From positions 864,001-928,000 of the forward strand of contig CAWCAG010000007.1 of NCBI GenBank assembly GCA_963793425.1: a stretch of DNA of 64,000 bases, read 5' to 3'. Below the pieces are notes generated by a model. The model saw only the letters and a program-made list of their open reading frames with translations, ran no database searches and was not told the DNA's origin. Shown here piece by piece: positions 1-64,000 of the stretch; within the stretch, counting starts at the first letter, position 1; the number at the start of each line of letters is the position of its first letter. The DNA comes from an uncultured cyanobacterium (GTDB taxonomy: Bacteria > Cyanobacteriota > Cyanobacteriia > Cyanobacteriales > CAWCAG01). Position numbers and translations under genes: made by a program.

Positions 1-162
1 TCCTGCCATTGACCAGCTAAAGGCAGTTTTACCAAAATCTGGTAGGTTGAGGATAAAATTAGGATTAGGTAAGACGAGTAATAGTCCTGCTAAACCGAAG
101 GCCATAGATAAAATATGAGCAATCAAAAAGGAACGTTCAGCAGTTATCGGTTGTTTGACCAA
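1..162 (-). CDS. cruF: gamma-carotene 1'-hydroxylase CruF, N-terminal part (runs off the window start)
   Basis: Hand translation from TTG at 162: MVKQPITAERSFLIAHILSMAFGLAGLLLVLPNPNFILNLPDFGKTAFSWSMAG, which resembles the N-terminus of cyanobacterial CruF. Not in the ORF track. Confidence 0.7.
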   Translation of the reverse strand, partial: MVKQPITAERSFLIAHILSMAFGLAGLLLVLPNPNFILNLPDFGKTAFSWSMAG

Positions 163-411
163 AGTTAAGACCTCAGCTAGGGGGTTTTACTAATTCCTTC
201 TGTTAATAAGTAATTAAGGAACAGGTTTGTTAATAACAGTTTACAAAGGTTTGTTAACAAGAAATGCTTTTAAATCTAAATATTTTTGAATTTTTTGTGG
301 TTAGCGGAGTATTCTCTGCTATCTCCAGTTGATTTCCTCACATTTATTCAGTGCTTTGCTTAACTTAACCCCTTTAGCGCTCAATTTTTAATTAACAAAT
401 TACTAGATACC

Positions 412-942
412 ATGTCCGCAACTTTCTATATCTCTCCCCTAATTAAAATTACTCTGCTTAGTCTTTATATCGCCTTGACTCTTCCTCTACCGTTTTTAGC
501 CCAAGTCGTTGCTACACCAGTACCACCGACATTTTTGTGGGTAGGTATTATTTTAGGATTCATCGCTTTATTTGGTGCTGTAAGCGAACGAGTGATGTTA
601 GATGAGTCACAAATAGCCGTTACCTATCCTCGCTGGTTTTCCTTCATTCGTAAAGGCTGGTCTTTATCTTGGTCAGAAATTGCCGATTTGAAAATGCGTA
701 CCACAGGGCAAGGTGGGTTAGTTTATTATTTCGTGACAGAGACGAAGGAAAGGGCTTATTTATTGCCCATGCGAGTAGCTGGTTTTAGCCGTTTAGTTAA
801 GCTTGTTCAAGACAAGACAGGAATTGACACTAAGGATATTCGACCTTTGTCTCAACCTTGGATGTACTTAATTTTACTAATTTGTACCCTATTTTTATTG
901 CTGGTCGATGGTTGGACAATTGCTACAGCTTTAAGTGGTTGA
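412..942 (+). CDS. conserved cyanobacterial membrane protein (hypothetical)
   Basis: 176 aa with two N-terminal and one C-terminal hydrophobic segments; TTGQGGLVYYF motif; directly upstream of glpX. Confidence 0.7.
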   Translation: MSATFYISPLIKITLLSLYIALTLPLPFLAQVVATPVPPTFLWVGIILGFIALFGAVSERVMLDESQIAVTYPRWFSFIRKGWSLSWSEIADLKMRTTGQGGLVYYFVTETKERAYLLPMRVAGFSRLVKLVQDKTGIDTKDIRPLSQPWMYLILLICTLFLLLVDGWTIATALSG

Positions 943-1100
943 ACTGCTCAAGCCCAAATTAATTGTCCATTGAAAAAAAACTTAACATAAACCTCGACCT
1001 CTCTTCTGGCCTACGAGATCCCCGTTTCTGATAGACTTTAACACTGAGTCCGTAGATGATAAAGCCAGAAAAATAAGCAGTTACGAGGAATAAAAAAACA

Positions 1101-2144
1101 GTGGAAAATACATTAGGTTTAGAAATCATTGAGGTTGTAGAAAAAGCAGCGATCGCCTCAGCCAAATGGATGGGGAAAGGCGAGAAGGATACTGCTGATG
1201 AAGTAGCAGTAGAAGCGATGCGAGAACGTATGAACCAAATTTATATGCGTGGTCGCATTGTGATTGGGGAAGGAGAACGGGACGATGCACCAATGCTTTA
1301 TATTGGTGAAGAAGTCGGTATTTGTACCAGAGAAGATGCCCACGATTACTGTAACCCTGACGAATTAGTAGAAATTGACATTGCCGTTGATCCTTGCGAA
1401 GGCACTAACTTAGTTGCCTATGGGCAAAATGGTTCTATGGCAGTATTAGCAATTTCGGAAAAAGGTGGTTTGTTTGCTGCACCAGATTTTTATATGAAGA
1501 AGTTGGCAGCACCACCAGCCGCGAAAAATCATGTTGATATTAACAAATCTGCTACAGAAAATTTACAAATTCTGGCTGATTGTTTAAATCGTTCCATTGA
1601 GGAATTGGTGGTTGTGGTTATGAAGCGAGAACGCCATAATGACCTCATCAAGGAAATAAGAGAAGCAGGTGCAAGAGTCAGACTAATTAGTGATGGAGAT
1701 GTTTCTGCCGCTATTTCCTGTGCTTTTTCCGGAACTAATATTCATGCTTTAATGGGTATCGGTGCTGCACCAGAAGGAGTTATTTCTGCTGCCGCCATGC
1801 GTTGTTTAGGAGGTCACTTCCAAGGGCAACTTATTTATGACCCTGCCGTTGTCAAAACAGGCTTAATTGGGGAAAGCAAAGAAAGTAACCTAGACCGTTT
1901 AAAAGAAATGGGTATAAACGATGCTGACAAGGTTTACAATGCCGAAGAATTAGCGAAAGGAGAAAACGTACTCTTTGCTGCTTGCGGCATCACTCCAGGG
2001 ACTTTAATGGAAGGAGTACGCTTCTTTCAGGGCGGGGCCAGAACCCAAAGTTTAGTTATTTCTAGCCAATCTAGCACTGCTCGTTTTGTAGATACAATTC
2101 ATATGTTTAAAGGTTCTAAGCCTACTTCTTTACAGTTGAAGTAG
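1101..2144 (+). CDS. glpX: class II fructose-1,6-/sedoheptulose-1,7-bisphosphatase
   Basis: [31 protein letters not shown] and GAAPEGV motifs. Confidence 0.97.
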
Positions 2145-2150
2145 TTAAAC

Positions 2151-2182
2151 AGGGAGTAGGGAGTAGGGAGCAGGGAGTAGGG
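2151..2182. repeat. heptamer tandem repeat (GGGAGTA/GGGAGCA)n
   Basis: gggagtagggagtagggagcagggagtaggg; same family at about 53107-53129 and, inverted, at about 57125-57160. Confidence 0.85.
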
Positions 2183-2314
2183 CTAGAATAATAAGTAAAA
2201 AGACTATTACCTTTAGCCTACGGCAACCGTAAGCGCGTTTTCTTTTTCTTTCAGAAACGCTAACGCGAACGTGTAAGCGTCTCTGCCCTTGAAACACCCT
2301 ATTGCCTGTTCCCC

Positions 2315-2351
2315 CATTAGCAATTAGCAATTAGCCACTAGCCATTAGCAA
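2315..2351. repeat. heptamer tandem repeat (CAATTAG/CCACTAG)n
   Basis: cattagcaattagcaattagccactagccattagcaa; related arrays at about 51138-51168 and 54128-54168. Confidence 0.8.
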
Positions 2352-2374
2352 TCTTTTAAAAAATAGTATTTGAT

Positions 2375-3667
2375 ATGAGTATTGTCGTTGTTGGTTTAAG
2401 CCATAAAACTGCCCCGGTAGAAGTTCGTGAAAAACTGAGTATTCCCGAAGCGAAAATTGAAGGGGCGATCGCCGATTTATTAAATTATCCCAATATTGAA
2501 GAAGTTGCGATTATTAGTACTTGCAATCGCTTAGAAATTTATGTGATTGCTAAAGAAACAGAACAAGGAGTACAAGAAGTTAATCTCTTTCTTTCTGAAG
2601 TTGCCCAACTCCCTTTAAGACAGTTACGACGACATTTGTTTACCCTCCTTCACCATGATGCGGTTATGCACTTAATGCGAGTTGCAGCAGGGTTAGAAAG
2701 TTTGGTATTGGGGGAAGGGCAAATTTTAGCCCAAGTTAAAACAGCCCATAAACAAGGGCAAAAATATCAGGGTTTAGGAAGATTATTAGATAAATTATTT
2801 AAACAAGCTATTAGTGCCGGGAAGCGGGTACGCAGCGAAACAAATATTGGTACGGGGGCTGTATCTATTAGTTCTGCGGCGGTAGAATTAGCTTTAATTA
2901 AGCTTCAGAGTTTTTCTAACTGTAGGGTAGCTATTATTGGGGCAGGAAAGATGTCCCGGTTGTTGGTTAAACATCTCCTTGCTAAAGGTGCAACGGAAAT
3001 TTGCATCGCTAACCGTTCTCAAAAACGGGCCCAGGAATTAGCCAATAAATTCCCTGAAGCGACTTTGCAGATTTGTGGTTTACCGGAAATGATGGGGGCG
3101 ATCGCCACAGCCGATCTTGTCTTTACCAGTACTGCTGCTACGGAGCCAATTCTGAATCGAGCTAAATTAGAACCAGTGATTGAAGCAACTCGTTCTTTGA
3201 TGCTATGTGATATTTCTGTACCTTTAAATGTCCATGGCGATGTTAAAGAACTTACCCACATTCAATCTTACAACGTAGATGACCTCAAAGCTGTAGTAGC
3301 CCAAAATAAAGAAAGCCGCCGCCAAATGGCATTAGAAGCGGAGGTATTATTAGAGGAAGAAGTCGGAAATTATGAATTATGGTTGCGTTCTTTAGAAACC
3401 GTTCCTACCATTAGTTCTTTACGGCGCAAAGTAGAAACTATTCGTACCCAAGAATTAGAAAAAGCTCTTTCTCGCCTTGGTACAGAGTTTGGGGACAAAC
3501 ATCAGGATGTTATTGAAGCTTTAACCAGAGGCATTGTCAACAAAATACTCCATGAACCAATGGTACAACTAAGAGCGCAACAGGATATAGAAGCCCGCCG
3601 TGTTGCCCTACAATCGTTGCAATTGTTGTTTGATTTGGATACAGAAAAGCAGTTTAGTCAAAGTTAA
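2375..3667 (+). CDS. hemA: glutamyl-tRNA reductase
   Basis: [39 protein letters not shown] and IIGAGKM motifs. Confidence 0.97.
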
Positions 3668-3678
3668 TCCTCTGTTTT

Positions 3679-3738
3679 CCTCAATCTCTTTACTAATGCC
3701 TCTCAATTCCTACTTTTTCAAGGAGATTGAGGGGTTTT
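3679..3738 (+). terminator. inverted repeat after hemA, possible terminator
   Basis: cctcaatctc ... gagattgagg followed by ggtttt; the loop is long, so function is uncertain. Confidence 0.35.
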
Positions 3739-3838
3739 CACTAGTCTTTTCTCATTCCATATCTAAAGAAATTTGTCAATCAGTAACTAGAAGAAAATAT
3801 TCAGGTATTATTGGTAGTAATCAGCTTGACTACTGAGT

Positions 3839-6800
3839 ATGAAAGCCCATACTAATCGTCCGAAAAAGTCCTCTTCTGCTCCTGTCCAAAAGAAATCACA
3901 GCCCCCTGTTGCTACTCCCCCGGTAGTAACAGAAAGGACGACTGAACAGATACAACAGCTTAAAAATATCCCCCCAGAGCCGCCTCCCATAACCCTAGAC
4001 GACTCTTTCGTTCAAACAGGTGGCCATAAGGTAGAAACCATAGTAGAAGAAGAAGAGCGCTTACAAAGAGATTCTACTTTATCAGCAGAAGATAGAGCAG
4101 CATTTACCAATAGAGTACGGAGTTCAATATTAGTAGGGCAGGGAGAAAGTATGGGAATGGAGAGTTCCTATGCCCTTAACCCTGGGCAGAAACCCTTAAT
4201 TCAAGCCCAAGCCATCAACCTTGACACTGTAGCGGGAACAGAAGAACGTAGACAAAACAGTCCTTTTGGGCAACAAATTCATAATTCCCTAATTGCCAGT
4301 CATCAACAGCAGATGAAGCAAGAGTGGCAAACTGCCCCTAACTCCTTTGAGCAACCTTTAGGGCAGAATCTTCAACGGCAACAGGATAGTACGGAAAGCC
4401 AGGAGCAGCCAGCAGAAGCAAAAGAAGAACTTCAGCCAAAATCAATAGTTCAGGAGCCTCGTAAGGAAAACAAATCATCGGCACAGGGAAATAAGATTGC
4501 TATTGAAACTCCTGAACAAGAGATTAAACCCAAAGCAATTAATCAATTAGAAAGCCAGCCTCAAAAAGCACCAAATTCAGAATCAATTGGAGTCCAAGAA
4601 CAAACAAAATCTCAAGGAGAAGCCCGCAATCAAGCAGAAAAACCAGAGAGTGCAGCAACCTCTGATGCAGGCTTTGTGCAACAAGGTGCTTCTGGAGGAA
4701 CTTCTCCTACTTCTGCGGGGGAAGATGCTGGTTTTCAAGGCTTGGTGGGTGATGTCAAAGGGGTAGCAGCCCAAGAAAAACAGCATGAACCAGCGACAGC
4801 AGAAGCCAAAGAAGCTCAAGGTGCTGCTCAATCCCCTAACAATGAAGTAGAAAGTAAAGCTCAAGACTCCCAAGTTGAGCAAATGGAACAGCAGCAGCCA
4901 GGGACTTTCAGTGCAAACGCTTTCAAAGCTGCCCTCTTGGCGAAAATTGATGCTATCATTCCTGATAACGAACAAGATGCAGAAAACTTTGGTCAAAGTA
5001 ACGAATTGGATTCTGTGCGGCAAGATGTTTCTTCTCAGGTGAGTGAAGAAGAAGAAAATGCTGCTGGGCCGATTAAAGAAACCACCGCAGCCCCACCAGA
5101 TACAAGCGGCATTGAACCAAAAACTTCCCAACCTTTACAATCTCCCCCAGCAGGTACACAACCTCAAGGTGTTGATGCCACCAAAGCAGTACCGAAACCA
5201 AAGTCTGAAGCAGAAGTAGCTGCCCCTTTAAATGCCAACTCACAAGAAATAGACCAGGAGATGGCTAATGTTAATATCACCGATGAGCAGCTTGCCAAAT
5301 CCAACGAACCCCAGTTTACAGCAGCACTGGATGCGAAGAATGAACTCAAGACTAATACGCAAGAAGCCCCAGCAGCATATCGCCAGCAAGAGCAGGAAAC
5401 CCTAAATCAGTCCCAAACAGAAGCCCAAACTACCAGCCAAACTCAGCTAGCAGGAATGCACGGAGAGCGTGGACAACTTCTAGGGCAGGTGTTGGGGCAG
5501 CAACAGGCAGTTAAAAGTCAAGATGAGCAGAAACGCTCTGAGGTGGCTACCCATATCAATGGTATTTATACAACCACAAAAACCGATGTTGAGAATATCC
5601 TTAGTGGTATAGATACAGAAGTGACGAGCAAGTTTGACACTGCTGCTGGTGCTGCCAAGGGTAAGTTTGAAAGCCATGTCAAAGAAAAAATGGCAGCTTG
5701 GAAGAAGGAACGTTATGGAGAATGGTACGATGTCACGGGTTGGGATGAGCGCATTAGTGATGCAGTAGTAGGTTTGCCACCGGAGGTAAATCAATTCTTC
5801 GTCGAAGGTAAGCAGCTTTATATCGACGAGATGGATGTGGCTTTGACGGATATTGCCAACTTTGTGGCTCAGAAGCTCAATGAAGCCAAGCAAAGGATTA
5901 GTGAAGGCAAAAACCAAATCAAAGAGTATGTTGCCACTTTGCCTCAATCTTTGCAACAGGTTGGACAACAAGCGGCACAGGATATTCAAAGTCAGTTTGA
6001 GCAGTTAGAACAAAGCGTTGATAGTAAGCAAGATGAGTTGATTGATTCTTTGGCTCAGCGCTACAGTGATAGTATCCAGCAAGTGAATAGCTGCATTCAA
6101 GAAATGCAAGAAGCTAATCGTGGTCTAAAAGATAAAGTTAAAGACGGTATTTTAGGTGTAGCTCAGACTATCGCACAACTCAAAGATATGTTGATGGGGG
6201 TGTTGGGCAAAGCAGCAGGAGCTATTGGCAAAATTATTCTTGATCCCATCAGTTTCCTGGGTAACTTGATCAGTGGTGTTAGCCAGGGCTTCAATAACTT
6301 TACGGGAAATATTACAACCCACTTGCAATCAGGTTTGATTGGTTGGCTTACAGGTGCATTAGGGCCAATGGGTATCACTTTACCTGAAGATATCTTTAGT
6401 TTACCGGGTATCTTCTCCCTTGCTACCCAAGTCCTCGGTTTAACCTGGAACTACATCCGTCGCAAAGCAGTGAAGATGTTCACTGAACCTATAGTAGCAG
6501 GAATGGAGAAGAGTGCAGAAGTGTTCCAAATGCTACGAGATGAAGGGCCAATGGGCTTGTGGGAGAATGTTAAGGAGCAGTTTGGTGACCTTAAAGAGAC
6601 GATCATTGAGCAAATTAAGGGTATGGTGATTACCCAGGTGATTACTGCTGGGGTGAAATGGGTTCTGAGTTTGTTGAATCCCGCTTCAGCTTTTGTGAAA
6701 GCAGCGATGGCAATTTATGACATCATTATGTTTTTCGTCAACCAAGGTTCTCAGGTGATGGCTTTGGTGCAGGCGGTGATTGATGGTGTGAGTGCGGTTG

Positions 6801-7606
6801 CTTCTGGGGCTGTGGGGGCGATGGCCAAGGGTATTGAGAATGCTTTGGTGAGGTCTTTGCCTGTGGTGATTGGTTTCTTGGCTTCTTTGTTAGGTATTGG
6901 TGGGTTGGTGAAGAAGGTTCAGAAGATTATTGGTAAGATTAGGGCGCGGATTGATAAGGCGATTGATAAGGTTTTGAGGAAGGCTAAGAAGGGGTTTAAG
7001 GGAAAGGGTAAGAATAATAAGGATAAAGATAAACCCAATAAAGACAAAGCAGTCGAAACTGGACTTAAGGGTTTACATCTTGAAGAGAAAAAATATCTTA
7101 AAGATAATAAAATTACTAAAGCTGATGCTAAAAAAGCAGCTAATATCACCAAAACTCAACACCCTATTTTCAAATCTATTACTGTTGTCGATGGAGGTAA
7201 AGATTGGGACTACGATTACACCATTCAAAGAACTGAGGATGGGGCAGAAAAAGCAGAAGGATCTAGAAAACATCCGAATCAAACCTGCGAAGATGAAGTA
7301 TTGGAGAGACTTCAAGCTGAAAAAGATGCGATTTGTGGCTCTATACCCAAGTTTCCTAATTGTAAATTGGCTTTGGATAAACTAAAAGCTGGGAAGAAAC
7401 TTAAAGGAAGTGTGAAGGGTGTAACAAGAAAAGATGTTGAAAACCGAATGAATAAAATACAAGAATGTATTGATAAAAGATGGGAAATACAAAACAAATG
7501 CTTTGGTGGAAAGCCAGATAAAGCGCATGAAGATGCTATTCAAGAGCTAGAGAATGGCTTAAGAAACTGCCAAGAATTATTAGATCATCCTGATTTGCCA
7601 ACTTGA
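3839..7606 (+). CDS. large polymorphic toxin (eCIS/PVC-type carrier) with C-terminal Ntox16-like predicted RNase domain
   Basis: Disordered Q/E/P-rich N-terminus, long helical or coiled-coil core, hydrophobic Gly-rich segment, K-rich linker, then a Cys-rich helical tip C..LQAEKDAIC...C..KR..IQNKCFGG..DKAH...NC that fits the Ntox16 pattern (DxxH plus Arg). Confidence 0.75.
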   Translation: MKAHTNRPKKSSSAPVQKKSQPPVATPPVVTERTTEQIQQLKNIPPEPPPITLDDSFVQTGGHKVETIVEEEERLQRDSTLSAEDRAAFTNRVRSSILVGQGESMGMESSYALNPGQKPLIQAQAINLDTVAGTEERRQNSPFGQQIHNSLIASHQQQMKQEWQTAPNSFEQPLGQNLQRQQDSTESQEQPAEAKEELQPKSIVQEPRKENKSSAQGNKIAIETPEQEIKPKAINQLESQPQKAPNSESIGVQEQTKSQGEARNQAEKPESAATSDAGFVQQGASGGTSPTSAGEDAGFQGLVGDVKGVAAQEKQHEPATAEAKEAQGAAQSPNNEVESKAQDSQVEQMEQQQPGTFSANAFKAALLAKIDAIIPDNEQDAENFGQSNELDSVRQDVSSQVSEEEENAAGPIKETTAAPPDTSGIEPKTSQPLQSPPAGTQPQGVDATKAVPKPKSEAEVAAPLNANSQEIDQEMANVNITDEQLAKSNEPQFTAALDAKNELKTNTQEAPAAYRQQEQETLNQSQTEAQTTSQTQLAGMHGERGQLLGQVLGQQQAVKSQDEQKRSEVATHINGIYTTTKTDVENILSGIDTEVTSKFDTAAGAAKGKFESHVKEKMAAWKKERYGEWYDVTGWDERISDAVVGLPPEVNQFFVEGKQLYIDEMDVALTDIANFVAQKLNEAKQRISEGKNQIKEYVATLPQSLQQVGQQAAQDIQSQFEQLEQSVDSKQDELIDSLAQRYSDSIQQVNSCIQEMQEANRGLKDKVKDGILGVAQTIAQLKDMLMGVLGKAAGAIGKIILDPISFLGNLISGVSQGFNNFTGNITTHLQSGLIGWLTGALGPMGITLPEDIFSLPGIFSLATQVLGLTWNYIRRKAVKMFTEPIVAGMEKSAEVFQMLRDEGPMGLWENVKEQFGDLKETIIEQIKGMVITQVITAGVKWVLSLLNPASAFVKAAMAIYDIIMFFVNQGSQVMALVQAVIDGVSAVASGAVGAMAKGIENALVRSLPVVIGFLASLLGIGGLVKKVQKIIGKIRARIDKAIDKVLRKAKKGFKGKGKNNKDKDKPNKDKAVETGLKGLHLEEKKYLKDNKITKADAKKAANITKTQHPIFKSITVVDGGKDWDYDYTIQRTEDGAEKAEGSRKHPNQTCEDEVLERLQAEKDAICGSIPKFPNCKLALDKLKAGKKLKGSVKGVTRKDVENRMNKIQECIDKRWEIQNKCFGGKPDKAHEDAIQELENGLRNCQELLDHPDLPT

Positions 7607-7619
7607 AACTCCTGTTAAA

Positions 7620-8231
7620 ATGAACAATAAAGATATTTTTGAAATAATTCGAGAACATAATGAAAGTTATCTTTTAAAGATGATTGAACAAGGTATCGAG
7701 ATAAATTCTCATATGCCCAATCCTCCTTTCTGGACTCCTTTACAAGAAGCTATAGATGAAATGGATGATGGAGGAAAAATAGAAATGGTGCAATTATTAA
7801 TTCAGGCTGGAGCTGATGTAAATGCTTGGAATCTAGACCACGATTCTAATCCTTTGCTCATGGCTATGTGGAGCGGCCATGAGGATATAGTAAGTTTACT
7901 ACTCAAGGCAGGAGCTAATCCTAATATTAAAGACAATGAAGGTAATTCTCCTCTTAGATTGAGTGTAGAGGAAGAAAACATAGAAATGGTGAAACTACTC
8001 CTTAGTCATGGAGCGAAAGAAACCATAGATGAAACTGGTGGATTCGGTGGCATGAATGCACTAGGAATTGCGGTAAATAAGCTTAATATTCCTATAATTA
8101 AAATACTTCTTGCTGAAGATGCTGATCCAGAAGCAACTGATAACGATTATCGAAAACCAATAGAAAGACTTCCCAAAAATGTAGATAGTAGTAAAAAAGA
8201 AGAAATTGAGAATTTACTAGCAAGTTATTGA
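7620..8231 (+). CDS. ankyrin-repeat protein, probable cognate immunity protein
   Basis: TPLQEA, NPLLMA..GH, GNSPLRLS and NALGIA ankyrin repeats; 13 bp downstream of the toxin gene. Confidence 0.85.
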   Translation: MNNKDIFEIIREHNESYLLKMIEQGIEINSHMPNPPFWTPLQEAIDEMDDGGKIEMVQLLIQAGADVNAWNLDHDSNPLLMAMWSGHEDIVSLLLKAGANPNIKDNEGNSPLRLSVEEENIEMVKLLLSHGAKETIDETGGFGGMNALGIAVNKLNIPIIKILLAEDADPEATDNDYRKPIERLPKNVDSSKKEEIENLLASY

Positions 8232-8253
8232 AGGCAGTTATAAGAAACATGAT

Positions 8254-8640
8254 GAAAACCCTGTGTTTTTAAACCAGGGATGAAAGCTGATTGCAGGATT
8301 TATCCTGCCAGGAAATGATATAATTGCTTAAACAGGAACGGTAATTAACCTGTCTAAAAACCCAACTGCCTAGAGGCAATCTGTACCTTGACAACTGAAG
8401 ATATGGGGTTCTATTCCATAGTTCTAGTTCCTACCCAGGAATAGGTAAAATCTTCATGGGATCTAGGCGACGCAGAATTTAAGTAAAATAAATTTTTGGA
8501 GTAATCCAACTACCGAGGGACACTCGGAAAGTTAACGATCGAGGAGAGAACCACCTCTGGATTAGATACCGCAAGGGGTCTAATCCAAGTGGACTCGTTG
8601 AACCGAGAATCTCCGTGGCTAAAGCTATGGAGAGTGTCAA
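8254..8640 (+). mobile_element. non-autonomous IS200/IS605-family derivative (no tnpA or tnpB) retaining a reRNA-like 3' region
   Basis: Left hairpin CCCTG-tgtttttaaac-CAGGG after TGAT; right end GAATCTCCGTGGCTAAAGCTATGGAGAGTGTCAA is the typical IS605 subterminal hairpin ending in TCAA; no ORF inside. Confidence 0.8.
8316..8324 (+). promoter_or_regulatory. extended -10 element inside the IS605 derivative
   Basis: TGaTATAAT is a perfect TGnTATAAT match. Confidence 0.55.
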
Positions 8641-8686
8641 GAAGACATTAATCTAACCCATGATGGCTAGATATTTCCCATAACCT

Positions 8687-9802
8687 ATGTCCCTCAAAAC
8701 TCAAAGCCAACAAATCAACAAAGCCTTAACCTTATACGAGTCTTCCCAAGGTTCCTACGATTTTCATATTTCCTCCCTCTTTATAACTAAACAAGAAGAG
8801 GAAATTATCGAATGTCGCCTCACTTTACAAATTAGCTTAGAAACTTATCAACATATCAACAGCAACGCCCTATTCAACCTCAAACCAGAAATACGCAATT
8901 CTGCTACTACAAAGTTTCAACCTTCCCCTGAAATCCACCTTGAAGCCTCCCTTAAACCTGATTTATTACAACAACTAGCAAAACAGGTTGCAAATATTGT
9001 AGAAGCTGTCAACTATCTTTTACTTCTAAGCAAAGAACAAACCTACAATCCCTTACTATGCACAGAAAGTTGGCTTGCACTTTCTGTTAAGCAGCAACAA
9101 GAGTCTGGGGAAATAGGCTACCGTACCTTCTGGTCTTATGTTAGCCCTCAAGCCCTTGCCCAAGCAAGTATTTCCGATTCTGGCGAAGAAATTTCTGAGG
9201 CTGTTGTTAACTTTTTTCAAGAGTGGACAGAATCCCACCTATCAGCAGCAACCCAGCAAACCACCTCTCAAATGTTGGATGGCATCACCAACTTTTTCAC
9301 TCAATTAGCGGATACTGCTGTGGATAAGTTTGCTGAAGTTGCCACAGCCAAGAGCAAGATTTTTGAGGAGATGGTAGATTTCTTCAGCCAAGAAGATTGG
9401 CAATTTACTTCAGTAAAAGGACAAACAATTCTACATTTAGCCTGCCAGGGTAAAAATGGGCAATGGGATTGCTTTGCAACTGCTAAAGAAGAACAACAAC
9501 AGTTCGTTTTTTATTCCCTCTGTCCTATTAAAGCACCAAAGAAGAAGCGTAGGCAATTAGGAGAATTTGTTTGTCGAGCCAATTATAGTGCAGTTATCGG
9601 CAACTTTGAATTAGATTTTAATGACGGAGAAATTCGCTACAAAACCAGCATTGATGTCGAAGGGGATTCCCTTAGTTTTTCCCTCATCAAACAAATGGTT
9701 TACGCTAATGTCACTATGATGGATGAATATTTGCCAGGGATTATAGCAGTGATTGAGGGTGAAGCCTCCCTAGAAGAAGCTATTGCTAAAATCGAAACCT
9801 AA
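8687..9802 (+). CDS. YbjN-domain protein (type III secretion chaperone-like fold) with N-terminal extension
   Basis: C-terminal FF..EDW.F...QGKNGQWDC...EFVCRANY...GNFELDFNDGEIRYKTSID is typical of cyanobacterial YbjN proteins. Confidence 0.8.
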   Translation: MSLKTQSQQINKALTLYESSQGSYDFHISSLFITKQEEEIIECRLTLQISLETYQHINSNALFNLKPEIRNSATTKFQPSPEIHLEASLKPDLLQQLAKQVANIVEAVNYLLLLSKEQTYNPLLCTESWLALSVKQQQESGEIGYRTFWSYVSPQALAQASISDSGEEISEAVVNFFQEWTESHLSAATQQTTSQMLDGITNFFTQLADTAVDKFAEVATAKSKIFEEMVDFFSQEDWQFTSVKGQTILHLACQGKNGQWDCFATAKEEQQQFVFYSLCPIKAPKKKRRQLGEFVCRANYSAVIGNFELDFNDGEIRYKTSIDVEGDSLSFSLIKQMVYANVTMMDEYLPGIIAVIEGEASLEEAIAKIET

Positions 9803-9819
9803 TACCATTATTCCTCCAG

Positions 9820-10818
9820 TCACCTCGTCACCTTGATTTTAGCTAAATAAATGAAGAAGGGGCCACCCACCAAGGCTGTCATAATACCGACAGGTATTTC
9901 TTGGGGTTGCAGGATTAATCTGGCAGCAATGTCTGATGCTAATAGTAAGATGGCTCCAAACAAGGCGCTATAGGGTAAAATCCACCGATAATCTACCCCC
10001 ACCACAAAGCGAACTATATGGGGTACAACTAAACCAATAAAACCGATTGCACCCGCAACGGCAACACCACTACCAGCTAATAAAATAACACAACCCAAAG
10101 CAACAATTTTTACTAAAGCAGTTTGCTGCCCTAATCCCTTGGCTACGTCTTCTCCTAAGCTAATAATCGTGATTTGCTGCCCTATAATTAAAGCTAAAAC
10201 CATCCCTATGGCTACGTAAGGGAGAATTTTCCAAATGAGGTTAGCATCCACCCCGGCTAAGGAACCCGCTAACCAAAAACGAATTTCTTCTAGGGTGCGT
10301 TGACTAATGATTAAGATAGCAGTGGTGAGGGAAGCTAGGAAAGCGCTAATGGCTGCACCAGCAATGGTAAGGTTGAGGGGAGTAAGACCACTACGCCCTA
10401 AAGAAGCAAAGCAGTAAACACTAATGGCTGTGATGCCAGCCCCTGCAAAGGCAAACCAAAGATAAAGACTTGGTGATGCTGCCCCGCCCCAAAAGATTGC
10501 TAGGACTACAGCTAGGGCTGCCCCAGCGTTGATGCCTAAGATACCAGGATCAGCTAAGGGATTGCGAGTTATACCTTGCATAATTGCCCCAGAAGTTGAG
10601 ATGGCTGCACCCACAATTATTGCAGTTAGGGATCTGGGTAAGCGAATGCTACGGATAATTAAATGTTCTGTGGAATCGTCAAAGGCAATGAGGGCTTGAT
10701 AAACACTTTTCCTAGGGATATCCGTTGCCCCAAAAGAAATACTCAGCCACAAACAGCTTAAGAGTATTATCAGTCCTATAATTAAGCCATAAACTCTTTT
10801 CTGCACCTGATTACCCAT
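9820..10818 (-). CDS. FecCD-family iron-siderophore ABC transporter permease
   Basis: IRLPR, MQGITRNPLADPGILGINAGA, LGEDVAKGLG and GFIGLVVPH motifs. Confidence 0.93.
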   Translation of the reverse strand: MGNQVQKRVYGLIIGLIILLSCLWLSISFGATDIPRKSVYQALIAFDDSTEHLIIRSIRLPRSLTAIIVGAAISTSGAIMQGITRNPLADPGILGINAGAALAVVLAIFWGGAASPSLYLWFAFAGAGITAISVYCFASLGRSGLTPLNLTIAGAAISAFLASLTTAILIISQRTLEEIRFWLAGSLAGVDANLIWKILPYVAIGMVLALIIGQQITIISLGEDVAKGLGQQTALVKIVALGCVILLAGSGVAVAGAIGFIGLVVPHIVRFVVGVDYRWILPYSALFGAILLLASDIAARLILQPQEIPVGIMTALVGGPFFIYLAKIKVTR

Positions 10819-11006
10819 TACTAGGGTTTTTTAACCAAAGAAAGGAAGAGATTAGGGGATGTACAATGAGTATACCCAAGGTAAAACACCAAAGAAGACT
10901 GATGGAACTGTAAAACCAGACAAAGAAGAAATAAAATAATCCGGCGATCTCACTAAACAACCCTACTCCTATTTACGGGTACATTCATAATTCCCTCATT
11001 CTCTAT

Positions 11007-12854
11007 TTAACTCAAACTAGGACGCTTTGCAGCAGTAGGAAACATGGCTTTAAAACCAGATTGACGTTGTTCGGCTGGTTCCTCGCTTAAGTTCCACAGG
11101 CTTTCATAAAAGAAGAAGGAAACTCCTGCAAAGTTTTGTTCTCGAACGGTTTGTACTTGTTGTTGAATATTTTTTAAAGGAATGGGAATGGGTTTAATGC
11201 CAGATAAAATACCAATGCCTGTGGGAATATGATTTTTCGCTACTTGCAAGCTTGGATGTGCTAATTCTTGCTTAAATCTCTCTAGATCCCGGCGGTAAAC
11301 TTGCACAATTAATTCTTCGATGTAGCCTTCTCTTTCCCAAGTATGCCAATCTTGTAAGTACTTTTCGTAGGCAAATTCATGAGGGTTAGGAGAAAGTCCG
11401 ACTAATACAGCCGGTTTGGTTTTTTTGACCGCTTGGAATACTTGTTTAAATGAGTTGGTGATTTTCCCTGCTCGCCAACGCATCCATTCTGGATCTTCGT
11501 AGTTATTGGGAGGAAGTTTGCCGTTATGTTCCTGTTGATATAACTTAATGCTGAAGGAGTCGTAACCAAAATCGGAAGGGATGCCGAAATGGTCATCAAA
11601 CTGAATGCCATCTATGTCATAGTTGCTGACAACCTCGACAACTAAATCAGTGATAAATTTTTGTACTTCCGGATGGAGAGGGTTAAGCCATACCCTTTCG
11701 TGAACATTCCCTTCTAACCAAATCTTGTCCCCATCGAGGCGATTAGTTAGCCAGTCAGGATGGCGTTTTGCTAATTCTGAGTCCGCAGGGGCCATGAAAC
11801 CAAACTCAAACCAAGGTATTACATCCATGGCAGGGCTAAGATCCCGCTTGATAGAGATAACTTCTTGCAGCATATCCCGATTTTGCAATCCTGGTTCGGG
11901 GTCAAGTTTTTGACCAATAACTCTTTGGGCTACTTGACTAGGATAGAGGGTGTAGCCCCAATTCCAAACTGTGGGGTAAAGGGTATTAAAATTTAACTGA
12001 TCTAAAGTGCTAATGGCTTGGGCGAGGCGACTACGAGAGAAGAGGACATCGCTATCAATGTTAGTTAACCACACTCCCCTTAACTCCATTGGTTGGCTGG
12101 GCAGAGTGCCAGCTACATATTGTTCCGGAATAACTTGTTGATAGCCCAAAGCCTGACACAAAAAGGCTGCTACTTCCCCCCGGCTAGCTAATTTTTGGGG
12201 TTGGAGTTGACGAACATTAGGATAGTTAACTACTAACTTTTTTTCAGTGGCTGCTGCGATCGCCTCTTTGGCATAGGGCGGAATTTGGTTAGCATCAGCA
12301 AAGGCATTGTTCAAGATGCCATCTACTTCTGCGGTGGAAGGAACTTGATTCAACCCAGCAACTAAAGCAAGCAAAACCTCTACTCTAGGAATATTTTTGT
12401 CCGGTTGAAATGTACCGTCAGGATAGCCAACCAGAAACCCGGTCTGTACTGCCCGACTGATGGGAGGAATTGCCCAATAATTAGGGCTAAGATCCCTAAA
12501 TTCCCTGGCGCTGCGGATGTTTTCTGCTTTGGAAAAAGCCTTACTAACAATGGCAGCAAACTCTGCCCTGGTGACAGGTAAGTTGGGTTTGAAACTACCA
12601 TCAGGATAGCCACTGATAATCTTTTGTTGGGCTAATTGTTGAACACAAGACTTACCCCAATAACCTTGGATGTCATTTAAAACGACTTGGGAACTGGCAG
12701 GAGGTAACTTGATAGTCGTTACGACAAGACTAAAGATGACCAGAAAAATTAGCCAAGCTTTACGCCCAAAGCGACGGCTAAAGAAAATTAATTTATCTAT
12801 ACAAAAAGTAAAAAGCTGAGAAATAGATTGTTTCATCTCTCCTTTATATTTCAT
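11007..12854 (-). CDS. SLH-domain family 10-like glycoside hydrolase (DUF187/GHL10)
   Basis: SLH repeats (ISGYPDGSFKPNLPVTRAEFA) followed by ELRGVWLTN, PWFEFG, WLNPLHPEV and DGIQFDDH. Confidence 0.9.
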   Translation of the reverse strand: MKYKGEMKQSISQLFTFCIDKLIFFSRRFGRKAWLIFLVIFSLVVTTIKLPPASSQVVLNDIQGYWGKSCVQQLAQQKIISGYPDGSFKPNLPVTRAEFAAIVSKAFSKAENIRSAREFRDLSPNYWAIPPISRAVQTGFLVGYPDGTFQPDKNIPRVEVLLALVAGLNQVPSTAEVDGILNNAFADANQIPPYAKEAIAAATEKKLVVNYPNVRQLQPQKLASRGEVAAFLCQALGYQQVIPEQYVAGTLPSQPMELRGVWLTNIDSDVLFSRSRLAQAISTLDQLNFNTLYPTVWNWGYTLYPSQVAQRVIGQKLDPEPGLQNRDMLQEVISIKRDLSPAMDVIPWFEFGFMAPADSELAKRHPDWLTNRLDGDKIWLEGNVHERVWLNPLHPEVQKFITDLVVEVVSNYDIDGIQFDDHFGIPSDFGYDSFSIKLYQQEHNGKLPPNNYEDPEWMRWRAGKITNSFKQVFQAVKKTKPAVLVGLSPNPHEFAYEKYLQDWHTWEREGYIEELIVQVYRRDLERFKQELAHPSLQVAKNHIPTGIGILSGIKPIPIPLKNIQQQVQTVREQNFAGVSFFFYESLWNLSEEPAEQRQSGFKAMFPTAAKRPSLS

Positions 12855-13206
12855 ACTTGACGCTTCCTTAATAATTAGAGCCTAACTTCACATTCTCAAT
12901 TTTCCAAGCCTATAGTAGTTTTTTAGACTATTTATTGTGTCAGATGTTGCTATATTTAAACCTATTTTGGGGTAAGTTAGGGCCATGGTAAGAATAAGTA
13001 CGGAAAAGATGAGCTAAGTTAAACCAATCTACCTAATAGAAAATGCTTATTCATTTTGATAGCTTTTTCAGTTATCTTTCTAGAAAATCAACCTGAATTT
13101 AGGTTTAAGTAGAGCTTGTGCTTTAAATTACCATCTATTCCTAAAAGCAGATCCTGGCTGTAAATTTGCCAGATATTGAGTCAAAAAACACTCCTAACAG
13201 CAACTA

Positions 13207-13764
13207 ATGGTTAGTAATTCCGAACGCTTTTTTCCTCCGGAAAACGGTTTTCATCATTCCCCAACCAGCCTTTCTTCGGAAAACGAGCGATCGCTCCACC
13301 GTTTAAATAGAGCAATTAGCCTTTCTCAAGGAGAATTTTCCTTGATTTTATGTGTTTGTAATCGACCTGCTTTAAGGAGAAAGGTAACTAAGCAACTCCA
13401 AAATATTTCACCTTTAAAAGTTAGCGAATTAACTTTACATCCTTCGGTAAATACACTTTTTTCTACAGTTCAAACTGCCTTACAAAACCAATCTCCCGAT
13501 GCCCTAGTAATTTTAGGCTTGGAATCGGTGGTTAATCTTGATGACTTACTGAGTTCCACTAATTTAGTTCGAGAGTTATTTGCTCAGAAATTTGCTTTTC
13601 CCCTGGTTTTGTGGGTGAACGACGATACGTTAATAAAATTGACACGTATCTATACTGATTTTAGAAGTTGGGGGGGGAGTTCAATTCGCTTTGAAGTTTC
13701 CTGTTCCCAGGATGCTCCCCAAAATCATTATTGGCCCTTACAATATCAAATTGTTACAGGTTAG
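13207..13764 (+). CDS. stand-alone copy of the degenerate NTPase-like N-terminal module of cyanobacterial WD40/TPR proteins
   Basis: SLHRLNRAISLSQGEFSLILCVCN...GLESV...TNLVRELF...FPLVLWV...DFRSW; no downstream repeat domains. Confidence 0.55.
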   Translation: MVSNSERFFPPENGFHHSPTSLSSENERSLHRLNRAISLSQGEFSLILCVCNRPALRRKVTKQLQNISPLKVSELTLHPSVNTLFSTVQTALQNQSPDALVILGLESVVNLDDLLSSTNLVRELFAQKFAFPLVLWVNDDTLIKLTRIYTDFRSWGGSSIRFEVSCSQDAPQNHYWPLQYQIVTG

Positions 13765-14573
13765 GTTTTTATTAAAGGCGATACGGTTTGGGAATCTGTC
13801 CAAGGGAAAGATTTGTATTTGAAATAAAAACCTAAAATCACAAAGGCGAGAATAACTAAGCTGCCAATACCAATAGTACTAGGAAGCCAGAAAAGAGCTT
13901 CAATATGATTCACCTCACCGGGCTGTAGCTTCCAAACTAAGCTCGAACCATCCTTTTGAGCAGGAATCAAAGCATTTGTCTCTTGTGCAACGCTACGAGC
14001 GCCCCAGGGGGTATTCAGAACAAATTCTAGATTGATCAATGAACCAGGGCTAACGGCTACATTGGTGTTGGAGTTAAGAAAATCTAAGGCACGCAAATCT
14101 AAATCTAAACTTAAGCGGTTACGTTGGAATAAAAGCCAGTTGTTTTGCTTGATCTCCATTTGTGATTTTAGTTGTACCAAATCCAAATTATCTTGAGCCA
14201 CAGTTTGGGGGGTTTGTTCTGGGTTTGGGTTAAAAAATTGGTTAAACTTCTTAGCTAAGTCCTGGGCATTATAAAAGGGAATGGTGGCAACAATTTCCTG
14301 GTCAGAAATGCGCTCTGTTTTGCCTTGAAGCTCCTGTGTTCTTTGTTTAATACTATCTAACCATTGTTGCGCCTCAGACTGGCTAAAATTGGCTAATTGA
14401 TCACTAAGTTTAATATGTTGAACAATTTCTCCTTGATGCAAACCAGCAAAATTGACTCCGAGATCGTATCTTACGCAACCGGATAAAAGTAAGGTGATGA
14501 GAAAAACTAAGGCGAAAAAAAGAGAACGATAGGGAAAAAAATGCGGCTCACGGGATTTGGTTTCAATAATCAT
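13761..14573 (-). CDS. DUF3153-family lipoprotein/membrane protein
   Basis: LLSGCVRYDLGVNF lipobox, LDLRAL, TPWGA, WKLQPGEVNHIEALFWLPS and a C-terminal TM helix. Confidence 0.8.
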   Translation of the reverse strand: MIIETKSREPHFFPYRSLFFALVFLITLLLSGCVRYDLGVNFAGLHQGEIVQHIKLSDQLANFSQSEAQQWLDSIKQRTQELQGKTERISDQEIVATIPFYNAQDLAKKFNQFFNPNPEQTPQTVAQDNLDLVQLKSQMEIKQNNWLLFQRNRLSLDLDLRALDFLNSNTNVAVSPGSLINLEFVLNTPWGARSVAQETNALIPAQKDGSSLVWKLQPGEVNHIEALFWLPSTIGIGSLVILAFVILGFYFKYKSFPWTDSQTVSPLIKT

Positions 14574-14713
14574 AATTATTAGGTGATGTGAACTTCTTCT
14601 TTAAGCTTGCCAGAAGAAAATTTTACCAAACAATATCTCTTTGTGGACAGAAGCAGAATGTGAGAAAAGTTTGCTTTAATATCTCTGAGCTTAACTAGTA
14701 TGAAATAGAAAAG

Positions 14714-15472
14714 ATGCCTAATCAACCTAAAAATGACGATGTTGTTCTCGGCGGCAATTTCTACAAAGGCGGTGCTGTGTTAGGAGGTATAGAGGGCTTA
14801 AAAAGACGCTTAAACCACCAAGCTTGGCAAGTTAGAACAACTGCTTTGTCAGAAGCGATCGCCTATAGGGATACAGGTTTAGACTTAGTGATTAATGCGC
14901 TGCAAGACAACTCTGTGCGAGTGAGACAAACTGCGTTGGCATTACTTCAGCAAAGCAGTGAACCGAAAGTAAAGCGAGCAGTTCAAAGCTATAGAAATTC
15001 TCTTAACATTATTAAAGAAGGTATAGGTTATAAAAAAGCTAAGTTAGGCATGAATCAACAACAAGTCCTAACTAACCTGGGTAAACCTGAGAAAATTAGG
15101 CGCTATGACAAAGGAAAAAGTCTTTATTACTGTTATTATAGCTTGGGTTTGAGTGTTCTTTTTATTCAAGATTTAGTAACAACTTTATTCTTTTATAGTG
15201 GCATTGCCGGAGGAAATATTAGAGGCAATTACCAAAGGTTTTCGGGGCAAACGGAGAGTTGTATTAACTTTAATTCTGATAACAAAGAGGTTATACAAAT
15301 TTATGGTGATCTCAAAGAACAAGAAGAGGAATTACTAGCTTCTATTCCTGGTATAAGAGTCTTTTATCCTTCTAAAGGCATTGGCTTTTATTTCGTTAAG
15401 TCAACCCAAGAGATAGTTTACATTTGGGTTAATGAAGTTTTTACCTCCGATTGGCTCTTGGAGCAAAGATGA
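14714..15472 (+). CDS. HEAT-like N-terminal module fused to an uncharacterised beta-rich domain
   Basis: PKNDDVVLGG..GGAVLGGIEGLKRRL...DLVINALQD..VR is a recurrent cyanobacterial N-terminal module; the C-terminus has two LG(M)...V...(L/Y)G-type repeats. Confidence 0.6.
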   Translation: MPNQPKNDDVVLGGNFYKGGAVLGGIEGLKRRLNHQAWQVRTTALSEAIAYRDTGLDLVINALQDNSVRVRQTALALLQQSSEPKVKRAVQSYRNSLNIIKEGIGYKKAKLGMNQQQVLTNLGKPEKIRRYDKGKSLYYCYYSLGLSVLFIQDLVTTLFFYSGIAGGNIRGNYQRFSGQTESCINFNSDNKEVIQIYGDLKEQEEELLASIPGIRVFYPSKGIGFYFVKSTQEIVYIWVNEVFTSDWLLEQR

Positions 15473-15481
15473 TTTCATTGA

Positions 15482-18400
15482 TCATTTATCTGATAGCTGT
15501 GTGATAGCTAAACTAACTATTTGCCAAGGTAAGATTTCTTCTTTTTCTTCTTTTTCTTCTTCCAAAGGTCGTTCTAAACAATCTATATAACCTGCCATCG
15601 CAACTGATAAATAACCTTGCAAATTCAATCTAGTTGTCTTACCTTGAGACTCATAACAGCGTAATATCCAAGTATTTTTCTCTACTTCTGATTGCTTTAA
15701 GGCTATTAAAATTAAAGTGTCTCCTGATAAGTTTAATAGCTGACTTTCGGGAGATAAAGAAGCTGTTTTTATCACTTCAGTTGTCTTTGATAATAGAGGT
15801 TGCAAAGGTATATTCAGTTCGTAGCCTTTGTGTACCGTATCCGCTTCTTGCCAACTATTTTTATGGGGATAAATAGCGTAGGTGAAATGATGTTCTCCCC
15901 GATCTGATTGAGGATCTGGCCAATTAGGGGAACGAAGTAAAGAAAGACGAATTTGATTGGGTTTACTGTCGTAACCGTACTTACAATCATTAAGTAAACT
16001 TACCCCATAGTTTTGCGAATCATCAGTTAAGTCAGCCCACCTTAAAGCTGCTACTTCCCATTGAGCTTTTTCCGCTTCTGTTTTTGGTTGAGTAGTACGT
16101 TCAATTGCACCGCAAGCTATTTCATAAGTTGCGCTGTTGCTAGTTAAGTTTAAAGGGAATGCTGCTTTGACTAATACTTGATTTTCTTGCCAGTTAACCG
16201 TAGTCGCAATTTTTAAAACAGGCGAATTAATTTGCAGAATATAATCTTGAATAAATTCTGATTGACCGAACTTTTTAGTTACTCGAATACATTGTTGTAT
16301 TTCTCCTTTTTCTCGCCATTCCAGAGAAAGCAGTTGAGCAGGAGATAAAAGATGGTGTTCATAATTGGGGTCAATATTCCAAGCATCCCAATATTGCCCT
16401 TTATCTTGGAAAAATTGTAGTTGATTGCCTGGGCCATTCAATATTTCACAACCGTTACTTTTGTCATATATTTGTTCTATTTCTCCTGTTTCAGAATTGA
16501 TCACAATTTGCAAGCAATCATTTTCTAAAACAAACTCTTCACTATGTTGGACTTCTCTGTTTATATCTCCTTGACATAACCAAAAAAGCTGATAACCAAC
16601 ACCAGGAATATTTTCTGCAAAGAATAATAAATTACCTTCTGAGGATAACTGCGATTCCACTTCATTTCCTGTTGAATCATAAATTAACCAATTTCCTAAT
16701 GGTACTTCAACAGCAACAACTTCTGAACGTGACCAATTAAGAGAATTAAAAATAATTAAGGGTTGAGCATGAGGTTTAGGAGGAGTTGGTAAACTAATTT
16801 GTGCCGCAATTTTCTGTAAAGCTTTCTCTTTTATTTCTGCCCCAGTTTCCATTACTTTTTGCCAATTTTGATTAGCTTCGGTGAAAACAGGTGTTATGGA
16901 AGTTCCGGGTAAGATATCATGAAATTGATTAAACAAGACTTTTTTCCAAGCCTTTTCTAATTCTTGCTGAGGGTATGTTGATTTTGTGATTATGGTAGCT
17001 AAAGAAGACCAAAGTTCTGCTTCATAAAGTAAATCTTCACAGCGACGATTATAGCGTTTTTGCTCACCGTGGGTAGTATAGCAGCCACGGTGTAATTCCA
17101 AATAAAGCTCACTTTGCCAAATAGGAAGGGAATCTTTTTTACTAACCTGATTAAGATAATTCTCTGCTGTCGTAAATTTTAATTGAGGGAAAAAGGGCGA
17201 CTTTTGCCAACATCTTTGTACTTCTAACATATCTCGACTTGGGCCACCGCCATGATCTCCTACACCGGGTAGCCAAAAAATGTCTTGAATCTCTGTTTGT
17301 TGTTCCCATTCCACTGCATAATTAATTTGAGTCAGAGGATTAGTATCCATAACTCCGGTAACATTAGGAGGAGACATCAAAGTTGGCAACTGTGTCCCGT
17401 CTAATCCTTGCCAATAAAATAAACTATAGGGGAATTTAGTACTATCATTCCAATGCAGTTTTTGGGTAACAAAATATTCAATTCCACATTGCTTAAAAAT
17501 TTGCGGTAATTGCCAGGAAAAACCGAAACTATCAGTTAACCAAGCAATTTTAGTGATTTGACCAAACTTTTCCTTAGTATATTTTTGACCATAAAGTAAT
17601 TGACGAACTAGAGATTCTCCACTAGGAAGATTAACATCTGGCTCAACCCACATCCCTCCTAATACTTCCCACCAGCCAGCTTTAACAGCTTCTTGAATCT
17701 CCTTGAAAAGCTGAGGACGGTTTTTTTCTAACCATTGATAAAGAACAGGGCTAGTATGACAAAAAGTTAGTTCAGGAAAATCTAATTTTAGTTTCAGTAC
17801 CGAAGCAAATGTCCGTTGTGCTACCTCCCAAGTTTCCTCAACTTCCCATAACCAAGCCAAATCTAGATGAGCATGGGTTAGCATTTGAATGCAGCGTTGC
17901 TTTAAATTAATTGCTAAAGAGAGGAGGTTTTGACGTAATTTTAATAAGGCTTGGTTAAACTCTGCTTGGTTAGTAGCAACTTGCCAATTAAGCTTATCTA
18001 ATTCTGTGGCTAAAGCGCCTAATTTTTCTGGCTCAAACTTTGCTAAATATTTCTGTAAAACCAACATTTCTTGAGCCACGAAACCCGGATCTAATGGTGC
18101 TTCGTAAATACATTTTGAAGCCATCAAAGCACCAATATCATGCCCCGGACTCACTAAGCGAATAGCTATAACTAATTCTTCTTGAGGAGTTACAGATTCT
18201 CTTAATAATACCCGTGCTGAAGAATCAAATAAATCTCCTTCTTGTAATAGCTTCCCGTCCACAAAAATTTGTGCCTCTGCTGCCCACCAAGTTAAAGCCA
18301 GCCGTAAACTCAAACCAGCTAAAGGATAAATATCTAAACGATGAGGAATGGTAATCTTTTGGGCTAACCAAATAACTTGACTACCAGCCCCAAAAACAAT

Positions 18401-18577
18401 GTATCCTTTTTCATTAAGTTCAACTTTTTGTCCCTGCTTGAGAATAGTCAGAGGGAAACTATTACTATTAACATTTAGCTGCTCTGAAGAATAGTACCAC
18501 TCACTTTGAACATCAATTTCTGTTTGTTGAGTTAGTTTGGTAATGGTAGCTGCGATGTCTTGTGAGAATTGGTTCAT
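15482..18577 (-). CDS. alpha-mannosidase, glycoside hydrolase family 38
   Basis: HAHLDLAWLW, GGMWVEPD, DSFG, GDHGGG, ELYLELHRG and NQFHDILPGTSI motifs. Confidence 0.95.
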   Translation of the reverse strand: MNQFSQDIAATITKLTQQTEIDVQSEWYYSSEQLNVNSNSFPLTILKQGQKVELNEKGYIVFGAGSQVIWLAQKITIPHRLDIYPLAGLSLRLALTWWAAEAQIFVDGKLLQEGDLFDSSARVLLRESVTPQEELVIAIRLVSPGHDIGALMASKCIYEAPLDPGFVAQEMLVLQKYLAKFEPEKLGALATELDKLNWQVATNQAEFNQALLKLRQNLLSLAINLKQRCIQMLTHAHLDLAWLWEVEETWEVAQRTFASVLKLKLDFPELTFCHTSPVLYQWLEKNRPQLFKEIQEAVKAGWWEVLGGMWVEPDVNLPSGESLVRQLLYGQKYTKEKFGQITKIAWLTDSFGFSWQLPQIFKQCGIEYFVTQKLHWNDSTKFPYSLFYWQGLDGTQLPTLMSPPNVTGVMDTNPLTQINYAVEWEQQTEIQDIFWLPGVGDHGGGPSRDMLEVQRCWQKSPFFPQLKFTTAENYLNQVSKKDSLPIWQSELYLELHRGCYTTHGEQKRYNRRCEDLLYEAELWSSLATIITKSTYPQQELEKAWKKVLFNQFHDILPGTSITPVFTEANQNWQKVMETGAEIKEKALQKIAAQISLPTPPKPHAQPLIIFNSLNWSRSEVVAVEVPLGNWLIYDSTGNEVESQLSSEGNLLFFAENIPGVGYQLFWLCQGDINREVQHSEEFVLENDCLQIVINSETGEIEQIYDKSNGCEILNGPGNQLQFFQDKGQYWDAWNIDPNYEHHLLSPAQLLSLEWREKGEIQQCIRVTKKFGQSEFIQDYILQINSPVLKIATTVNWQENQVLVKAAFPLNLTSNSATYEIACGAIERTTQPKTEAEKAQWEVAALRWADLTDDSQNYGVSLLNDCKYGYDSKPNQIRLSLLRSPNWPDPQSDRGEHHFTYAIYPHKNSWQEADTVHKGYELNIPLQPLLSKTTEVIKTASLSPESQLLNLSGDTLILIALKQSEVEKNTWILRCYESQGKTTRLNLQGYLSVAMAGYIDCLERPLEEEKEEKEEILPWQIVSLAITQLSDK

Positions 18578-18797
18578 ACTAAATCAGATTGATAAAGAGT
18601 TTCTAAGGCTATTGAGGCAAAAAATCATAATTTATGTTATAATTATCTCATCAGATAAAAATAGAATATTAACTGAAAATTTTCACAGTCGGAGCAGGGT
18701 AGGCAGCTTTCTTAAAATAGGCAAAGGAGGTAAACATTTGACCTGCAAAGTTTTTATAAGCTTAAGCTAATGTACGTTTAAACCATCTCCCCATCTT

Positions 18798-19574
18798 CTA
18801 TCTTTCCATCCCCCGCCTCCCTAAAACTATCCCCAGCAAGGTAATCGCACACAATAGAGCAACAACTTTAATCACCAAGTTATCCCCATTCTTAACTGCG
18901 ATCGCCACTAAAGCCCAAATAGTGACACCAGTATAAGTAATATCTGAACTTTGTCGGATAATGGCTATAGAAATTGCCGTAGCGATAAAAACCAAACTTA
19001 CTGTCCAAACCTCAGCAGAAAGCCTCCAACCTTGCCAATTTTGGGCAGCTAAAGCGCAGGCAACATTAACAACTGTAGCAACACTAATCCAACCTAAATA
19101 AATCCCAATAGGATAATGAACGCACCATCTTTTCGAGCGAGATACAGAAGTATTACCAATTCCTAGTAGTAGATAGATAGCAATTAGGGGTAGCAAAATG
19201 AAAAGCATCGCCACCACCGAAAGGGCAAACCACCGAGACAAAAATAAGTATACCCAAATACTTTGAGCAGTACAGGCAACTACTAAAAGATAGCTAGTTT
19301 TGCGTAAATCGGGATCATTTTTCTGGGCAGGTAAAACTTGATAGATGCCAAAAGCAAACAATCCGAGATAGATTAGTCCCCAAATAATAAAGGCATAATT
19401 AGCCGGGATAATCAAAACTTCTTTGAATAGAGTATTAGAAATTTCGCCAATATTAAGCCCATTTAAAGGAAAAATATTCGAGGCAACGTTGACAATAAAA
19501 GCAATTATTATTGCCATCAGGGTTACAATTTGTCGGAGAAAATCTTGCTGGTTACGAGATAAATAGTTTTGCAT
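18798..19574 (-). CDS. TspO/MBR-like tryptophan-rich membrane protein
   Basis: PANYAFIIWGLIY, IYLGWISVAT and about 8 TM segments. Confidence 0.75.
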   Translation of the reverse strand: MQNYLSRNQQDFLRQIVTLMAIIIAFIVNVASNIFPLNGLNIGEISNTLFKEVLIIPANYAFIIWGLIYLGLFAFGIYQVLPAQKNDPDLRKTSYLLVVACTAQSIWVYLFLSRWFALSVVAMLFILLPLIAIYLLLGIGNTSVSRSKRWCVHYPIGIYLGWISVATVVNVACALAAQNWQGWRLSAEVWTVSLVFIATAISIAIIRQSSDITYTGVTIWALVAIAVKNGDNLVIKVVALLCAITLLGIVLGRRGMER

Positions 19575-19635
19575 AGGCTTGAAGAAAATGACTTATTTAT
19601 TTAACCTGGATTGATTAAGGCTTACAATCAACGTT

Positions 19636-21312
19636 ATGAAAACTGCTATTTCTTCCTTAACAAGATTTTTATTGATCAGTCTCATTAGCTTAACCCTGAC
19701 TATCTTGAGCGGCTCTAACCAGCTCATGGCTGCCACTTCAGAAGTAAACACCGGCGAGATAGTTTATGCACCCATAACCTTAGACGGGAGAAATTTATTT
19801 CAAATTGCGGCAAATATCGGTAACTCAAATAATCCTAATCTTTCTAATCTTATCTCTCCTTTAGAAATGCGAGTAGAAATGTATGAGGCTGCCCTCTCGC
19901 AAATCCTCGCCACAGATTTTAATTCTCGCAGCTTATCTGTAACACCTCGTAATCGCCAAGATAAAACTATTATTTTCGTCTCCGATGGACAGCAACTAAC
20001 CCAACAAGCTTTAATGACTGTAACAGAATTAGATGCCCAAATTCACGGCTTATCTGTACAGGAAATAGCTCAACATTTTAGTGGCATCCTTCGCCCTGCT
20101 CTTATTCAAGCACAACGGGAGCGTCAAAGGGAATACTTACAACATCAAGGTTTAGTAACAGCAGGAATTCTTTTCGGATTAATCATTATTACCTTACTCT
20201 CAATATTTTGGCATCAACGCCTCATCAATAATTGGGATAAAATTTATGAAGCGCAACCCCAACCAATCAAACAATCTAACCTCAACTCAGAAGAAGAAGA
20301 AATAGAATATGTCAAAAACAAGCTGATGTCGCAACGTAGACTTAACATCAATCAGCTTAAAAGATGGCTTTTGCTCCTTAGTTTATTTATCCTTTGGGTT
20401 ATAGGTTTAGCTTGGATTGTCGGTTTATTTCCCTACACTCGCTGGTTTCAAGATTGGTTACTTACTAAACCTATCTTAGTAGGAATTATTATCGGCACTA
20501 ACTTAGCAATCCGAGGCACTATCTTTATCCTTGATTATGGCTTCAAAAGATGGTTTGCCCAACAATCTCAAAAACCAACGGCTTCCCCACGACAAATTGC
20601 TCGTATTACCACCTTATCTCAAGTTTGCCGTAGTCTTATCGCATTTTTAGGCATTTTTATTGGTACTATTTTCTTCCTCCATAAACTTCATATTCCCATC
20701 GCCCCAGTCTTGGCTGGGGCAGGAATTATTGGTTTTGCTGTTTCCTTTAGTTCCCAAAGTTTAATCAGAGATATCATCAACGGCATTTTAATTCTTTGGG
20801 AAGATCAGTTTGCCATTGGCGATATAGTGGATGTGGGAGAAACTAGAGGCTTCGTAGAAAACATGAATCTTCGTATGACGCAAATTCGTGGTTCAGAGGG
20901 GCGTTTAAGTACAGTTTCTAATAGTAGAATTACCACTGCCCACAACTTAACTAAAGATTGGTCGCGTATTGATTTAACCATCGAAATTAGTCCTGATACT
21001 GATATCGATCAAGCCTTAAGTGTAATTCGGGAAGTAGCAGAAGGAATGCAACAAGATCCAGAGTGGCAAGATTCAGTTATTGACCCAGTTAATGTCTTAG
21101 GAGTTAATAATATTAGTAGTAGCGGTATTGAAATATTAATTTTTCTCAAAACTCAACCCGGCAAGCAATTAGGCTTAGGAAGAGAATTTCGCCGCCGCTT
21201 AAAATTAGCCTTCGACGGTGCAAACATAACCATCGGCGCACCCCGTCAATCTTTATGGTTAGAAAATGCTTCAGCTTTGCAATTAGTTACTTCAAATGGA
21301 GAGCAAAAATGA
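19636..21312 (+). CDS. MscS-family mechanosensitive channel
   Basis: AGAGIIGFAVSF..Q.LIRD..NG..IL.EDQF.IGD..G.VE.M.LR.T core. Confidence 0.92.
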   Translation: MKTAISSLTRFLLISLISLTLTILSGSNQLMAATSEVNTGEIVYAPITLDGRNLFQIAANIGNSNNPNLSNLISPLEMRVEMYEAALSQILATDFNSRSLSVTPRNRQDKTIIFVSDGQQLTQQALMTVTELDAQIHGLSVQEIAQHFSGILRPALIQAQRERQREYLQHQGLVTAGILFGLIIITLLSIFWHQRLINNWDKIYEAQPQPIKQSNLNSEEEEIEYVKNKLMSQRRLNINQLKRWLLLLSLFILWVIGLAWIVGLFPYTRWFQDWLLTKPILVGIIIGTNLAIRGTIFILDYGFKRWFAQQSQKPTASPRQIARITTLSQVCRSLIAFLGIFIGTIFFLHKLHIPIAPVLAGAGIIGFAVSFSSQSLIRDIINGILILWEDQFAIGDIVDVGETRGFVENMNLRMTQIRGSEGRLSTVSNSRITTAHNLTKDWSRIDLTIEISPDTDIDQALSVIREVAEGMQQDPEWQDSVIDPVNVLGVNNISSSGIEILIFLKTQPGKQLGLGREFRRRLKLAFDGANITIGAPRQSLWLENASALQLVTSNGEQK

Positions 21313-21353
21313 TAAATGTTAAATGATTAATGATTAATGATTAATGTCATAAT

Positions 21354-21758
21354 ATGAAACCCAAATTTAAAAATACCCTCGCTTGGCAACAGGCGCAAAT
21401 TTTGATGCAGCCTACTTTTATCCGAGTACTTGACAATCTTCGCAAACAAGTTGAAAAAACTACTTGGAAGGCAGATTATCAAGAAGCCAACAATCCTTTT
21501 CCTGGTTATAAATTAGTTTTATCTCGCCGAGAAAGTAAAATTGAAATAGATATTTGGGATTTGTGTTTTCAAGTCTGCTTCAGTAACTATAACCCTGAAC
21601 GCATCCATGTTGTTACAGACTTGGTTAACTTCAGTTACGAAGTAGAAATGGATACAACTCTGTTATCTAACACAGGAGAAGTGAATTGGGAACTTTTAGA
21701 GGAAAAAGCTCAAAAATTAGTAGAAAAAGTATTCAATAACTTATCTGATCTGAAATAG
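21354..21758 (+). CDS. conserved cyanobacterial hypothetical protein
   Basis: AWQQAQILMQPTFIRVLDNLRKQ, DIWDLCFQVCF and GEVNW motifs. Confidence 0.7.
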   Translation: MKPKFKNTLAWQQAQILMQPTFIRVLDNLRKQVEKTTWKADYQEANNPFPGYKLVLSRRESKIEIDIWDLCFQVCFSNYNPERIHVVTDLVNFSYEVEMDTTLLSNTGEVNWELLEEKAQKLVEKVFNNLSDLK

Positions 21759-21804
21759 AAACAACAGCGCAACTACCAACTAGCAACTACTTAAAAAAGC
21801 TATT

Positions 21805-24800
21805 TTATTTTCTTCCCTTTAACCAATAGGTTTTCATATCTCCTTTTCCTTTAATATTCACTTTACCTCGATGGATAAATAAATAGTTTTCCTGCAACCG
21901 TTTGTAAGTAGCTTCGGTAACTTGAATTTCTCCTTCGGCTCCTTGGGATTCCATTCTGCTAGCAACATTAACTGTATCCCCCCACAAGTCGTAGATAAAT
22001 TTCTTAATACCAATTACTCCTGCGACTACTGGTCCTGTATTAATACCGATGCGGAGGCGGAATGGTTTACCATTTTCTTGTTTGAAACGACCAATTTCTT
22101 TTTGCATAGCTAGGGCTATATCAGCGATCGCTTCAACATGGTCTGCTCTAGGAACAGGCAACCCCCCTGCTACCATATAAGCATCACCAATAGTTTTGAT
22201 TTTTTCTAAACCAAGCTCTTCGGCGAGTTGATCAAAGCAAGAGAAAATTTGATTAAGAGTGCTAACTAATTCTAATGGGGCAACATCAGCAGAAATAGGG
22301 GTAAACTCAACAATATCTGCGAAAAGAACCGTTGCTTCATCAAATCTTTCTGCTAAAGAACCTTCGTAATGTTTGAGTTGCTCAGCAATGGTTTTGGGCA
22401 AAATATTCAGTAAGAGGCGTTCTGAACGAGCCTGTTCTTCTCGCAAAGCTTCTTCTGCCTCTTTACGCTTAGTAATATCTGTGGCTGTACCTTCATAATA
22501 AAGCAACTCGCCAACTTCATCTCGTACTACCCTAGTATTTTCAGAAATCCAGATAATACTGTCATCTTTACGATAAATTTGCGATTCAAAATTGGATACT
22601 AAGTCATCTCGCTCCAAAAGTCGCAGAAATTCCTGACGGCGTTCTCTATTCACATAGAGTTGTTCATTAATATTAGGTAAACTGCCAATTAAGTCCCTTA
22701 AGGACAGATAACCATACATATTAATCAAAGCTGGATTCGCACTAATATGACGACCATCAGGAGCAATTTGGAAAATCCCCTCAGCCGCATTTTCAAAGAT
22801 GCTACGATACTTTTCTTCCGCTTTTTCTAAGGCTTTTTCTGCATATTTGCGTTCGGTTATATCCCTTGCCACCCAAATGGCGCAATTATCAGGCATAGGA
22901 GAAACATTTGCTGCGTACCACATTTCTTGAACTGGAGCATATTCAACATTTTGAGTCACAGGCAAACTGTATTCTAAATAAACTGTCTGTCCGGTATTCA
23001 AAGCCCGTTGGATATGACTAACAAACAGTTTTGCTTGAGCAGAAGGCAAAACCTCATAAACCGTCTTACCAATTCTCTCGGTAGAAGGATTGTACAATAG
23101 TTCTGAATTAGTCGAAACAATTTTGAGATAGCGCCCTTGGGCATCAAACACCGCAATTACGTCTGTCATCGCCGCAAACAAAGCCCGCAATTCCGCTTCT
23201 ACTTTTTGGCGTTCGTTGACTTCAATGAGTAACTGACGGTTAGAGTCTCTTAAAGCAGCAGTACGTTCTTCAACTCTTGTTTCTAACTGTTCGTTTGCTC
23301 TTTGTAGAGCTTCTTGGGCTTCTTTGCGTTCAGCGATATCTTCTACTGTACCTTCGTAAAAAAGCAGATTACCTTCTTCATCACAAACAGTACGCGCATT
23401 TTCAGAAATCCAAGTTAAAGTACCGTCACGGCGATAAACTTGAGCTTCAAAACCGACTACCGAACCATACTGATTGAGTCTGCGGATAAATTCTGCTCTA
23501 GTTCCTGGTTCAACGTAGAGATTATCACCAATACTCCCCAGGTTGATAATTAAATCTTCTGGAGAATCATAACCGTAAATGCGTGCTAGGGCAGGATTAG
23601 CGCTAATAAAGTATCCTTCTGGAGTTGTTTGAAAAATTCCTTCTACGGCATTTTCAAAAATGTTACGATACTTAGCTTCAGCTTGACGCAGGCGCTCTTC
23701 TGCTTGTTGGCGTTCGGTGATATCAATGCCGATGGTAAAGGCTGCTTTGTTGTGGTCATATTTTTGAGCAACAATTAGATACTTGCGCTCAATACCATTA
23801 ACCTTAGCTGATACTTCCCGAAACGCATCTTGAATAGTATCATCAGCAAAGAATTGGCGGACAAAAGTATTAAATTCAGAGCTACTATTGAGAAAGCCAA
23901 TATTCTGACCCACAAAAGCTTCTCTTGGCAAGTTAAACGTTTCTGCTAAATGGCGGTTAACTTCTAAATAGTTAAGGTCTTTACTAATACGAGAAACAAT
24001 TCCTGGTACGGCTTCTAGCACCGCTTCCATTTGTCCTTGAGCATCAACAAGTTGCTCTTCTACTCGGTGACGTTTGGTAATGTCAATACCAACAATAAAA
24101 GTTGCTCTGTTGCGATTATATTTTCGGGCTACTAACAACAATCTTCTCTGCAACCCTTTAACCGTAGCCGATACTTCTCTATGTTCATCTTGAACTTCTT
24201 TTTTAGCGAAGAATTGACGGACAAATTCTTTAAACTCAGAACTACTGTTGAGAAAACCGATATCTTGTCCCACAAAGCTTTCTCTAGGTAGCTCAAACAT
24301 ATTGGCTAAATGGCTATTAACTTCTAGGTAGTGCAGGTCATCACTAATACGCGAAACAATGCCCGGCACTGCTTCTAATACCGTTTCCATTTGCTCTTTT
24401 GCTTCTAGGAGTTGCTTTTGCGCTTGGTGACGTTCAGTAATATCAATACCAACAATGAAAGTTGCTCGATTTTGATCGTATTTCTGAGCTACTATCAAGA
24501 ATTTTCGTTCTTCACCTTTAACAAGGGCAGATACCTCTCTATGTTCATCTTGAACTTCGTTTTTAGCGAAGAATTGGCGGACAAATTCTTTGAACTCAGA
24601 ACTACTATTAAGAAAGCCGATATCTTGCCCCACAAAGCTTTCTCTGGGTAGCTCGTATAGCTCTGCTAGATGGCTATTAACTTCTAAGTAGTGAAGGTCA
24701 TGGCTAATGCGAGAAACTCTTCCTGGTACAGCTTCTAAAATTGCCTGGAGTTGATCTCTGGCTGCCCTTAGCTCTTTTTCTGCTTGGGTTCGTTCCACAA

Positions 24801-26568
24801 CTTCCCCCACTAAGCGATCATTAGATTCTTTTAAAGCCGCAGTCCTCTCGGCAACTTTCTCTTCTAATTCTATTTTTGCTTGTTTGAGTATTTCTTCTTC
24901 CTGTTTCTGTTCACTAACATCTCTAGCAACCCAAAGTACAGAATCTGTGGAGATGGGAGAAAGGCTTCCGGCCAACCAAAATCTCTCTTCCCTGATGGTG
25001 AGGCAATATTCAAAATGGACGGTTTCTTGGCTTTCTAAGGCTTCTTGGATGTAACCTAAAAAAGTGTCAGCTTGGTTACGGTCAAATACTTCATCTAGAG
25101 TTTTACCCAACAACTGGCTACCGTCTTGATAGGAAAGATCGGCATGGTTGGGGGCAATTTTCAGATAGCGCCCCTGGTTGTTAATCACCAAAATTAGTTT
25201 TGTCATAGCCTCAAAGAGGCTCTGTAGTTCAGCTTCGGATTCTGGCAAGGGGGTGGAAATTCTCTGGGTCTGAGCCATTTCCCTTTGTAGTTGGGCCATA
25301 TTGCTCTGTAAGTCCGAAGATTTTTTTTGTAAGTCTTTTGCTCTGTTAATCCACAGAGAAACTTCTGAAAGTAAACCGGTAACAACTTCAGAATGATTAG
25401 GGCTATTTTCTCCTAAACTCAGCCAAGGTAGAGGTTTGGCTGGTCGAGGAGCCGTGTGGATGATGCTAAATTTTCCTGTGGGTAAGACTTGAGCAATGCG
25501 ATAGGGTTTCCAAACATGGTGGTTAGGTTCGAGTTGCACTAAGCCGCTAGGAGCCTTGAAAGTCTCTCCATATACTGCTACCCGTAACCTCTCTATGTCA
25601 AAGGATTGGGCTAATTCCACTGCTTGTTTCCACAGATAGATTTGGGTATAAGCTGTTTCGATTGCTTCGTTGATAACTCGCTGTTTGCCGTAGCGATTTT
25701 GAAAGTTACGAATAAATTCTCGGTTGCGTGGGGTATCGAGGCTTTGAAAATAGCTCCGAGTAGCATAGGTTCCTTGGGCATCTTTACCGATCTCTTGCAG
25801 TTCTACTTCGCTTAAACGAAGAGCCATGACGATGGTATCAGGGGAAAAACCTAACTCTTGATACTGTTTATAAAAAAGGAGGTTACTAGGTTCATTGAGA
25901 GTATTAATAATCACATCGGGTTGGATTTGTTTGATATTACCCAGAATAGGTCTAAACTCTTCAATGTCCGGAGGCATATAGACTTCACCAACAACTATTC
26001 CTGCTTGTTCAAGCTGTTGTTTAATCAGTTTGTGGACTGCATGGGAGAAAAGATCATCACTACCAACTAAGTAGAACTTTTCGTTACCGTTGGTCAATAA
26101 CCAGTTAACCGCAGGTTCTGCTTGTTGGTTAGGACAAGAGCCTGTGTAAAAGATATTCTTGGCAGATTCCATGCCTTCATATTGAGCCGAATACCAAAGT
26201 TGGGCATTTAGTTCTTCAAATATTGGTAAGACAGCTTGGCGAATTTGGGAACTATAACAACCAAAGATGTTTTGGATGCTACGCTTTTGAATTAGTTCTC
26301 TTGCTAAGCGTTCAAATTCTTTGGGATCAGAAGCTCCATCAGCAACAACTGGCTCAATTATTCTACCCAATACCCCACCTGTGGCATTGATCTCTTCTAT
26401 GGCCATCAGTTCTGCCTCTACAAGAGAGGTTTCTCTGAAAGCTAAAGTGCCGCTTAGGGAGTGCAAAATACCTACTTGTACGGTAGCACCCTCTTTTTGC
26501 TCTGGGGATTTGAGCGTATTAATGCTTGACATCTCTTCTTGGAGCATCTCACTTGTACACCGATACAC
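21805..26568 (-). CDS. class III adenylate cyclase with N-terminal UrtA/AmiC-like substrate-binding domain and multiple PAS domains
   Basis: N-terminal VGILHSLSGTLA..E..AIEEINATGGVLGR..DGASDP and QYEGME (UrtA-like); about 7 PAS repeats; cyclase motifs VLFADIV, EKIKTIGDAYM and YDLWGDTVNVASRMES with ATP-specifying K/D. Confidence 0.9.
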   Translation of the reverse strand: MYRCTSEMLQEEMSSINTLKSPEQKEGATVQVGILHSLSGTLAFRETSLVEAELMAIEEINATGGVLGRIIEPVVADGASDPKEFERLARELIQKRSIQNIFGCYSSQIRQAVLPIFEELNAQLWYSAQYEGMESAKNIFYTGSCPNQQAEPAVNWLLTNGNEKFYLVGSDDLFSHAVHKLIKQQLEQAGIVVGEVYMPPDIEEFRPILGNIKQIQPDVIINTLNEPSNLLFYKQYQELGFSPDTIVMALRLSEVELQEIGKDAQGTYATRSYFQSLDTPRNREFIRNFQNRYGKQRVINEAIETAYTQIYLWKQAVELAQSFDIERLRVAVYGETFKAPSGLVQLEPNHHVWKPYRIAQVLPTGKFSIIHTAPRPAKPLPWLSLGENSPNHSEVVTGLLSEVSLWINRAKDLQKKSSDLQSNMAQLQREMAQTQRISTPLPESEAELQSLFEAMTKLILVINNQGRYLKIAPNHADLSYQDGSQLLGKTLDEVFDRNQADTFLGYIQEALESQETVHFEYCLTIREERFWLAGSLSPISTDSVLWVARDVSEQKQEEEILKQAKIELEEKVAERTAALKESNDRLVGEVVERTQAEKELRAARDQLQAILEAVPGRVSRISHDLHYLEVNSHLAELYELPRESFVGQDIGFLNSSSEFKEFVRQFFAKNEVQDEHREVSALVKGEERKFLIVAQKYDQNRATFIVGIDITERHQAQKQLLEAKEQMETVLEAVPGIVSRISDDLHYLEVNSHLANMFELPRESFVGQDIGFLNSSSEFKEFVRQFFAKKEVQDEHREVSATVKGLQRRLLLVARKYNRNRATFIVGIDITKRHRVEEQLVDAQGQMEAVLEAVPGIVSRISKDLNYLEVNRHLAETFNLPREAFVGQNIGFLNSSSEFNTFVRQFFADDTIQDAFREVSAKVNGIERKYLIVAQKYDHNKAAFTIGIDITERQQAEERLRQAEAKYRNIFENAVEGIFQTTPEGYFISANPALARIYGYDSPEDLIINLGSIGDNLYVEPGTRAEFIRRLNQYGSVVGFEAQVYRRDGTLTWISENARTVCDEEGNLLFYEGTVEDIAERKEAQEALQRANEQLETRVEERTAALRDSNRQLLIEVNERQKVEAELRALFAAMTDVIAVFDAQGRYLKIVSTNSELLYNPSTERIGKTVYEVLPSAQAKLFVSHIQRALNTGQTVYLEYSLPVTQNVEYAPVQEMWYAANVSPMPDNCAIWVARDITERKYAEKALEKAEEKYRSIFENAAEGIFQIAPDGRHISANPALINMYGYLSLRDLIGSLPNINEQLYVNRERRQEFLRLLERDDLVSNFESQIYRKDDSIIWISENTRVVRDEVGELLYYEGTATDITKRKEAEEALREEQARSERLLLNILPKTIAEQLKHYEGSLAERFDEATVLFADIVEFTPISADVAPLELVSTLNQIFSCFDQLAEELGLEKIKTIGDAYMVAGGLPVPRADHVEAIADIALAMQKEIGRFKQENGKPFRLRIGINTGPVVAGVIGIKKFIYDLWGDTVNVASRMESQGAEGEIQVTEATYKRLQENYLFIHRGKVNIKGKGDMKTYWLKGRK
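23701..24780 (-). repeat. three tandem 360-bp (120-aa) intragenic PAS-domain duplications
   Basis: Near-identical text at 23881, 24241 and 24601 (exact 360-bp period); protein LEAVPG.VSRIS.DL.YLEVN.HLA...GQDIGFLNSSSEF occurs three times. Confidence 0.92.
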
Positions 26569-26991
26569 TCTTGCCTACGAACTCTAATCTAGAATTTCGG
26601 GATTCTTTGAGTCCCATAAATATTTGAAACTGAGATGCTACTGTTGATGCCTGATGATAATAAATGTAAACTGACAGTTTCTTGAACTCAATAAGAAGCA
26701 CAAATATGTGGCAATGATAGCCTTAATTGATTAAAATTGCCCAGATTGGTAAAGTAGTTGAAGGCTGAATCAACCATTCTATCGGGATTTAACACTTAAC
26801 ATTTATTTATATCAATATGTCATGAAAATTGAGATTTTAGGAGTAAGCAACTAAAAATAATGCTGTTTCTCTTGGGGTTTCAGGTACGATAGGGAAGGTT
26901 TGAGTATGATTTTCCCTTTTGGCAGATGTTTTTTCAGTATAACTATCAGTATCTATAAAAAAAAGTACTTCACCTCATCCCTAAGCTATAG

Positions 26992-29900
26992 TTAGGGCAT
27001 TCTAATGATGATGCTTCGGGACAATCCCTGGAAATTCAGTTTTAAAATGGTTTGTTCCTCTTGTTTCAGGAGAATACCGCGATAACTACCGTTTTCTTCT
27101 GTGAAGGAGAGGCTGGGGCTATTTTGACCCTGTAGTATTACAGAGCCAACTTTTATTTGGAAAGCAGCACCATCTATGTGAAATTCCTGAGCAGAATTAG
27201 TATCAGTAATTAGAACCTGCTGAGTATTTTCGGCTACTTTAATCATAAAATTACGAATTTTAAACTGTTTTCTCATTTTTTTAGGTCGAGAAACAGTTGC
27301 TGGGGTTAATTTGATTGAATCAATTTGGTTTTGCCATTTTTTTGCTTTCCTGGCAATTTCTGAGTCAATGCGTTTGGCTTTATTGGTTTGCCCTTGATTG
27401 AGGAAATATTTTGCTTGGTTGGTTTTGGTAGCTAACCAGCGATCGCAGGCGAATTGACGTAATTTTACATCAGGATGTTGGATATATTTTTCATAAAATT
27501 CTAATGTTTCTACTAAAGAGCCAATTTTTTCTAGAGCAATACCGAGGTTTTCTCTGGAAAGATGTTGTAACCAGTTAGGATTATTAAGAATTTGTTTTTG
27601 AATGAACTTTTGGTAGCGTTGGCGTTGGTTTTTGGTCAGTTTTTCTGAGGTTAGTTGAGAGTTAGCTATTTCTTCAACTAAAGTGAAAGGGAATGAAGAG
27701 TCATTGATTTGGGGTAAATAGGTTTCTATTGCGGCGATCGCTTCTTGCCAATATTGGCAATGGAAATAGTAACCCAAGAGAATTTTTAGGGGTTTGTGGC
27801 GAGGTAAGTTAGGAGAGGTTTGTTGCCAAAACTGAGTGAAGCAGGATTTAACTTTGATTAAGTTGTCGAGCCAAGTATAAACTAGTAAAGCGTTGGCATA
27901 TTCTTGTTTGGCTTCTAAAATGGGGGCAATATGTTGTAGCCACGGGGATTCACGGGGTTTTCCTGCTTGTTGCCAAGCGGTTAAGATTAACTTTCCTCCC
28001 TGGGGCTTAATTTTAGCCAAGAATTCTAAACCAGCAGGCAAGCCGACAACTTCAGCTTTGGCAATATTGTATTCTTTGAGGTGGGTGATTTTCCCTGCTT
28101 CCCAAACTGCCACTGCTTGGGGCAGTTTCTCTGCTAGATAAAAACATCTTCCTGCTAATTGGTGGGTATTTTTATAACCAGCGATCGCCAATTTTTCTAG
28201 AACTTCTCCCCATCTGTTTCCCGGAATAGCTATTTGTTTTTCTGGCTTTTTCAGCAATCCGGTAATGCTTTCAATATAGGTTTGTATGGCTTGTTGCCAT
28301 TGAGGGGCAAAACGATTTTTTTCTAAGCTATGATCCTTTAAGCCTGCTTCTACAAAGTTAGTAAATTCTCTTACTGCTTCTAAATTTTTGGTCTCTGCCA
28401 CCATAAAATTGACTAAAGGGCGATAGGATTCGCGATTATCTAAGCTGGTTTGTTGCTGTCGATTTCTTTCCCTTTGTAAGGTTTCTGGTAAATCTGTCTC
28501 CTTGTCCCTTTCCCAGTCTCCTGTTGCCAAAGATTCATACCAAGCAACTAATTTATGCCAAATCATACCTTGCCAAAAACAATCCCAGGCTTCATCAACA
28601 AGATTTTGCTGCAAAAAGAGATTACCAGCAATAAGGAATTGTTTTTCTAACTTCAATGCTCTGGCTTCACACAACGCCGCTTGTTGAGGTTTATGCAGAC
28701 GTTGATAAGCGCCTTGCGCCCTCCGGAGAAGTTCAGGGTTTCCGGTATTTAACCCTTCTGTAACAAAGGTTTGAGCGATTGATTCAAGGTCATCTGTGGC
28801 AATTTCATGGGGACGAGTTCCCAAGCTAATTAGTTGAATTGCCTCTCGCCACTGTTGCTGTTTCTTTTCTTGCTTTAACTCCGCCAGGAACTCTTCTAAT
28901 TCTCTGGGATCACTAGCTTTGTGCCATAATTTAGTTTCACCCAAAGGAGTATCGACAATAAATAAACGTTCTGTTGCCCGACTAGCCCCAACATAGAGTT
29001 TATTGAAAAAGTATTTTACTTCTTCATTGGCGTGATCGCGACTTTCCCAAGCTTCTGGTTGACAAAATTCCCCAAATTTATATAAAACAACCTGTTTAAA
29101 TTCTAAGCCCTTAGCAGCGATCGCACTTAAAATATTCCAATGGGGTTCTGTGTTATTGCCTTCCCCTAATAAATAACGCAGATGTTCATCCTTTTGCAGG
29201 TAATCTGCTTCTCCCCCTTCATCACAAGGCACAATGATAATGGTATCTTGGAGGTAATATTTAACCGCTTCCGGGAGCATATTTTCCCCGATGATATATT
29301 TTTGCGGTACAAATTGACCTATTTTTCTCGGTTTTTGGGGTTTTAATTCCGGGATGTTAAATAAAATCACTCGCCAGAGTTGGATTAAGTTATTAACCCC
29401 AACAATGGCAGGTAAGGAACGGTAATTCGACTCCAATTCCGTAAAATTCATCTCCAAACCCAATTTACCTGTAGGAGATAAAGCAGTAATTACTTCGTTA
29501 TAAAATCCTGCTTTGAGGCTAGCCCAACGAAAACCTGTAGGGTTGAGGGTTTGCATAGGATCACCAGCGAAGGCAAAAGGCAAACATTCAATATGTTGAT
29601 GTTCGAGATCATATTGAGAAAAGGCTGACAGGCGCATAATCAATTGCAGTTCCAGTTGAGTAAAATCCTGAGCCTCGTCGCAGAAAATCGCTGTATAATC
29701 TGGGCAATAGGATTTTAGTTGCAACACCCTCCTGATTAAATCTTGATCATCCCATTCTCCTTGTTCTTTCGTTCTTTGTTTGTACCACTTCCAAACATTG
29801 TCGTAGATAGCAGCAAACTCTTCTGAAGGAACTGTTCTTTCTCGTTTAGGAATTTCTAAATAATCTTCTGGGGAACGGTAATGATCTCGTTCATCAAGAT

Positions 29901-31305
29901 GGTAACCTTTGATAAAGGTACGAATCACTAACCAAGAACGTTCCGGGGAATATTCCCAAGGGTTATGTTTATATAGTTGTCGGAAGCGATGGAAAGAAAT
30001 ATATTTAGCATCATTGAAGCGATCGCTTTCTTCTTTGGGTAAGAGGTTCCGTAAAAAGCTTCTGAAGGTTTGGAAAAAAGGACTCAAATCGGGAATTTCT
30101 GTTAATTCTTCTGTTCTAGCGAGGAAGCGGTGATGGGATTCTAGTAAAGGAATGACTCTTTCTTTAGCAACCTTAAGCAGGCGTTCATTATAAGCTAAAA
30201 ATAAAGGATGGGGTTTGCTTAAAATATCCTTGCCTTCTTCCTGGCAATGGCAAAGGTGTCGGTAACAATAATCAGCAAAAAGATGAAAAAGCATTGTTGA
30301 TTTACCACTACCAGCTTGCCCATTTAAAAATAAAGGTAAGGAAGCCTTGGCAGTAGAGACAGAGTGGAGAATGGCTTTTTCTTCAGCGGAAAGAGCTAAA
30401 TTAGCTGTTTCTTCTTTTTCAATAGCTAGCCAGCTAGTTTCATCTGCTAATAAATAACCAGGATAGGCACGTCTAGCCAAAGGGTTAAGTTCATCTATTT
30501 TTAAGTTACTGAACAAAGCAGCAATGGAAATAGGAGCAGAAAATTGACGATTTCTCAAAGCTAAAGGAGAAGGAATTTGCTCTACAATACGGGCAATTTG
30601 TCCCCTGGAAGGATCGCTAGCAAAAGGGGCGAGGAGAAAGACTACTTTTAAAGCAGGAGTGTCGGAAGTGGTGATTTTACTATAGAGAACATAGCAATCA
30701 TCTTTGTTGTGAAGTTTAACATCTGACCAAATAGTATCTTCCCCGATAAAACTCTCAGCATCAGCAATCTCGGCAATCACCTGATTAAAAACCAACCACC
30801 GACTCTCTATTTCTGGGGTTTGAAACAAACTTAACCAAGACTCGCTTTCATAAATAGACACCCCATCAGTATCCATTTCCCAATTAGGGCGATCTAACCA
30901 AGGCAACAACTCTGTTGTTAAAGGTTGGGGTAGAGGTTGCTTAGTTTGGTTAAGGGCTTTTTGTGCTTTGAGCCATTGCTTTAGTTTGCTAGGTTGTAAT
31001 TCCTCACTCCAAGAACTATGCTTGAACTGTTCCCGCTCTCGCAAAAACTCTTCATACTTGCGATCGCCGCGACGAAAAATTACTAGCCAGCAAAGGATAT
31101 GTTCTTTACCGAAACGATAAATTCTGGCAATTAAGCGCAAATTGCCTTCTTTACGTTTAAGGTAAGGATATACTCGCTCAAACCGTGATTGTACTTCATC
31201 TAGCCTCATGGTAGCTAACTCGCTACACAAACGTTCAACTTGTGGTTGCAGGTTACTTTGGCGTTCTAATTCCCGGTTGAATTGCGAGGTACGATAGACG
31301 TACAT
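26992..31305 (-). CDS. superfamily 1 (UvrD-like) helicase/ATPase with RelE-like N-terminus and TPR-like helical C-terminus
   Basis: GQAGSGKST (I), IFCDEAQDFT (II), AGDPMQT (III), NYRS (IV), AKGLEFKQVVL (V) and LYVGASRA (VI). Confidence 0.8.
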   Translation of the reverse strand: MYVYRTSQFNRELERQSNLQPQVERLCSELATMRLDEVQSRFERVYPYLKRKEGNLRLIARIYRFGKEHILCWLVIFRRGDRKYEEFLREREQFKHSSWSEELQPSKLKQWLKAQKALNQTKQPLPQPLTTELLPWLDRPNWEMDTDGVSIYESESWLSLFQTPEIESRWLVFNQVIAEIADAESFIGEDTIWSDVKLHNKDDCYVLYSKITTSDTPALKVVFLLAPFASDPSRGQIARIVEQIPSPLALRNRQFSAPISIAALFSNLKIDELNPLARRAYPGYLLADETSWLAIEKEETANLALSAEEKAILHSVSTAKASLPLFLNGQAGSGKSTMLFHLFADYCYRHLCHCQEEGKDILSKPHPLFLAYNERLLKVAKERVIPLLESHHRFLARTEELTEIPDLSPFFQTFRSFLRNLLPKEESDRFNDAKYISFHRFRQLYKHNPWEYSPERSWLVIRTFIKGYHLDERDHYRSPEDYLEIPKRERTVPSEEFAAIYDNVWKWYKQRTKEQGEWDDQDLIRRVLQLKSYCPDYTAIFCDEAQDFTQLELQLIMRLSAFSQYDLEHQHIECLPFAFAGDPMQTLNPTGFRWASLKAGFYNEVITALSPTGKLGLEMNFTELESNYRSLPAIVGVNNLIQLWRVILFNIPELKPQKPRKIGQFVPQKYIIGENMLPEAVKYYLQDTIIIVPCDEGGEADYLQKDEHLRYLLGEGNNTEPHWNILSAIAAKGLEFKQVVLYKFGEFCQPEAWESRDHANEEVKYFFNKLYVGASRATERLFIVDTPLGETKLWHKASDPRELEEFLAELKQEKKQQQWREAIQLISLGTRPHEIATDDLESIAQTFVTEGLNTGNPELLRRAQGAYQRLHKPQQAALCEARALKLEKQFLIAGNLFLQQNLVDEAWDCFWQGMIWHKLVAWYESLATGDWERDKETDLPETLQRERNRQQQTSLDNRESYRPLVNFMVAETKNLEAVREFTNFVEAGLKDHSLEKNRFAPQWQQAIQTYIESITGLLKKPEKQIAIPGNRWGEVLEKLAIAGYKNTHQLAGRCFYLAEKLPQAVAVWEAGKITHLKEYNIAKAEVVGLPAGLEFLAKIKPQGGKLILTAWQQAGKPRESPWLQHIAPILEAKQEYANALLVYTWLDNLIKVKSCFTQFWQQTSPNLPRHKPLKILLGYYFHCQYWQEAIAAIETYLPQINDSSFPFTLVEEIANSQLTSEKLTKNQRQRYQKFIQKQILNNPNWLQHLSRENLGIALEKIGSLVETLEFYEKYIQHPDVKLRQFACDRWLATKTNQAKYFLNQGQTNKAKRIDSEIARKAKKWQNQIDSIKLTPATVSRPKKMRKQFKIRNFMIKVAENTQQVLITDTNSAQEFHIDGAAFQIKVGSVILQGQNSPSLSFTEENGSYRGILLKQEEQTILKLNFQGLSRSIIIRMP

Positions 31306-31484
31306 CCTAGTAATCCCCTTTCGCTATTCTGACTAAAGATTGATTAGTATTTTTCCTCTCTTTACTATTGTGATCTATGGAGGTGGGAATTTGCCATCAT
31401 GCTTTCCCACAGTTGTCTGGGAATAAAAAAAGCAAGTAAGTTACTCTGATACTTTCTCTTTCCCTTGAAAAAATACTTAAATGT

Positions 31485-32267
31485 ATGGGGTTGAATTCAT
31501 TCATGATGTGGTTGCTTCTTGCCGTAGGAGGGCTTTCTTCCGGACTTCTAGCTGGATTACTTGGCATTGGTGGAGGTACGGTTTTAGTTCCGATTTTAGT
31601 TACATTAGGTTATTCCTATAACCAAAGTGTAGCTACTAGCAGTTTAGCTATTGTGATGACTTCCATTTCAGGAACAATACAAAATTGGCGTATGGGTTAC
31701 TTAAATTGGCGACACGTTATTTTGTTAGGATTGCCAGCTATATTAACTGCTTTGTTAGGGGCTTATTTAGTAACTCAATTGTCAGATTATTTCAAAGAGG
31801 CAGCCTTTGGCATTTTATTACTTATCAATATTTTGCTATTAAGTTGGCGTAAACGTTTGTCGAGCCAAAAAAATAACAGTCAAAAATCACAAATCAATCC
31901 TATTTTAGCCCGTAGCGCTACAGGAGCAACAGCAGGTTTATTAGCTGGTTTGTTTGGCATTGGGGGCGGTGCAATTATGGTTCCTTTGCAAATGTTGCTA
32001 TTAGGAGAAAAAATTAAAACTGCTATTCAAACAAGCCTAGGAGCAATTGTTATTTCTTCAATTGCTGCTTGTTTAGGTCATGCTCAAAGCGGCAATGTTT
32101 TGTGGTTAGAAGGTTTAGTTTTGGGTACAGGGGGATTAATTGGCGCTCAATTTAGTACTCGCTTTTTACCAAAGTTACCAGACACAATAGTTAGTTTAAT
32201 GTTTCGTAGTTTGTTGGCAATTTTGGCTCTGTATTTCTTCTGGAGAGCAAGTATTAGTTATCAATAA
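31485..32267 (+). CDS. TauE/SafE sulfite exporter family membrane protein
   Basis: Duplicated AGL(L/F)GIGGG..(L/M)VP motif, about 8 TM helices. Confidence 0.92.
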   Translation: MGLNSFMMWLLLAVGGLSSGLLAGLLGIGGGTVLVPILVTLGYSYNQSVATSSLAIVMTSISGTIQNWRMGYLNWRHVILLGLPAILTALLGAYLVTQLSDYFKEAAFGILLLINILLLSWRKRLSSQKNNSQKSQINPILARSATGATAGLLAGLFGIGGGAIMVPLQMLLLGEKIKTAIQTSLGAIVISSIAACLGHAQSGNVLWLEGLVLGTGGLIGAQFSTRFLPKLPDTIVSLMFRSLLAILALYFFWRASISYQ

Positions 32268-32389
32268 GCTGTCAGGCTTTTAGGTTACTCAACTTACCTT
32301 AGTAATTTTTTTGTCAAGGTTATAAGTACTTGGACAGAATTAATTTAATTGATTAGACAATCATGTTATTGTTATAAATAGTATTGAGA

Positions 32390-32462
32390 GGGCGCGTAGC
32401 TCAGTGGATAGAGCACCAGGTTCCGGTCCTGGGTGTCGGGGGTTCAAATCCCTCCGCGCTCG
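32390..32462 (+). tRNA. tRNA-Arg(CCG)
   Basis: Cloverleaf: GGGCGCG acceptor stem, D-arm GCTCAGTGGATAGAGC, anticodon arm CCAGG-TTCCGGT-CCTGG, T-arm GGGGG-TTCAAAT-CCCTC; CCA not encoded. Confidence 0.97.
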
Positions 32463-32466
32463 TTTA

Positions 32467-33591
32467 TTAATCAGGGCTGTCCTTAATTTGCCAGTCTGGA
32501 CGTTCTGGGAAAGATTGCTCAGTATGAAAAATTGTTGAACCTGGTTTTCCCGGTCGATTGAGACGTATAGCTAAACCAAAACCAAGCCCGATAAAAGCTG
32601 CTACAATACTAGTCATCATTAAGGCTTTGAAGGGGTAGGGCTGGTGAGATTTTTTTGAGTGCTTAACTTTGGCTTTTTTAGACTTATTGAGTTGAGGACT
32701 TTTGGTAAACGTCGTAGACTTCTGGTCAGACTTAAAAGAAGAGGTTATTTGTGCTTTTTCCTTTGGTAAAAGTTCTAGCCAGTTTTGTATAGTTTGGGGA
32801 CGTTCTTTGGCTTCAATTGCTAAACCTTGAACAATGGCTTTTTTAAGGTTCGGATTGAGCTTTTGAGATAAAGTTCCTGAGCCAAAAGGCTGGCGAAGTT
32901 CTTCAGGAACAGCTTGATTAGCCCTTAAAGGGGCTGCTGTAGGTTCTTTTGCTGTAATTAGATAGAAAAGAGTGGCAGCTAAGGAATAAATGTCTGTGGC
33001 AGCATTAGGGCTAATTTCTGGAAGATAATGCTCAATGGGAGCATAACCAGGTGATACTAAGTTACCGTGAGTTTGTCTAATCTCTGGAGTTAACTGACAG
33101 GTCAAACCGTAGTCTACGAGAATTGCTTTACCGGTTTTGTTTTGGACAATTATATTTTGTGGTTTAATATCTAAGTGTTGGAGATTAGCATGATGAAGAA
33201 TCGCTACAGCCGAACTAATTTGTCTGATATACTGAACTGCTTTTGTGGGGTTTAAGTTACCTGTTTGTTCAATAAAAGCAGCTAGGTTTGGTCCAATAAT
33301 ACGTTCATAAACAAGATAAGGTTTGCCCTTTTCTTCAAATATATCTAGCACTGAAACTAAATTTTCGTGGCGACAAGTGCTAAACTTTTGGGCAAGTTGC
33401 AGAAATTTGCTTTTAAACTGTTCAAAGTCAGGATGAGTAACCAAGTTTTTCGCTAAAGTTTTAACTATTACTGGTTGCTTAGACTTTTGTTCAATCCCTT
33501 GGTAAGTATTGCTAAAGATACCTTGACCGATAGAATCAGTCAGGCAATATTTACCATCTTTAAGGGTAGAAGCTGAGGAAGCGCATATCAT
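32467..33591 (-). CDS. Hanks-type Ser/Thr protein kinase with C-terminal TM helix
   Basis: IGQGIFS, VIVK, HLDIKPQNI, DYG, GYAPIE and DIYSLAA motifs. Confidence 0.92.
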   Translation of the reverse strand: MICASSASTLKDGKYCLTDSIGQGIFSNTYQGIEQKSKQPVIVKTLAKNLVTHPDFEQFKSKFLQLAQKFSTCRHENLVSVLDIFEEKGKPYLVYERIIGPNLAAFIEQTGNLNPTKAVQYIRQISSAVAILHHANLQHLDIKPQNIIVQNKTGKAILVDYGLTCQLTPEIRQTHGNLVSPGYAPIEHYLPEISPNAATDIYSLAATLFYLITAKEPTAAPLRANQAVPEELRQPFGSGTLSQKLNPNLKKAIVQGLAIEAKERPQTIQNWLELLPKEKAQITSSFKSDQKSTTFTKSPQLNKSKKAKVKHSKKSHQPYPFKALMMTSIVAAFIGLGFGLAIRLNRPGKPGSTIFHTEQSFPERPDWQIKDSPD

Positions 33592-33645
33592 AAGGTACTT
33601 TTGGTTGGTCTAACCTATTATGTTACTTTCGGTAATAAATGCACC

Positions 33646-36366
33646 CTATGAGTAATTACTTCGCAAGTAATCTTCTGCTTCAGCGCGATCGCTGATTTTG
33701 CCATCTAACTTAGCTGTTAGTAAAGTGTCGAGTATTTGGCTATATTGAGGCCCTGGTTGATAACCAAGGGCTTTGAGATCATTACCATTTAAAAGAGATT
33801 CAACATTTCTCCATTGAGTAAGATACTGCCAAATTTGTTTACGTATCTGACGAGGAGTTTTTACAGCTAATAACGCCAGGGTTGGTAATTTGTACTGTCG
33901 TAATAGTTTGACCACTTGACTAGGGAGTAGAGAATTTCTGCTCAATTCCTCAACAATTGTCCTTTCTACTGAAGTAAGATTTTGTAACCTTTGAACAGTA
34001 GTAAGGGGTAATTGTAAATTAGTTGCTACTTTACTACTAGTTTCCCCAGGAAGTCTAGCTAAAATTAGTTCCAGTCTCATTAGCCAATGGTTAAGACTAT
34101 CATCCGGATCAAATTTTCTTAAGCAACGGTCGATTAAGCGTATTTGCCACCACAATTCGGGATCTAGTTTAAGGTTCGGATGGAGACAGCGCAGAGCTTC
34201 TAACGATTGCAAGACTTGTAAGGACCGTTTCCAATAAGGGGCTTGGAGAATATATTTTAATTCTGCCTTTAAGCGCGTAGTTAAAGCTGGGGTTGTGTCA
34301 TTTTCAGCTTGGGAACGTTCGTAAACCCCACTGTCAATAGCATAACGGATATAAGATTCTGTTTGGGTTTCAATGCTAAATCCTAAGCGGACAGCAAATC
34401 TAACGGCGCGATAAATGCGGGTAGGATCTTCAATAAAACTATTGGGATGTAAAACCTTAATTTGACGGGATTCTATATCCAAAAGTCCCCCAAAAAAATC
34501 TAGTAATTCTCCTGTTTTGGAGTTAGTAAGTTTGAGGGCTAAGGCATTGATGGTGAAGTCGCGACGATATAAATCCTGGCGAATGGAACTTGCTTCTACT
34601 ACAGGGTTAGCGGCAGGATAAGGGTAAAACTCTGTCCTCGCCGTGGCAATATCAACCCAGAGATTACCTAAATGTGAGTCATGATGCCAAAGTAAAGCTG
34701 CTGTTTGGAAAGCCCCATGAATTTCTAAGCGGCAGTTAGGAAACTCTGTTTGTAAGGCTTTGGCTAATTCTACTCCGGCATTGGCATTAGCTGCTTCATG
34801 AAAGCCATCTACTACCAAGTCAATATCTTGTAGGGGGGAGATGTTTTGGGGATCTTCCTCATTTTGCTGTCGTAGCAATAAATCCCTAACAGCACCCCCA
34901 ACTAAATAAAGGTTCCAACCCCTTTTCTGGGCTTCAGAAGAGGCTAAATCAAGAAATTCAAGGATTGGTTGAGAAATTAAAGATTGGGCGTTAGAGGGCA
35001 GGAGAAAGGCTATGGGAGAAGAGTTACTAGTTTCCTCTTGGTCTTTTTCTAACTGTCCTCCTTGATGTTGGCGTAAGATATCAGTGCGAGTGACGATACC
35101 CATAAGCTGTTCATCTTTTAGCACTGGCAATCTACCCACATCGTAAGTTACCATCAATAATTCAATTTCTCCGCTGGTGGTTTCTGGGGTAACAGTTTTG
35201 AGGTTGCTAGACATATAACCTTTAACCGGGGCGTGGGCAAAGCCGTGGTGTAGGGACAAATCTATGTCCCGACGGGAAATAATCCCCACTAGTTTGTCGC
35301 TGACATCAACTACACATAGCCCCGAATGCCCATAACGAAGGAGAATACTCTGGGCTTGTTCAATGGTGGTTTCTGGGCGAATAGTCCTTACCGGAGACGA
35401 CATTAAATCCTTAGCGGTGAGGGGGAAAGGGATTTGTTGCTTTAACTTTTCGACAAGTTCTGCTAATTTAAAATCTTGATTATCTTGGTAACGTAGGGTA
35501 ACAGAGGCAGCTTGCCCATGTCCCCCTCCCCCTAAAGGTTGGAATAACTGATTAAAATCCGTTTCTTTAAGTCGCGATCGCCCGATGATCGTTATCTTCT
35601 TGTCTTGAGGTTTTTTCCCTGAATACTCGTGGGCTAACAACAAAACATCTACTTCCGTTAGCTTTAATAGTTCTGAGGCTAAACTAGCTAATCCTGGTAT
35701 AAAAGTATCAGTTTTTAGTAAAACCCAACTGAGAGTACAACCCCGAATCGTTACTTTATGTAAATTACCCAAAGATTCTGTTAACAATTGTTGCAATTGT
35801 GGTGACAGACTAGGATGACTATATTCAGCAATTAAGGATAAATTAGCCCCTTGTGCCATCAACCAAGCCAAAGCCAAGGCATCACGGGGAGTAGTTTGTT
35901 CAAAAGTTAATGAACCCGTATCAACATGAATACCTAAAGCCATCACTGTCGCTTCTGCTGAAGTTAACTCAATTTGATATTCTTGGAGTTGTTCCACAAC
36001 TAAAGTTGTAGCTGCCCCCACAGGTTCAATAACACTGTAGGTAGCAGGAATATCCATCTGCGCCCCTAAATGATGATCATAGACTTCAATGGCTTTGAGG
36101 TGAGGCAAATCAAACCACTCTGCCGCCTTGCCTAAGCGACTCCGTTTTTGGGTATCAGGAACAATTAAAGAGCGAATTTTTTCTGGAGCAACGCTACGCC
36201 GCTCTACAATAGCTAAGGCATTGCGATGTAAAGCTAAAAAGTCTTTCACAGTGGGATGCGCCCCTCCTGTTAAGACAATTTTTCCTCCAGCTTTCAAGCG
36301 AGTTAAGCCAACTGCTGCCCCGACTGCATCAAAGTCAGCAGTTTGATGGCATAAAATTAAGTCCAT
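33646..36366 (-). CDS. DHH-CBS-nucleotidyltransferase, probable A-adding tRNA nucleotidyltransferase
   Basis: HQTADFDA and DHH motifs, two CBS domains, GGAVRD, DIDL, DLYRRDFTINAL and EDPTRIYR; adjacent to psbZ-ribH. Confidence 0.88.
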   Translation of the reverse strand: MDLILCHQTADFDAVGAAVGLTRLKAGGKIVLTGGAHPTVKDFLALHRNALAIVERRSVAPEKIRSLIVPDTQKRSRLGKAAEWFDLPHLKAIEVYDHHLGAQMDIPATYSVIEPVGAATTLVVEQLQEYQIELTSAEATVMALGIHVDTGSLTFEQTTPRDALALAWLMAQGANLSLIAEYSHPSLSPQLQQLLTESLGNLHKVTIRGCTLSWVLLKTDTFIPGLASLASELLKLTEVDVLLLAHEYSGKKPQDKKITIIGRSRLKETDFNQLFQPLGGGGHGQAASVTLRYQDNQDFKLAELVEKLKQQIPFPLTAKDLMSSPVRTIRPETTIEQAQSILLRYGHSGLCVVDVSDKLVGIISRRDIDLSLHHGFAHAPVKGYMSSNLKTVTPETTSGEIELLMVTYDVGRLPVLKDEQLMGIVTRTDILRQHQGGQLEKDQEETSNSSPIAFLLPSNAQSLISQPILEFLDLASSEAQKRGWNLYLVGGAVRDLLLRQQNEEDPQNISPLQDIDLVVDGFHEAANANAGVELAKALQTEFPNCRLEIHGAFQTAALLWHHDSHLGNLWVDIATARTEFYPYPAANPVVEASSIRQDLYRRDFTINALALKLTNSKTGELLDFFGGLLDIESRQIKVLHPNSFIEDPTRIYRAVRFAVRLGFSIETQTESYIRYAIDSGVYERSQAENDTTPALTTRLKAELKYILQAPYWKRSLQVLQSLEALRCLHPNLKLDPELWWQIRLIDRCLRKFDPDDSLNHWLMRLELILARLPGETSSKVATNLQLPLTTVQRLQNLTSVERTIVEELSRNSLLPSQVVKLLRQYKLPTLALLAVKTPRQIRKQIWQYLTQWRNVESLLNGNDLKALGYQPGPQYSQILDTLLTAKLDGKISDRAEAEDYLRSNYS

Positions 36367-36425
36367 TGTATGGTAAAAAAAGTTTTAAGATAGTCAAATT
36401 AAGACTAATTTAGGAGATTAATAAA

Positions 36426-36614
36426 ATGACCATTATTTTTCAATTAGCACTTACTGCTTTAGTTTTGTTTTCTTTTGTGATGGTAGTGGGTGTACCGGTT
36501 GCCTATGCTACTCCTCAATATTGGGACCAATCTAAGAAACTACTTTATCTTGGTTCTGGTGTTTGGACTATTTTAGTTGTAGTAGTGGGAGTCTTGAATT
36601 TTTTCGTAGTTTAA
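36426..36614 (+). CDS. psbZ: photosystem II protein Z
   Basis: [33 protein letters not shown]...GVLNFFVV. Confidence 0.97.
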
Positions 36615-36689
36615 AATTTTGTTGGTTGTTGGTTGCGAGTTTTTGGTAATCTACAACCTACAACCTTTTAACCTTACTTAGTCTAAATT

Positions 36690-37268
36690 ATGGCAGTTTT
36701 TGAGGGGACTTTTGCACCAACGACCTCTTCCCCCGCCCGTTTTGCAATTGTTATTGCTCGTTTTAATGACCTTGTTACCAACAAACTTTTATCTGGCTGT
36801 CAAGATTGTTTAAAACGCCACGGCATCGATATTAATCCTCATGGTAGTCAAGTTGATTATGTTTGGGTTCCAGGTAGTTTTGAAGTGGCTTTAGTCGCCC
36901 GTAAATTAGCTTTATCCGGCGGCTACGATGCCATAATTTGCTTAGGGGCAATTATCCGAGGACAAACCCCTCACTTCGATTATGTAGCAGCAGAAGCAGC
37001 AAAAGGAATTGCGGCGGTGGGTTTTCAAACCGGAGTACCAGTTATTTTTGGTATTTTAACCACAGATACTATGCAGCAAGCTTTAGAAAGGGCTGGCATT
37101 AAAAGCAACCTAGGCTGGAGTTATGCTATGGATGCTTTAGAAATGTCTAGTTTAATGCGACAAATTAATGACAAGATGCCAACACCAGTTTATGAAGGGG
37201 CAAGAGTTTTAACTGATTCTTCCCAAGGAAGTTTGATGCCCTCAGAAGCAAAAGTTGAAGAAAAATAA
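36690..37268 (+). CDS. ribH: 6,7-dimethyl-8-ribityllumazine synthase
   Basis: [27 protein letters not shown] and QALERAG motifs. Confidence 0.97.
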
Positions 37269-37279
37269 CCAGGTAATAA

Positions 37280-37356
37280 TTGTAGGTTGGGTTACGGTAA
37301 CAAAGGTAATTGCCGGATTTCTCCCTAGGTTTATTTACGCCTAACCCAACCTACAA
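37280..37356. repeat. GTAG-type REP/REPIN-like inverted repeat
   Basis: Perfect 15-bp inverted repeat TTGTAGGTTGGGTTA ... TAACCCAACCTACAA. Confidence 0.8.
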
Positions 37357-37662
37357 CTACTTATTAATATGCTTTTAAATTATTTATTTTGTTTCTAATA
37401 TTAAGAAATGAAATTCAATTTTTGTTGAGTGGCGATCGCCAAGCATATTCTTAAAAAAAATCGTCTTAAGCAGCGAATCAAGAATAGAAAGTTTCAGTCT
37501 AAAGTTTCTCAAATTAAATTAACTAATACCTAAAGTTTGTCTGTATAATTCTTATCATCATCTTCGTCTTACCAATGCAACTCAATATTCCAGAAGTTAC
37601 TTAAAGGCTAATCAGATGAAGGGAATAACAACATACAGCGTCAAGCAGTTAGTCAGCCAGAA

Positions 37663-39231
37663 TTGCAACTCAAAGGAGAAGGGCAAGGGGGAGCAGCTTC
37701 ATCAGAAATAGAAAGCAAGATTAATTCTGCTAAAGGTGGTGGACAGCCCTTAGCCCCAGACTTACAAGGGAAGATGGGTGAAGCGATGGGGGCAGATTTT
37801 AGTGGGGTGAAAGTACATACTAATCCTGAAGCCGACCAGTTAAATCATTCCCTACAAGCAAAAGCTTTCGCCACAGGGCAAGATGTCTTTTTCCGTCAAG
37901 GGGCTTATGCACCTCAGAGTAGGAGTGGGCAGGAGTTGATTGCCCATGAGTTAACCCATGTGGTGCAGCAAGGAGGTGCTGGGGTACAAAAGAAGAGTCA
38001 ACAGAATAAGGTTAGTAGGAAGGAAGTTTCTACGCCTAAGAGTGAGGTGTTGACTCATCTACAATCTTTGAAAGGTAATGGCAATCATGATCCTGCTATT
38101 TATCGTCAGGAAATTGAGAAGTTTAAGAAGGGAAATTCGATAAATAAAGCTGCTGAGAAGTCGCAATCAACTTTAGAGTCAGGAAATGGTGAAGAACAGC
38201 AAAATCCTCAACTACAAGCCAAAACAGATAGCAATCATAACAGTGAAAAAACACCAACTCTCATTAGGCATTCTTCCATAGGCTCAGAGCCAATTCAGCG
38301 TTACTTTTTAGCTGAAAATCCTAACGACCCTTCAGACTTAGCTCGTATATCTGACGATAGCTCTGCCGCTGTTAAACAACGAGGCTCTGGTAGTCATATG
38401 CTCTGGGCTGCACCAGGAAAGGCTCAACACTCGTCAAATCAACTTAAAGCAGTCAAGTCGGCAATCCGATTATTTGAAGACAAGACTGACCTTTTAACAG
38501 TCTTCGGTCTAGATGGCAGAGAAAAACGCTTAGTCAGAGTCATACCTCGAAATCTAAGGAACAATACCCAAGGAAATAACATGGTGACTTGGGCTGATTG
38601 CGGTAAAGCAGCATGGGATGTCATAGGAGCAAGAAATAGTACTAGAGGAGTCTACAAAGATCCAGCTGGTCAAACCAGACAACGGAAAAGAACCGTTGAG
38701 GTTGGAAATGTAGATGCAATTAAGTGGAAAGTATTGGAAGATATGCTTCGAGTTCACGAGCGACAATTAGGAAGGAAGATTCTTGATGAAAGGAAAATCA
38801 GTTTTATGAAAAATATAGGAAATGTAGATGGACTTGCTTATTATTTCTTGAAAGTTTATAACTCCTTACCACCTCAGACTAGAGAAAATCTAGACAGGCG
38901 TACAGGAATTAATCGCTGGGCAAATCCTTCAGTGGGGCAAGCGTATACTACCTCTACCGGCGGTAGCCTGGTGACAGATAGAAATGGCAATGAAATAGAA
39001 GCTTGGAATTTCCATTGGGCGGGTGTTGTCATGAAAAGTGACAATGGACGAGACAACATAACTCTTGAAAACTATGGTACAGCCAATCCTAGGGCGGTAA
39101 ATACTAACTGGGAATTCCAAATGTACGGTTCAGCTTACCAGAGAGGACAAACATTCCATGAAGAACATAAAGCAACTGGGACTCACGGAACAGCTCCCAC
39201 AACTTTCGTAGCAGAGTCTAGTGGAAGATGA
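37663..39231 (+). CDS. DUF4157 (eCIS core/PVC metallopeptidase-like) protein with uncharacterised C-terminal payload
   Basis: GGGQPL...M...MGADFSGVKVHT..AD.LN.SLQAKAFATGQDVFF..G.Y.P.S..GQELIAHELTHVVQQ is the canonical DUF4157 pattern. The 5' end is uncertain (TTG start, upstream in-frame stop). Confidence 0.88.
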   Translation: MQLKGEGQGGAASSEIESKINSAKGGGQPLAPDLQGKMGEAMGADFSGVKVHTNPEADQLNHSLQAKAFATGQDVFFRQGAYAPQSRSGQELIAHELTHVVQQGGAGVQKKSQQNKVSRKEVSTPKSEVLTHLQSLKGNGNHDPAIYRQEIEKFKKGNSINKAAEKSQSTLESGNGEEQQNPQLQAKTDSNHNSEKTPTLIRHSSIGSEPIQRYFLAENPNDPSDLARISDDSSAAVKQRGSGSHMLWAAPGKAQHSSNQLKAVKSAIRLFEDKTDLLTVFGLDGREKRLVRVIPRNLRNNTQGNNMVTWADCGKAAWDVIGARNSTRGVYKDPAGQTRQRKRTVEVGNVDAIKWKVLEDMLRVHERQLGRKILDERKISFMKNIGNVDGLAYYFLKVYNSLPPQTRENLDRRTGINRWANPSVGQAYTTSTGGSLVTDRNGNEIEAWNFHWAGVVMKSDNGRDNITLENYGTANPRAVNTNWEFQMYGSAYQRGQTFHEEHKATGTHGTAPTTFVAESSGR

Positions 39232-39809
39232 GGGTGGTGAAAATTAAAATGCAATTGAGAACTTGCATTGTACTAGCAGAGACTATCAGCTTGTTGCTCT
39301 TTACTCTAGCATTATCAGGTTGCCAGATGAGTCAAACAAGTACCTCAACTTCAACCACACCAGTAAGCAATATGACTGAATTACCAACTATTTTGAATGG
39401 CACTGACATTGATAACAATTTTCTTACAATCTCTGAGGCAATAGACAGAGGAATATATGAAGAGGATGAATTAAAGAAAATCCTACAGGCAAGAACCGAA
39501 GGTAAACAAGTGCGTATAATTGGGCAATATACTCAGGTAGATGTGAGAAAACGACCCAAGCCACCACCTCAATATCGTGGTAATGTAGCTGTGGTGTTAG
39601 AAGATAGACGCAAAGTCTATCTTTATCCTATGTGGCATCCTGAAGCGAAAAGACCATCTGAGGAAATTGCCCGATATGAAAATCAGCAAGTTATTATAGT
39701 CGGTAAAATAGTTCCGCGAGCGCCTGAATCTCCTGAGGCTACTGCAATGATAATCTCACCCTGTTTGCTAACCATTGATTCGATTGAGTTAGCAGACGAT
39801 GAAAATTAA
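39228..39809 (+). CDS. lipoprotein, candidate immunity protein
   Basis: LALSGC lipobox; ATGA overlap with the effector stop codon. Confidence 0.7.
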   Translation: MRVVKIKMQLRTCIVLAETISLLLFTLALSGCQMSQTSTSTSTTPVSNMTELPTILNGTDIDNNFLTISEAIDRGIYEEDELKKILQARTEGKQVRIIGQYTQVDVRKRPKPPPQYRGNVAVVLEDRRKVYLYPMWHPEAKRPSEEIARYENQQVIIVGKIVPRAPESPEATAMIISPCLLTIDSIELADDEN

Positions 39810-40218
39810 CCAACAACTAATTGCGTTTGCTTTCTTGGGCATCTTGCTAATTATTCCTACATCTGGATGTTGGGCATTGGGAAACAGATTTAAGTTTCAT
39901 GATGATCCAGATTTAATGGAAGAAGAGATTTCACAGTTTATACCAGTGGGTAGCTCTATCGACCAAGCTAAGAGAATCATGGAGAGTAATGGTTTCAAAT
40001 GTGAGTATAAGGAGAATCGTACTTTTTCTAAGGCAAGAGATGATCCTGATTTTCCTGGCGGTAAGTATACTACTTATAGAGGAGTAGATTATTTATCTTG
40101 TGATCGCAGCAAAATGGTAGCAGTTTTAAGAGAAAGAAGATGGAAAGTTGCAATAGTGCATGACGAGAATAGAGAGGTAACATTTATTTCTGTCAACATA
40201 GGCTTGACTGGACTCTAA
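39799..40218 (+). CDS. second small lipoprotein, candidate immunity protein
   Basis: Hydrophobic signal ending IPTSGC; PVGSSIDQAKRIMESNGFKC; overlaps the previous gene by 11 bp. Confidence 0.7.
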   Translation: MKINQQLIAFAFLGILLIIPTSGCWALGNRFKFHDDPDLMEEEISQFIPVGSSIDQAKRIMESNGFKCEYKENRTFSKARDDPDFPGGKYTTYRGVDYLSCDRSKMVAVLRERRWKVAIVHDENREVTFISVNIGLTGL

Positions 40219-40242
40219 AAGACAATCTGTGATCATTGTGTA

Positions 40243-41349
40243 ATGGACTCCTTCCAATCTTTATCTCCCCGAATTAAAGAAGTTATACAAAATTCAGTTC
40301 CCAATTACTGGCCGGAATTAAAATACATCCTAGAAGGATTTTGTCCAGAATCAATATCTCCTGAAGCCGTATTACCCTTAGCTTCTTGCCAAGCTGTTAA
40401 AGGCAACCCCCAAGAGGCCGTGGCTGTTTCTGCTGCCCTAATAACAGCTACAGCTTATGTCGATATTTTGGATAATTTAGAAGAGCAGGAGCAAGTCGAT
40501 ACAGCTAAGGCGAGAAATTATGCTGATGCTTTACACACCGTTTCTTTAGACATACTTACTGGAGAATCTTTCCAGACACCAGTATTCCAAAAAATAAGTC
40601 AATACTTTATCGATACTTTTTTAAAATTTACCGCAGGGAGAGATCGGGAATTAGTTGGGGATACGAATACAATAGAAGACTATTGGTTCACTATGGAATT
40701 GAAGTTTGCTTCTAGATATTCTACAGCTTGTGCTACTGGAGCAATGGTAGGAACAGAAAATCCTAAGTTGATTCAGGCTTGTAGTGCCTTTGGTTATCAT
40801 TTGGGACTTGCCCTACAAATCCTGAGAGAAACGAAATCTATTTGGCATCCTAACGGCATAACTGATTTGCAACGGGGAAAAATAACTCTTCCTTTGCTCT
40901 ACGGTTTGCAATCAGATCATTCCCAACGTGAACAACTTTTATCTCTAGTAACAACTAAGGAAATTGCTACCCATGCAGAGGAAATCAAAGCAATTCTAGA
41001 CAAAATAGATACCAAAGGTTTCTTAGTTTGGGCAGCTTTAAAAGAAAGGGAACAAGCCTTAGAAGCTATTAAGATTTGCCCTAACTCTGAAGGGAGAGAA
41101 ATCCTGGAATCTTACTTAAATGGAATGTTTGGGAATATTGATGAATTGCTAGAACATCAGCAACAAGAAACAGCAAAAGAAGAATCAAAACTGTTGTTAG
41201 TTGAACCAAGTCCCGAAGCTATCATTATGTACTATGAACAAACTAATACAGAAATCCGACCAGAAAGAGGTAACTGGATGGTGATAAATAAAGGTAATCA
41301 AGAAGAAATATTTGCACAACCATTAGGTTATGTACTTCTAGATAATTAA
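40243..41349 (+). CDS. polyprenyl-synthetase-fold protein with degenerate DDxxD motifs
   Basis: MELK.A...AC..GA, FGYHLGLALQI and DLQRGKITLPLLY; first motif reads ILDNLEE and second reads ILRETKS. Confidence 0.75.
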   Translation: MDSFQSLSPRIKEVIQNSVPNYWPELKYILEGFCPESISPEAVLPLASCQAVKGNPQEAVAVSAALITATAYVDILDNLEEQEQVDTAKARNYADALHTVSLDILTGESFQTPVFQKISQYFIDTFLKFTAGRDRELVGDTNTIEDYWFTMELKFASRYSTACATGAMVGTENPKLIQACSAFGYHLGLALQILRETKSIWHPNGITDLQRGKITLPLLYGLQSDHSQREQLLSLVTTKEIATHAEEIKAILDKIDTKGFLVWAALKEREQALEAIKICPNSEGREILESYLNGMFGNIDELLEHQQQETAKEESKLLLVEPSPEAIIMYYEQTNTEIRPERGNWMVINKGNQEEIFAQPLGYVLLDN

Positions 41350-42233
41350 TTCACGAAAGATTTATCATTCATGGTTGAACCAGAAAAGCTGCTTTCCTTG
41401 GTAGAAAAAAACGCTCAAGACAATCTGCAAGATAGCCGAGACTTGATTCAAATATGCCTCTAAGTTAGCAGGGACAGGACGTGCTTTAGTTTTAAGTAGC
41501 CATAGCTGTGAAGAAGTTCCTTTGGATATTTTAGGGAGGAGATTTATCCAAGTTGACTTAGTAGAAAAGGATGCGGCTACTATAGAAACAATTTCTCTAA
41601 AGCGTTCCTTGGGCAACCATACTTACACTTTCTACCAAGAAGATTTAACTGACATCATCACTAAGATTGCACCACAAGCAGAAAAAATAGCGGCAGCAGC
41701 ACCAGAATCCTTCATCCTGTTTACAAGAGTTGGCACAATTACTAATCTCCACACCACTTCATTTTTGGAAACCAAAACCGGAGCCAAAATACAACCTTAT
41801 TGTTTGCTCCGGAATACTTACCAAAATGCCAGCTTTGATACGACAGGAAATAGAATCTATTTTCCTACGTTACTTCCCTCAATACTTGTCTAACCTTACC
41901 TCTGATTCAAAGTGGCGGGAAGGAGTTTGGCAATTTGCGAGGAAACTCGAAGAAGCATTCCTCAATCACCTTGAATCCTTATTAGCCCATAATGGTAAGC
42001 TTTATTTATCAGATCAAGTCAAGGTTTGTTGGTTGCGTGTAGATGAATCAAACCAACTGCTAACTCAAGGAGCATGGCAAACTCTTGGTAAATTGAGTTT
42101 AGCTGACTATCTGCATCCAGAAGCGAAAGTTATTGAACAGGAGCAGAGGAAATGCTTTGTTAACAAACCCCAAGGAGATTACTGGGGGCGGTTGTCTTTG
42201 GTAGAGTCATTAATTTATTATTTTCCTAATTAA
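41350..42233 (+). pseudogene. frameshifted SAM-methyltransferase-like domain, probably once fused to or coupled with the prenyl-synthase gene
   Basis: The frame stays open after the TAA at 41347-41349 (FTKDLSFMVEPEK...). A second frame gives GTGRALVLSSHSCEEVPLDILGRRFIQVDLVEKD (Rossmann motif I/II-like). A third frame gives ...LLAHNGKLYLSD... Confidence 0.5.
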
Positions 42234-42351
42234 GATTACCTCACTCTCAAAGCATTTTTGAAGAGTATAGTTGATTTGATCAAGGTGGAAAAATCGCTTC
42301 AGCAGTTTTGTCACCTCAACCAGGCAAAAGCCTTGCTGCAACGATAAATGT

Positions 42352-43611
42352 TCAATGTTCAAAGTCTTTAGCGCAACGAAAACCAGCTAAAATTTGCCTC
42401 ACATTTGGATGATACCAGTTGCGGAAACTATTACGTAAAGCCCAAGGGCGAGTTGCCCAACTTCCCCCTTTTAAAACGCGATGTTGCCCATCAAAATAGG
42501 TTTGAGAATAACCTGGGTAAGGATAGCCAGTAAAACCTTCATAACCATCAAACCAGGTATTTGTCCACTCCCAAACATTACCCAACAAATCATAACAACC
42601 AAACTTACTTTTACCTTGGGGATAAGCATTAACGGGAGTAGTTTCTCCTCTTAAGTTATTGTGATTGCATCTTTGAGGTTGAGGGAAATCTTCACCCCAA
42701 GGATAAACAGGCTTTTCTTTTGTATTGGAAGTTCCCATTGCAGCTTTTTCCCACTCTGCTTCTGTAGGTAATCTTTTCCCCAAAAAACGGGCATAGGCAT
42801 CAGCTTCATACCAACTGATACCACAAACCGTACGAATACTATTTTTTAGCTCATCTGACCAGTATAAAGGTTGCTTAACGGGATTGGTTTGTAACCATTG
42901 CCAACCAAGTTTAGACCACCATCGGCAATTTTGATAACCACCTGCGTTGATAAATTCCTGGTATTGACTACAAGTAACCGGGTAAGTATCCATCCAGTAA
43001 CTATCTAAACAAATTTCCTGGGCAGGGCGTTCGTTATCTTGGGCTTCAATGCAGTTACTTCCCATCATAAACTTCCCTTCAGGAATTTTCACCATTGTAG
43101 AAGAAAGATTTTCTCTTTCGGTATCTAAGTTAAGAGAATAATAATTATTACCTCGCAACATTTTCAAAATGAAGATAATAGTTTCATTGTGTTGACATTC
43201 ATGTTGAATTAACCAATACCAAAGACGTTCCTCTTCTTCTAAAGGAGCTGTGGTTAAGTAAGTTAAAACCTTTTCCCTAACAATATCTAAATAATCCTTA
43301 ATAACAGCATAACTAGGTAAGTTTTGCCGTTCTACTTTTGGCAAACCATCAGCAGCAAATAATCGTTGATATTGAGGATATAAAGTAGGAAATTTAGCAC
43401 AACCTGCCAAAATCCAATAAGCTTCAGTATAAGCAATATGTCCTAAATGCCAACCTACTGGACTAAAATCGCCATGTGCCTGTTGACAGAAAGTTTTAGC
43501 ATCAAGATCAGCAAACAAATCTATGGTTTGCTCACGACATTGTTGTAAAGCTTCGGCGATCGCTTCTCGTTTAGAGTTGATGGATAGTAACTTCAAGATT
43601 TTCCTCGACAA
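42352..43611 (-). CDS. egtB: ergothioneine biosynthesis sulfoxide synthase
   Basis: SPVGWHLGH, HECQHNE (HxxxHxE), FGE-sulfatase domain with RLPTEAEWEKAA and RNSFRNWY; next to egtC. Confidence 0.9.
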   Translation of the reverse strand: MSRKILKLLSINSKREAIAEALQQCREQTIDLFADLDAKTFCQQAHGDFSPVGWHLGHIAYTEAYWILAGCAKFPTLYPQYQRLFAADGLPKVERQNLPSYAVIKDYLDIVREKVLTYLTTAPLEEEERLWYWLIQHECQHNETIIFILKMLRGNNYYSLNLDTERENLSSTMVKIPEGKFMMGSNCIEAQDNERPAQEICLDSYWMDTYPVTCSQYQEFINAGGYQNCRWWSKLGWQWLQTNPVKQPLYWSDELKNSIRTVCGISWYEADAYARFLGKRLPTEAEWEKAAMGTSNTKEKPVYPWGEDFPQPQRCNHNNLRGETTPVNAYPQGKSKFGCYDLLGNVWEWTNTWFDGYEGFTGYPYPGYSQTYFDGQHRVLKGGSWATRPWALRNSFRNWYHPNVRQILAGFRCAKDFEH

Positions 43612-44359
43612 TAATCAGGCTTTGTTCAGGGCAACTTTTCCAGTTTCCTGCAAATAGGGGTTCAGAAGCAATAATTACCGCATCAGGATAATGAGGATCG
43701 TCTTTTAGCCAGTATAAAGAAGGGGCAGGGGAACGGTTTGCGTAGCGAGAAGCAACCAACTTTTTCCCTGTAGAGATAAGCGTATTAGCAGAAAAAAGCA
43801 CTTTAGGATTACTTGCTAATTGCTTGATTTGATGAAGAGTTTTGTCTAAAGCTGTTTCTAAGCTCATTTCTGGGTTGAGTTGCAAATGATTAATAATTAA
43901 AGCGAAAATATGTTCGGAATCAGTATTACCGTCAATCAATTCATAACTATAATCATCTAAACTATTGCGAATATCGCGATACAAACTGTGGCGAAAGTTA
44001 TGAATAAAACCATTGTGAAGAAAGAGAAGTTTTTCTTGTTCAAAAGGTTGACAATTACTTAAATCTACCGCTAAACCAGCAGTGGCGCTGCGTACATAAC
44101 CTAAGATACATCCTGACTCCACATAGCGACTAAGCTGGGGTAAGTTAATATCACTCCAAATAGGCAAAATGTTTTTATAGGTAAAAGGGGTAGTATCTTC
44201 ATCTTTGTGATACCAACCTAAGCCAAAACCATCAGCATTAACTGTTGCTGAGATCATTTCCTGGGGTTTGTAGCTTTGTACAATTAAGGAATGTTCTGGT
44301 TTAGAAAGAATTTTTTCTAACTTTAAAGGTGAACCAAGATAGCCTAATATTCGGCACAT
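43571..44359 (-). CDS. egtC: ergothioneine biosynthesis class II glutamine amidotransferase-like hydrolase
   Basis: MCRILGY, NADGFGLGWY, VRSAT, HNG, TDSE and ASEPL motifs. Confidence 0.92.
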   Translation of the reverse strand: MCRILGYLGSPLKLEKILSKPEHSLIVQSYKPQEMISATVNADGFGLGWYHKDEDTTPFTYKNILPIWSDINLPQLSRYVESGCILGYVRSATAGLAVDLSNCQPFEQEKLLFLHNGFIHNFRHSLYRDIRNSLDDYSYELIDGNTDSEHIFALIINHLQLNPEMSLETALDKTLHQIKQLASNPKVLFSANTLISTGKKLVASRYANRSPAPSLYWLKDDPHYPDAVIIASEPLFAGNWKSCPEQSLIIVEENLEVTIHQL

Positions 44360-44428
44360 AGTTTGGGTGATAAGTAATAAGTAAAAGGGTTTTGCTAAAG
44401 TATTTACAAGTAAATTGTGCCTGTGATT

Positions 44429-44767
44429 TTAATTGTCAGGAGGAACTCTAGATTTTAGTTCTTCAATTAAAGTTGGTATTTAATCTTGAACCACATTCCA
44501 AACAATATTGAGATTAACATCATCATATTCATGTACTAACCTATTTCGCATTCCATTAATTTCCTGCCAAGCAATAGTTGGTATGCCTTGACGTGTTGTC
44601 TCCGAAATACGCCTTGCAGCTTCAGCAATTATTAATAACCGTCGAATTACTGCATCTTGAAGTTGCACATTTTCCATAAATTCTTGTTTGGAGCATTAAG
44701 CAGTATACTGAATGATTAGTTCTGCTGATTGCAGCATATCAAGCAGAAACTGAATTTGTCGTTGCAT
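44429..44767 (-). pseudogene. HepT/DUF86 (HEPN) RNase toxin with two in-frame nonsense codons
   Basis: Reading from ATG 44767: MQRQIQFLLDMLQSAELIIQYTA*CSKQEFMENV...GMRNRLVHEY...VVQD*IPTLIEELKSRVPPDN*; the RxxxxH motif is retained. Confidence 0.85.
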
Positions 44768-45071
44768 AAATAACCTTAGCAGAAGATAAAATTTCGCGAC
44801 GACGCAAATAATTACGACTGGCTTCAATTCCCTGTCGGGTGATTAAATCTACTTCTCGCTCAAACAACGTCTTTAATTCAGCTTCCATTTGTTCTAAACC
44901 AGAAAAACTAATGTGGGCGTAGGGATGAAATTTGACCATAATATCAATGTCACTATCAGAACGAAAATCCTCTCGTAAGATAGAACCAAATAAAGCAAAT
45001 TCAGTCACTTGCCAACGCTCACAAAAATCTTTTATTTTCTCCATCGGTAGTTGAATATTATTGAGATTCAT
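44739..45071 (-). CDS. MntA-type minimal nucleotidyltransferase antitoxin
   Basis: LFGSILREDFRSDSDIDI and REVDL; overlaps the HEPN gene start. Confidence 0.9.
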   Translation of the reverse strand: MNLNNIQLPMEKIKDFCERWQVTEFALFGSILREDFRSDSDIDIMVKFHPYAHISFSGLEQMEAELKTLFEREVDLITRQGIEASRNYLRRREILSSAKVIYATTNSVSA

Positions 45072-46625
45072 CTAATTTTTATACCCAGTATTACAGTATG
45101 GATGGGTGATTTGTCCGTTATCTACGATAGCTAATCCCCCGTCTTGCTTACGTTGTTTGTGATCTATAGAAATCGAGTTTCTATGGATAAATCCGTTACA
45201 AATTCTACACCGAGGTGCTTTAGATAATGCATCTTTAATGTAAATCTCGCTCTTTTTATTTGTATCAAAATCCTGTTTGTATGAATTATTTTGTTTGATT
45301 AATTTAGGCATAGTCAGGTAATTTAAATCTTTTTCTGACAAAATATTATCTATAATATTTTTTATGGTTGTTCCACAGTCTAGACCGATAATCACCTTCC
45401 AGAATAAATTAGATATAGGTTTATAACTCTTCTGAACACTTCTTTTTTTTGCCAGTATTTGCTGAACTAGATAATCGTAATTGAGAAGGAAATTTTCAAA
45501 GTTATCCCTGACATTAATAAACATATTAAGCTTTTTCTTTTGATCTAACTCTATTATGAGATCCACCATAGATAGAAAAAGCACTGTTCTGTATCTTCCT
45601 TCTTTTGAATAGAAATATACAATTGGATGCAAACCTAAAGATGAGGGATGATTGCTACTCAGTTTGTAAGCAACTTTTTTAGTCTTTTCCAACAACTCTA
45701 TAGTTTTTTCTCCTGTTGTATCATCATTAAGTCCTTTATTCTTGAAGTCTATCTTATTAACTATATTAATAAAATCTAAAATTAGGCATAAAGTTTGGTT
45801 AGAATAGGACTTTCCAGCTAGTGGGACATCTAATGTTTTAATTGGAGTTTGTAGCTTAGGTTCAAAAAGTATTCGATTTATTTCTTCTGCTATTTTTTGT
45901 ATTTGACTCTGGTTTTCTTTGGAAAAAGATGACCAATACTTATGACCTTTACCACCTCTAATTATGGCTCGTGCAGCTATACTATTAGGCTTTCTTCTAG
46001 ATTCAAGAAGTTTTAGCTCTGTTTTATCAATTGGTGCGTGTTGTTGATTGATTTTGAAATATGAGTTTTCAGCTTTGCTAGAATCTCCCTCTACCCATTG
46101 AAGCTGAATTGCTAATGCAGCTAGGTTCTTAGCATATTTAATAACTTCTGGTTTGACTTTGTCAGGGTGTCTGTGAGCAAGCCTAAAATCACTATATGAG
46201 CCAACTATTTTATTGACCATATTTCTTGTTTTATTAGCGATGTCTTTTTGTTCATCAGGAATTATCCCATCATAAAAATCTTTTGAGGTGTCGCCATCTC
46301 CATAATCATCATTTACCCAAGCAGATAGGGAACTTAATCTATGGCTACCATCTATTACAAATAAATAACCGCTTGTACTTCGCCATAAAATAATAGCTGG
46401 TATTAAATCACCTTCAATGAAACTTTTTATAAGTTCAGATATTCTTTTTTCATCCCATTCGTTTGTTTCTCTCTGAAAATCTGGCTTCCTAATATTTAAA
46501 AAGAAAAATGAATCTGCTTTAATATCTTCAATAGAAATTGTTTCTTTTTTCTTGCCTGGATTGGTATTTTCTTCTACCTCAAAGTCTTCTCTGGGAATTA
46601 AAGCATCTAAATTTACTTTGGCCAT
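45072..46625 (-). CDS. DUF262 (ParB-like/GmrS) domain plus C-terminal HNH endonuclease, putative restriction/defence protein
   Basis: KPDFQRE..W, IPAIILW and VIDGSHRL; C-terminal CRIC...IDH....DGG....N.Q.TH..CN. Confidence 0.82.
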   Translation of the reverse strand: MAKVNLDALIPREDFEVEENTNPGKKKETISIEDIKADSFFFLNIRKPDFQRETNEWDEKRISELIKSFIEGDLIPAIILWRSTSGYLFVIDGSHRLSSLSAWVNDDYGDGDTSKDFYDGIIPDEQKDIANKTRNMVNKIVGSYSDFRLAHRHPDKVKPEVIKYAKNLAALAIQLQWVEGDSSKAENSYFKINQQHAPIDKTELKLLESRRKPNSIAARAIIRGGKGHKYWSSFSKENQSQIQKIAEEINRILFEPKLQTPIKTLDVPLAGKSYSNQTLCLILDFINIVNKIDFKNKGLNDDTTGEKTIELLEKTKKVAYKLSSNHPSSLGLHPIVYFYSKEGRYRTVLFLSMVDLIIELDQKKKLNMFINVRDNFENFLLNYDYLVQQILAKKRSVQKSYKPISNLFWKVIIGLDCGTTIKNIIDNILSEKDLNYLTMPKLIKQNNSYKQDFDTNKKSEIYIKDALSKAPRCRICNGFIHRNSISIDHKQRKQDGGLAIVDNGQITHPYCNTGYKN

Positions 46626-46682
46626 GATTGTTTTATAAAATATTTAAACTTTAGATAGTCTGTAAGTAACAGCGAATTTGAT

Positions 46683-46941
46683 GGGAGCATCTCAGTCTTA
46701 CAAAAATACCGAGATTAGGAAAAATAAAAGAGAAAATATTATCGCGTAGAGGCAACCCATCTTCGTTGTTTTAGCCACTGACAAACCCAACTAATTGGGT
46801 TGCCCTTAACGGGAATTAAGTACAGGGTAGGCGACCCAAGATAGTCAAACATTAGGTGGAATTTGAGGGTGTAAGCGGGTCGCCTCTAAAAATAATCTTG
46901 TTTTTTAAATAAGCGCGTTTTTACAAATATGAGATGCGCCC
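46683..46941. mobile_element. MITE with 12-bp terminal inverted repeats and an 8-bp target-site duplication
   Basis: GGGAGCATCTCA ... TGAGATGCGCCC, flanked by AATTTGAT and AATTTAAT. Confidence 0.78.
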
Positions 46942-47005
46942 AATTTAATGTACTTTGATACTCAGCAAATGAATCCAATTAACATCATAGACAATCTAGA
47001 CAATT

Positions 47006-47953
47006 TTAATCTGCACTCATTTTTTGGGAAATAACTTCACTTACTAATTGATTCCCCGCAACACTAAGATGAATATGATCACGATAAAGGGATTTTGGAG
47101 AATCTGCTTGATTAAATGGGGTCAAAAAATTAATGTATTCAATATTTTGGGACTTAGTAAATTCTAACAACCTTTCTCTGGCTTTAACTTCGTAATCCCT
47201 CGGCCCCGACTCTCCTAACTCTCGTAGCAAAGGAGTCATGGCTAAAACAAACCTTGCCCCCTTTTCATTACTAAAACTTTTAATCTTGGCGATCGCCTCT
47301 AAATTAAATCCCACGCGATCGCCTCCTTCTTTTTGAATTTCTTTCATGCCAGGAATAGGTTGGGGAGAGATGAAGTAGCGGTTGTAAACTTCAACTAAAG
47401 CTAAGGGTGGCTTTTGGTTGGGGTAATTGCGATCGCGCCCTACAGGTAGAGAGGTGGGGGCTGTGGCAAAGAGATCGTCGGTATTAATTAAGAGGATTAA
47501 AACTTGGGATTCATAAGTACCCAATTTCTGCACATAAGCTAACTGATTACGTGGCCCCCAAGAATTAGCTGAAGCGTTAAGGACTTCAATTTCTTGGTTT
47601 GTAGCAACAGAAGCTAGTTGCTCTCTAATTAAAGCAGAAATAGTCTTCTTTTGGTCAGTCCACCAGCCTCCATTAGCCACAGAATCTCCCAACAGAAGTA
47701 ATCTTCGAGTATTTTGAGAGGGTTTTGCTGTCACCTCACCACTCCGCATAGAATAATCATTAATCTCAATATAATTGCCCATGCGTCGTAGTTTTTGTTT
47801 CGGGGCAAGTAAATAGCCAATTTCTTCATCGGCGATATAAAGAGGAGGATTACCAAAGCCAAACAGTAACCGCAATCCAACTTCAGCGATCGCAACCAAG
47901 CAGACACTAATAGCGACAATAATCAGCAAAATTTGCACTTTAACATTTATCAT
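47006..47953 (-). CDS. SGNH/GDSL hydrolase family protein
   Basis: LLGDS, NASANSWG, NTDD and DHIHLSVAGN; N-terminal membrane anchor. Confidence 0.88.
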   Translation of the reverse strand: MINVKVQILLIIVAISVCLVAIAEVGLRLLFGFGNPPLYIADEEIGYLLAPKQKLRRMGNYIEINDYSMRSGEVTAKPSQNTRRLLLLGDSVANGGWWTDQKKTISALIREQLASVATNQEIEVLNASANSWGPRNQLAYVQKLGTYESQVLILLINTDDLFATAPTSLPVGRDRNYPNQKPPLALVEVYNRYFISPQPIPGMKEIQKEGGDRVGFNLEAIAKIKSFSNEKGARFVLAMTPLLRELGESGPRDYEVKARERLLEFTKSQNIEYINFLTPFNQADSPKSLYRDHIHLSVAGNQLVSEVISQKMSAD

Positions 47954-48096
47954 TTATCAAGAAGGTTGTTTGTAAGGCTAATTTTTATAGTTGACAATAA
48001 TTATAAAAATTAGCTCGGTATAACTCAGCTTGCCCACTGACGTGAGTAAGGATTAAGCATCTCAAAAACAGTTGAGTTAATCAACATTAATGAGTG

Positions 48097-48174
48097 ACTT
48101 TAGACTTTGTACGGGCGAGGGGGCATTCGCCCCTAACTTTAAACTTTGTACGGGCGAAGGGCCCTTCGCCCCTT
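48097..48174. repeat. two tandem 39-bp REP-like palindromic units
   Basis: actttaractttgtacgggcga-(ggggg/agggc)..ttcgcccct occurs twice; each unit has a GGGCGA..TCGCCC hairpin. Confidence 0.8.
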
Positions 48175-48180
48175 TTAATT

Positions 48181-48543
48181 ATGGCTTCAGCAACAAACGT
48201 TTTAGGTAGCGATCTACAGATGTGTTGTACCTCTCCCATGACAGGATTTTATCGGGATGGTACGTGTAACACCGGATCAGGAGATATGGGCGCACATATC
48301 GTTTGCGCCCAAGTTACAGAAGAGTTTTTGAAATTTTCCAAAGCCAGGGGCAATGATCTTAGCACTCCTCATCCTGCCTACCAATTTCCTGGGCTTAAAC
48401 CAGGGGATTGCTGGTGTTTATGTGCTTCCCGTTGGCAAGAAGCCCTTGAAGCTGGTGTTGCCCCGCTAGTAAAATTAGAATCAACCCATGCTTTAGCTTT
48501 GGAATATGTGAGTTTAGCAGATTTAAAAGCCCATGCTTTATGA
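48181..48543 (+). CDS. DUF2237 family protein
   Basis: NVLG..L..CC..PMTGFYRDG.C.TG..D.G.H.VCA, GNDLSTP and WCLCASRW; start moved to ATG 48181 because the longer ORF reads through the REP repeats. Confidence 0.88.
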   Translation: MASATNVLGSDLQMCCTSPMTGFYRDGTCNTGSGDMGAHIVCAQVTEEFLKFSKARGNDLSTPHPAYQFPGLKPGDCWCLCASRWQEALEAGVAPLVKLESTHALALEYVSLADLKAHAL

Positions 48544-48591
48544 GTAATATTCTGATCAAACAGATTGGAAAATTGAATACCCAAAATAGTT

Positions 48592-50280
48592 ATGCCACAA
48601 ACGCCTATCAATGCTGAAGAGAAGGTTTTAGCTGATATCTTTTGCAATAAATATGAGTTTCATATTCCAAGCTATCAGCGTCCCTATTCTTGGACAGAGG
48701 AACAAGCTGGATATTTATTTAATGATTTACATGACGCTTTTATTTCTCAAAATGAGCAAGAGGAGTATTTCCTAGGAAGTATTGTTCTAATTAAAGAAAC
48801 TAACTGTCCCAAAGCAGATGTAATTGATGGGCAACAGCGTTTAACCACTTTAACTATTCTATTATCTTGTCTTAGGTCAAAGCTAACAGCAGAAAAACAA
48901 GAAAGCATAAGTATTTACTTAATAGAAAAAGGTAACGAATTTACTGGTATAAGACCACAAGCAAGATTAAATTTGAGAAAGAAAGATCAAGAATTTTTTC
49001 TTAAATATATTCAAAAAACGAATCTTGAAAATTTCCTTGGACTTGATGTTGCAAACGATAACATCTTCAAAAACGAAGCGCAAACAAATATCCACAAAAA
49101 CTGTGGGCTTTTTATTCGAGAAATTAATCAACATTTTTCGGCTATAGATGATGTTACGGAGTTCATTAAATTCATCCTGACAAAATGCTATCTTGTGGTC
49201 GTATCTTCAGCAAATGAAGCATCAGCATTTCGTATCTTTTCAGTTATGAACAGCCGTGGATTAGACCTGCAAGTATCTGATATTTTGAAAGCTGAAATCA
49301 CAGGTAAAATTCCTGAGAATGAACAAGATCAGTATACTGAAAAATGGGAAGAAAGCGAAGAGTTATTAGGGAGAGAAAAGTTTAATGAGCTTTTTTCTCA
49401 CATTCGTATGATTTACACTAAGTCGAAATTAAGCGAATCGATTATTAGTAAATATAGGAAGAAAATCTTGCCTCGTATAGAGTCTAAAGATTTTATGGAT
49501 AATTATTTTAATAAATATGTAAGTACATTTGATATTGTCAAAAATGTTCAATTTAGTGCTACAGAAAATGCGGAAGAAATAAATGATTATCTTTACTGGT
49601 TGAATAAAATAAACTTTTCGGAATGGATTCCGCCAGCAATTCTATTTATAACGAACCAAAATGATTCCCAAAAGGTGTTAGATTTCCTGAAAAAATTAGA
49701 ACGCCTTACAACATATTTATTTTTAGAAGGCTTTTATAATACAAAAAGAATTCGGCGCTACACTAAAATCATAGAGCAAATCGAAAAAGGGCAATCTTTG
49801 GAAGCTTTGCAACTCTCCCAAGAAGAAGAGGAGCAATTTTTTAACCGTCTTAATGGAGATATTTATTTAATGTCTTCAAATAAGAAGAAATATGTCATAT
49901 TAAGGCTCGATAGAATTAAGGCAGATGGGGCTGCCAATTACCAGCATAAATTACTAACTATTGAGCATATTATGCCTCAAACTGTTAGAGAAGGTAGTGC
50001 GTGGGCAGAAATACCAGATGAAGAACATCAAAAATGGGTGCATAAAATTGCTAACCTTGTGCCTTTAAATCGTAGTCGAAATTCTCAAGCAAGTAATTGG
50101 GACTTTCACCGAAAGAGAGAAGCTTATTTCAAAGGTGGAAAAAATAAAACGACATACGTTTTAACACAAGAACTCGAAAGTAAAACTGAATGGACGATCA
50201 AAACTCTTCATAAACGGCAAAATGAATTGCTAGAAATAATGTGTGAAGAATGGAAGTTACCTTATTGTGAACAATACTAA
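48592..50280 (+). CDS. DUF262-DUF1524 protein (GmrSD/SspE-like modification-dependent endonuclease)
   Basis: IPSYQRPYSW, YFLGSIV, IDGQQRLTT, F..MNSRG and TIEHIMPQ...ANLVPL...NSQASN. Confidence 0.9.
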   Translation: MPQTPINAEEKVLADIFCNKYEFHIPSYQRPYSWTEEQAGYLFNDLHDAFISQNEQEEYFLGSIVLIKETNCPKADVIDGQQRLTTLTILLSCLRSKLTAEKQESISIYLIEKGNEFTGIRPQARLNLRKKDQEFFLKYIQKTNLENFLGLDVANDNIFKNEAQTNIHKNCGLFIREINQHFSAIDDVTEFIKFILTKCYLVVVSSANEASAFRIFSVMNSRGLDLQVSDILKAEITGKIPENEQDQYTEKWEESEELLGREKFNELFSHIRMIYTKSKLSESIISKYRKKILPRIESKDFMDNYFNKYVSTFDIVKNVQFSATENAEEINDYLYWLNKINFSEWIPPAILFITNQNDSQKVLDFLKKLERLTTYLFLEGFYNTKRIRRYTKIIEQIEKGQSLEALQLSQEEEEQFFNRLNGDIYLMSSNKKKYVILRLDRIKADGAANYQHKLLTIEHIMPQTVREGSAWAEIPDEEHQKWVHKIANLVPLNRSRNSQASNWDFHRKREAYFKGGKNKTTYVLTQELESKTEWTIKTLHKRQNELLEIMCEEWKLPYCEQY

Positions 50281-50421
50281 AAAGTTGGATATGTTTGGGT
50301 AGTTATACAAGCGCGGCTGGATTTATTGTGGGTTGTAAAACTGCCAATAATATTCTTGTTACAATTAATCTAAGCTTCAGTCAGGTTAAAATTAAATTGT
50401 GTTTAGTAAAGTGTAGAGGCA

Positions 50422-51027
50422 ATGTTAGTGAAAGACCGTGACTATACCCTAATTCTCGATAAAAGCGGGAGTATGTCTGTTAAAACTGAAAACGGCATGA
50501 CTCGTTGGCAATTGGCAGAAGAATCAACCCTTGCCCTGGCCCGTAAATGTGAAAGATTTGACCCTGATGGTATTAATGTTTATCTATTTTCTAGTCGTTT
50601 TAAATACTACGAAAACGTTACTGCTGAAAAGGTTGAAGAAATCTTTTTGGAAAATGATCCAATTGGCACAACCAATCTTGCTGGTGTCCTCAAAGATGCT
50701 TTTCAAAATTACTTTCAACGCAAAGCTAACGGGCAAACTAAGCCGAATGGTGAAACAATTTTAGTTGTTACTGATGGTAGCCCCGATAATCTTCGTGCTG
50801 TAATCAAAACGATTGTTGATGCTACTCGCAAAATGGAAAAAGATGAAGAGTTAGGGGTTTCTTTTATCCAAGTTGGTAATGATCCGAGTGCAACCAAGTT
50901 TCTCAAAGCCCTAGATGATGATCTAGAAGGAGTAGGGGCTAAGTTCGATATTTGCGATACTGTAACTATGGATGATATGGCAGATATGAGTCTAATAGAA
51001 GTATTGACTGCGGCAATTGATGACTAG
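50422..51027 (+). CDS. von Willebrand factor A domain protein
   Basis: MIDAS motif DKSGSM, GTT and VVTDG. Confidence 0.9.
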   Translation: MLVKDRDYTLILDKSGSMSVKTENGMTRWQLAEESTLALARKCERFDPDGINVYLFSSRFKYYENVTAEKVEEIFLENDPIGTTNLAGVLKDAFQNYFQRKANGQTKPNGETILVVTDGSPDNLRAVIKTIVDATRKMEKDEELGVSFIQVGNDPSATKFLKALDDDLEGVGAKFDICDTVTMDDMADMSLIEVLTAAIDD

Positions 51028-51170
51028 CAGTTTATTAGGGGCGGTAAGGGTGTATGGGTATAGGTGTTGTATGGGGGGTATGTGCGAACCGTTTCCCAAA
51101 TACACTTAATAACCGGAAACTAAATTGGGTTGCCCATCAACTAGCAACTAGCAACTAGCCATTAGCCAAT

Positions 51171-51248
51171 AAAAAAACCAGCAGTCCCAACTACTGGCAA
51201 AAAAAATATTGTCGCTTAATTTTTGGAAATCCAAGCTTTTGCGTTCCC
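51171..51248 (-). ncRNA. candidate NtcA-activated small RNA (about 78 nt)
   Basis: Between convergent genes; upstream GTA-N8-TAC-N22-TAGCCT; ends in hairpin CCAGUAGU-UGGG-ACUGCUGG plus U7. Confidence 0.7.
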
Positions 51249-51254
51249 AGGCGC

Positions 51255-51297
51255 AGGCTAGTAAGATTTCTTAATATTTATTGTAACAGAAAGTACA
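51255..51297 (-). promoter_or_regulatory. NtcA-activated class II promoter
   Basis: TGTAacagaaagTACA at 51282-51297; exactly 22 nt to a TAN3T box (TAGCCT, 51260-51255) on the minus strand. Confidence 0.78.
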
Positions 51298-51326
51298 GAT
51301 TTTCCTAATTAGCTTAAATCATCTTT

Positions 51327-53060
51327 CTAGCGATCCTCTTTTAGATAGCTAATCGCTGCTTGCGGATGACCCCAGATAATGCGTTCTTGTTTATAAATAG
51401 CCATTCCTGGTTTTGCACCTTTGGGCTTATAAACATTTTTCGGTTCAGTATAGACTACAGGGGCAGAATCACTATTCCGGGCGCGGCTATAATAAGTGGC
51501 TAAGTTGGCGGTGAATTGTAAATCAGCTTCTTCAGCAACAGCACCGGGTTCTAAGCGTAACAAAACATGACTGCCGGGTATTTCTTGAGTATGGAACCAC
51601 AAATCATAATCTCCAGCCGTACGGAAGGTTAAGATGTCATTTTGGCGGTTGTTGCGTCCGATTAAAATTTCATAACTACTAGGAGAAACATAGCGGTAGG
51701 GTTGAGAATCATCTTTACTGCTGCTGCTATATTGTTTAGAAGCAAGGTATTTTTGTTCAATGAGTTCTTCACGAATCTCCTCTAAAGTTTTCAAGTCTTG
51801 AGGATGAGTATATTTAGCTGATTGTTTGAGGGAATCTTCGATTTGTTCTAGGTAAGCAATTTCCCCTTTCACTTCCTTTAATAAAGGTTCAACTGCTTGG
51901 CGGGTACGTTTTAGTTTTTGGTGACGTTTATACAAAGCTTGGGCATTTTGTACAGCATTTTTTTCGGGATTAAACGCAATCTTCACAGGCTTTCCCGTCT
52001 CAAAGTCAGTCAATTCCATCATCTTCATTCCCGGTTGCCATTGCTGAAGATGTGCCATAACCAAATCAGCTTGGTAGCGATATCGATCTGCTTCGTCAGA
52101 TTGTCCTAATCGTTGTTGAAAAGTTTGGGCTTTTTGGCGTAACTTCTTTAAAAGATTAGTGATCTTTTGAGTTAGTTGGTGGTGCAACTGCCGGAAAACT
52201 TGTTGGTTAAGTGCGTCGGTATAATAGCGATTTAGTAAAGTTTGGACATCTTTGCTTAGTTTGATTATATTCCAACCTAAAACTGTATAACCATCTTCTG
52301 TCCAACCCGGTTCAAACTGTTCCTTTTCCAGAATAATTAACCATCGCTGCCAAAATTGAAACAGAGTTTGCCAATCTGAAACCTGTAAACTTTGATTAGA
52401 TTGTTGAGGATCTAAACCCGCAACTTGAATTATTGATTGGGCAATGCGGGGGCTTAAACCGCGATAACTCTTCATTAACTGGCTTTTAAGAGTTCCTGGC
52501 ACTAAGTTAACCCTTTCTTGCCAAGAAATTTGAGATTCTTCCAAGCTAGGAAAAGTACCTGTTAAAGCTGGGGGAAATTCGTAAGGCTGTCCCGTTTGGA
52601 TAGTACGAACACTAGATTGTTGTTGGCTAACTTGATGGGCGACAGTAACAATTGAATTTTTAGCATCGGTGAGGATAACATTACTATACTTACCAATAAT
52701 TTCTACATAAAGATGCCAAAGAGGTTCTTCCCCTGGGCGTTTCGCAAATTGCAAATCTAAAACTCTCTCCCAAGGGGCAATAACTTCGATTTTCGTTAAA
52801 GCAAATCCTCCTAATTGGTGACGTAGTTGATCACTAAAAGTAAAAGTATCAGGAGTTCGAGGGGGAGGATCACCAAGACAAACTCTCGCCCCTTGAGGAT
52901 GCCAACAAATAGTTAACCACCCCCTACCTTCTAAGGTACGCAAAGCCACAGCAATAGTATAGCGATCGCGCTGATAAACCTGTTCTAAACGGGCAGGAAG
53001 CCAATGGTGACGCAATTCCGCACAAGCAGCAATAAGAGTAGTAAAGTCAACAGGTTGCAT
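51327..53060 (-). CDS. rqcH: NFACT/Rqc2 ribosome quality control protein (fibronectin-binding protein A-like)
   Basis: MQPVDFTTL, WERVL, EIIGKYSN, NAQ.LY, GRNNRQND and WFH...PGSHV; start set at ATG 53060 because the longer ORF reads through a repeat element. Confidence 0.9.
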   Translation of the reverse strand: MQPVDFTTLIAACAELRHHWLPARLEQVYQRDRYTIAVALRTLEGRGWLTICWHPQGARVCLGDPPPRTPDTFTFSDQLRHQLGGFALTKIEVIAPWERVLDLQFAKRPGEEPLWHLYVEIIGKYSNVILTDAKNSIVTVAHQVSQQQSSVRTIQTGQPYEFPPALTGTFPSLEESQISWQERVNLVPGTLKSQLMKSYRGLSPRIAQSIIQVAGLDPQQSNQSLQVSDWQTLFQFWQRWLIILEKEQFEPGWTEDGYTVLGWNIIKLSKDVQTLLNRYYTDALNQQVFRQLHHQLTQKITNLLKKLRQKAQTFQQRLGQSDEADRYRYQADLVMAHLQQWQPGMKMMELTDFETGKPVKIAFNPEKNAVQNAQALYKRHQKLKRTRQAVEPLLKEVKGEIAYLEQIEDSLKQSAKYTHPQDLKTLEEIREELIEQKYLASKQYSSSSKDDSQPYRYVSPSSYEILIGRNNRQNDILTFRTAGDYDLWFHTQEIPGSHVLLRLEPGAVAEEADLQFTANLATYYSRARNSDSAPVVYTEPKNVYKPKGAKPGMAIYKQERIIWGHPQAAISYLKEDR

Positions 53061-53063
53061 TTT

Positions 53064-53150
53064 TAAACCAGATCCGGTTTGGTGGCACAGTTTATTTGTG
53101 ATGGCAGGGAGTAGGGAGTAGGGAGCAGGCAACAGGGTTTGACAACTTTT
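53064..53150. mobile_element. MITE fragment (left end plus internal GGGAGTA repeats)
   Basis: aaaccagatccggtt is the inverted counterpart of aaccggatttggtat at about 58361-58375; both loci share gggagcagg..gtttga(c/a)aactt. Confidence 0.5.
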
Positions 53151-53287
53151 TTTCAATTGCTTCAATGCCCAAAAACAGCAAAAAAAACTAGAATTAGTAG
53201 TTGTTTTGGCAGTAAAGGGGATTTATCTCCTTAGAATGGGAGATAGATCGATTTAATTCTCTCTAAACGGCTTAGTCCTTGTTCCCT

Positions 53288-53554
53288 ATGGATATTCAAC
53301 TAATCAACATCGGCTTTGGTAACATAGTCTCGGCTAATAGGGTGGTGGCCATAGTCAGCCCTGAATCTGCCCCAATTAAGCGTATCATTACAGATGCACG
53401 GGAGCGCGGACAACTGATTGATGCTACCTATGGTCGTCGTACTCGTGCTGTAATTATGACAGACTCTAGTCATGTTATCCTTTCGGCTATACAGCCGGAA
53501 ACAGTGGCTAACCGCTTTGTACATCACAAAGACTCAGACAATAGCAACAATTAA
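53288..53554 (+). CDS. remA: RemA/DUF370 family regulator
   Basis: [28 protein letters not shown] and [14 protein letters not shown]; conserved position before gmk. Confidence 0.92.
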
Positions 53555-53571
53555 TTCAAATAAAAAAGATC

Positions 53572-54129
53572 GTGGAACCAGGCAAATTAATACTGTTAAC
53601 AGGCCCTAGCGGTGTAGGAAAAGGAACTTTAGTGCGATCGCTGAGGTTAAGTTTCCCCGAACTTTATCTTTCTGTTTCTACTACTACTCGTTCTCCTCGT
53701 TCAGGGGAAGTTGAGGGACAGCACTATTATTTTGTCACTAAAGAGCAATTTCAGTCCATGATTAAGGGAGGGGAGCTATTAGAATGGGCAGAATATGCCG
53801 GAAATTTCTATGGAACCCCTCGTTCTTCAGTAGAGAAACAACTCAAGGTTGGGAATTCCGTAATTTTAGAAATTGAGTTAATCGGGGCCAGGAAAATTAA
53901 AGAAATTTTTCCTCAAGCTCTGCGTATTTTCATTTTACCCCCTTCGGTTGAAGAATTAGAGGCTCGTTTAAGAGGTCGAGGTAAAGATTCTGAAGAGGTA
54001 ATAAATAAGCGCTTGCAAAGGGCAGTTGAAGAAATTGCCGCCGCAGATGAGTTTGCTTATCAAGTTGTTAATGATGATTTTCAAGCAGCTTTAGCAGATA
54101 TCGAACAGATTGTTTTTGCTCATTTCTAA
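53572..54129 (+). CDS. gmk: guanylate kinase
   Basis: GPSGVGKGT, TTRSPRSGEVEGQHYYF and LEWAEYAGNFYGT motifs. Confidence 0.97.
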   Translation: MEPGKLILLTGPSGVGKGTLVRSLRLSFPELYLSVSTTTRSPRSGEVEGQHYYFVTKEQFQSMIKGGELLEWAEYAGNFYGTPRSSVEKQLKVGNSVILEIELIGARKIKEIFPQALRIFILPPSVEELEARLRGRGKDSEEVINKRLQRAVEEIAAADEFAYQVVNDDFQAALADIEQIVFAHF

Positions 54130-54215
54130 TTGCTAGTTGCTAGTTGCTAATAGCTAATTGCTAATAGTTTCCTCACGGGGGCAGCGAAGCGATCGCACAA
54201 GGAAAGTTATACGAC

Positions 54216-54803
54216 ATGACTGGCACTTACAAGGAGTATAGTTACCTCATAAATTTGCTAGCCGAAAGCAATATCGAGTTATTAGAAGAGGTAGAGAAAG
54301 TTATCGATAGCTTTCCAAAAGGTGTTGATGATTTTATTCATAGGCAGTGGATAACCAATGCTATAGATTGTGGATCTCTTGAATCGGTGAAATGGGTTCT
54401 TTCTAAGGATGTAGATTTGTCCTTCCGTGATGACGAGGGCTACACACCAATTTTAAGCGCCATAGAGCGTGAGCTGCCTGACAAATATGAAATCATACAG
54501 CTCCTAATTGACTGTGGCGCACCAATTAATAAGAAAGGAATAAATGATTGGACTCCCCTACATATGGCAGCAGCTAGAGAGGATATTGAGGCATTAAGAA
54601 TACTAGTTAAAAATGCGGCAGCTCTAACAATAAGGACTGAAATAGACGATTACGCAACGCCATTAGAGGAAGCAATAATTCTAAAAAAACAAAAATCCGC
54701 AGAGTACTTGCAAAGTATGGATACCATTCTGTTTCATGCTCGTTTAGTTGAGCATCAAATTATTATTGAGGAAGACAACTTTGAGGAAAGCGCAATTACC
54801 TAA
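54216..54803 (+). CDS. ankyrin-repeat protein (orphan immunity-like) with XisI-like tail
   Basis: GYTPILSA, DWTPLHMAA and ATPLEEA repeats. Confidence 0.85.
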   Translation: MTGTYKEYSYLINLLAESNIELLEEVEKVIDSFPKGVDDFIHRQWITNAIDCGSLESVKWVLSKDVDLSFRDDEGYTPILSAIERELPDKYEIIQLLIDCGAPINKKGINDWTPLHMAAAREDIEALRILVKNAAALTIRTEIDDYATPLEEAIILKKQKSAEYLQSMDTILFHARLVEHQIIIEEDNFEESAIT

Positions 54804-54808
54804 GTTAC

Positions 54809-55423
54809 CTATTTTTTAGTTGCAACTCCTTTGTATGTATAACCAGCACATTCAGGAGAATTTTTTTCAAGAAATTCTTCTACTTGAACTTTATCAAAAT
54901 GCTTTTCTACTGATAGCTTGATATTGCGGTTGAGATTGCAGCCATCGGCAATGATTTTTTGCAAGGGATTGAGCCGATTTTGCCAGACTTGAACTTCTTC
55001 TTTATTGCTCAATCCGTGTTCAATAAAGAAGAAGTTTCCTCCTGGTTTCAGGACACGATAAATCTCTTTTAAAGCTTTGTCTATATTAACAATACTGCAT
55101 AACGTCCAAGTACTTACAACACTATCAAAACTATTGTTTTCCATCGGTAAAGATTCACCATTCAGGACACGATGTTCCACTTTTAAAGAAGAAGCTTGGA
55201 TACGTTTTTGGGCTAGCTTATTCATGCCGGAATTAGCATCAATAGTAGTAATCTTCTCTATGTTGTCGGGATAATAAGGAAGATTCAAACCAGTTCCAAA
55301 GCCAATTTCTAAAACTTTCCCTCGCACATCAGCTAAAAGTTCTTGGCGATATGTAGCTAATTCTTGGTCAGACATAACTACATCCAACAAACGAGGAAAA
55401 ACTACTTTTGAATAAAACCCCAT
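54809..55423 (-). CDS. class I SAM-dependent methyltransferase
   Basis: VLEIGFGTGLN, SFDSVVSTWTLCS and RVLKPGG motifs. Confidence 0.93.
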   Translation of the reverse strand: MGFYSKVVFPRLLDVVMSDQELATYRQELLADVRGKVLEIGFGTGLNLPYYPDNIEKITTIDANSGMNKLAQKRIQASSLKVEHRVLNGESLPMENNSFDSVVSTWTLCSIVNIDKALKEIYRVLKPGGNFFFIEHGLSNKEEVQVWQNRLNPLQKIIADGCNLNRNIKLSVEKHFDKVQVEEFLEKNSPECAGYTYKGVATKK

Positions 55424-55450
55424 AGTTAATTATCTATCACTTATTATTTA

Positions 55451-55909
55451 TTACTTACCCAACTTTCCCCTAACCAAATCCTGAACCTTCTTACCATCAG
55501 CTTTCCCTTTAACCTGGGGCATAATCTTACCCATCACTTTGCCCATATCTTTCATCGAAGTAGCTTTAATCTCAGCGATCGCACTATCAATAATCTCGCT
55601 TAATTCGCCCTCAGAAAGTTGCTGAGGTAAATAAGTTTCAATAATTGCCAATTCTTGTGCTTCCAAATCGGCAAGATCCTGTCTTCCTGCTTGAGTATAC
55701 TGTTCAATGGAATCCCGACGTTGTTTCGCTTGTTGGGCTAAAAGTTCTAATTCTTGGGTTTCGTTGAGGCTATCTTGCCCTTGGGGACGCAAGCTAACTT
55801 CTTTGTCTAACAAGGCTTTTTTAATGCTACGTACCGTTTGCAAGCGAATTTTATTCTTCGCCTTCATAGCCGTTTTAATATCTTCACCAATACGATCTTT
55901 CAAACTCAT
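55451..55909 (-). CDS. GatB/YqeY domain protein
   Basis: IKTAMKAK, KQRRDSIEQY..AGR.DLA, YLPQQL, KDMGKVMG and KADG motifs. Confidence 0.93.
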   Translation of the reverse strand: MSLKDRIGEDIKTAMKAKNKIRLQTVRSIKKALLDKEVSLRPQGQDSLNETQELELLAQQAKQRRDSIEQYTQAGRQDLADLEAQELAIIETYLPQQLSEGELSEIIDSAIAEIKATSMKDMGKVMGKIMPQVKGKADGKKVQDLVRGKLGK

Positions 55910-56069
55910 AAATTTTCAAAAATCCCCATGATTCTTCACTCCTCTAAATCCTAGCTTATATCACCGGACTGTAACTCATTGAAAAACTTTCGGTAGAGCA
56001 AGGCAGTGGGCAACAGGAGTAATAACTAGTAACTGATATTATTGATAAATGTTCAATGATAAATGATAA

Positions 56070-57002
56070 ATGAAAATGCGTATTCTCATCATGGGTGGAA
56101 CCCGGTTTATCGGAGTCTACTTAACAAAAATTTTAGTAGAACAAGGTCACGAGGTGGTTTTATTTAACCGGGGGAATAAACTTGCACCCATTGAGGGAAT
56201 ACAACAAATCCATGGCGATCGCAAAGATCCTCAACAGTTAAAAGATAAGTTAGCTGGGGAAAATTTTGAGGCTATTTTTGATAATAATGGTCGTGAATTG
56301 AGTGATACCCAACCTTTAGTTGATTTATTCAAAGACAAAGTTGAACATTTTGTTTATGTAAGTTCAGCAGGCGTTTATCAAAAATCTGACCAAATGCCCC
56401 ATATAGAAGGGGATGCTGTTGATCCTAACAGTCGCCATAAAGGGAAACATCACACCGAAGCTTATTTAAAAGAAGCCGCCATACCTTGGACTTCTATTCG
56501 CCCAGTTTATATTTACGGACCACAAAATTATAATCCCGTAGAAAGTTGGTTTTTCCATCGTCTTGTCCGCGATCGCCCCATACCCATTCCCGGCAACGGT
56601 ATGCACATTACCCAATTAGGCCATGTTGCCGATTTAGCTAAAGCGATGGCTTCTGTGTTAGGAAATGAAAAAGGTATTGGGCAAATTTATAATATCTCCG
56701 GCGATCGCTATGTTACTTTTGATGGTTTAGCCAAAAGTTGTGCTGAAGCGGCAGGTAAATCCCCTCAAGATGTTAAATTAGTCCATTACAACCCCAAAGA
56801 CTTTGACTTTGGTAAGCGTAAAGCTTTCCCCCTGCGGTTGCAGCATTTTTTCGCTGCGATTGACAAAGGGAAAACGGAGTTAGCTTGGCAACCAGAATTT
56901 GATTTAGTTTCTGGGTTAAAAGATTCCTTCGTTAATGATTTTCAAGCAAATAATCAAGGCAAAGCAGAAGTGGATTTTTCCACTGATGATGAGATATTGT
57001 AA
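56070..57002 (+). CDS. NAD-dependent epimerase/dehydratase family protein (CSP41-like)
   Basis: GGTRFIG, DNNGRE, SSAGVY and RPVYIYGP motifs. Confidence 0.9.
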   Translation: MKMRILIMGGTRFIGVYLTKILVEQGHEVVLFNRGNKLAPIEGIQQIHGDRKDPQQLKDKLAGENFEAIFDNNGRELSDTQPLVDLFKDKVEHFVYVSSAGVYQKSDQMPHIEGDAVDPNSRHKGKHHTEAYLKEAAIPWTSIRPVYIYGPQNYNPVESWFFHRLVRDRPIPIPGNGMHITQLGHVADLAKAMASVLGNEKGIGQIYNISGDRYVTFDGLAKSCAEAAGKSPQDVKLVHYNPKDFDFGKRKAFPLRLQHFFAAIDKGKTELAWQPEFDLVSGLKDSFVNDFQANNQGKAEVDFSTDDEIL

Positions 57003-57187
57003 CCAAAAATTCAGTGTATACAACTCAACACCGATTTGCTATGATGCTTCGCACCAGCAACTAAGCTAAGACGCATTTAAACTGGGATTTTTGGCTTTAA
57101 CTAAATTTCTTCCCAATGTCTTTACTGCTCCCTACTCTCTACTCCCTACTCCCCTACCCTAGCAAAACAATCTAAATACCTGACAGC

Positions 57188-58264
57188 TTAATAGAGATAA
57201 CCCTCAAGCAAAAAATCTGGCTCTATCTGAGTCAAACTGATTTTTTTGAGCAATAAAGCTTCTCCCATCTCCGTAAAACCAAGAGAAGCTACAGGAGAAG
57301 GTGCATCCTTACCACCAATAATTTTAGGAGCAATAAAAGCCATCACCTTTTGAACAGCGCCATCTGCGATCGCCTTTGCGGCCAAAACGCCACCACATTC
57401 CCAAATCACACTGCACATTCCTCGCCTATATAAGTTTTCCATAACTAGCCCCGGAGTTAAAGTAGCAAACTTAACTACTTCTACTCCTTGTGTTTCTAAT
57501 AATTCCTCCGTCTCCAAAACCGCCCCTTCTTCTGTAAATACCAAAGTTGCTGCCTCTGCTTGATTCCACAAATGAGCTGATTTTGGTAAATTTAAACGGC
57601 GACTCATCACCACTCGTACAGGGTTATGTTCACTAAGTCCATGGGTGGTTAAATGGGGATTATCGCGACGTACCGTATTCCCCCCAACAATAACCGCATC
57701 ACAAGCACCCCTTAATTGGTGTACTCGCTGGCGGGCAGCTTTGCTAGTTACCCAACTACTATGACCTGTATTGGTAGCAATTTTTCCATCTAAGGTCATA
57801 GCATATTTCAAAATCCCAAAGGGACGTTGGTGCAAAATACGATGAATAAAAGCTTCGTTAATCTGGCGACAAGCTTCCTCTTCCACCCCAATAATCACTT
57901 CGATACCAGCATTTCTTAGGGTTTTAATTCCTTCTCCAGAAACGCGGGGATCAGGGTCAATAATGCCTACTACTACCTTAGCTACTCCCGCTTTGATTAA
58001 TGCTTGAGAACAAGGAGGAGTACGACCATAATGATTGCAAGGTTCAAGGTTAACATACACTGTAGCTCCCTGTGTCTGTTCTCCTGCTTCTCCCAAAGCA
58101 AAAACCTCTGCATGGGGTTGACCAGCACCAGGATGAAAACCAGTTCCTACCACCTTACCATTCTTGACCACAACCGCACCAACTAAAGGATTAGGAGAGG
58201 TCTTTCCTGAAGCACACAGAGCAAGCTTAAGGCACTTGTGCATCATCACTTGGTCATCGGTCAT
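57188..58264 (-). CDS. ribD: bifunctional riboflavin deaminase/reductase
   Basis: TSPNPLVG, PHAE, LEPCNHYGRTPPC and TLDGKIA motifs. Confidence 0.97.
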   Translation of the reverse strand: MTDDQVMMHKCLKLALCASGKTSPNPLVGAVVVKNGKVVGTGFHPGAGQPHAEVFALGEAGEQTQGATVYVNLEPCNHYGRTPPCSQALIKAGVAKVVVGIIDPDPRVSGEGIKTLRNAGIEVIIGVEEEACRQINEAFIHRILHQRPFGILKYAMTLDGKIATNTGHSSWVTSKAARQRVHQLRGACDAVIVGGNTVRRDNPHLTTHGLSEHNPVRVVMSRRLNLPKSAHLWNQAEAATLVFTEEGAVLETEELLETQGVEVVKFATLTPGLVMENLYRRGMCSVIWECGGVLAAKAIADGAVQKVMAFIAPKIIGGKDAPSPVASLGFTEMGEALLLKKISLTQIEPDFLLEGYLY

Positions 58265-58301
58265 TTATAGCAAATCCTGTTGAGTCGTATGACTTGTCTG
58301 T

Positions 58302-58376
58302 TAGGGTAGGGAGCAGGGTTTGAAAACTTTATTCGGTCGATTTTATAAAAGTACTTTATGAACCGGATTTGGTATG
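58302..58376. mobile_element. MITE fragment (right end)
   Basis: tagggtagggagcagggtttgaaaactt ... aaccggatttggtat; counterpart of the 53064-53150 fragment. Confidence 0.45.
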
Positions 58377-58415
58377 ATACCTAACGGCAACGGCAAGCCG
58401 TACATTGATTATTGA

Positions 58416-58958
58416 TCATTGTTCAAACGCTTCTATTTGCTGCCACCAGCGATTAAGAGGCCAGTAAACAATTGGACCCCAAAGACTGCTGAGAGTTGCT
58501 GATAGTAGCACAAATCTTTGGTGGGTTACCCAGATTTTCTCTAGGCTGACAAAGCCATACAAACTATATTGAATAGCGGTTATGGTTTCTGCGATTCCAC
58601 CCATAGCAAAAACGATTAAAGCAATGGAAATAAAATCTTCTTGTATGTACCTTTGTTTTTGTAAGCGAGCAGTAAGGAAACCGACTAAAGTAAGAGAAAT
58701 AACATGGGAAGGATAGGAAGAAGTTAAACCGTCTTGAATTGCTCCTAAAGCAAGACCAGCGATGGCCCCTTGAAAAGGAGTACGTTTAACGCTCCAAGCT
58801 ACTACCCAAATTAGCAGCCATTGCGGACCAATGTTTTGTAGTTGCATCCCTGGTAAGCGAGTTAAGGAAAACATCGCACAGAGAAGCACTGAACCGACAA
58901 TTACTAACCAGTTAAGGGTAGAACGGAAACGGGGTGATAATTCAGAAACCTTAATCAC
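58416..58958 (-). CDS. mreD: rod shape-determining protein MreD
   Basis: Hydrophobic protein with PQWLLIWVVAWS and G..QDGLT; downstream of mreC. Confidence 0.92.
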   Translation of the reverse strand: MIKVSELSPRFRSTLNWLVIVGSVLLCAMFSLTRLPGMQLQNIGPQWLLIWVVAWSVKRTPFQGAIAGLALGAIQDGLTSSYPSHVISLTLVGFLTARLQKQRYIQEDFISIALIVFAMGGIAETITAIQYSLYGFVSLEKIWVTHQRFVLLSATLSSLWGPIVYWPLNRWWQQIEAFEQ

Positions 58959-59009
58959 GACAGGAGGTTCTTTGGTGGAGTTTATTTTACTGTTATTGGC
59001 AACAAAAAC

Positions 59010-59756
59010 CTAAGATTTGGGTTGAAAAGGGTGAATGACCAACCACTCTAACTGACCCATCGGTGCTGATAGCTTGACTGTCGCTTGGGGAGCAGGACCA
59101 CTTTCTGTATCAATAGATTCTATAGTGCCAATGGGTATGCCTGCTGGCAAAACGCGGCTAACGGGAGAAGTGGTTACCACATCACCTTTACGAATGTCTG
59201 GTACTTTTTCAAAAAAGTGCATTAAAGCTCTATCTGTACCAGAGCCTTTCATTGCCCCCATGTCACGGGTACGGCTAACGGTTACACCAATTTTACTGGT
59301 AGGATCACTAATGAGTAATACTCTGCTGGTATGGGGAGTAACAGTGGTAACTCTACCGACAAGTCCACCAATACCAACCACTACATAGCCAACTTTTACG
59401 CCATCCTTACTGCCCCTAGCTAAGGTGACTTGATGCCACCAATGATCGGCACTACGCCCGACAACAGGAGCAACAATACTTTCTCCGTCTTGTTTTTCAA
59501 CGTAACCTAGTAGTTGTTTGAATTTTTCGTTTTGGACTTCTAACTCAGCTACTTCTTGATTGAGCTGCTGAATTTTAGCGCTAGTAAGTTGCTCTTCTTG
59601 AGTGGGGCCATTCCGAAAAGGTCGGACAGCAGAACTATAAAATTCTGTAATTAGCCCTCCTTGGGTTTGACGAATTACCCAAGCTGTGCTAATCACTAGC
59701 CCAGTTAAGAGAGTTCGAGTACCGTATTTGCGCCAGATACGACGCGAGGAAAACAT
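59010..59756 (-). CDS. mreC: rod shape-determining protein MreC
   Basis: Coiled coil, VVGRS..WW, GSKDGV, GLVGRV, SRVLLISD and GD.V.TS motifs. Confidence 0.95.
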   Translation of the reverse strand: MFSSRRIWRKYGTRTLLTGLVISTAWVIRQTQGGLITEFYSSAVRPFRNGPTQEEQLTSAKIQQLNQEVAELEVQNEKFKQLLGYVEKQDGESIVAPVVGRSADHWWHQVTLARGSKDGVKVGYVVVGIGGLVGRVTTVTPHTSRVLLISDPTSKIGVTVSRTRDMGAMKGSGTDRALMHFFEKVPDIRKGDVVTTSPVSRVLPAGIPIGTIESIDTESGPAPQATVKLSAPMGQLEWLVIHPFQPKS

Positions 59757-59844
59757 AGGTTTATATTTTGGTTGATTATGGTTTGCTATTTATTACTAGT
59801 CAATAGTTAATCAGCTTAACCATTGACTAGTTCCCCATGCAGAG

Positions 59845-60885
59845 CTACATACCACGGGAACGCCCACTAAAGACTCGTTCTAGTTGCTTGAAGTTTTCCA
59901 GAACTCGACCTGTTCCTAAAACTACACAGCTAAGGGGATCTGCGGCTACGTGAGTGACAATGCCTGTTTCGTGGCTGATCAGGGTATCTAGCCCCCTTAA
60001 TAATGCCCCGCCTCCAGCTAACATGATGCCTCTGTCAATAATATCTGCTGCTAATTCCGGAGGTGTACGCTCTAGAGTACGCTTGACGGCATCAACAATT
60101 ACAGAAAGAGGTTCTGACATACTTTCACGAATTTCTGCCCCTTTGATGGTGACAGTACGAGGTAAGCCAGAAAGTAGATGTAGTCCTCTAACTTCCATGG
60201 TTGGTTCATCATCTGCGGTAGGATAAGCCGAACCTACCTTGATCTTGATTTCTTCTGAAGTGCGTTCTCCAATGACTAAGTTATGCACTTTTTTCATGTA
60301 TTGGGTAATGGAGTCACTTAACTCATCCCCGGCAACTCTTACTGATTCGCTTAATACTGTTCCTTGTAGACTTAATACAGCTACTTCAGTTGTACCACCA
60401 CCGATGTCAATAATCATGTTACCAGTTGGTTCAGCTACCGGAAGCCCAGCACCAATAGCTGCGGCTACAGGTTCGTCTATTAAATAAACTGTACTAGCTC
60501 CGGCTTGCTCTGCTGCGTCCATAACAGCTCGACGTTCCACTCCGGTTACGCCGCTGGGAATGCCAATAACGATACGGGGAGAAACTAAAGCTCTACCTCC
60601 GTGTACTTGACGAATAAAGTGCTTGAGCATTAGCTCAGCAGTATCAAAATCCGCAATAACACCATCTCGCAAAGGTCGAACCGCAATTACGTTTCCGGGA
60701 GTTCTACCCAGCATTTTCTTGGCATCTTCCCCTACAGCTAATGGTATTTTTTCGTCTTGGTCTATGGCCACAACAGAGGGTTCTTGGAGAACTATACCTT
60801 TGCCAGAAACATAAACTAACGTATTAGCTGTACCAAGGTCGATACCCATGTCCCTAGACAGGGAAAAGCGACTAAAAAAACCCAC
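59845..60885 (-). CDS. mreB: rod shape-determining actin homologue MreB
   Basis: GIDLGTANT, DIGGGTTEVA and LAGGGALL motifs. Confidence 0.98.
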   Translation of the reverse strand: MGFFSRFSLSRDMGIDLGTANTLVYVSGKGIVLQEPSVVAIDQDEKIPLAVGEDAKKMLGRTPGNVIAVRPLRDGVIADFDTAELMLKHFIRQVHGGRALVSPRIVIGIPSGVTGVERRAVMDAAEQAGASTVYLIDEPVAAAIGAGLPVAEPTGNMIIDIGGGTTEVAVLSLQGTVLSESVRVAGDELSDSITQYMKKVHNLVIGERTSEEIKIKVGSAYPTADDEPTMEVRGLHLLSGLPRTVTIKGAEIRESMSEPLSVIVDAVKRTLERTPPELAADIIDRGIMLAGGGALLRGLDTLISHETGIVTHVAADPLSCVVLGTGRVLENFKQLERVFSGRSRGM

Positions 60886-61129
60886 TAGCTTCTACGCCTC
60901 CAAAATCAAATCTGTTGTGTGTAACTGAAAATGTAACCAAACTGCAATCGAGGAGGATTCTATTATGTTTTCTTTCCTGCGTCTAGTGCAATATGACATT
61001 TTATGGTTAAAAATTTCTGATAACACGTTGTCTAAAGAACAGTTCAAGGCTTTGTAAGTAGCTTCCGGAGAAAGCTAGACTTGAAGTAAGAATTTCCTAA
61101 AATTGTTTTTTTAGGAGTTAATATATTAG

Positions 61130-61143
61130 AGTACTTGTGTACT
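61130..61143 (+). promoter_or_regulatory. cyanobacterial LexA box upstream of ssb
   Basis: AGTACTTGTGTACT matches RGTAC-NNN-DGTWCB, 18 bp before the ssb ATG. Confidence 0.75.
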
Positions 61144-61161
61144 ATATTTTAAGGTAATCTC

Positions 61162-61530
61162 ATGAATATTAATGTTGTCAATTTAGTGGGACACGCTGGT
61201 ACAGATCCAGATGTCAAGTATTTTGAGTCTGGAAGTGTGGTTTGTAATTTAACTTTGGCTGTCCGACGCAGAAGCAAAAATGATGACAAACCAGATTGGT
61301 TTAATCTGGAAATTTGGGGACGAACCGCAGAAATAGCAGGTAATTACGTTCGCAAAGGCAGTTTAATTGGTATTCAAGGTAACTTGAAAATCGAAACCTG
61401 GAGCGATCGCAGTACCGGTGCTTCTCGTTCTAAACCTGTGATCAAGGTAGAACGCCTAGATTTGTTAGGATCTAAGCGGGATAATGACCCCGGTATGGTA
61501 GATAACTATGGGGGAAATTCCGAGTTTTAG
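61162..61530 (+). CDS. ssb: single-stranded DNA-binding protein
   Basis: N.V.LVG..G.DP, DWF..EIWG..AE...YVRKG.LIG.QG and an acidic C-terminus ending in F. Confidence 0.95.
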   Translation: MNINVVNLVGHAGTDPDVKYFESGSVVCNLTLAVRRRSKNDDKPDWFNLEIWGRTAEIAGNYVRKGSLIGIQGNLKIETWSDRSTGASRSKPVIKVERLDLLGSKRDNDPGMVDNYGGNSEF

Positions 61531-62246
61531 TAAGTTATTTGCAAAGTGACGTTGGCTTGTACTTTTTGTTCCCCGCCAATTATTGGGGAACTTGATCTCG
61601 TTTCAAATTGATTAGCATTCGTCAACTGAATAGGCTGCGGTGGAGAAATTACTGCTCCATCAAGGACAATATTAACAATGTCTTGGCGGGTCAAGTTTAA
61701 CACGGCTAGAACTGTATCTGCTTGTTTTTGTGCGTCCTCAGTTGCTTCTCTCAAAGCGTCTTGCTTAGCGGCGCTTATAGCACTGTCTGAGGCAATAAAG
61801 TTGATACCATCTATGCGAGTTGCTCCCACATTTACTGTAGCATCGATTAAATCTCCTGTTTGTTCTGTTGGTAAGCGGAAACTAACTATATTCGTGCCGA
61901 TGTAGCCAGTTAAATTTCTTTGTTCGTTGTTGTAGCTATATTCGGGGCGCAGGCTAACACCTGTAGTTTCTAGTTTTTCCACACCCCGCGATTCCAATAA
62001 ATTCACCACCGCAGTTGTTCTTTCAGCAACTTCTTTTTGTACTTGGGTAGCAGTTTTTCCTTTAACTTCCACTCCTAAACGTACTTGAGTTATGGTGGTG
62101 GGAATCTCAACTTCTCCTTGACCTGTTACGGTTAAAGTACGCATAATTTCTTGGGCCATAACTGGGTTGATACCTATTAAACTAAAGAAGCTTATAGCAA
62201 GGGCTAAAGTTTTTGATACTGTAGTTAAACAAATATTATTAATCAT
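61527..62246 (-). CDS. SIMPL (DUF541) domain periplasmic protein
   Basis: LTVTGQG, LGVE, TTGVSLRPEYSY, GATRIDGI.F and PI.GGEQ.V.A.V motifs. Confidence 0.9.
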   Translation of the reverse strand: MINNICLTTVSKTLALAISFFSLIGINPVMAQEIMRTLTVTGQGEVEIPTTITQVRLGVEVKGKTATQVQKEVAERTTAVVNLLESRGVEKLETTGVSLRPEYSYNNEQRNLTGYIGTNIVSFRLPTEQTGDLIDATVNVGATRIDGINFIASDSAISAAKQDALREATEDAQKQADTVLAVLNLTRQDIVNIVLDGAVISPPQPIQLTNANQFETRSSSPIIGGEQKVQANVTLQITY

Positions 62247-62356
62247 TTAGAAAGCTCCGAGAAAAAACTTATCTAATTGCTAGTTGCCTAAAACTCAGAC
62301 TTGGTGAGAATACTTCATTAATTAACTCTTAAGATAACTGAATCATTGATCATTGC

Positions 62357-62821
62357 TTATATGCAGCCTTGAACAGAAATAATACCTGTAGGCATAATCG
62401 CTCCACAAAGATTAGCGTTGAAAAGGTTAGCTGTTTTGATTTTTTTAGCTCCTTTCAATTTAGCATTCATCAAACTAGCATTAATTAATTTAGCATCGCT
62501 TAAATCGGCTTCTTCAAGATTAGCTTGGTTAAGATTTATGCTGTTTAAATTAGCTTCTGTTAAATCAGCACCTTTTAAGTTTGCACTGCTCAAGTTTGCA
62601 CCACTCAAATCCGCTTCTGTTAAGTCAGCACCTTTTAAGTTTGCTTTTCTGAGATTAGCCCCACTCAAGTCAATTTTTTTTAGTTTACAGTTAGGACAAT
62701 CCATCGCTTTGGCTATATTAGCGTCTTTTTGTGGATCATCAGTTTTGTTTCTTTCTTTAGGGTCGCTACAAGCTGTAATGCTAGTTAGCAAGAAGAGAAC
62801 GACAACAATTTTGAAATTCAT
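62357..62821 (-). CDS. pentapeptide-repeat lipoprotein
   Basis: ITAC lipobox, CPNC and A(D/N)L repeats. Confidence 0.9.
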   Translation of the reverse strand: MNFKIVVVLFLLTSITACSDPKERNKTDDPQKDANIAKAMDCPNCKLKKIDLSGANLRKANLKGADLTEADLSGANLSSANLKGADLTEANLNSINLNQANLEEADLSDAKLINASLMNAKLKGAKKIKTANLFNANLCGAIMPTGIISVQGCI

Positions 62822-62868
62822 TTTATTGTTTATTATAAGAATAATAGGAGCAAAATGAACTATCGGGT

Positions 62869-63399
62869 TTAAATGGCGATTTCAAAACTATCTCTATGAT
62901 GAAAATCAGCTTCTTTACTAAGATGCTTCAAAGCCCAGTAATTTATTTCACTATTTCGGGACTCGGTTACAGTGGCGATCGCAACTTCTATTTTTTGATT
63001 TTCACTAATAATTTCACTAAGAGCCAATTCTAAGTACAAGTTGAGAGATTCTGCATCTTGATTAATCCGAAAAGGTAAGGAAGTAAAAGCTGTTTCTTCT
63101 TTCATTCCTTGGCGATAACTAGCAAAGTGATAAATATTCCAATCACCATCGAGAGAAAGATTAAATTCCCAATATTGAGGAGAATCTGGCATCGCCAGAA
63201 AAAACTCAAAGCAAGTAGTTTGCCAAAGTTCATGTTGGCGAGTTGCTTGGCTTTTTGGTTCAGTAATTACTAGTTCTGTTAAATTACCAGTGAGGGTATA
63301 TTTAATGCTTAAATCGCCTTGGTTGCGGATAATTTCCCCTGAAATATTAATATTGAGTTCGGAGTTAAAAGGTTGTAGAGAAAAACTTTGTCTCCTCAT
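62869..63399 (-). CDS. DOMON-like domain protein
   Basis: LWQTTCFEFF, YWEFNLS..GDWN.Y.F..YR, YWAL.H and DFH motifs. Confidence 0.85.
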   Translation of the reverse strand: MRRQSFSLQPFNSELNINISGEIIRNQGDLSIKYTLTGNLTELVITEPKSQATRQHELWQTTCFEFFLAMPDSPQYWEFNLSLDGDWNIYHFASYRQGMKEETAFTSLPFRINQDAESLNLYLELALSEIISENQKIEVAIATVTESRNSEINYWALKHLSKEADFHHRDSFEIAI

Positions 63400-64000
63400 T
63401 TCAAGTCCTTGATAATACTTTGAATAGCATCAGCTTGAGATTCTATACTTTCTGTCAGCTTAAATTGAACTAATGCCCTAGCAAGATTGTGTTCAGGATA
63501 TTTAGCTTTAAAGTAAATATCTCCAGCAAGATAATCACTAAAGAATCTTAACCCCAGCTCAAAAGTAATTAAACGAATAGCCTCATAAATATATTCATAG
63601 TCATTGTCATTAAGAAAACCTTTAGCTAAAGTAAAATAGCCTTGCAAAATAGCTTGACAAATATCTATTTCAAAACGAACTTCTTGCCAACTTTGGGTTT
63701 CTTCTCCAGAAGGATTACATCCTGAACGCAAACAGTCACCAATATCGTAATGAACTAAACCTGGTTTGACAGTATCAAGGTCAATAATAGAAATAGCTTG
63801 TTGTTTAGTTCTATCAAATATAACGTTGTTAACCTTCGGATCACCATGAATCGGACGTAAAGGTAATTTTCCCTGTTGCTTTGCTGTTTCTAAAACATTT
63901 ATTAATTCTTGGCGATCACTAATAAATCTTAAGCCATATTTCACCTCAGCAGAAGCAGGAATTTTTACCTTTTCTAATACCTGCTCGTATTGTTGAAGAT
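63396..64000 (-). CDS. aminoglycoside phosphotransferase-like kinase (5'-partial)
   Basis: IHGDPKVNN, IIDLDT, YDIGDCLRS and ELGLRFFSDYLAGD; the frame is open to the window end. Confidence 0.88.
   Translation of the reverse strand, partial: LQQYEQVLEKVKIPASAEVKYGLRFISDRQELINVLETAKQQGKLPLRPIHGDPKVNNVIFDRTKQQAISIIDLDTVKPGLVHYDIGDCLRSGCNPSGEETQSWQEVRFEIDICQAILQGYFTLAKGFLNDNDYEYIYEAIRLITFELGLRFFSDYLAGDIYFKAKYPEHNLARALVQFKLTESIESQADAIQSIIKDLK

Follow-up and report, generated by a model that had tools for sequence, protein, structure and literature searches.

A toxin cassette with a probable ankyrin immunity protein and a YbjN-like candidate chaperone in a cyanobacterium, probably cargo of a contractile injection system

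Contractile injection particles are being engineered for protein delivery. In T6SS, chaperones and adaptors of the Eag (DUF1795) and Tap (DUF4123) types are small, are encoded beside their effectors, cover hydrophobic helices and pass the effector on to the spike. Toxins of eCIS that carry DUF4157 (eCIS_core, or 'PVC-metallopeptidase'; PMC3482391; Geller et al. 2021, PMC8213781) are laid out as an N-terminal DUF4157, a long linker and a toxin (PMC8213781). Tme of Streptomyces davawensis is described as a DUF4157, coiled-coil, TM-helix and nuclease effector adjoining baseplate genes (PMC11126660). Work covering Sle1 and Sle2 of S. lividans describes a DUF4157-less tape-measure-like effector to which a small, separately encoded DUF4157 protein binds (10.1101/2025.11.06.686954). 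In AlgoCIS, whose cargos include Cgo1 and Cgo2 (PMC8894135), the disordered N-terminal domain is reported to be needed for loading and DUF4157 to be dispensable (preprint 10.64898/2026.05.27.728243).

The window analysed here, a stretch of 64,000 nucleotides from an uncultured cyanobacterium, contains a locus with features of these systems. An earlier note on this DNA had described three co-oriented genes; indeed, the ORFs lie exactly at 3839-7606, 7620-8231 and 8687-9802, all on the + strand. From sequence comparison and structural models, we consider it likely, largely as that note proposed, that they serve a contractile injection system, either an eCIS or a relative anchored in the thylakoid, as a cassette of toxin, immunity and helper genes, with the carrier as cargo. 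The carrier would then be a large toxin, probably fired by a phage-tail-like injection machine. The features of the locus were as follows.

2375-3667: hemA, upstream neighbour of the carrier gene; glpX also lies upstream
3839..7606, + strand: carrier-toxin gene (P0001), 1255 aa; long-carrier family of eCIS/DUF4157 polymorphic toxins, without DUF4157
3839..3910, + strand: N-terminal leader, aa 1-24, basic, KKSS...PVQKK; candidate system-specific loading signal
3911..5515, + strand: low-complexity region, aa 25-559, probably disordered, Q/E/K/P/S/T-rich
5516..6988, + strand: conserved all-helical core, aa 560-1050; long helices, then a hydrophobic glycine-rich helical segment
6989..7228, + strand: Lys-rich linker or junction zone, aa 1051-1130, where family conservation ends and GC drops
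7229..7606, + strand: Ntox16-like tip, aa 1131-1255 plus stop codon; predicted nuclease (RNase) domain
7620..8231, + strand: ankyrin-repeat gene (P0002), 203 aa; probable cognate immunity protein
8232..8686, no strand: spacer of 455 bp; no convincing gene or signal
8687..9802, + strand: two-domain YbjN-like gene (P0003), 371 aa; candidate chaperone/adaptor of the carrier

By its sequence, the 1255-aa protein is a member of a large eCIS polymorphic-toxin family and thus of a known kind. Its segment aa 560-1130 had 1168 homologues at E ≤ 1e-3, and the family is mostly cyanobacterial. Among the best 120 of these 1168, which share 46-72% identity except for one fragment identical to the window protein, PF13699 (DUF4157) occurs in 89. 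The ~800-aa 'linker' of the DUF4157 toxins is homologous at that level among the relatives listed, and the published layout of these toxins is further matched by variable C-terminal toxin domains that include Ntox16, a downstream immunity gene and a genome that encodes an eCIS. Unlike them, the carrier lacks the defining HExxH domain and the cassette lies away from structural genes. A re-scan of 17 full-length relatives whose precomputed annotation had no DUF4157 likewise found the domain in none.

The tip had been claimed to be swappable, and the C-termini of the homologues bear this out. Confirmed tails are Endonuclea_NS_2, Ntox15, Tox-REase-7 and Ntox16, with further accessions among the matches listed. 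In the best 120 of 1168 homologues, alignments end at aa 1041-1080 in 72 and at aa 1081-1145 in 33; only 2 of the 120 listed align to the C-terminal end of the carrier, both from Moorena and likewise Ntox16. The orthologue in the same-genus genome G001 is 79% identical over aa 1-1101 and then continues into an unrelated 430-aa tail followed by different downstream genes. The point at which alignments stop in the 72 homologues coincides with a shift in base composition. As the earlier note had it, a GC-rich carrier gives way to an AT-rich tip and ankyrin gene: GC is 0.454 for aa 1-1050 (3839-6988; top 0.66% of 3150-bp genome windows) vs 0.351 for the tip and ankyrin gene (6989-8231; lowest 5.8% of 1240-bp windows), the genome being at 0.399. 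The reported absence of the HIP1 site GCGATCGC from about 6 kb was also correct, the gap extending from 3105 to 12256 (9151 bp), but it is unremarkable because the genome holds 33 equally long gaps that make up 7.9% of all bases.

Upstream of the tip, the carrier appears to be a tape-measure-like, long-carrier type of cargo. The opening ~28 aa encoded by three tandem DUF4157 genes of this genome (C7:671-678 kb) are similar to the carrier's leader. The motif P[VI]Q[KR]K, picked post hoc, occurs within the first 40 aa of 4 of 4327 ORFs of at least 100 aa, namely the carrier and those three genes. Identity to the G001 orthologue is 88% over the N-terminal 330 aa, and most homologue alignments begin at aa 135-290. 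Up to aa 600, the residues Q, E, K, P, S, T, N and D make up 0.58-0.65 of every 100-aa block, and Pfam found no domain in aa 25-559. The basic leader and this long disordered region may direct the carrier into the tube. In the core, identity to 26 aligned relatives was 44-67% for 24 and 25% and 35% for the other two. An AF2 model of the core (pLDDT 71.3) is all-helical, with helices reaching ~60 residues and with hydrophobic helices. Kyte-Doolittle values of at least 1.5 within aa 928-1027 (nt 6620-6919) fall at 928-946, 949-967, 973-994 and 1001-1027. These hydrophobic helices may aid crossing of the target membrane.

The DUF4157 HExxH core was indeed missing, as claimed: the carrier had no PF13699 match at E ≤ 0.1, a custom DUF4157 HMM scored at best −1.4 bits on aa 1-330, and the 171 bp between the hemA stop and the carrier start codon leave no room for an upstream domain. 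In our reading, this copy of the carrier has lost the zincin-like domain found in most relatives; should the function of that domain be required, it could come in trans from one of nine DUF4157 proteins that other loci of the genome encode. The earlier note's suggestion of a different loading route is not required, since the carrier and DUF4157 proteins of this genome have a leader in common and DUF4157 is reportedly dispensable for loading in AlgoCIS. As described for Cgo1 and Cgo2 (PMC8894135; 10.64898/2026.05.27.728243), a disordered N-terminal domain precedes an ordered effector part and N-terminal similarity links cargos of one system. Unlike the carrier, the Cgo proteins retain DUF4157, and their published descriptions include no chaperone-like partner or immunity gene.

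The contractile particle was expected to be encoded elsewhere in the genome, and the search found sheath, tube, cap, VgrG, gp25 and Baseplate_J genes, dispersed over three contigs:

C7:39-48 kb: cap, sheath and three tube genes
C5:326-334 kb: tube, CIS_tube and VgrG genes
C9:197-201 kb: gp25, Baseplate_J and Tail_P2_I genes

AAA ATPases adjoin DUF4157 genes in this genome. The cassette is ~825 kb from the sheath locus. It had been called stand-alone, which holds in this scrambled genome but not in the family: it looks so because the injection-system cluster of this genome is scattered, and the gene order in relatives is VgrG, carrier, (immunity), YbjN-like, gp25, Baseplate_J, with the cassette inside the baseplate operon. 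Similarly, the description 'inserted after hemA' stood in part. Synteny with G001 does stop 4 bp past the hemA stop, but the right flank is non-syntenic as well, the YbjN gene, fecCD and an SLH gene each lying on different G001 contigs. By this comparison, the site is a rearrangement breakpoint and not a clean insertion.

This arrangement bears on whether the cassette needs an injection machine at all. A polymorphic toxin released by lysis or otherwise, and entering by its own hydrophobic helices, would fit the distance from the structural genes, the missing DUF4157 and the absence of an adjacent gp25 from 50 of 65 relatives' loci. We consider this very unlikely: the eCIS-specific domain is present in most of the best 120 of 1168 relatives (89, as above), the leader is common to the carrier and DUF4157 proteins of the same genome, embedding in a baseplate operon recurs, and the Pfam scan of the carrier found no signal peptide or other secretion domain.

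A role for the carrier that is mainly structural is somewhat unlikely, and it is compatible with the cargo reading. The carrier would be a tape-measure-like part that sets tube length or nucleates the baseplate, rather than free cargo, its toxin tips would be secondary acquisitions, and the YbjN-like protein would be a baseplate assembly chaperone. In relatives, the carrier gene is the largest ORF between VgrG (upstream in 13/55 loci) and gp25 (61-2254 bp downstream of the YbjN-like gene in 15/65), and the core has the long and the hydrophobic helices given above; for Tme, descent from a tape measure has been argued, and spike and tube-initiator proteins co-purify with it (PMC11126660). Against this, no sequence or fold likeness to tape-measure proteins was detected: PHROGs returned only two families of unknown function (E = 0.0012 and 0.004), a PDB profile search only apolipoprotein-like helical matches, and Foldseek no PDB fold match to the core model at E ≤ 1e-3. 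At C5, tube genes flank other ORFs without assignment (352 and 614 aa) that could be the tape measure. Finally, Floridaenema, Coleofasciculus and Anabaena UHCC 0204 each contributed two or more carrier loci, and several carriers per genome fit cargo better than a single ruler.

As cargo, the carrier resembles Tme (PMC11126660) and Sle1/Sle2 (10.1101/2025.11.06.686954), as these are described, in being large and mostly disordered or coiled-coil, with hydrophobic helices and an exchangeable C-terminal nuclease, which in the carrier is a predicted one. Its gene likewise adjoins spike and baseplate genes in relatives, though not in this genome. Like Sle1, which uses a separately encoded DUF4157 partner, it lacks DUF4157. 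It differs from them in having no detectable sequence relation to tape-measure proteins, in phylum and in gene position, after VgrG and not before baseplate genes; the accounts of Tme and Sle mention no YbjN-like partner.

The tip is predicted to be the nuclease that does the damage. The proposed Ntox16 assignment passed the gathering score in the HMM search: PF15523 matched aa 1180-1246 with E = 1e-8 and 35.7 bits (cut-off 25), covering model positions 19-84 of 85, and a genome-wide search gave 42 bits. The Ntox16 motif is given as a conserved R and [DNE]xxH (Zhang et al. 2012, PMC3482391), and both are present as R1214 and D1227-x-x-H1230. The six Cys, conserved R and DKAH pointed out earlier were all found. 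Specifically, six of the carrier's seven Cys are in the tip (1150, 1166, 1175, 1210, 1221 and 1244), and PNQTC, R1214, CFG and P-D1227-x-x-H1230 (D1227-K-A-H1230) are invariant in a 9-sequence alignment. No solved structure related to the tip was found at E ≤ 1. Family membership thus predicts that a swappable Ntox16-type nuclease tip damages the target.

The ankyrin protein (Pfam Ank match in P0002, E = 7e-26) is, from comparative evidence and modelling, the probable cognate immunity protein of the tip, in keeping with the earlier suggestion of an ankyrin immunity gene. An ankyrin gene lies directly downstream in 9/9 loci of the same Ntox16 subtype: the window, L047 and L049 from two genomes, and six of six metagenome loci (L144-L149). 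The L047 and L049 orthologues are 43% identical to P0002, and the ankyrin proteins of same-subtype loci are 35-41% identical over their full length. The carriers bearing this subtype differ, with lengths of 459 aa (L049), 565 aa (L047) and 1255 aa (window). In the canonical Ntox16 subtype, a DUF6714 gene takes the place of the ankyrin gene in 5/5 loci. Co-folding of tip and ankyrin protein scored 0.89, vs 0.00 for the best of three controls; among 157 solved complexes, 116 attained the mark used, as did 2 of 215 mismatched pairs, counts that hold only roughly because we used our own alignments. The runs agreed in at least 97% of contacts, with partner pLDDT of at least 92. The modelled interface covers the DxxH helix and includes H1230. 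By binding there, the ankyrin protein would protect the producing cell and its kin.

EAT2, an ankyrin-repeat protein encoded beside or after DUF4157 genes, is reported to be itself toxic to E. coli (PMC8213781, Table 1), which raises the possibility that P0002 is a co-delivered effector and not an immunity protein. Ankyrin effectors are also common elsewhere in secretion systems, and P0002 has NCBIfam Dot/Icm matches, albeit far below cut-off. We judge this reading most improbable given the strict pairing with one toxin subtype on different carriers, the sister subtype's pairing with DUF6714, the confident modelled interface and the absence from P0002 of a leader like that of the cargo. The entry for Ntox16 in the 2012 polymorphic-toxin catalogue (Zhang et al., PMC3482391) lists no immunity protein; likely immunity families can now be assigned to its subtypes, ankyrin to one and DUF6714 to the other.

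The third gene had been described as encoding a YbjN chaperone fold, and both the Pfam and Foldseek results agree. Pfam YbjN (PF10722) matched aa 231-352 of P0003 with E = 6.7e-9 and 36.5 bits (cut-off 22). The AF2 model (pLDDT 83.4) comprises an N-terminal alpha/beta domain (aa 1-160), a helical linker and a chaperone-fold C-terminal domain. For the latter, Foldseek returned AmyR, YbjN, SycH, SchA, VecA, ExsC and SicP with probability 1.00 and target TM-scores of 0.49-0.74 (PDB 5frk, 6vu7, 4gf3, 4g6t, 9ux0 and 3kxy; E 1.7e-4 to 9.4e-4). The modelled fold is that of class I type III chaperones (SycH, SicP, SycE, CesT) and of YbjN/AmyR, and as with those chaperones the gene lies beside that of a substrate, here a putative one, that is secreted and partly unfolded. 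Unlike them, P0003 has the extra N-terminal domain and helical linker, and no type III system is involved.

The toxin partner of the YbjN-like gene is conserved. Among loci with at least 6 kb upstream, a same-strand DUF4157 ORF and/or carrier core precedes the gene in 57 of 63, and no toxin does in 6 of 63; loci from related genomes are non-independent samples. Among 401 sampled cyanobacterial genomes, DUF4157 was found in 19 of 24 with a YbjN-like gene vs 34 of 377 others, an overlap counted by hand over genomes that are likewise non-independent where related. The other 5 of the 24 hold C-domain-only matches or pseudogenes. YbjN is also listed as an eCIS 'cloud' Pfam with an odds ratio of 6.09 (supplement of PMC8213781). 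Identities of carrier core and YbjN-like protein correlate weakly across loci (Spearman 0.27; 21 of 2000 permutations as high).

Based on the models and gene linkage, we tentatively propose, at somewhat less than even confidence, that contractile injection systems of cyanobacteria have a dedicated cargo chaperone/adaptor in the two-domain YbjN-like protein, which would keep long, disordered, hydrophobic carriers loading-competent and deliver them to the spike/baseplate or an AAA+ loader. Fold and linkage suggest that its most likely task is to hold an unfolded or hydrophobic carrier before passing it to the baseplate or to AAA+ loading. Such a role, if true, would explain the position of the YbjN-like gene between toxin and gp25 in the ancestral operon. 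By analogy, it would resemble that of T6SS Eag and Tap proteins, with unrelated folds and machinery.

It is rather unlikely that P0003 is instead a regulator of the cassette or of a stress response, or a second immunity factor. By PDB title, its best fold matches are AmyR, an 'amylovoran repressor', and E. coli YbjN, a 'putative transcription regulator', but type III chaperones match equally well and Pfam finds no DNA-binding domain in P0003. The gene is separable from the carrier: in G001, 130 kb separate the carrier from the YbjN orthologue (79% identity), which comes after an AAA_35/TIR/cyclase gene, and no YbjN gene follows the carrier. In the window, the 455-bp spacer separates it from the ankyrin gene. 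This spacer contains only ORFs of 20-53 aa, is not enriched in promoter- or terminator-like sites relative to shuffled sequence, and has no counterpart in G001. Elsewhere, the YbjN-like gene stays with the carrier whatever the tip and with or without an immunity gene, and gp25 follows it at 61-62 bp in three loci. The toxin stop lies less than 150 bp from the YbjN-like start in 3/61 loci, which argues against tip-specific immunity.

The toxin is of a kind already known, and the candidate cargo chaperone is the most original lead from this locus. The finding bears on the still-unclear question of how cargo enters contractile injection particles. The carrier is a natural example of a family member that functions, or at least persists under selection, without DUF4157. 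Together with roughly 540 relatives, the locus points to a helper of secretion-chaperone fold that is conserved and unstudied, travels with one large cargo-toxin family and, in many genomes, lies inside the baseplate operon. If the proposed role is correct, this helper would represent the first class of chaperones dedicated to eCIS cargo.

The three co-oriented genes downstream of hemA encode P0001 (a carrier-toxin), P0002 (an ankyrin protein), and P0003 (a YbjN-like protein). Genes for a FecCD permease and an SLH/GHL10 protein follow on the opposite strand.

Genes of the cassette and its upstream neighbours (window coordinates)
1101-2144: glpX, upstream of hemA
2375-3667: hemA, upstream of the P0001 gene
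3839-7606: P0001 gene (1255 aa), co-oriented with the next two
7620-8231: P0002 gene (203 aa)
8687-9802: P0003 gene (371 aa)

These genes are a bona fide polymorphic-toxin cassette (toxin-immunity-helper) of an extracellular-type contractile injection system (eCIS), lacking the cargo marker domain DUF4157 (PF13699); all statements on its function are drawn from homology, gene order, and models. The earlier note's reading to this effect was essentially right.

Analysis against Pfam revealed a single significant domain in P0001, Ntox16, at aa 1180-1246 (E = 1e-8; 35.7 bits against a cut-off of 25), bearing out the assignment proposed for the tail. NCBIfam contained no match for P0001 or P0003, and the genome encoded no P0001 paralogue at E ≤ 1e-3. 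Using aa 560-1130 and scoring only the 8000 candidates with the most shared words, we found at least 1168 homologous proteins at E ≤ 1e-3. The best 120 of these 1168 comprised one 915-aa fragment identical to P0001 and 119 relatives, nearly all cyanobacterial, of 46-72% identity. According to precomputed annotation, 89 of the 120 contain PF13699, now named "eCIS core domain", near the N-terminus. Variable C-termini had been predicted for this family. Indeed, the alignments mostly stopped at aa 1041-1145, beyond which the 120 subjects continued for a median of 309 further, unrelated residues.

C-terminal domains and BLASTP alignment ends on P0001 among the best 120 homologues
Endonuclea_NS_2: 20
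Ntox15, Tox-REase-7, PF18431, Ntox16: 2 each
PF14412, PF04607, PF14424, PF14410, PF14414+PF12639, PF18474: single cases
End at aa 1021: 1/120, the fragment identical to P0001
End at aa 1041-1080: 72/120
End at aa 1081-1145: 33/120
End at aa 1146-1200: 12/120
End at aa 1250: 2/120, Moorena proteins likewise ending in Ntox16

The tip swap was seen directly in the P0001 orthologue of a same-genus genome, G001. This 1536-aa protein is 79% identical to P0001 over aa 1-1101, and 88% over the first 330. Past aa 1101 its tail is unrelated to that of P0001. The next genes downstream are a 262-aa ORF without a Pfam domain and a DUF6939 gene; neither an ankyrin gene nor a YbjN gene comes after the orthologue. 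The architecture is that of the "PVC-metallopeptidase" toxins of Zhang et al. 2012 (PMC3482391).

The ankyrin gene had been proposed to confer immunity to this tip. P0002 contains ankyrin repeats (Pfam, E = 7e-26); in NCBIfam it matched Dot/Icm ankyrin models only, all sub-threshold. Ntox16 was rare, occurring at 8 loci in 6 of 401 sampled cyanobacterial genomes. At the five strong-scoring loci (L020/L025, L045, L046, L048, and L050), a DUF6714 gene was next downstream. At the three weaker-scoring ones (the window, L047, and L049), the next gene encoded an ankyrin protein of 203-213 aa. The L047 and L049 tips are 39-40% identical to that of P0001, and their ankyrin proteins align with P0002 over 181 aa at 43% identity. 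When metagenomes were scanned using the tip alignment, 6 loci emerged, with an ankyrin ORF directly downstream in 6/6. Thus, an ankyrin gene followed the P0001-subtype tip at 9/9 loci (the window, L047, L049, and the six from metagenomes). As the carriers of these loci vary widely, with L047 (565 aa) and L049 (459 aa) encoding short DUF4157 proteins, the ankyrin gene tracks the tip and not the carrier. The invariants of the tip alignment (PNQTC, R1214, Q1218, C1221-F-G, P1226-D1227-x-x-H1230, and H1250) fit the Ntox16 signature "R, [DNE]xxH" of Zhang et al. 2012 (PMC3482391), who give no immunity protein for Ntox16.

Co-folding of tip and ankyrin protein scored 0.89, 0.89, and 0.90, versus 0.00 for the best of three controls. 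Of 157 solved complexes, 116 attained the mark applied, as did 2 of 215 mismatched pairs; since own alignments were used here, these counts apply only roughly. The runs had at least 97% of contacts in common, and the partner pLDDT was at least 92. The modelled interface includes tip residues 99-113, the helix containing H1230. Because no solved relative of the tip was found by sequence, this result is unlikely to reflect memory of a like complex. P0002 is thus probably the immunity protein, predicted to bind the tip over the H1230 helix in what is a model and not a measurement. In Geller et al. 2021 (PMC8213781), EAT2, an ankyrin-repeat protein encoded beside DUF4157 genes, was itself toxic to E. 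coli. The genome containing the window encodes a second Ntox16 toxin (L025:2124-8072; C7:299-305 kb), of 269 aa and the canonical subtype, preceded by an AAA ATPase gene and a HEAT-repeat gene and followed by two DUF6714 genes. DUF6714 is a likely immunity family, since it occurs downstream of all 5 canonical Ntox16 loci seen.

The third gene had been described as encoding a chaperone fold. Pfam places YbjN at aa 231-352 of P0003 (E = 6.7e-9), and the most specific name among its 1108 homologues at E ≤ 1e-3 was "YbjN domain-containing protein". A model based on 51 sequences (pLDDT 83.4) comprised an N-terminal alpha/beta domain (aa 1-160), ill-defined linker helices, and a C-terminal domain (aa 224-370). 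In Foldseek, this model matched AmyR and E. coli YbjN and, equally well, type III chaperones (SycH, SchA, VecA, ExsC, SicP, SycT, Spa15, SycE, SpcU, and CesT). The twelve rows at E ≤ 1e-3 had a probability of 1.00 and TM-scores on the target of 0.49-0.74, upholding the predicted fold at the level of the model.

Gene linkage is the main evidence on the YbjN-like gene. Using one genome per species, we kept the best 79 of 543 loci and set aside 16 with less than 6 kb upstream, of which 5 had a visible toxin gene and 11 had none. A toxin gene of the DUF4157 or carrier kind lay upstream at 57 of the remaining 63.

Same-strand genes upstream of the YbjN-like gene (63 loci)
DUF4157 ORF and carrier-core homologue: 30
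DUF4157 ORF only: 20
Carrier core only: 7
Neither: 6

In 61 loci with a delimitable toxin ORF, the gap between toxin and YbjN-like start had a median of 959 bp, was 400-1500 bp in 39, and was below 150 bp in 3; in the window it is 1080 bp. Where at least 3 kb of downstream sequence was available (65 loci), genes for gp25 and Baseplate_J followed the YbjN-like gene on the same strand in 15, only 61-62 bp off in three of them. Where at least 8.5 kb of upstream sequence was available (55 loci), VgrG preceded the toxin in 13. Based on these loci, the order is VgrG - carrier - (immunity) - YbjN-like - gp25 - Baseplate_J. Across the 401 sampled genomes, a YbjN-like gene (E ≤ 1e-20) occurred in 24 and DUF4157 in 53. 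DUF4157 was present in 19 of the 24, an overlap counted by hand, versus 34 of the remaining 377. A P-value is omitted for these linkage counts, since related genomes do not represent independent samples. The five YbjN-like genomes without DUF4157 had C-terminal-domain-only matches (four) or pseudogenes (one). Two observations speak against linkage. In G001, 130 kb separate the YbjN orthologue (79%) from the carrier, and the gene ahead of this orthologue encodes an AAA_35/TIR/cyclase protein. Moreover, core (aa 560-1050) and YbjN-like identities correlated weakly, with a Spearman coefficient of 0.27 that was matched or exceeded in 21 of 2000 permutations. Single-linkage grouping of the tails was blurred by a semi-conserved stretch after the core. 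In the genome containing the window, a third YbjN-like copy (L044:8845-10825; C7:1136.8-1138.8 kb) contains in-frame stops and has a DDE_3/HTH transposase gene (L044:9530-10591) lodged within it.

PF13699 had no match in P0001 at E ≤ 0.1. Our own HMM, built from 16 DUF4157 segments, scored at most -1.4 bits on aa 1-330, excluding a remnant there, and the P0001 start codon follows the hemA stop by only 171 bp. The loss is not unique: all 17 full-length relatives without precomputed PF13699 also lacked it on re-scan. The first ~24 residues of P0001 are basic (KKSS...PVQKK) and resemble the first ~28 encoded by each member of a tandem DUF4157 gene trio (C7:671-678 kb). The motif P[VI]Q[KR]K occurs within the first 40 residues of these four proteins only, among 4327 genome ORFs of at least 100 aa; as it was picked after seeing the four, it indicates exclusivity and is no independent test. 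By sequence, the N-terminus is of the DUF4157-family type despite the missing domain. The trio itself (L002-L004; 276, 571, and 589 aa), with nearly identical N-terminal ~100 residues and differing tails, resembles a gene array for small cargo or adaptor proteins. According to a 2026 preprint on AlgoCIS, a disordered N-terminal domain is needed for loading, DUF4157 is dispensable, and N-terminal similarity is common to cargos of one system (10.64898/2026.05.27.728243). In a 2025 preprint, a small DUF4157 protein with a gene of its own is described as binding the coiled coil of a DUF4157-less tape-measure-like effector (10.1101/2025.11.06.686954). Given these precedents, the family-type leader, and the nine DUF4157 proteins encoded in the genome, the different loading route that had been suggested is not required. 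One of the nine lies within the window at 37663-39231 (522 aa; PF13699, E = 3e-30), followed by two small Pfam-less ORFs and a polyprenyl-synthetase-like gene (37663-41349 overall). A near-identical paralogue at C7:57.5-59 kb (L018:9501-11006) precedes a WG_beta_rep gene and a polyprenyl_synt gene.

The injection-system genes sought in this genome were present but scattered, occupying at least three loci on three contigs, with the cassette ~825 kb from the sheath genes (the window corresponds to C7:864001-928000).

Injection-system and associated genes
C7:39-48 kb: cap (Pvc16_N), sheath, three gp19-type tubes, GerE response regulator, second Pvc16_N protein
C5:326-334 kb: tube, CIS_tube protein, VgrG
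C9:197-201 kb: gp25, Baseplate_J, Tail_P2_I
C5:136 kb and C1:151 kb: AAA ATPases (600-680 aa) beside DUF4157 genes; likewise beside the second Ntox16 gene at C7:299 kb

Anabaena PCC 7120 has a contiguous cluster, and its purified particles bring two DUF4157 proteins with them (PMC8894136). In the genome containing the window, ~9 kb separate the tube and sheath genes at C7 from a gene for a 1060-aa NNH3-NACHT-pentapeptide-repeat protein (L017:96-3278; C7:28-31 kb).

In place of the stand-alone operon of the earlier note, we read the cassette as a piece of a baseplate operon dispersed by rearrangement, with VgrG now on C5 and gp25/Baseplate_J on C9. Synteny with G001 ends 4 bp past the hemA stop, and the YbjN, fecCD, and SLH genes each correspond to a different G001 contig; as G001 is rearranged on both flanks, a clean insertion site cannot be defined. 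Contigs of one of three sediment-metagenome runs span the whole stretch, and this run may be its source. In the other two, the contigs listed end at ~6531-7071, summed depth is low in the 6765-7015 bin, and none joins across. The reported compositional shift near 7000 is real: carrier codons 1-1050 have 45.4% GC, within the top 0.66% of equal-sized genome windows, versus 35.1% (lowest 5.8%) for the P0001 tail and ankyrin gene and 39.9% for the whole genome. HIP1 content, 32 GCGATCGC sites in 64 kb versus 0.18 expected, identifies the host as a cyanobacterium. The noted absence of HIP1 also held, over 9151 bp (3105-12256), but carries no weight as a sign of foreign origin: 33 genome gaps are at least as long, together covering 7.9% of bases. 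Scans of 3500-10000 were uninformative for promoter-like (14 versus 11.5 ± 3.2 in shuffles) and terminator-like sites (8 versus 7.1 ± 2.5), and the spacer at 8232-8686 contained ORFs of 20-53 aa only. In a genome of another family (L034:1501-1611; G030 C438), a fragment of 37 aa with an in-frame TGA lies just past the hemA 3' end and matches P0003 aa 106-142 at 59% identity; this may be coincidence or what is left of a comparable cassette beside hemA. Elsewhere in the window, the minus strand of 21805-31305 carries two very large genes, one of 1587 aa (periplasmic-binding domain, many PAS domains, adenylate/guanylate cyclase) and one of 1437 aa with weak UvrD_C/AAA_16/STAND-NTPase matches only.

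The carrier body is polar over aa 1-600 (Q, E, K, P, S, T, N, and D amounting to 58-65% per 100-aa block). The core model (27 sequences, pLDDT 71.3) was all-helical, with helices of ~50-65 residues and then many short ones; four hydrophobic stretches occur at aa 928-1027. This architecture parallels Tme of Streptomyces davawensis, a protein with DUF4157, ~70% disorder, a coiled coil, transmembrane helices, and a C-terminal endonuclease, whose gene adjoins baseplate genes (PMC11126660). However, homology to tape-measure proteins was not detected for P0001: PHROGs gave nothing annotated for the core, a profile search gave apolipoprotein-like amphipathic helices only, and Foldseek gave no PDB fold at E ≤ 1e-3, its best row (Umb1, 8w20; E = 0.02, TM 0.15) being meaningless.

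A statistical YbjN-eCIS association is already on record in the supplement of Geller et al. (PMC8213781): one table lists pfam10722 (YbjN) as an eCIS "cloud" domain (odds ratio 6.09; 14 eCIS-operon genes; 2 phyla), and another places a Limnospira maxima YbjN gene beside afp15 and afp16. In the literature searched, YbjN and contractile injection never appeared together, no link of YbjN to polymorphic toxins, DUF4157, PVC-metallopeptidase, or Ntox16 was found among the papers listed, and neither was discussion of the association, gene order, or chaperone fold. Beyond that literature, the present analysis adds that these carriers are consistently accompanied, at the level of the operon, by a two-domain YbjN/type III-chaperone-like protein. 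It also adds, from gene order and, for the ankyrin protein, a model, ankyrin and DUF6714 proteins as putative immunity factors for the two Ntox16 subtypes.
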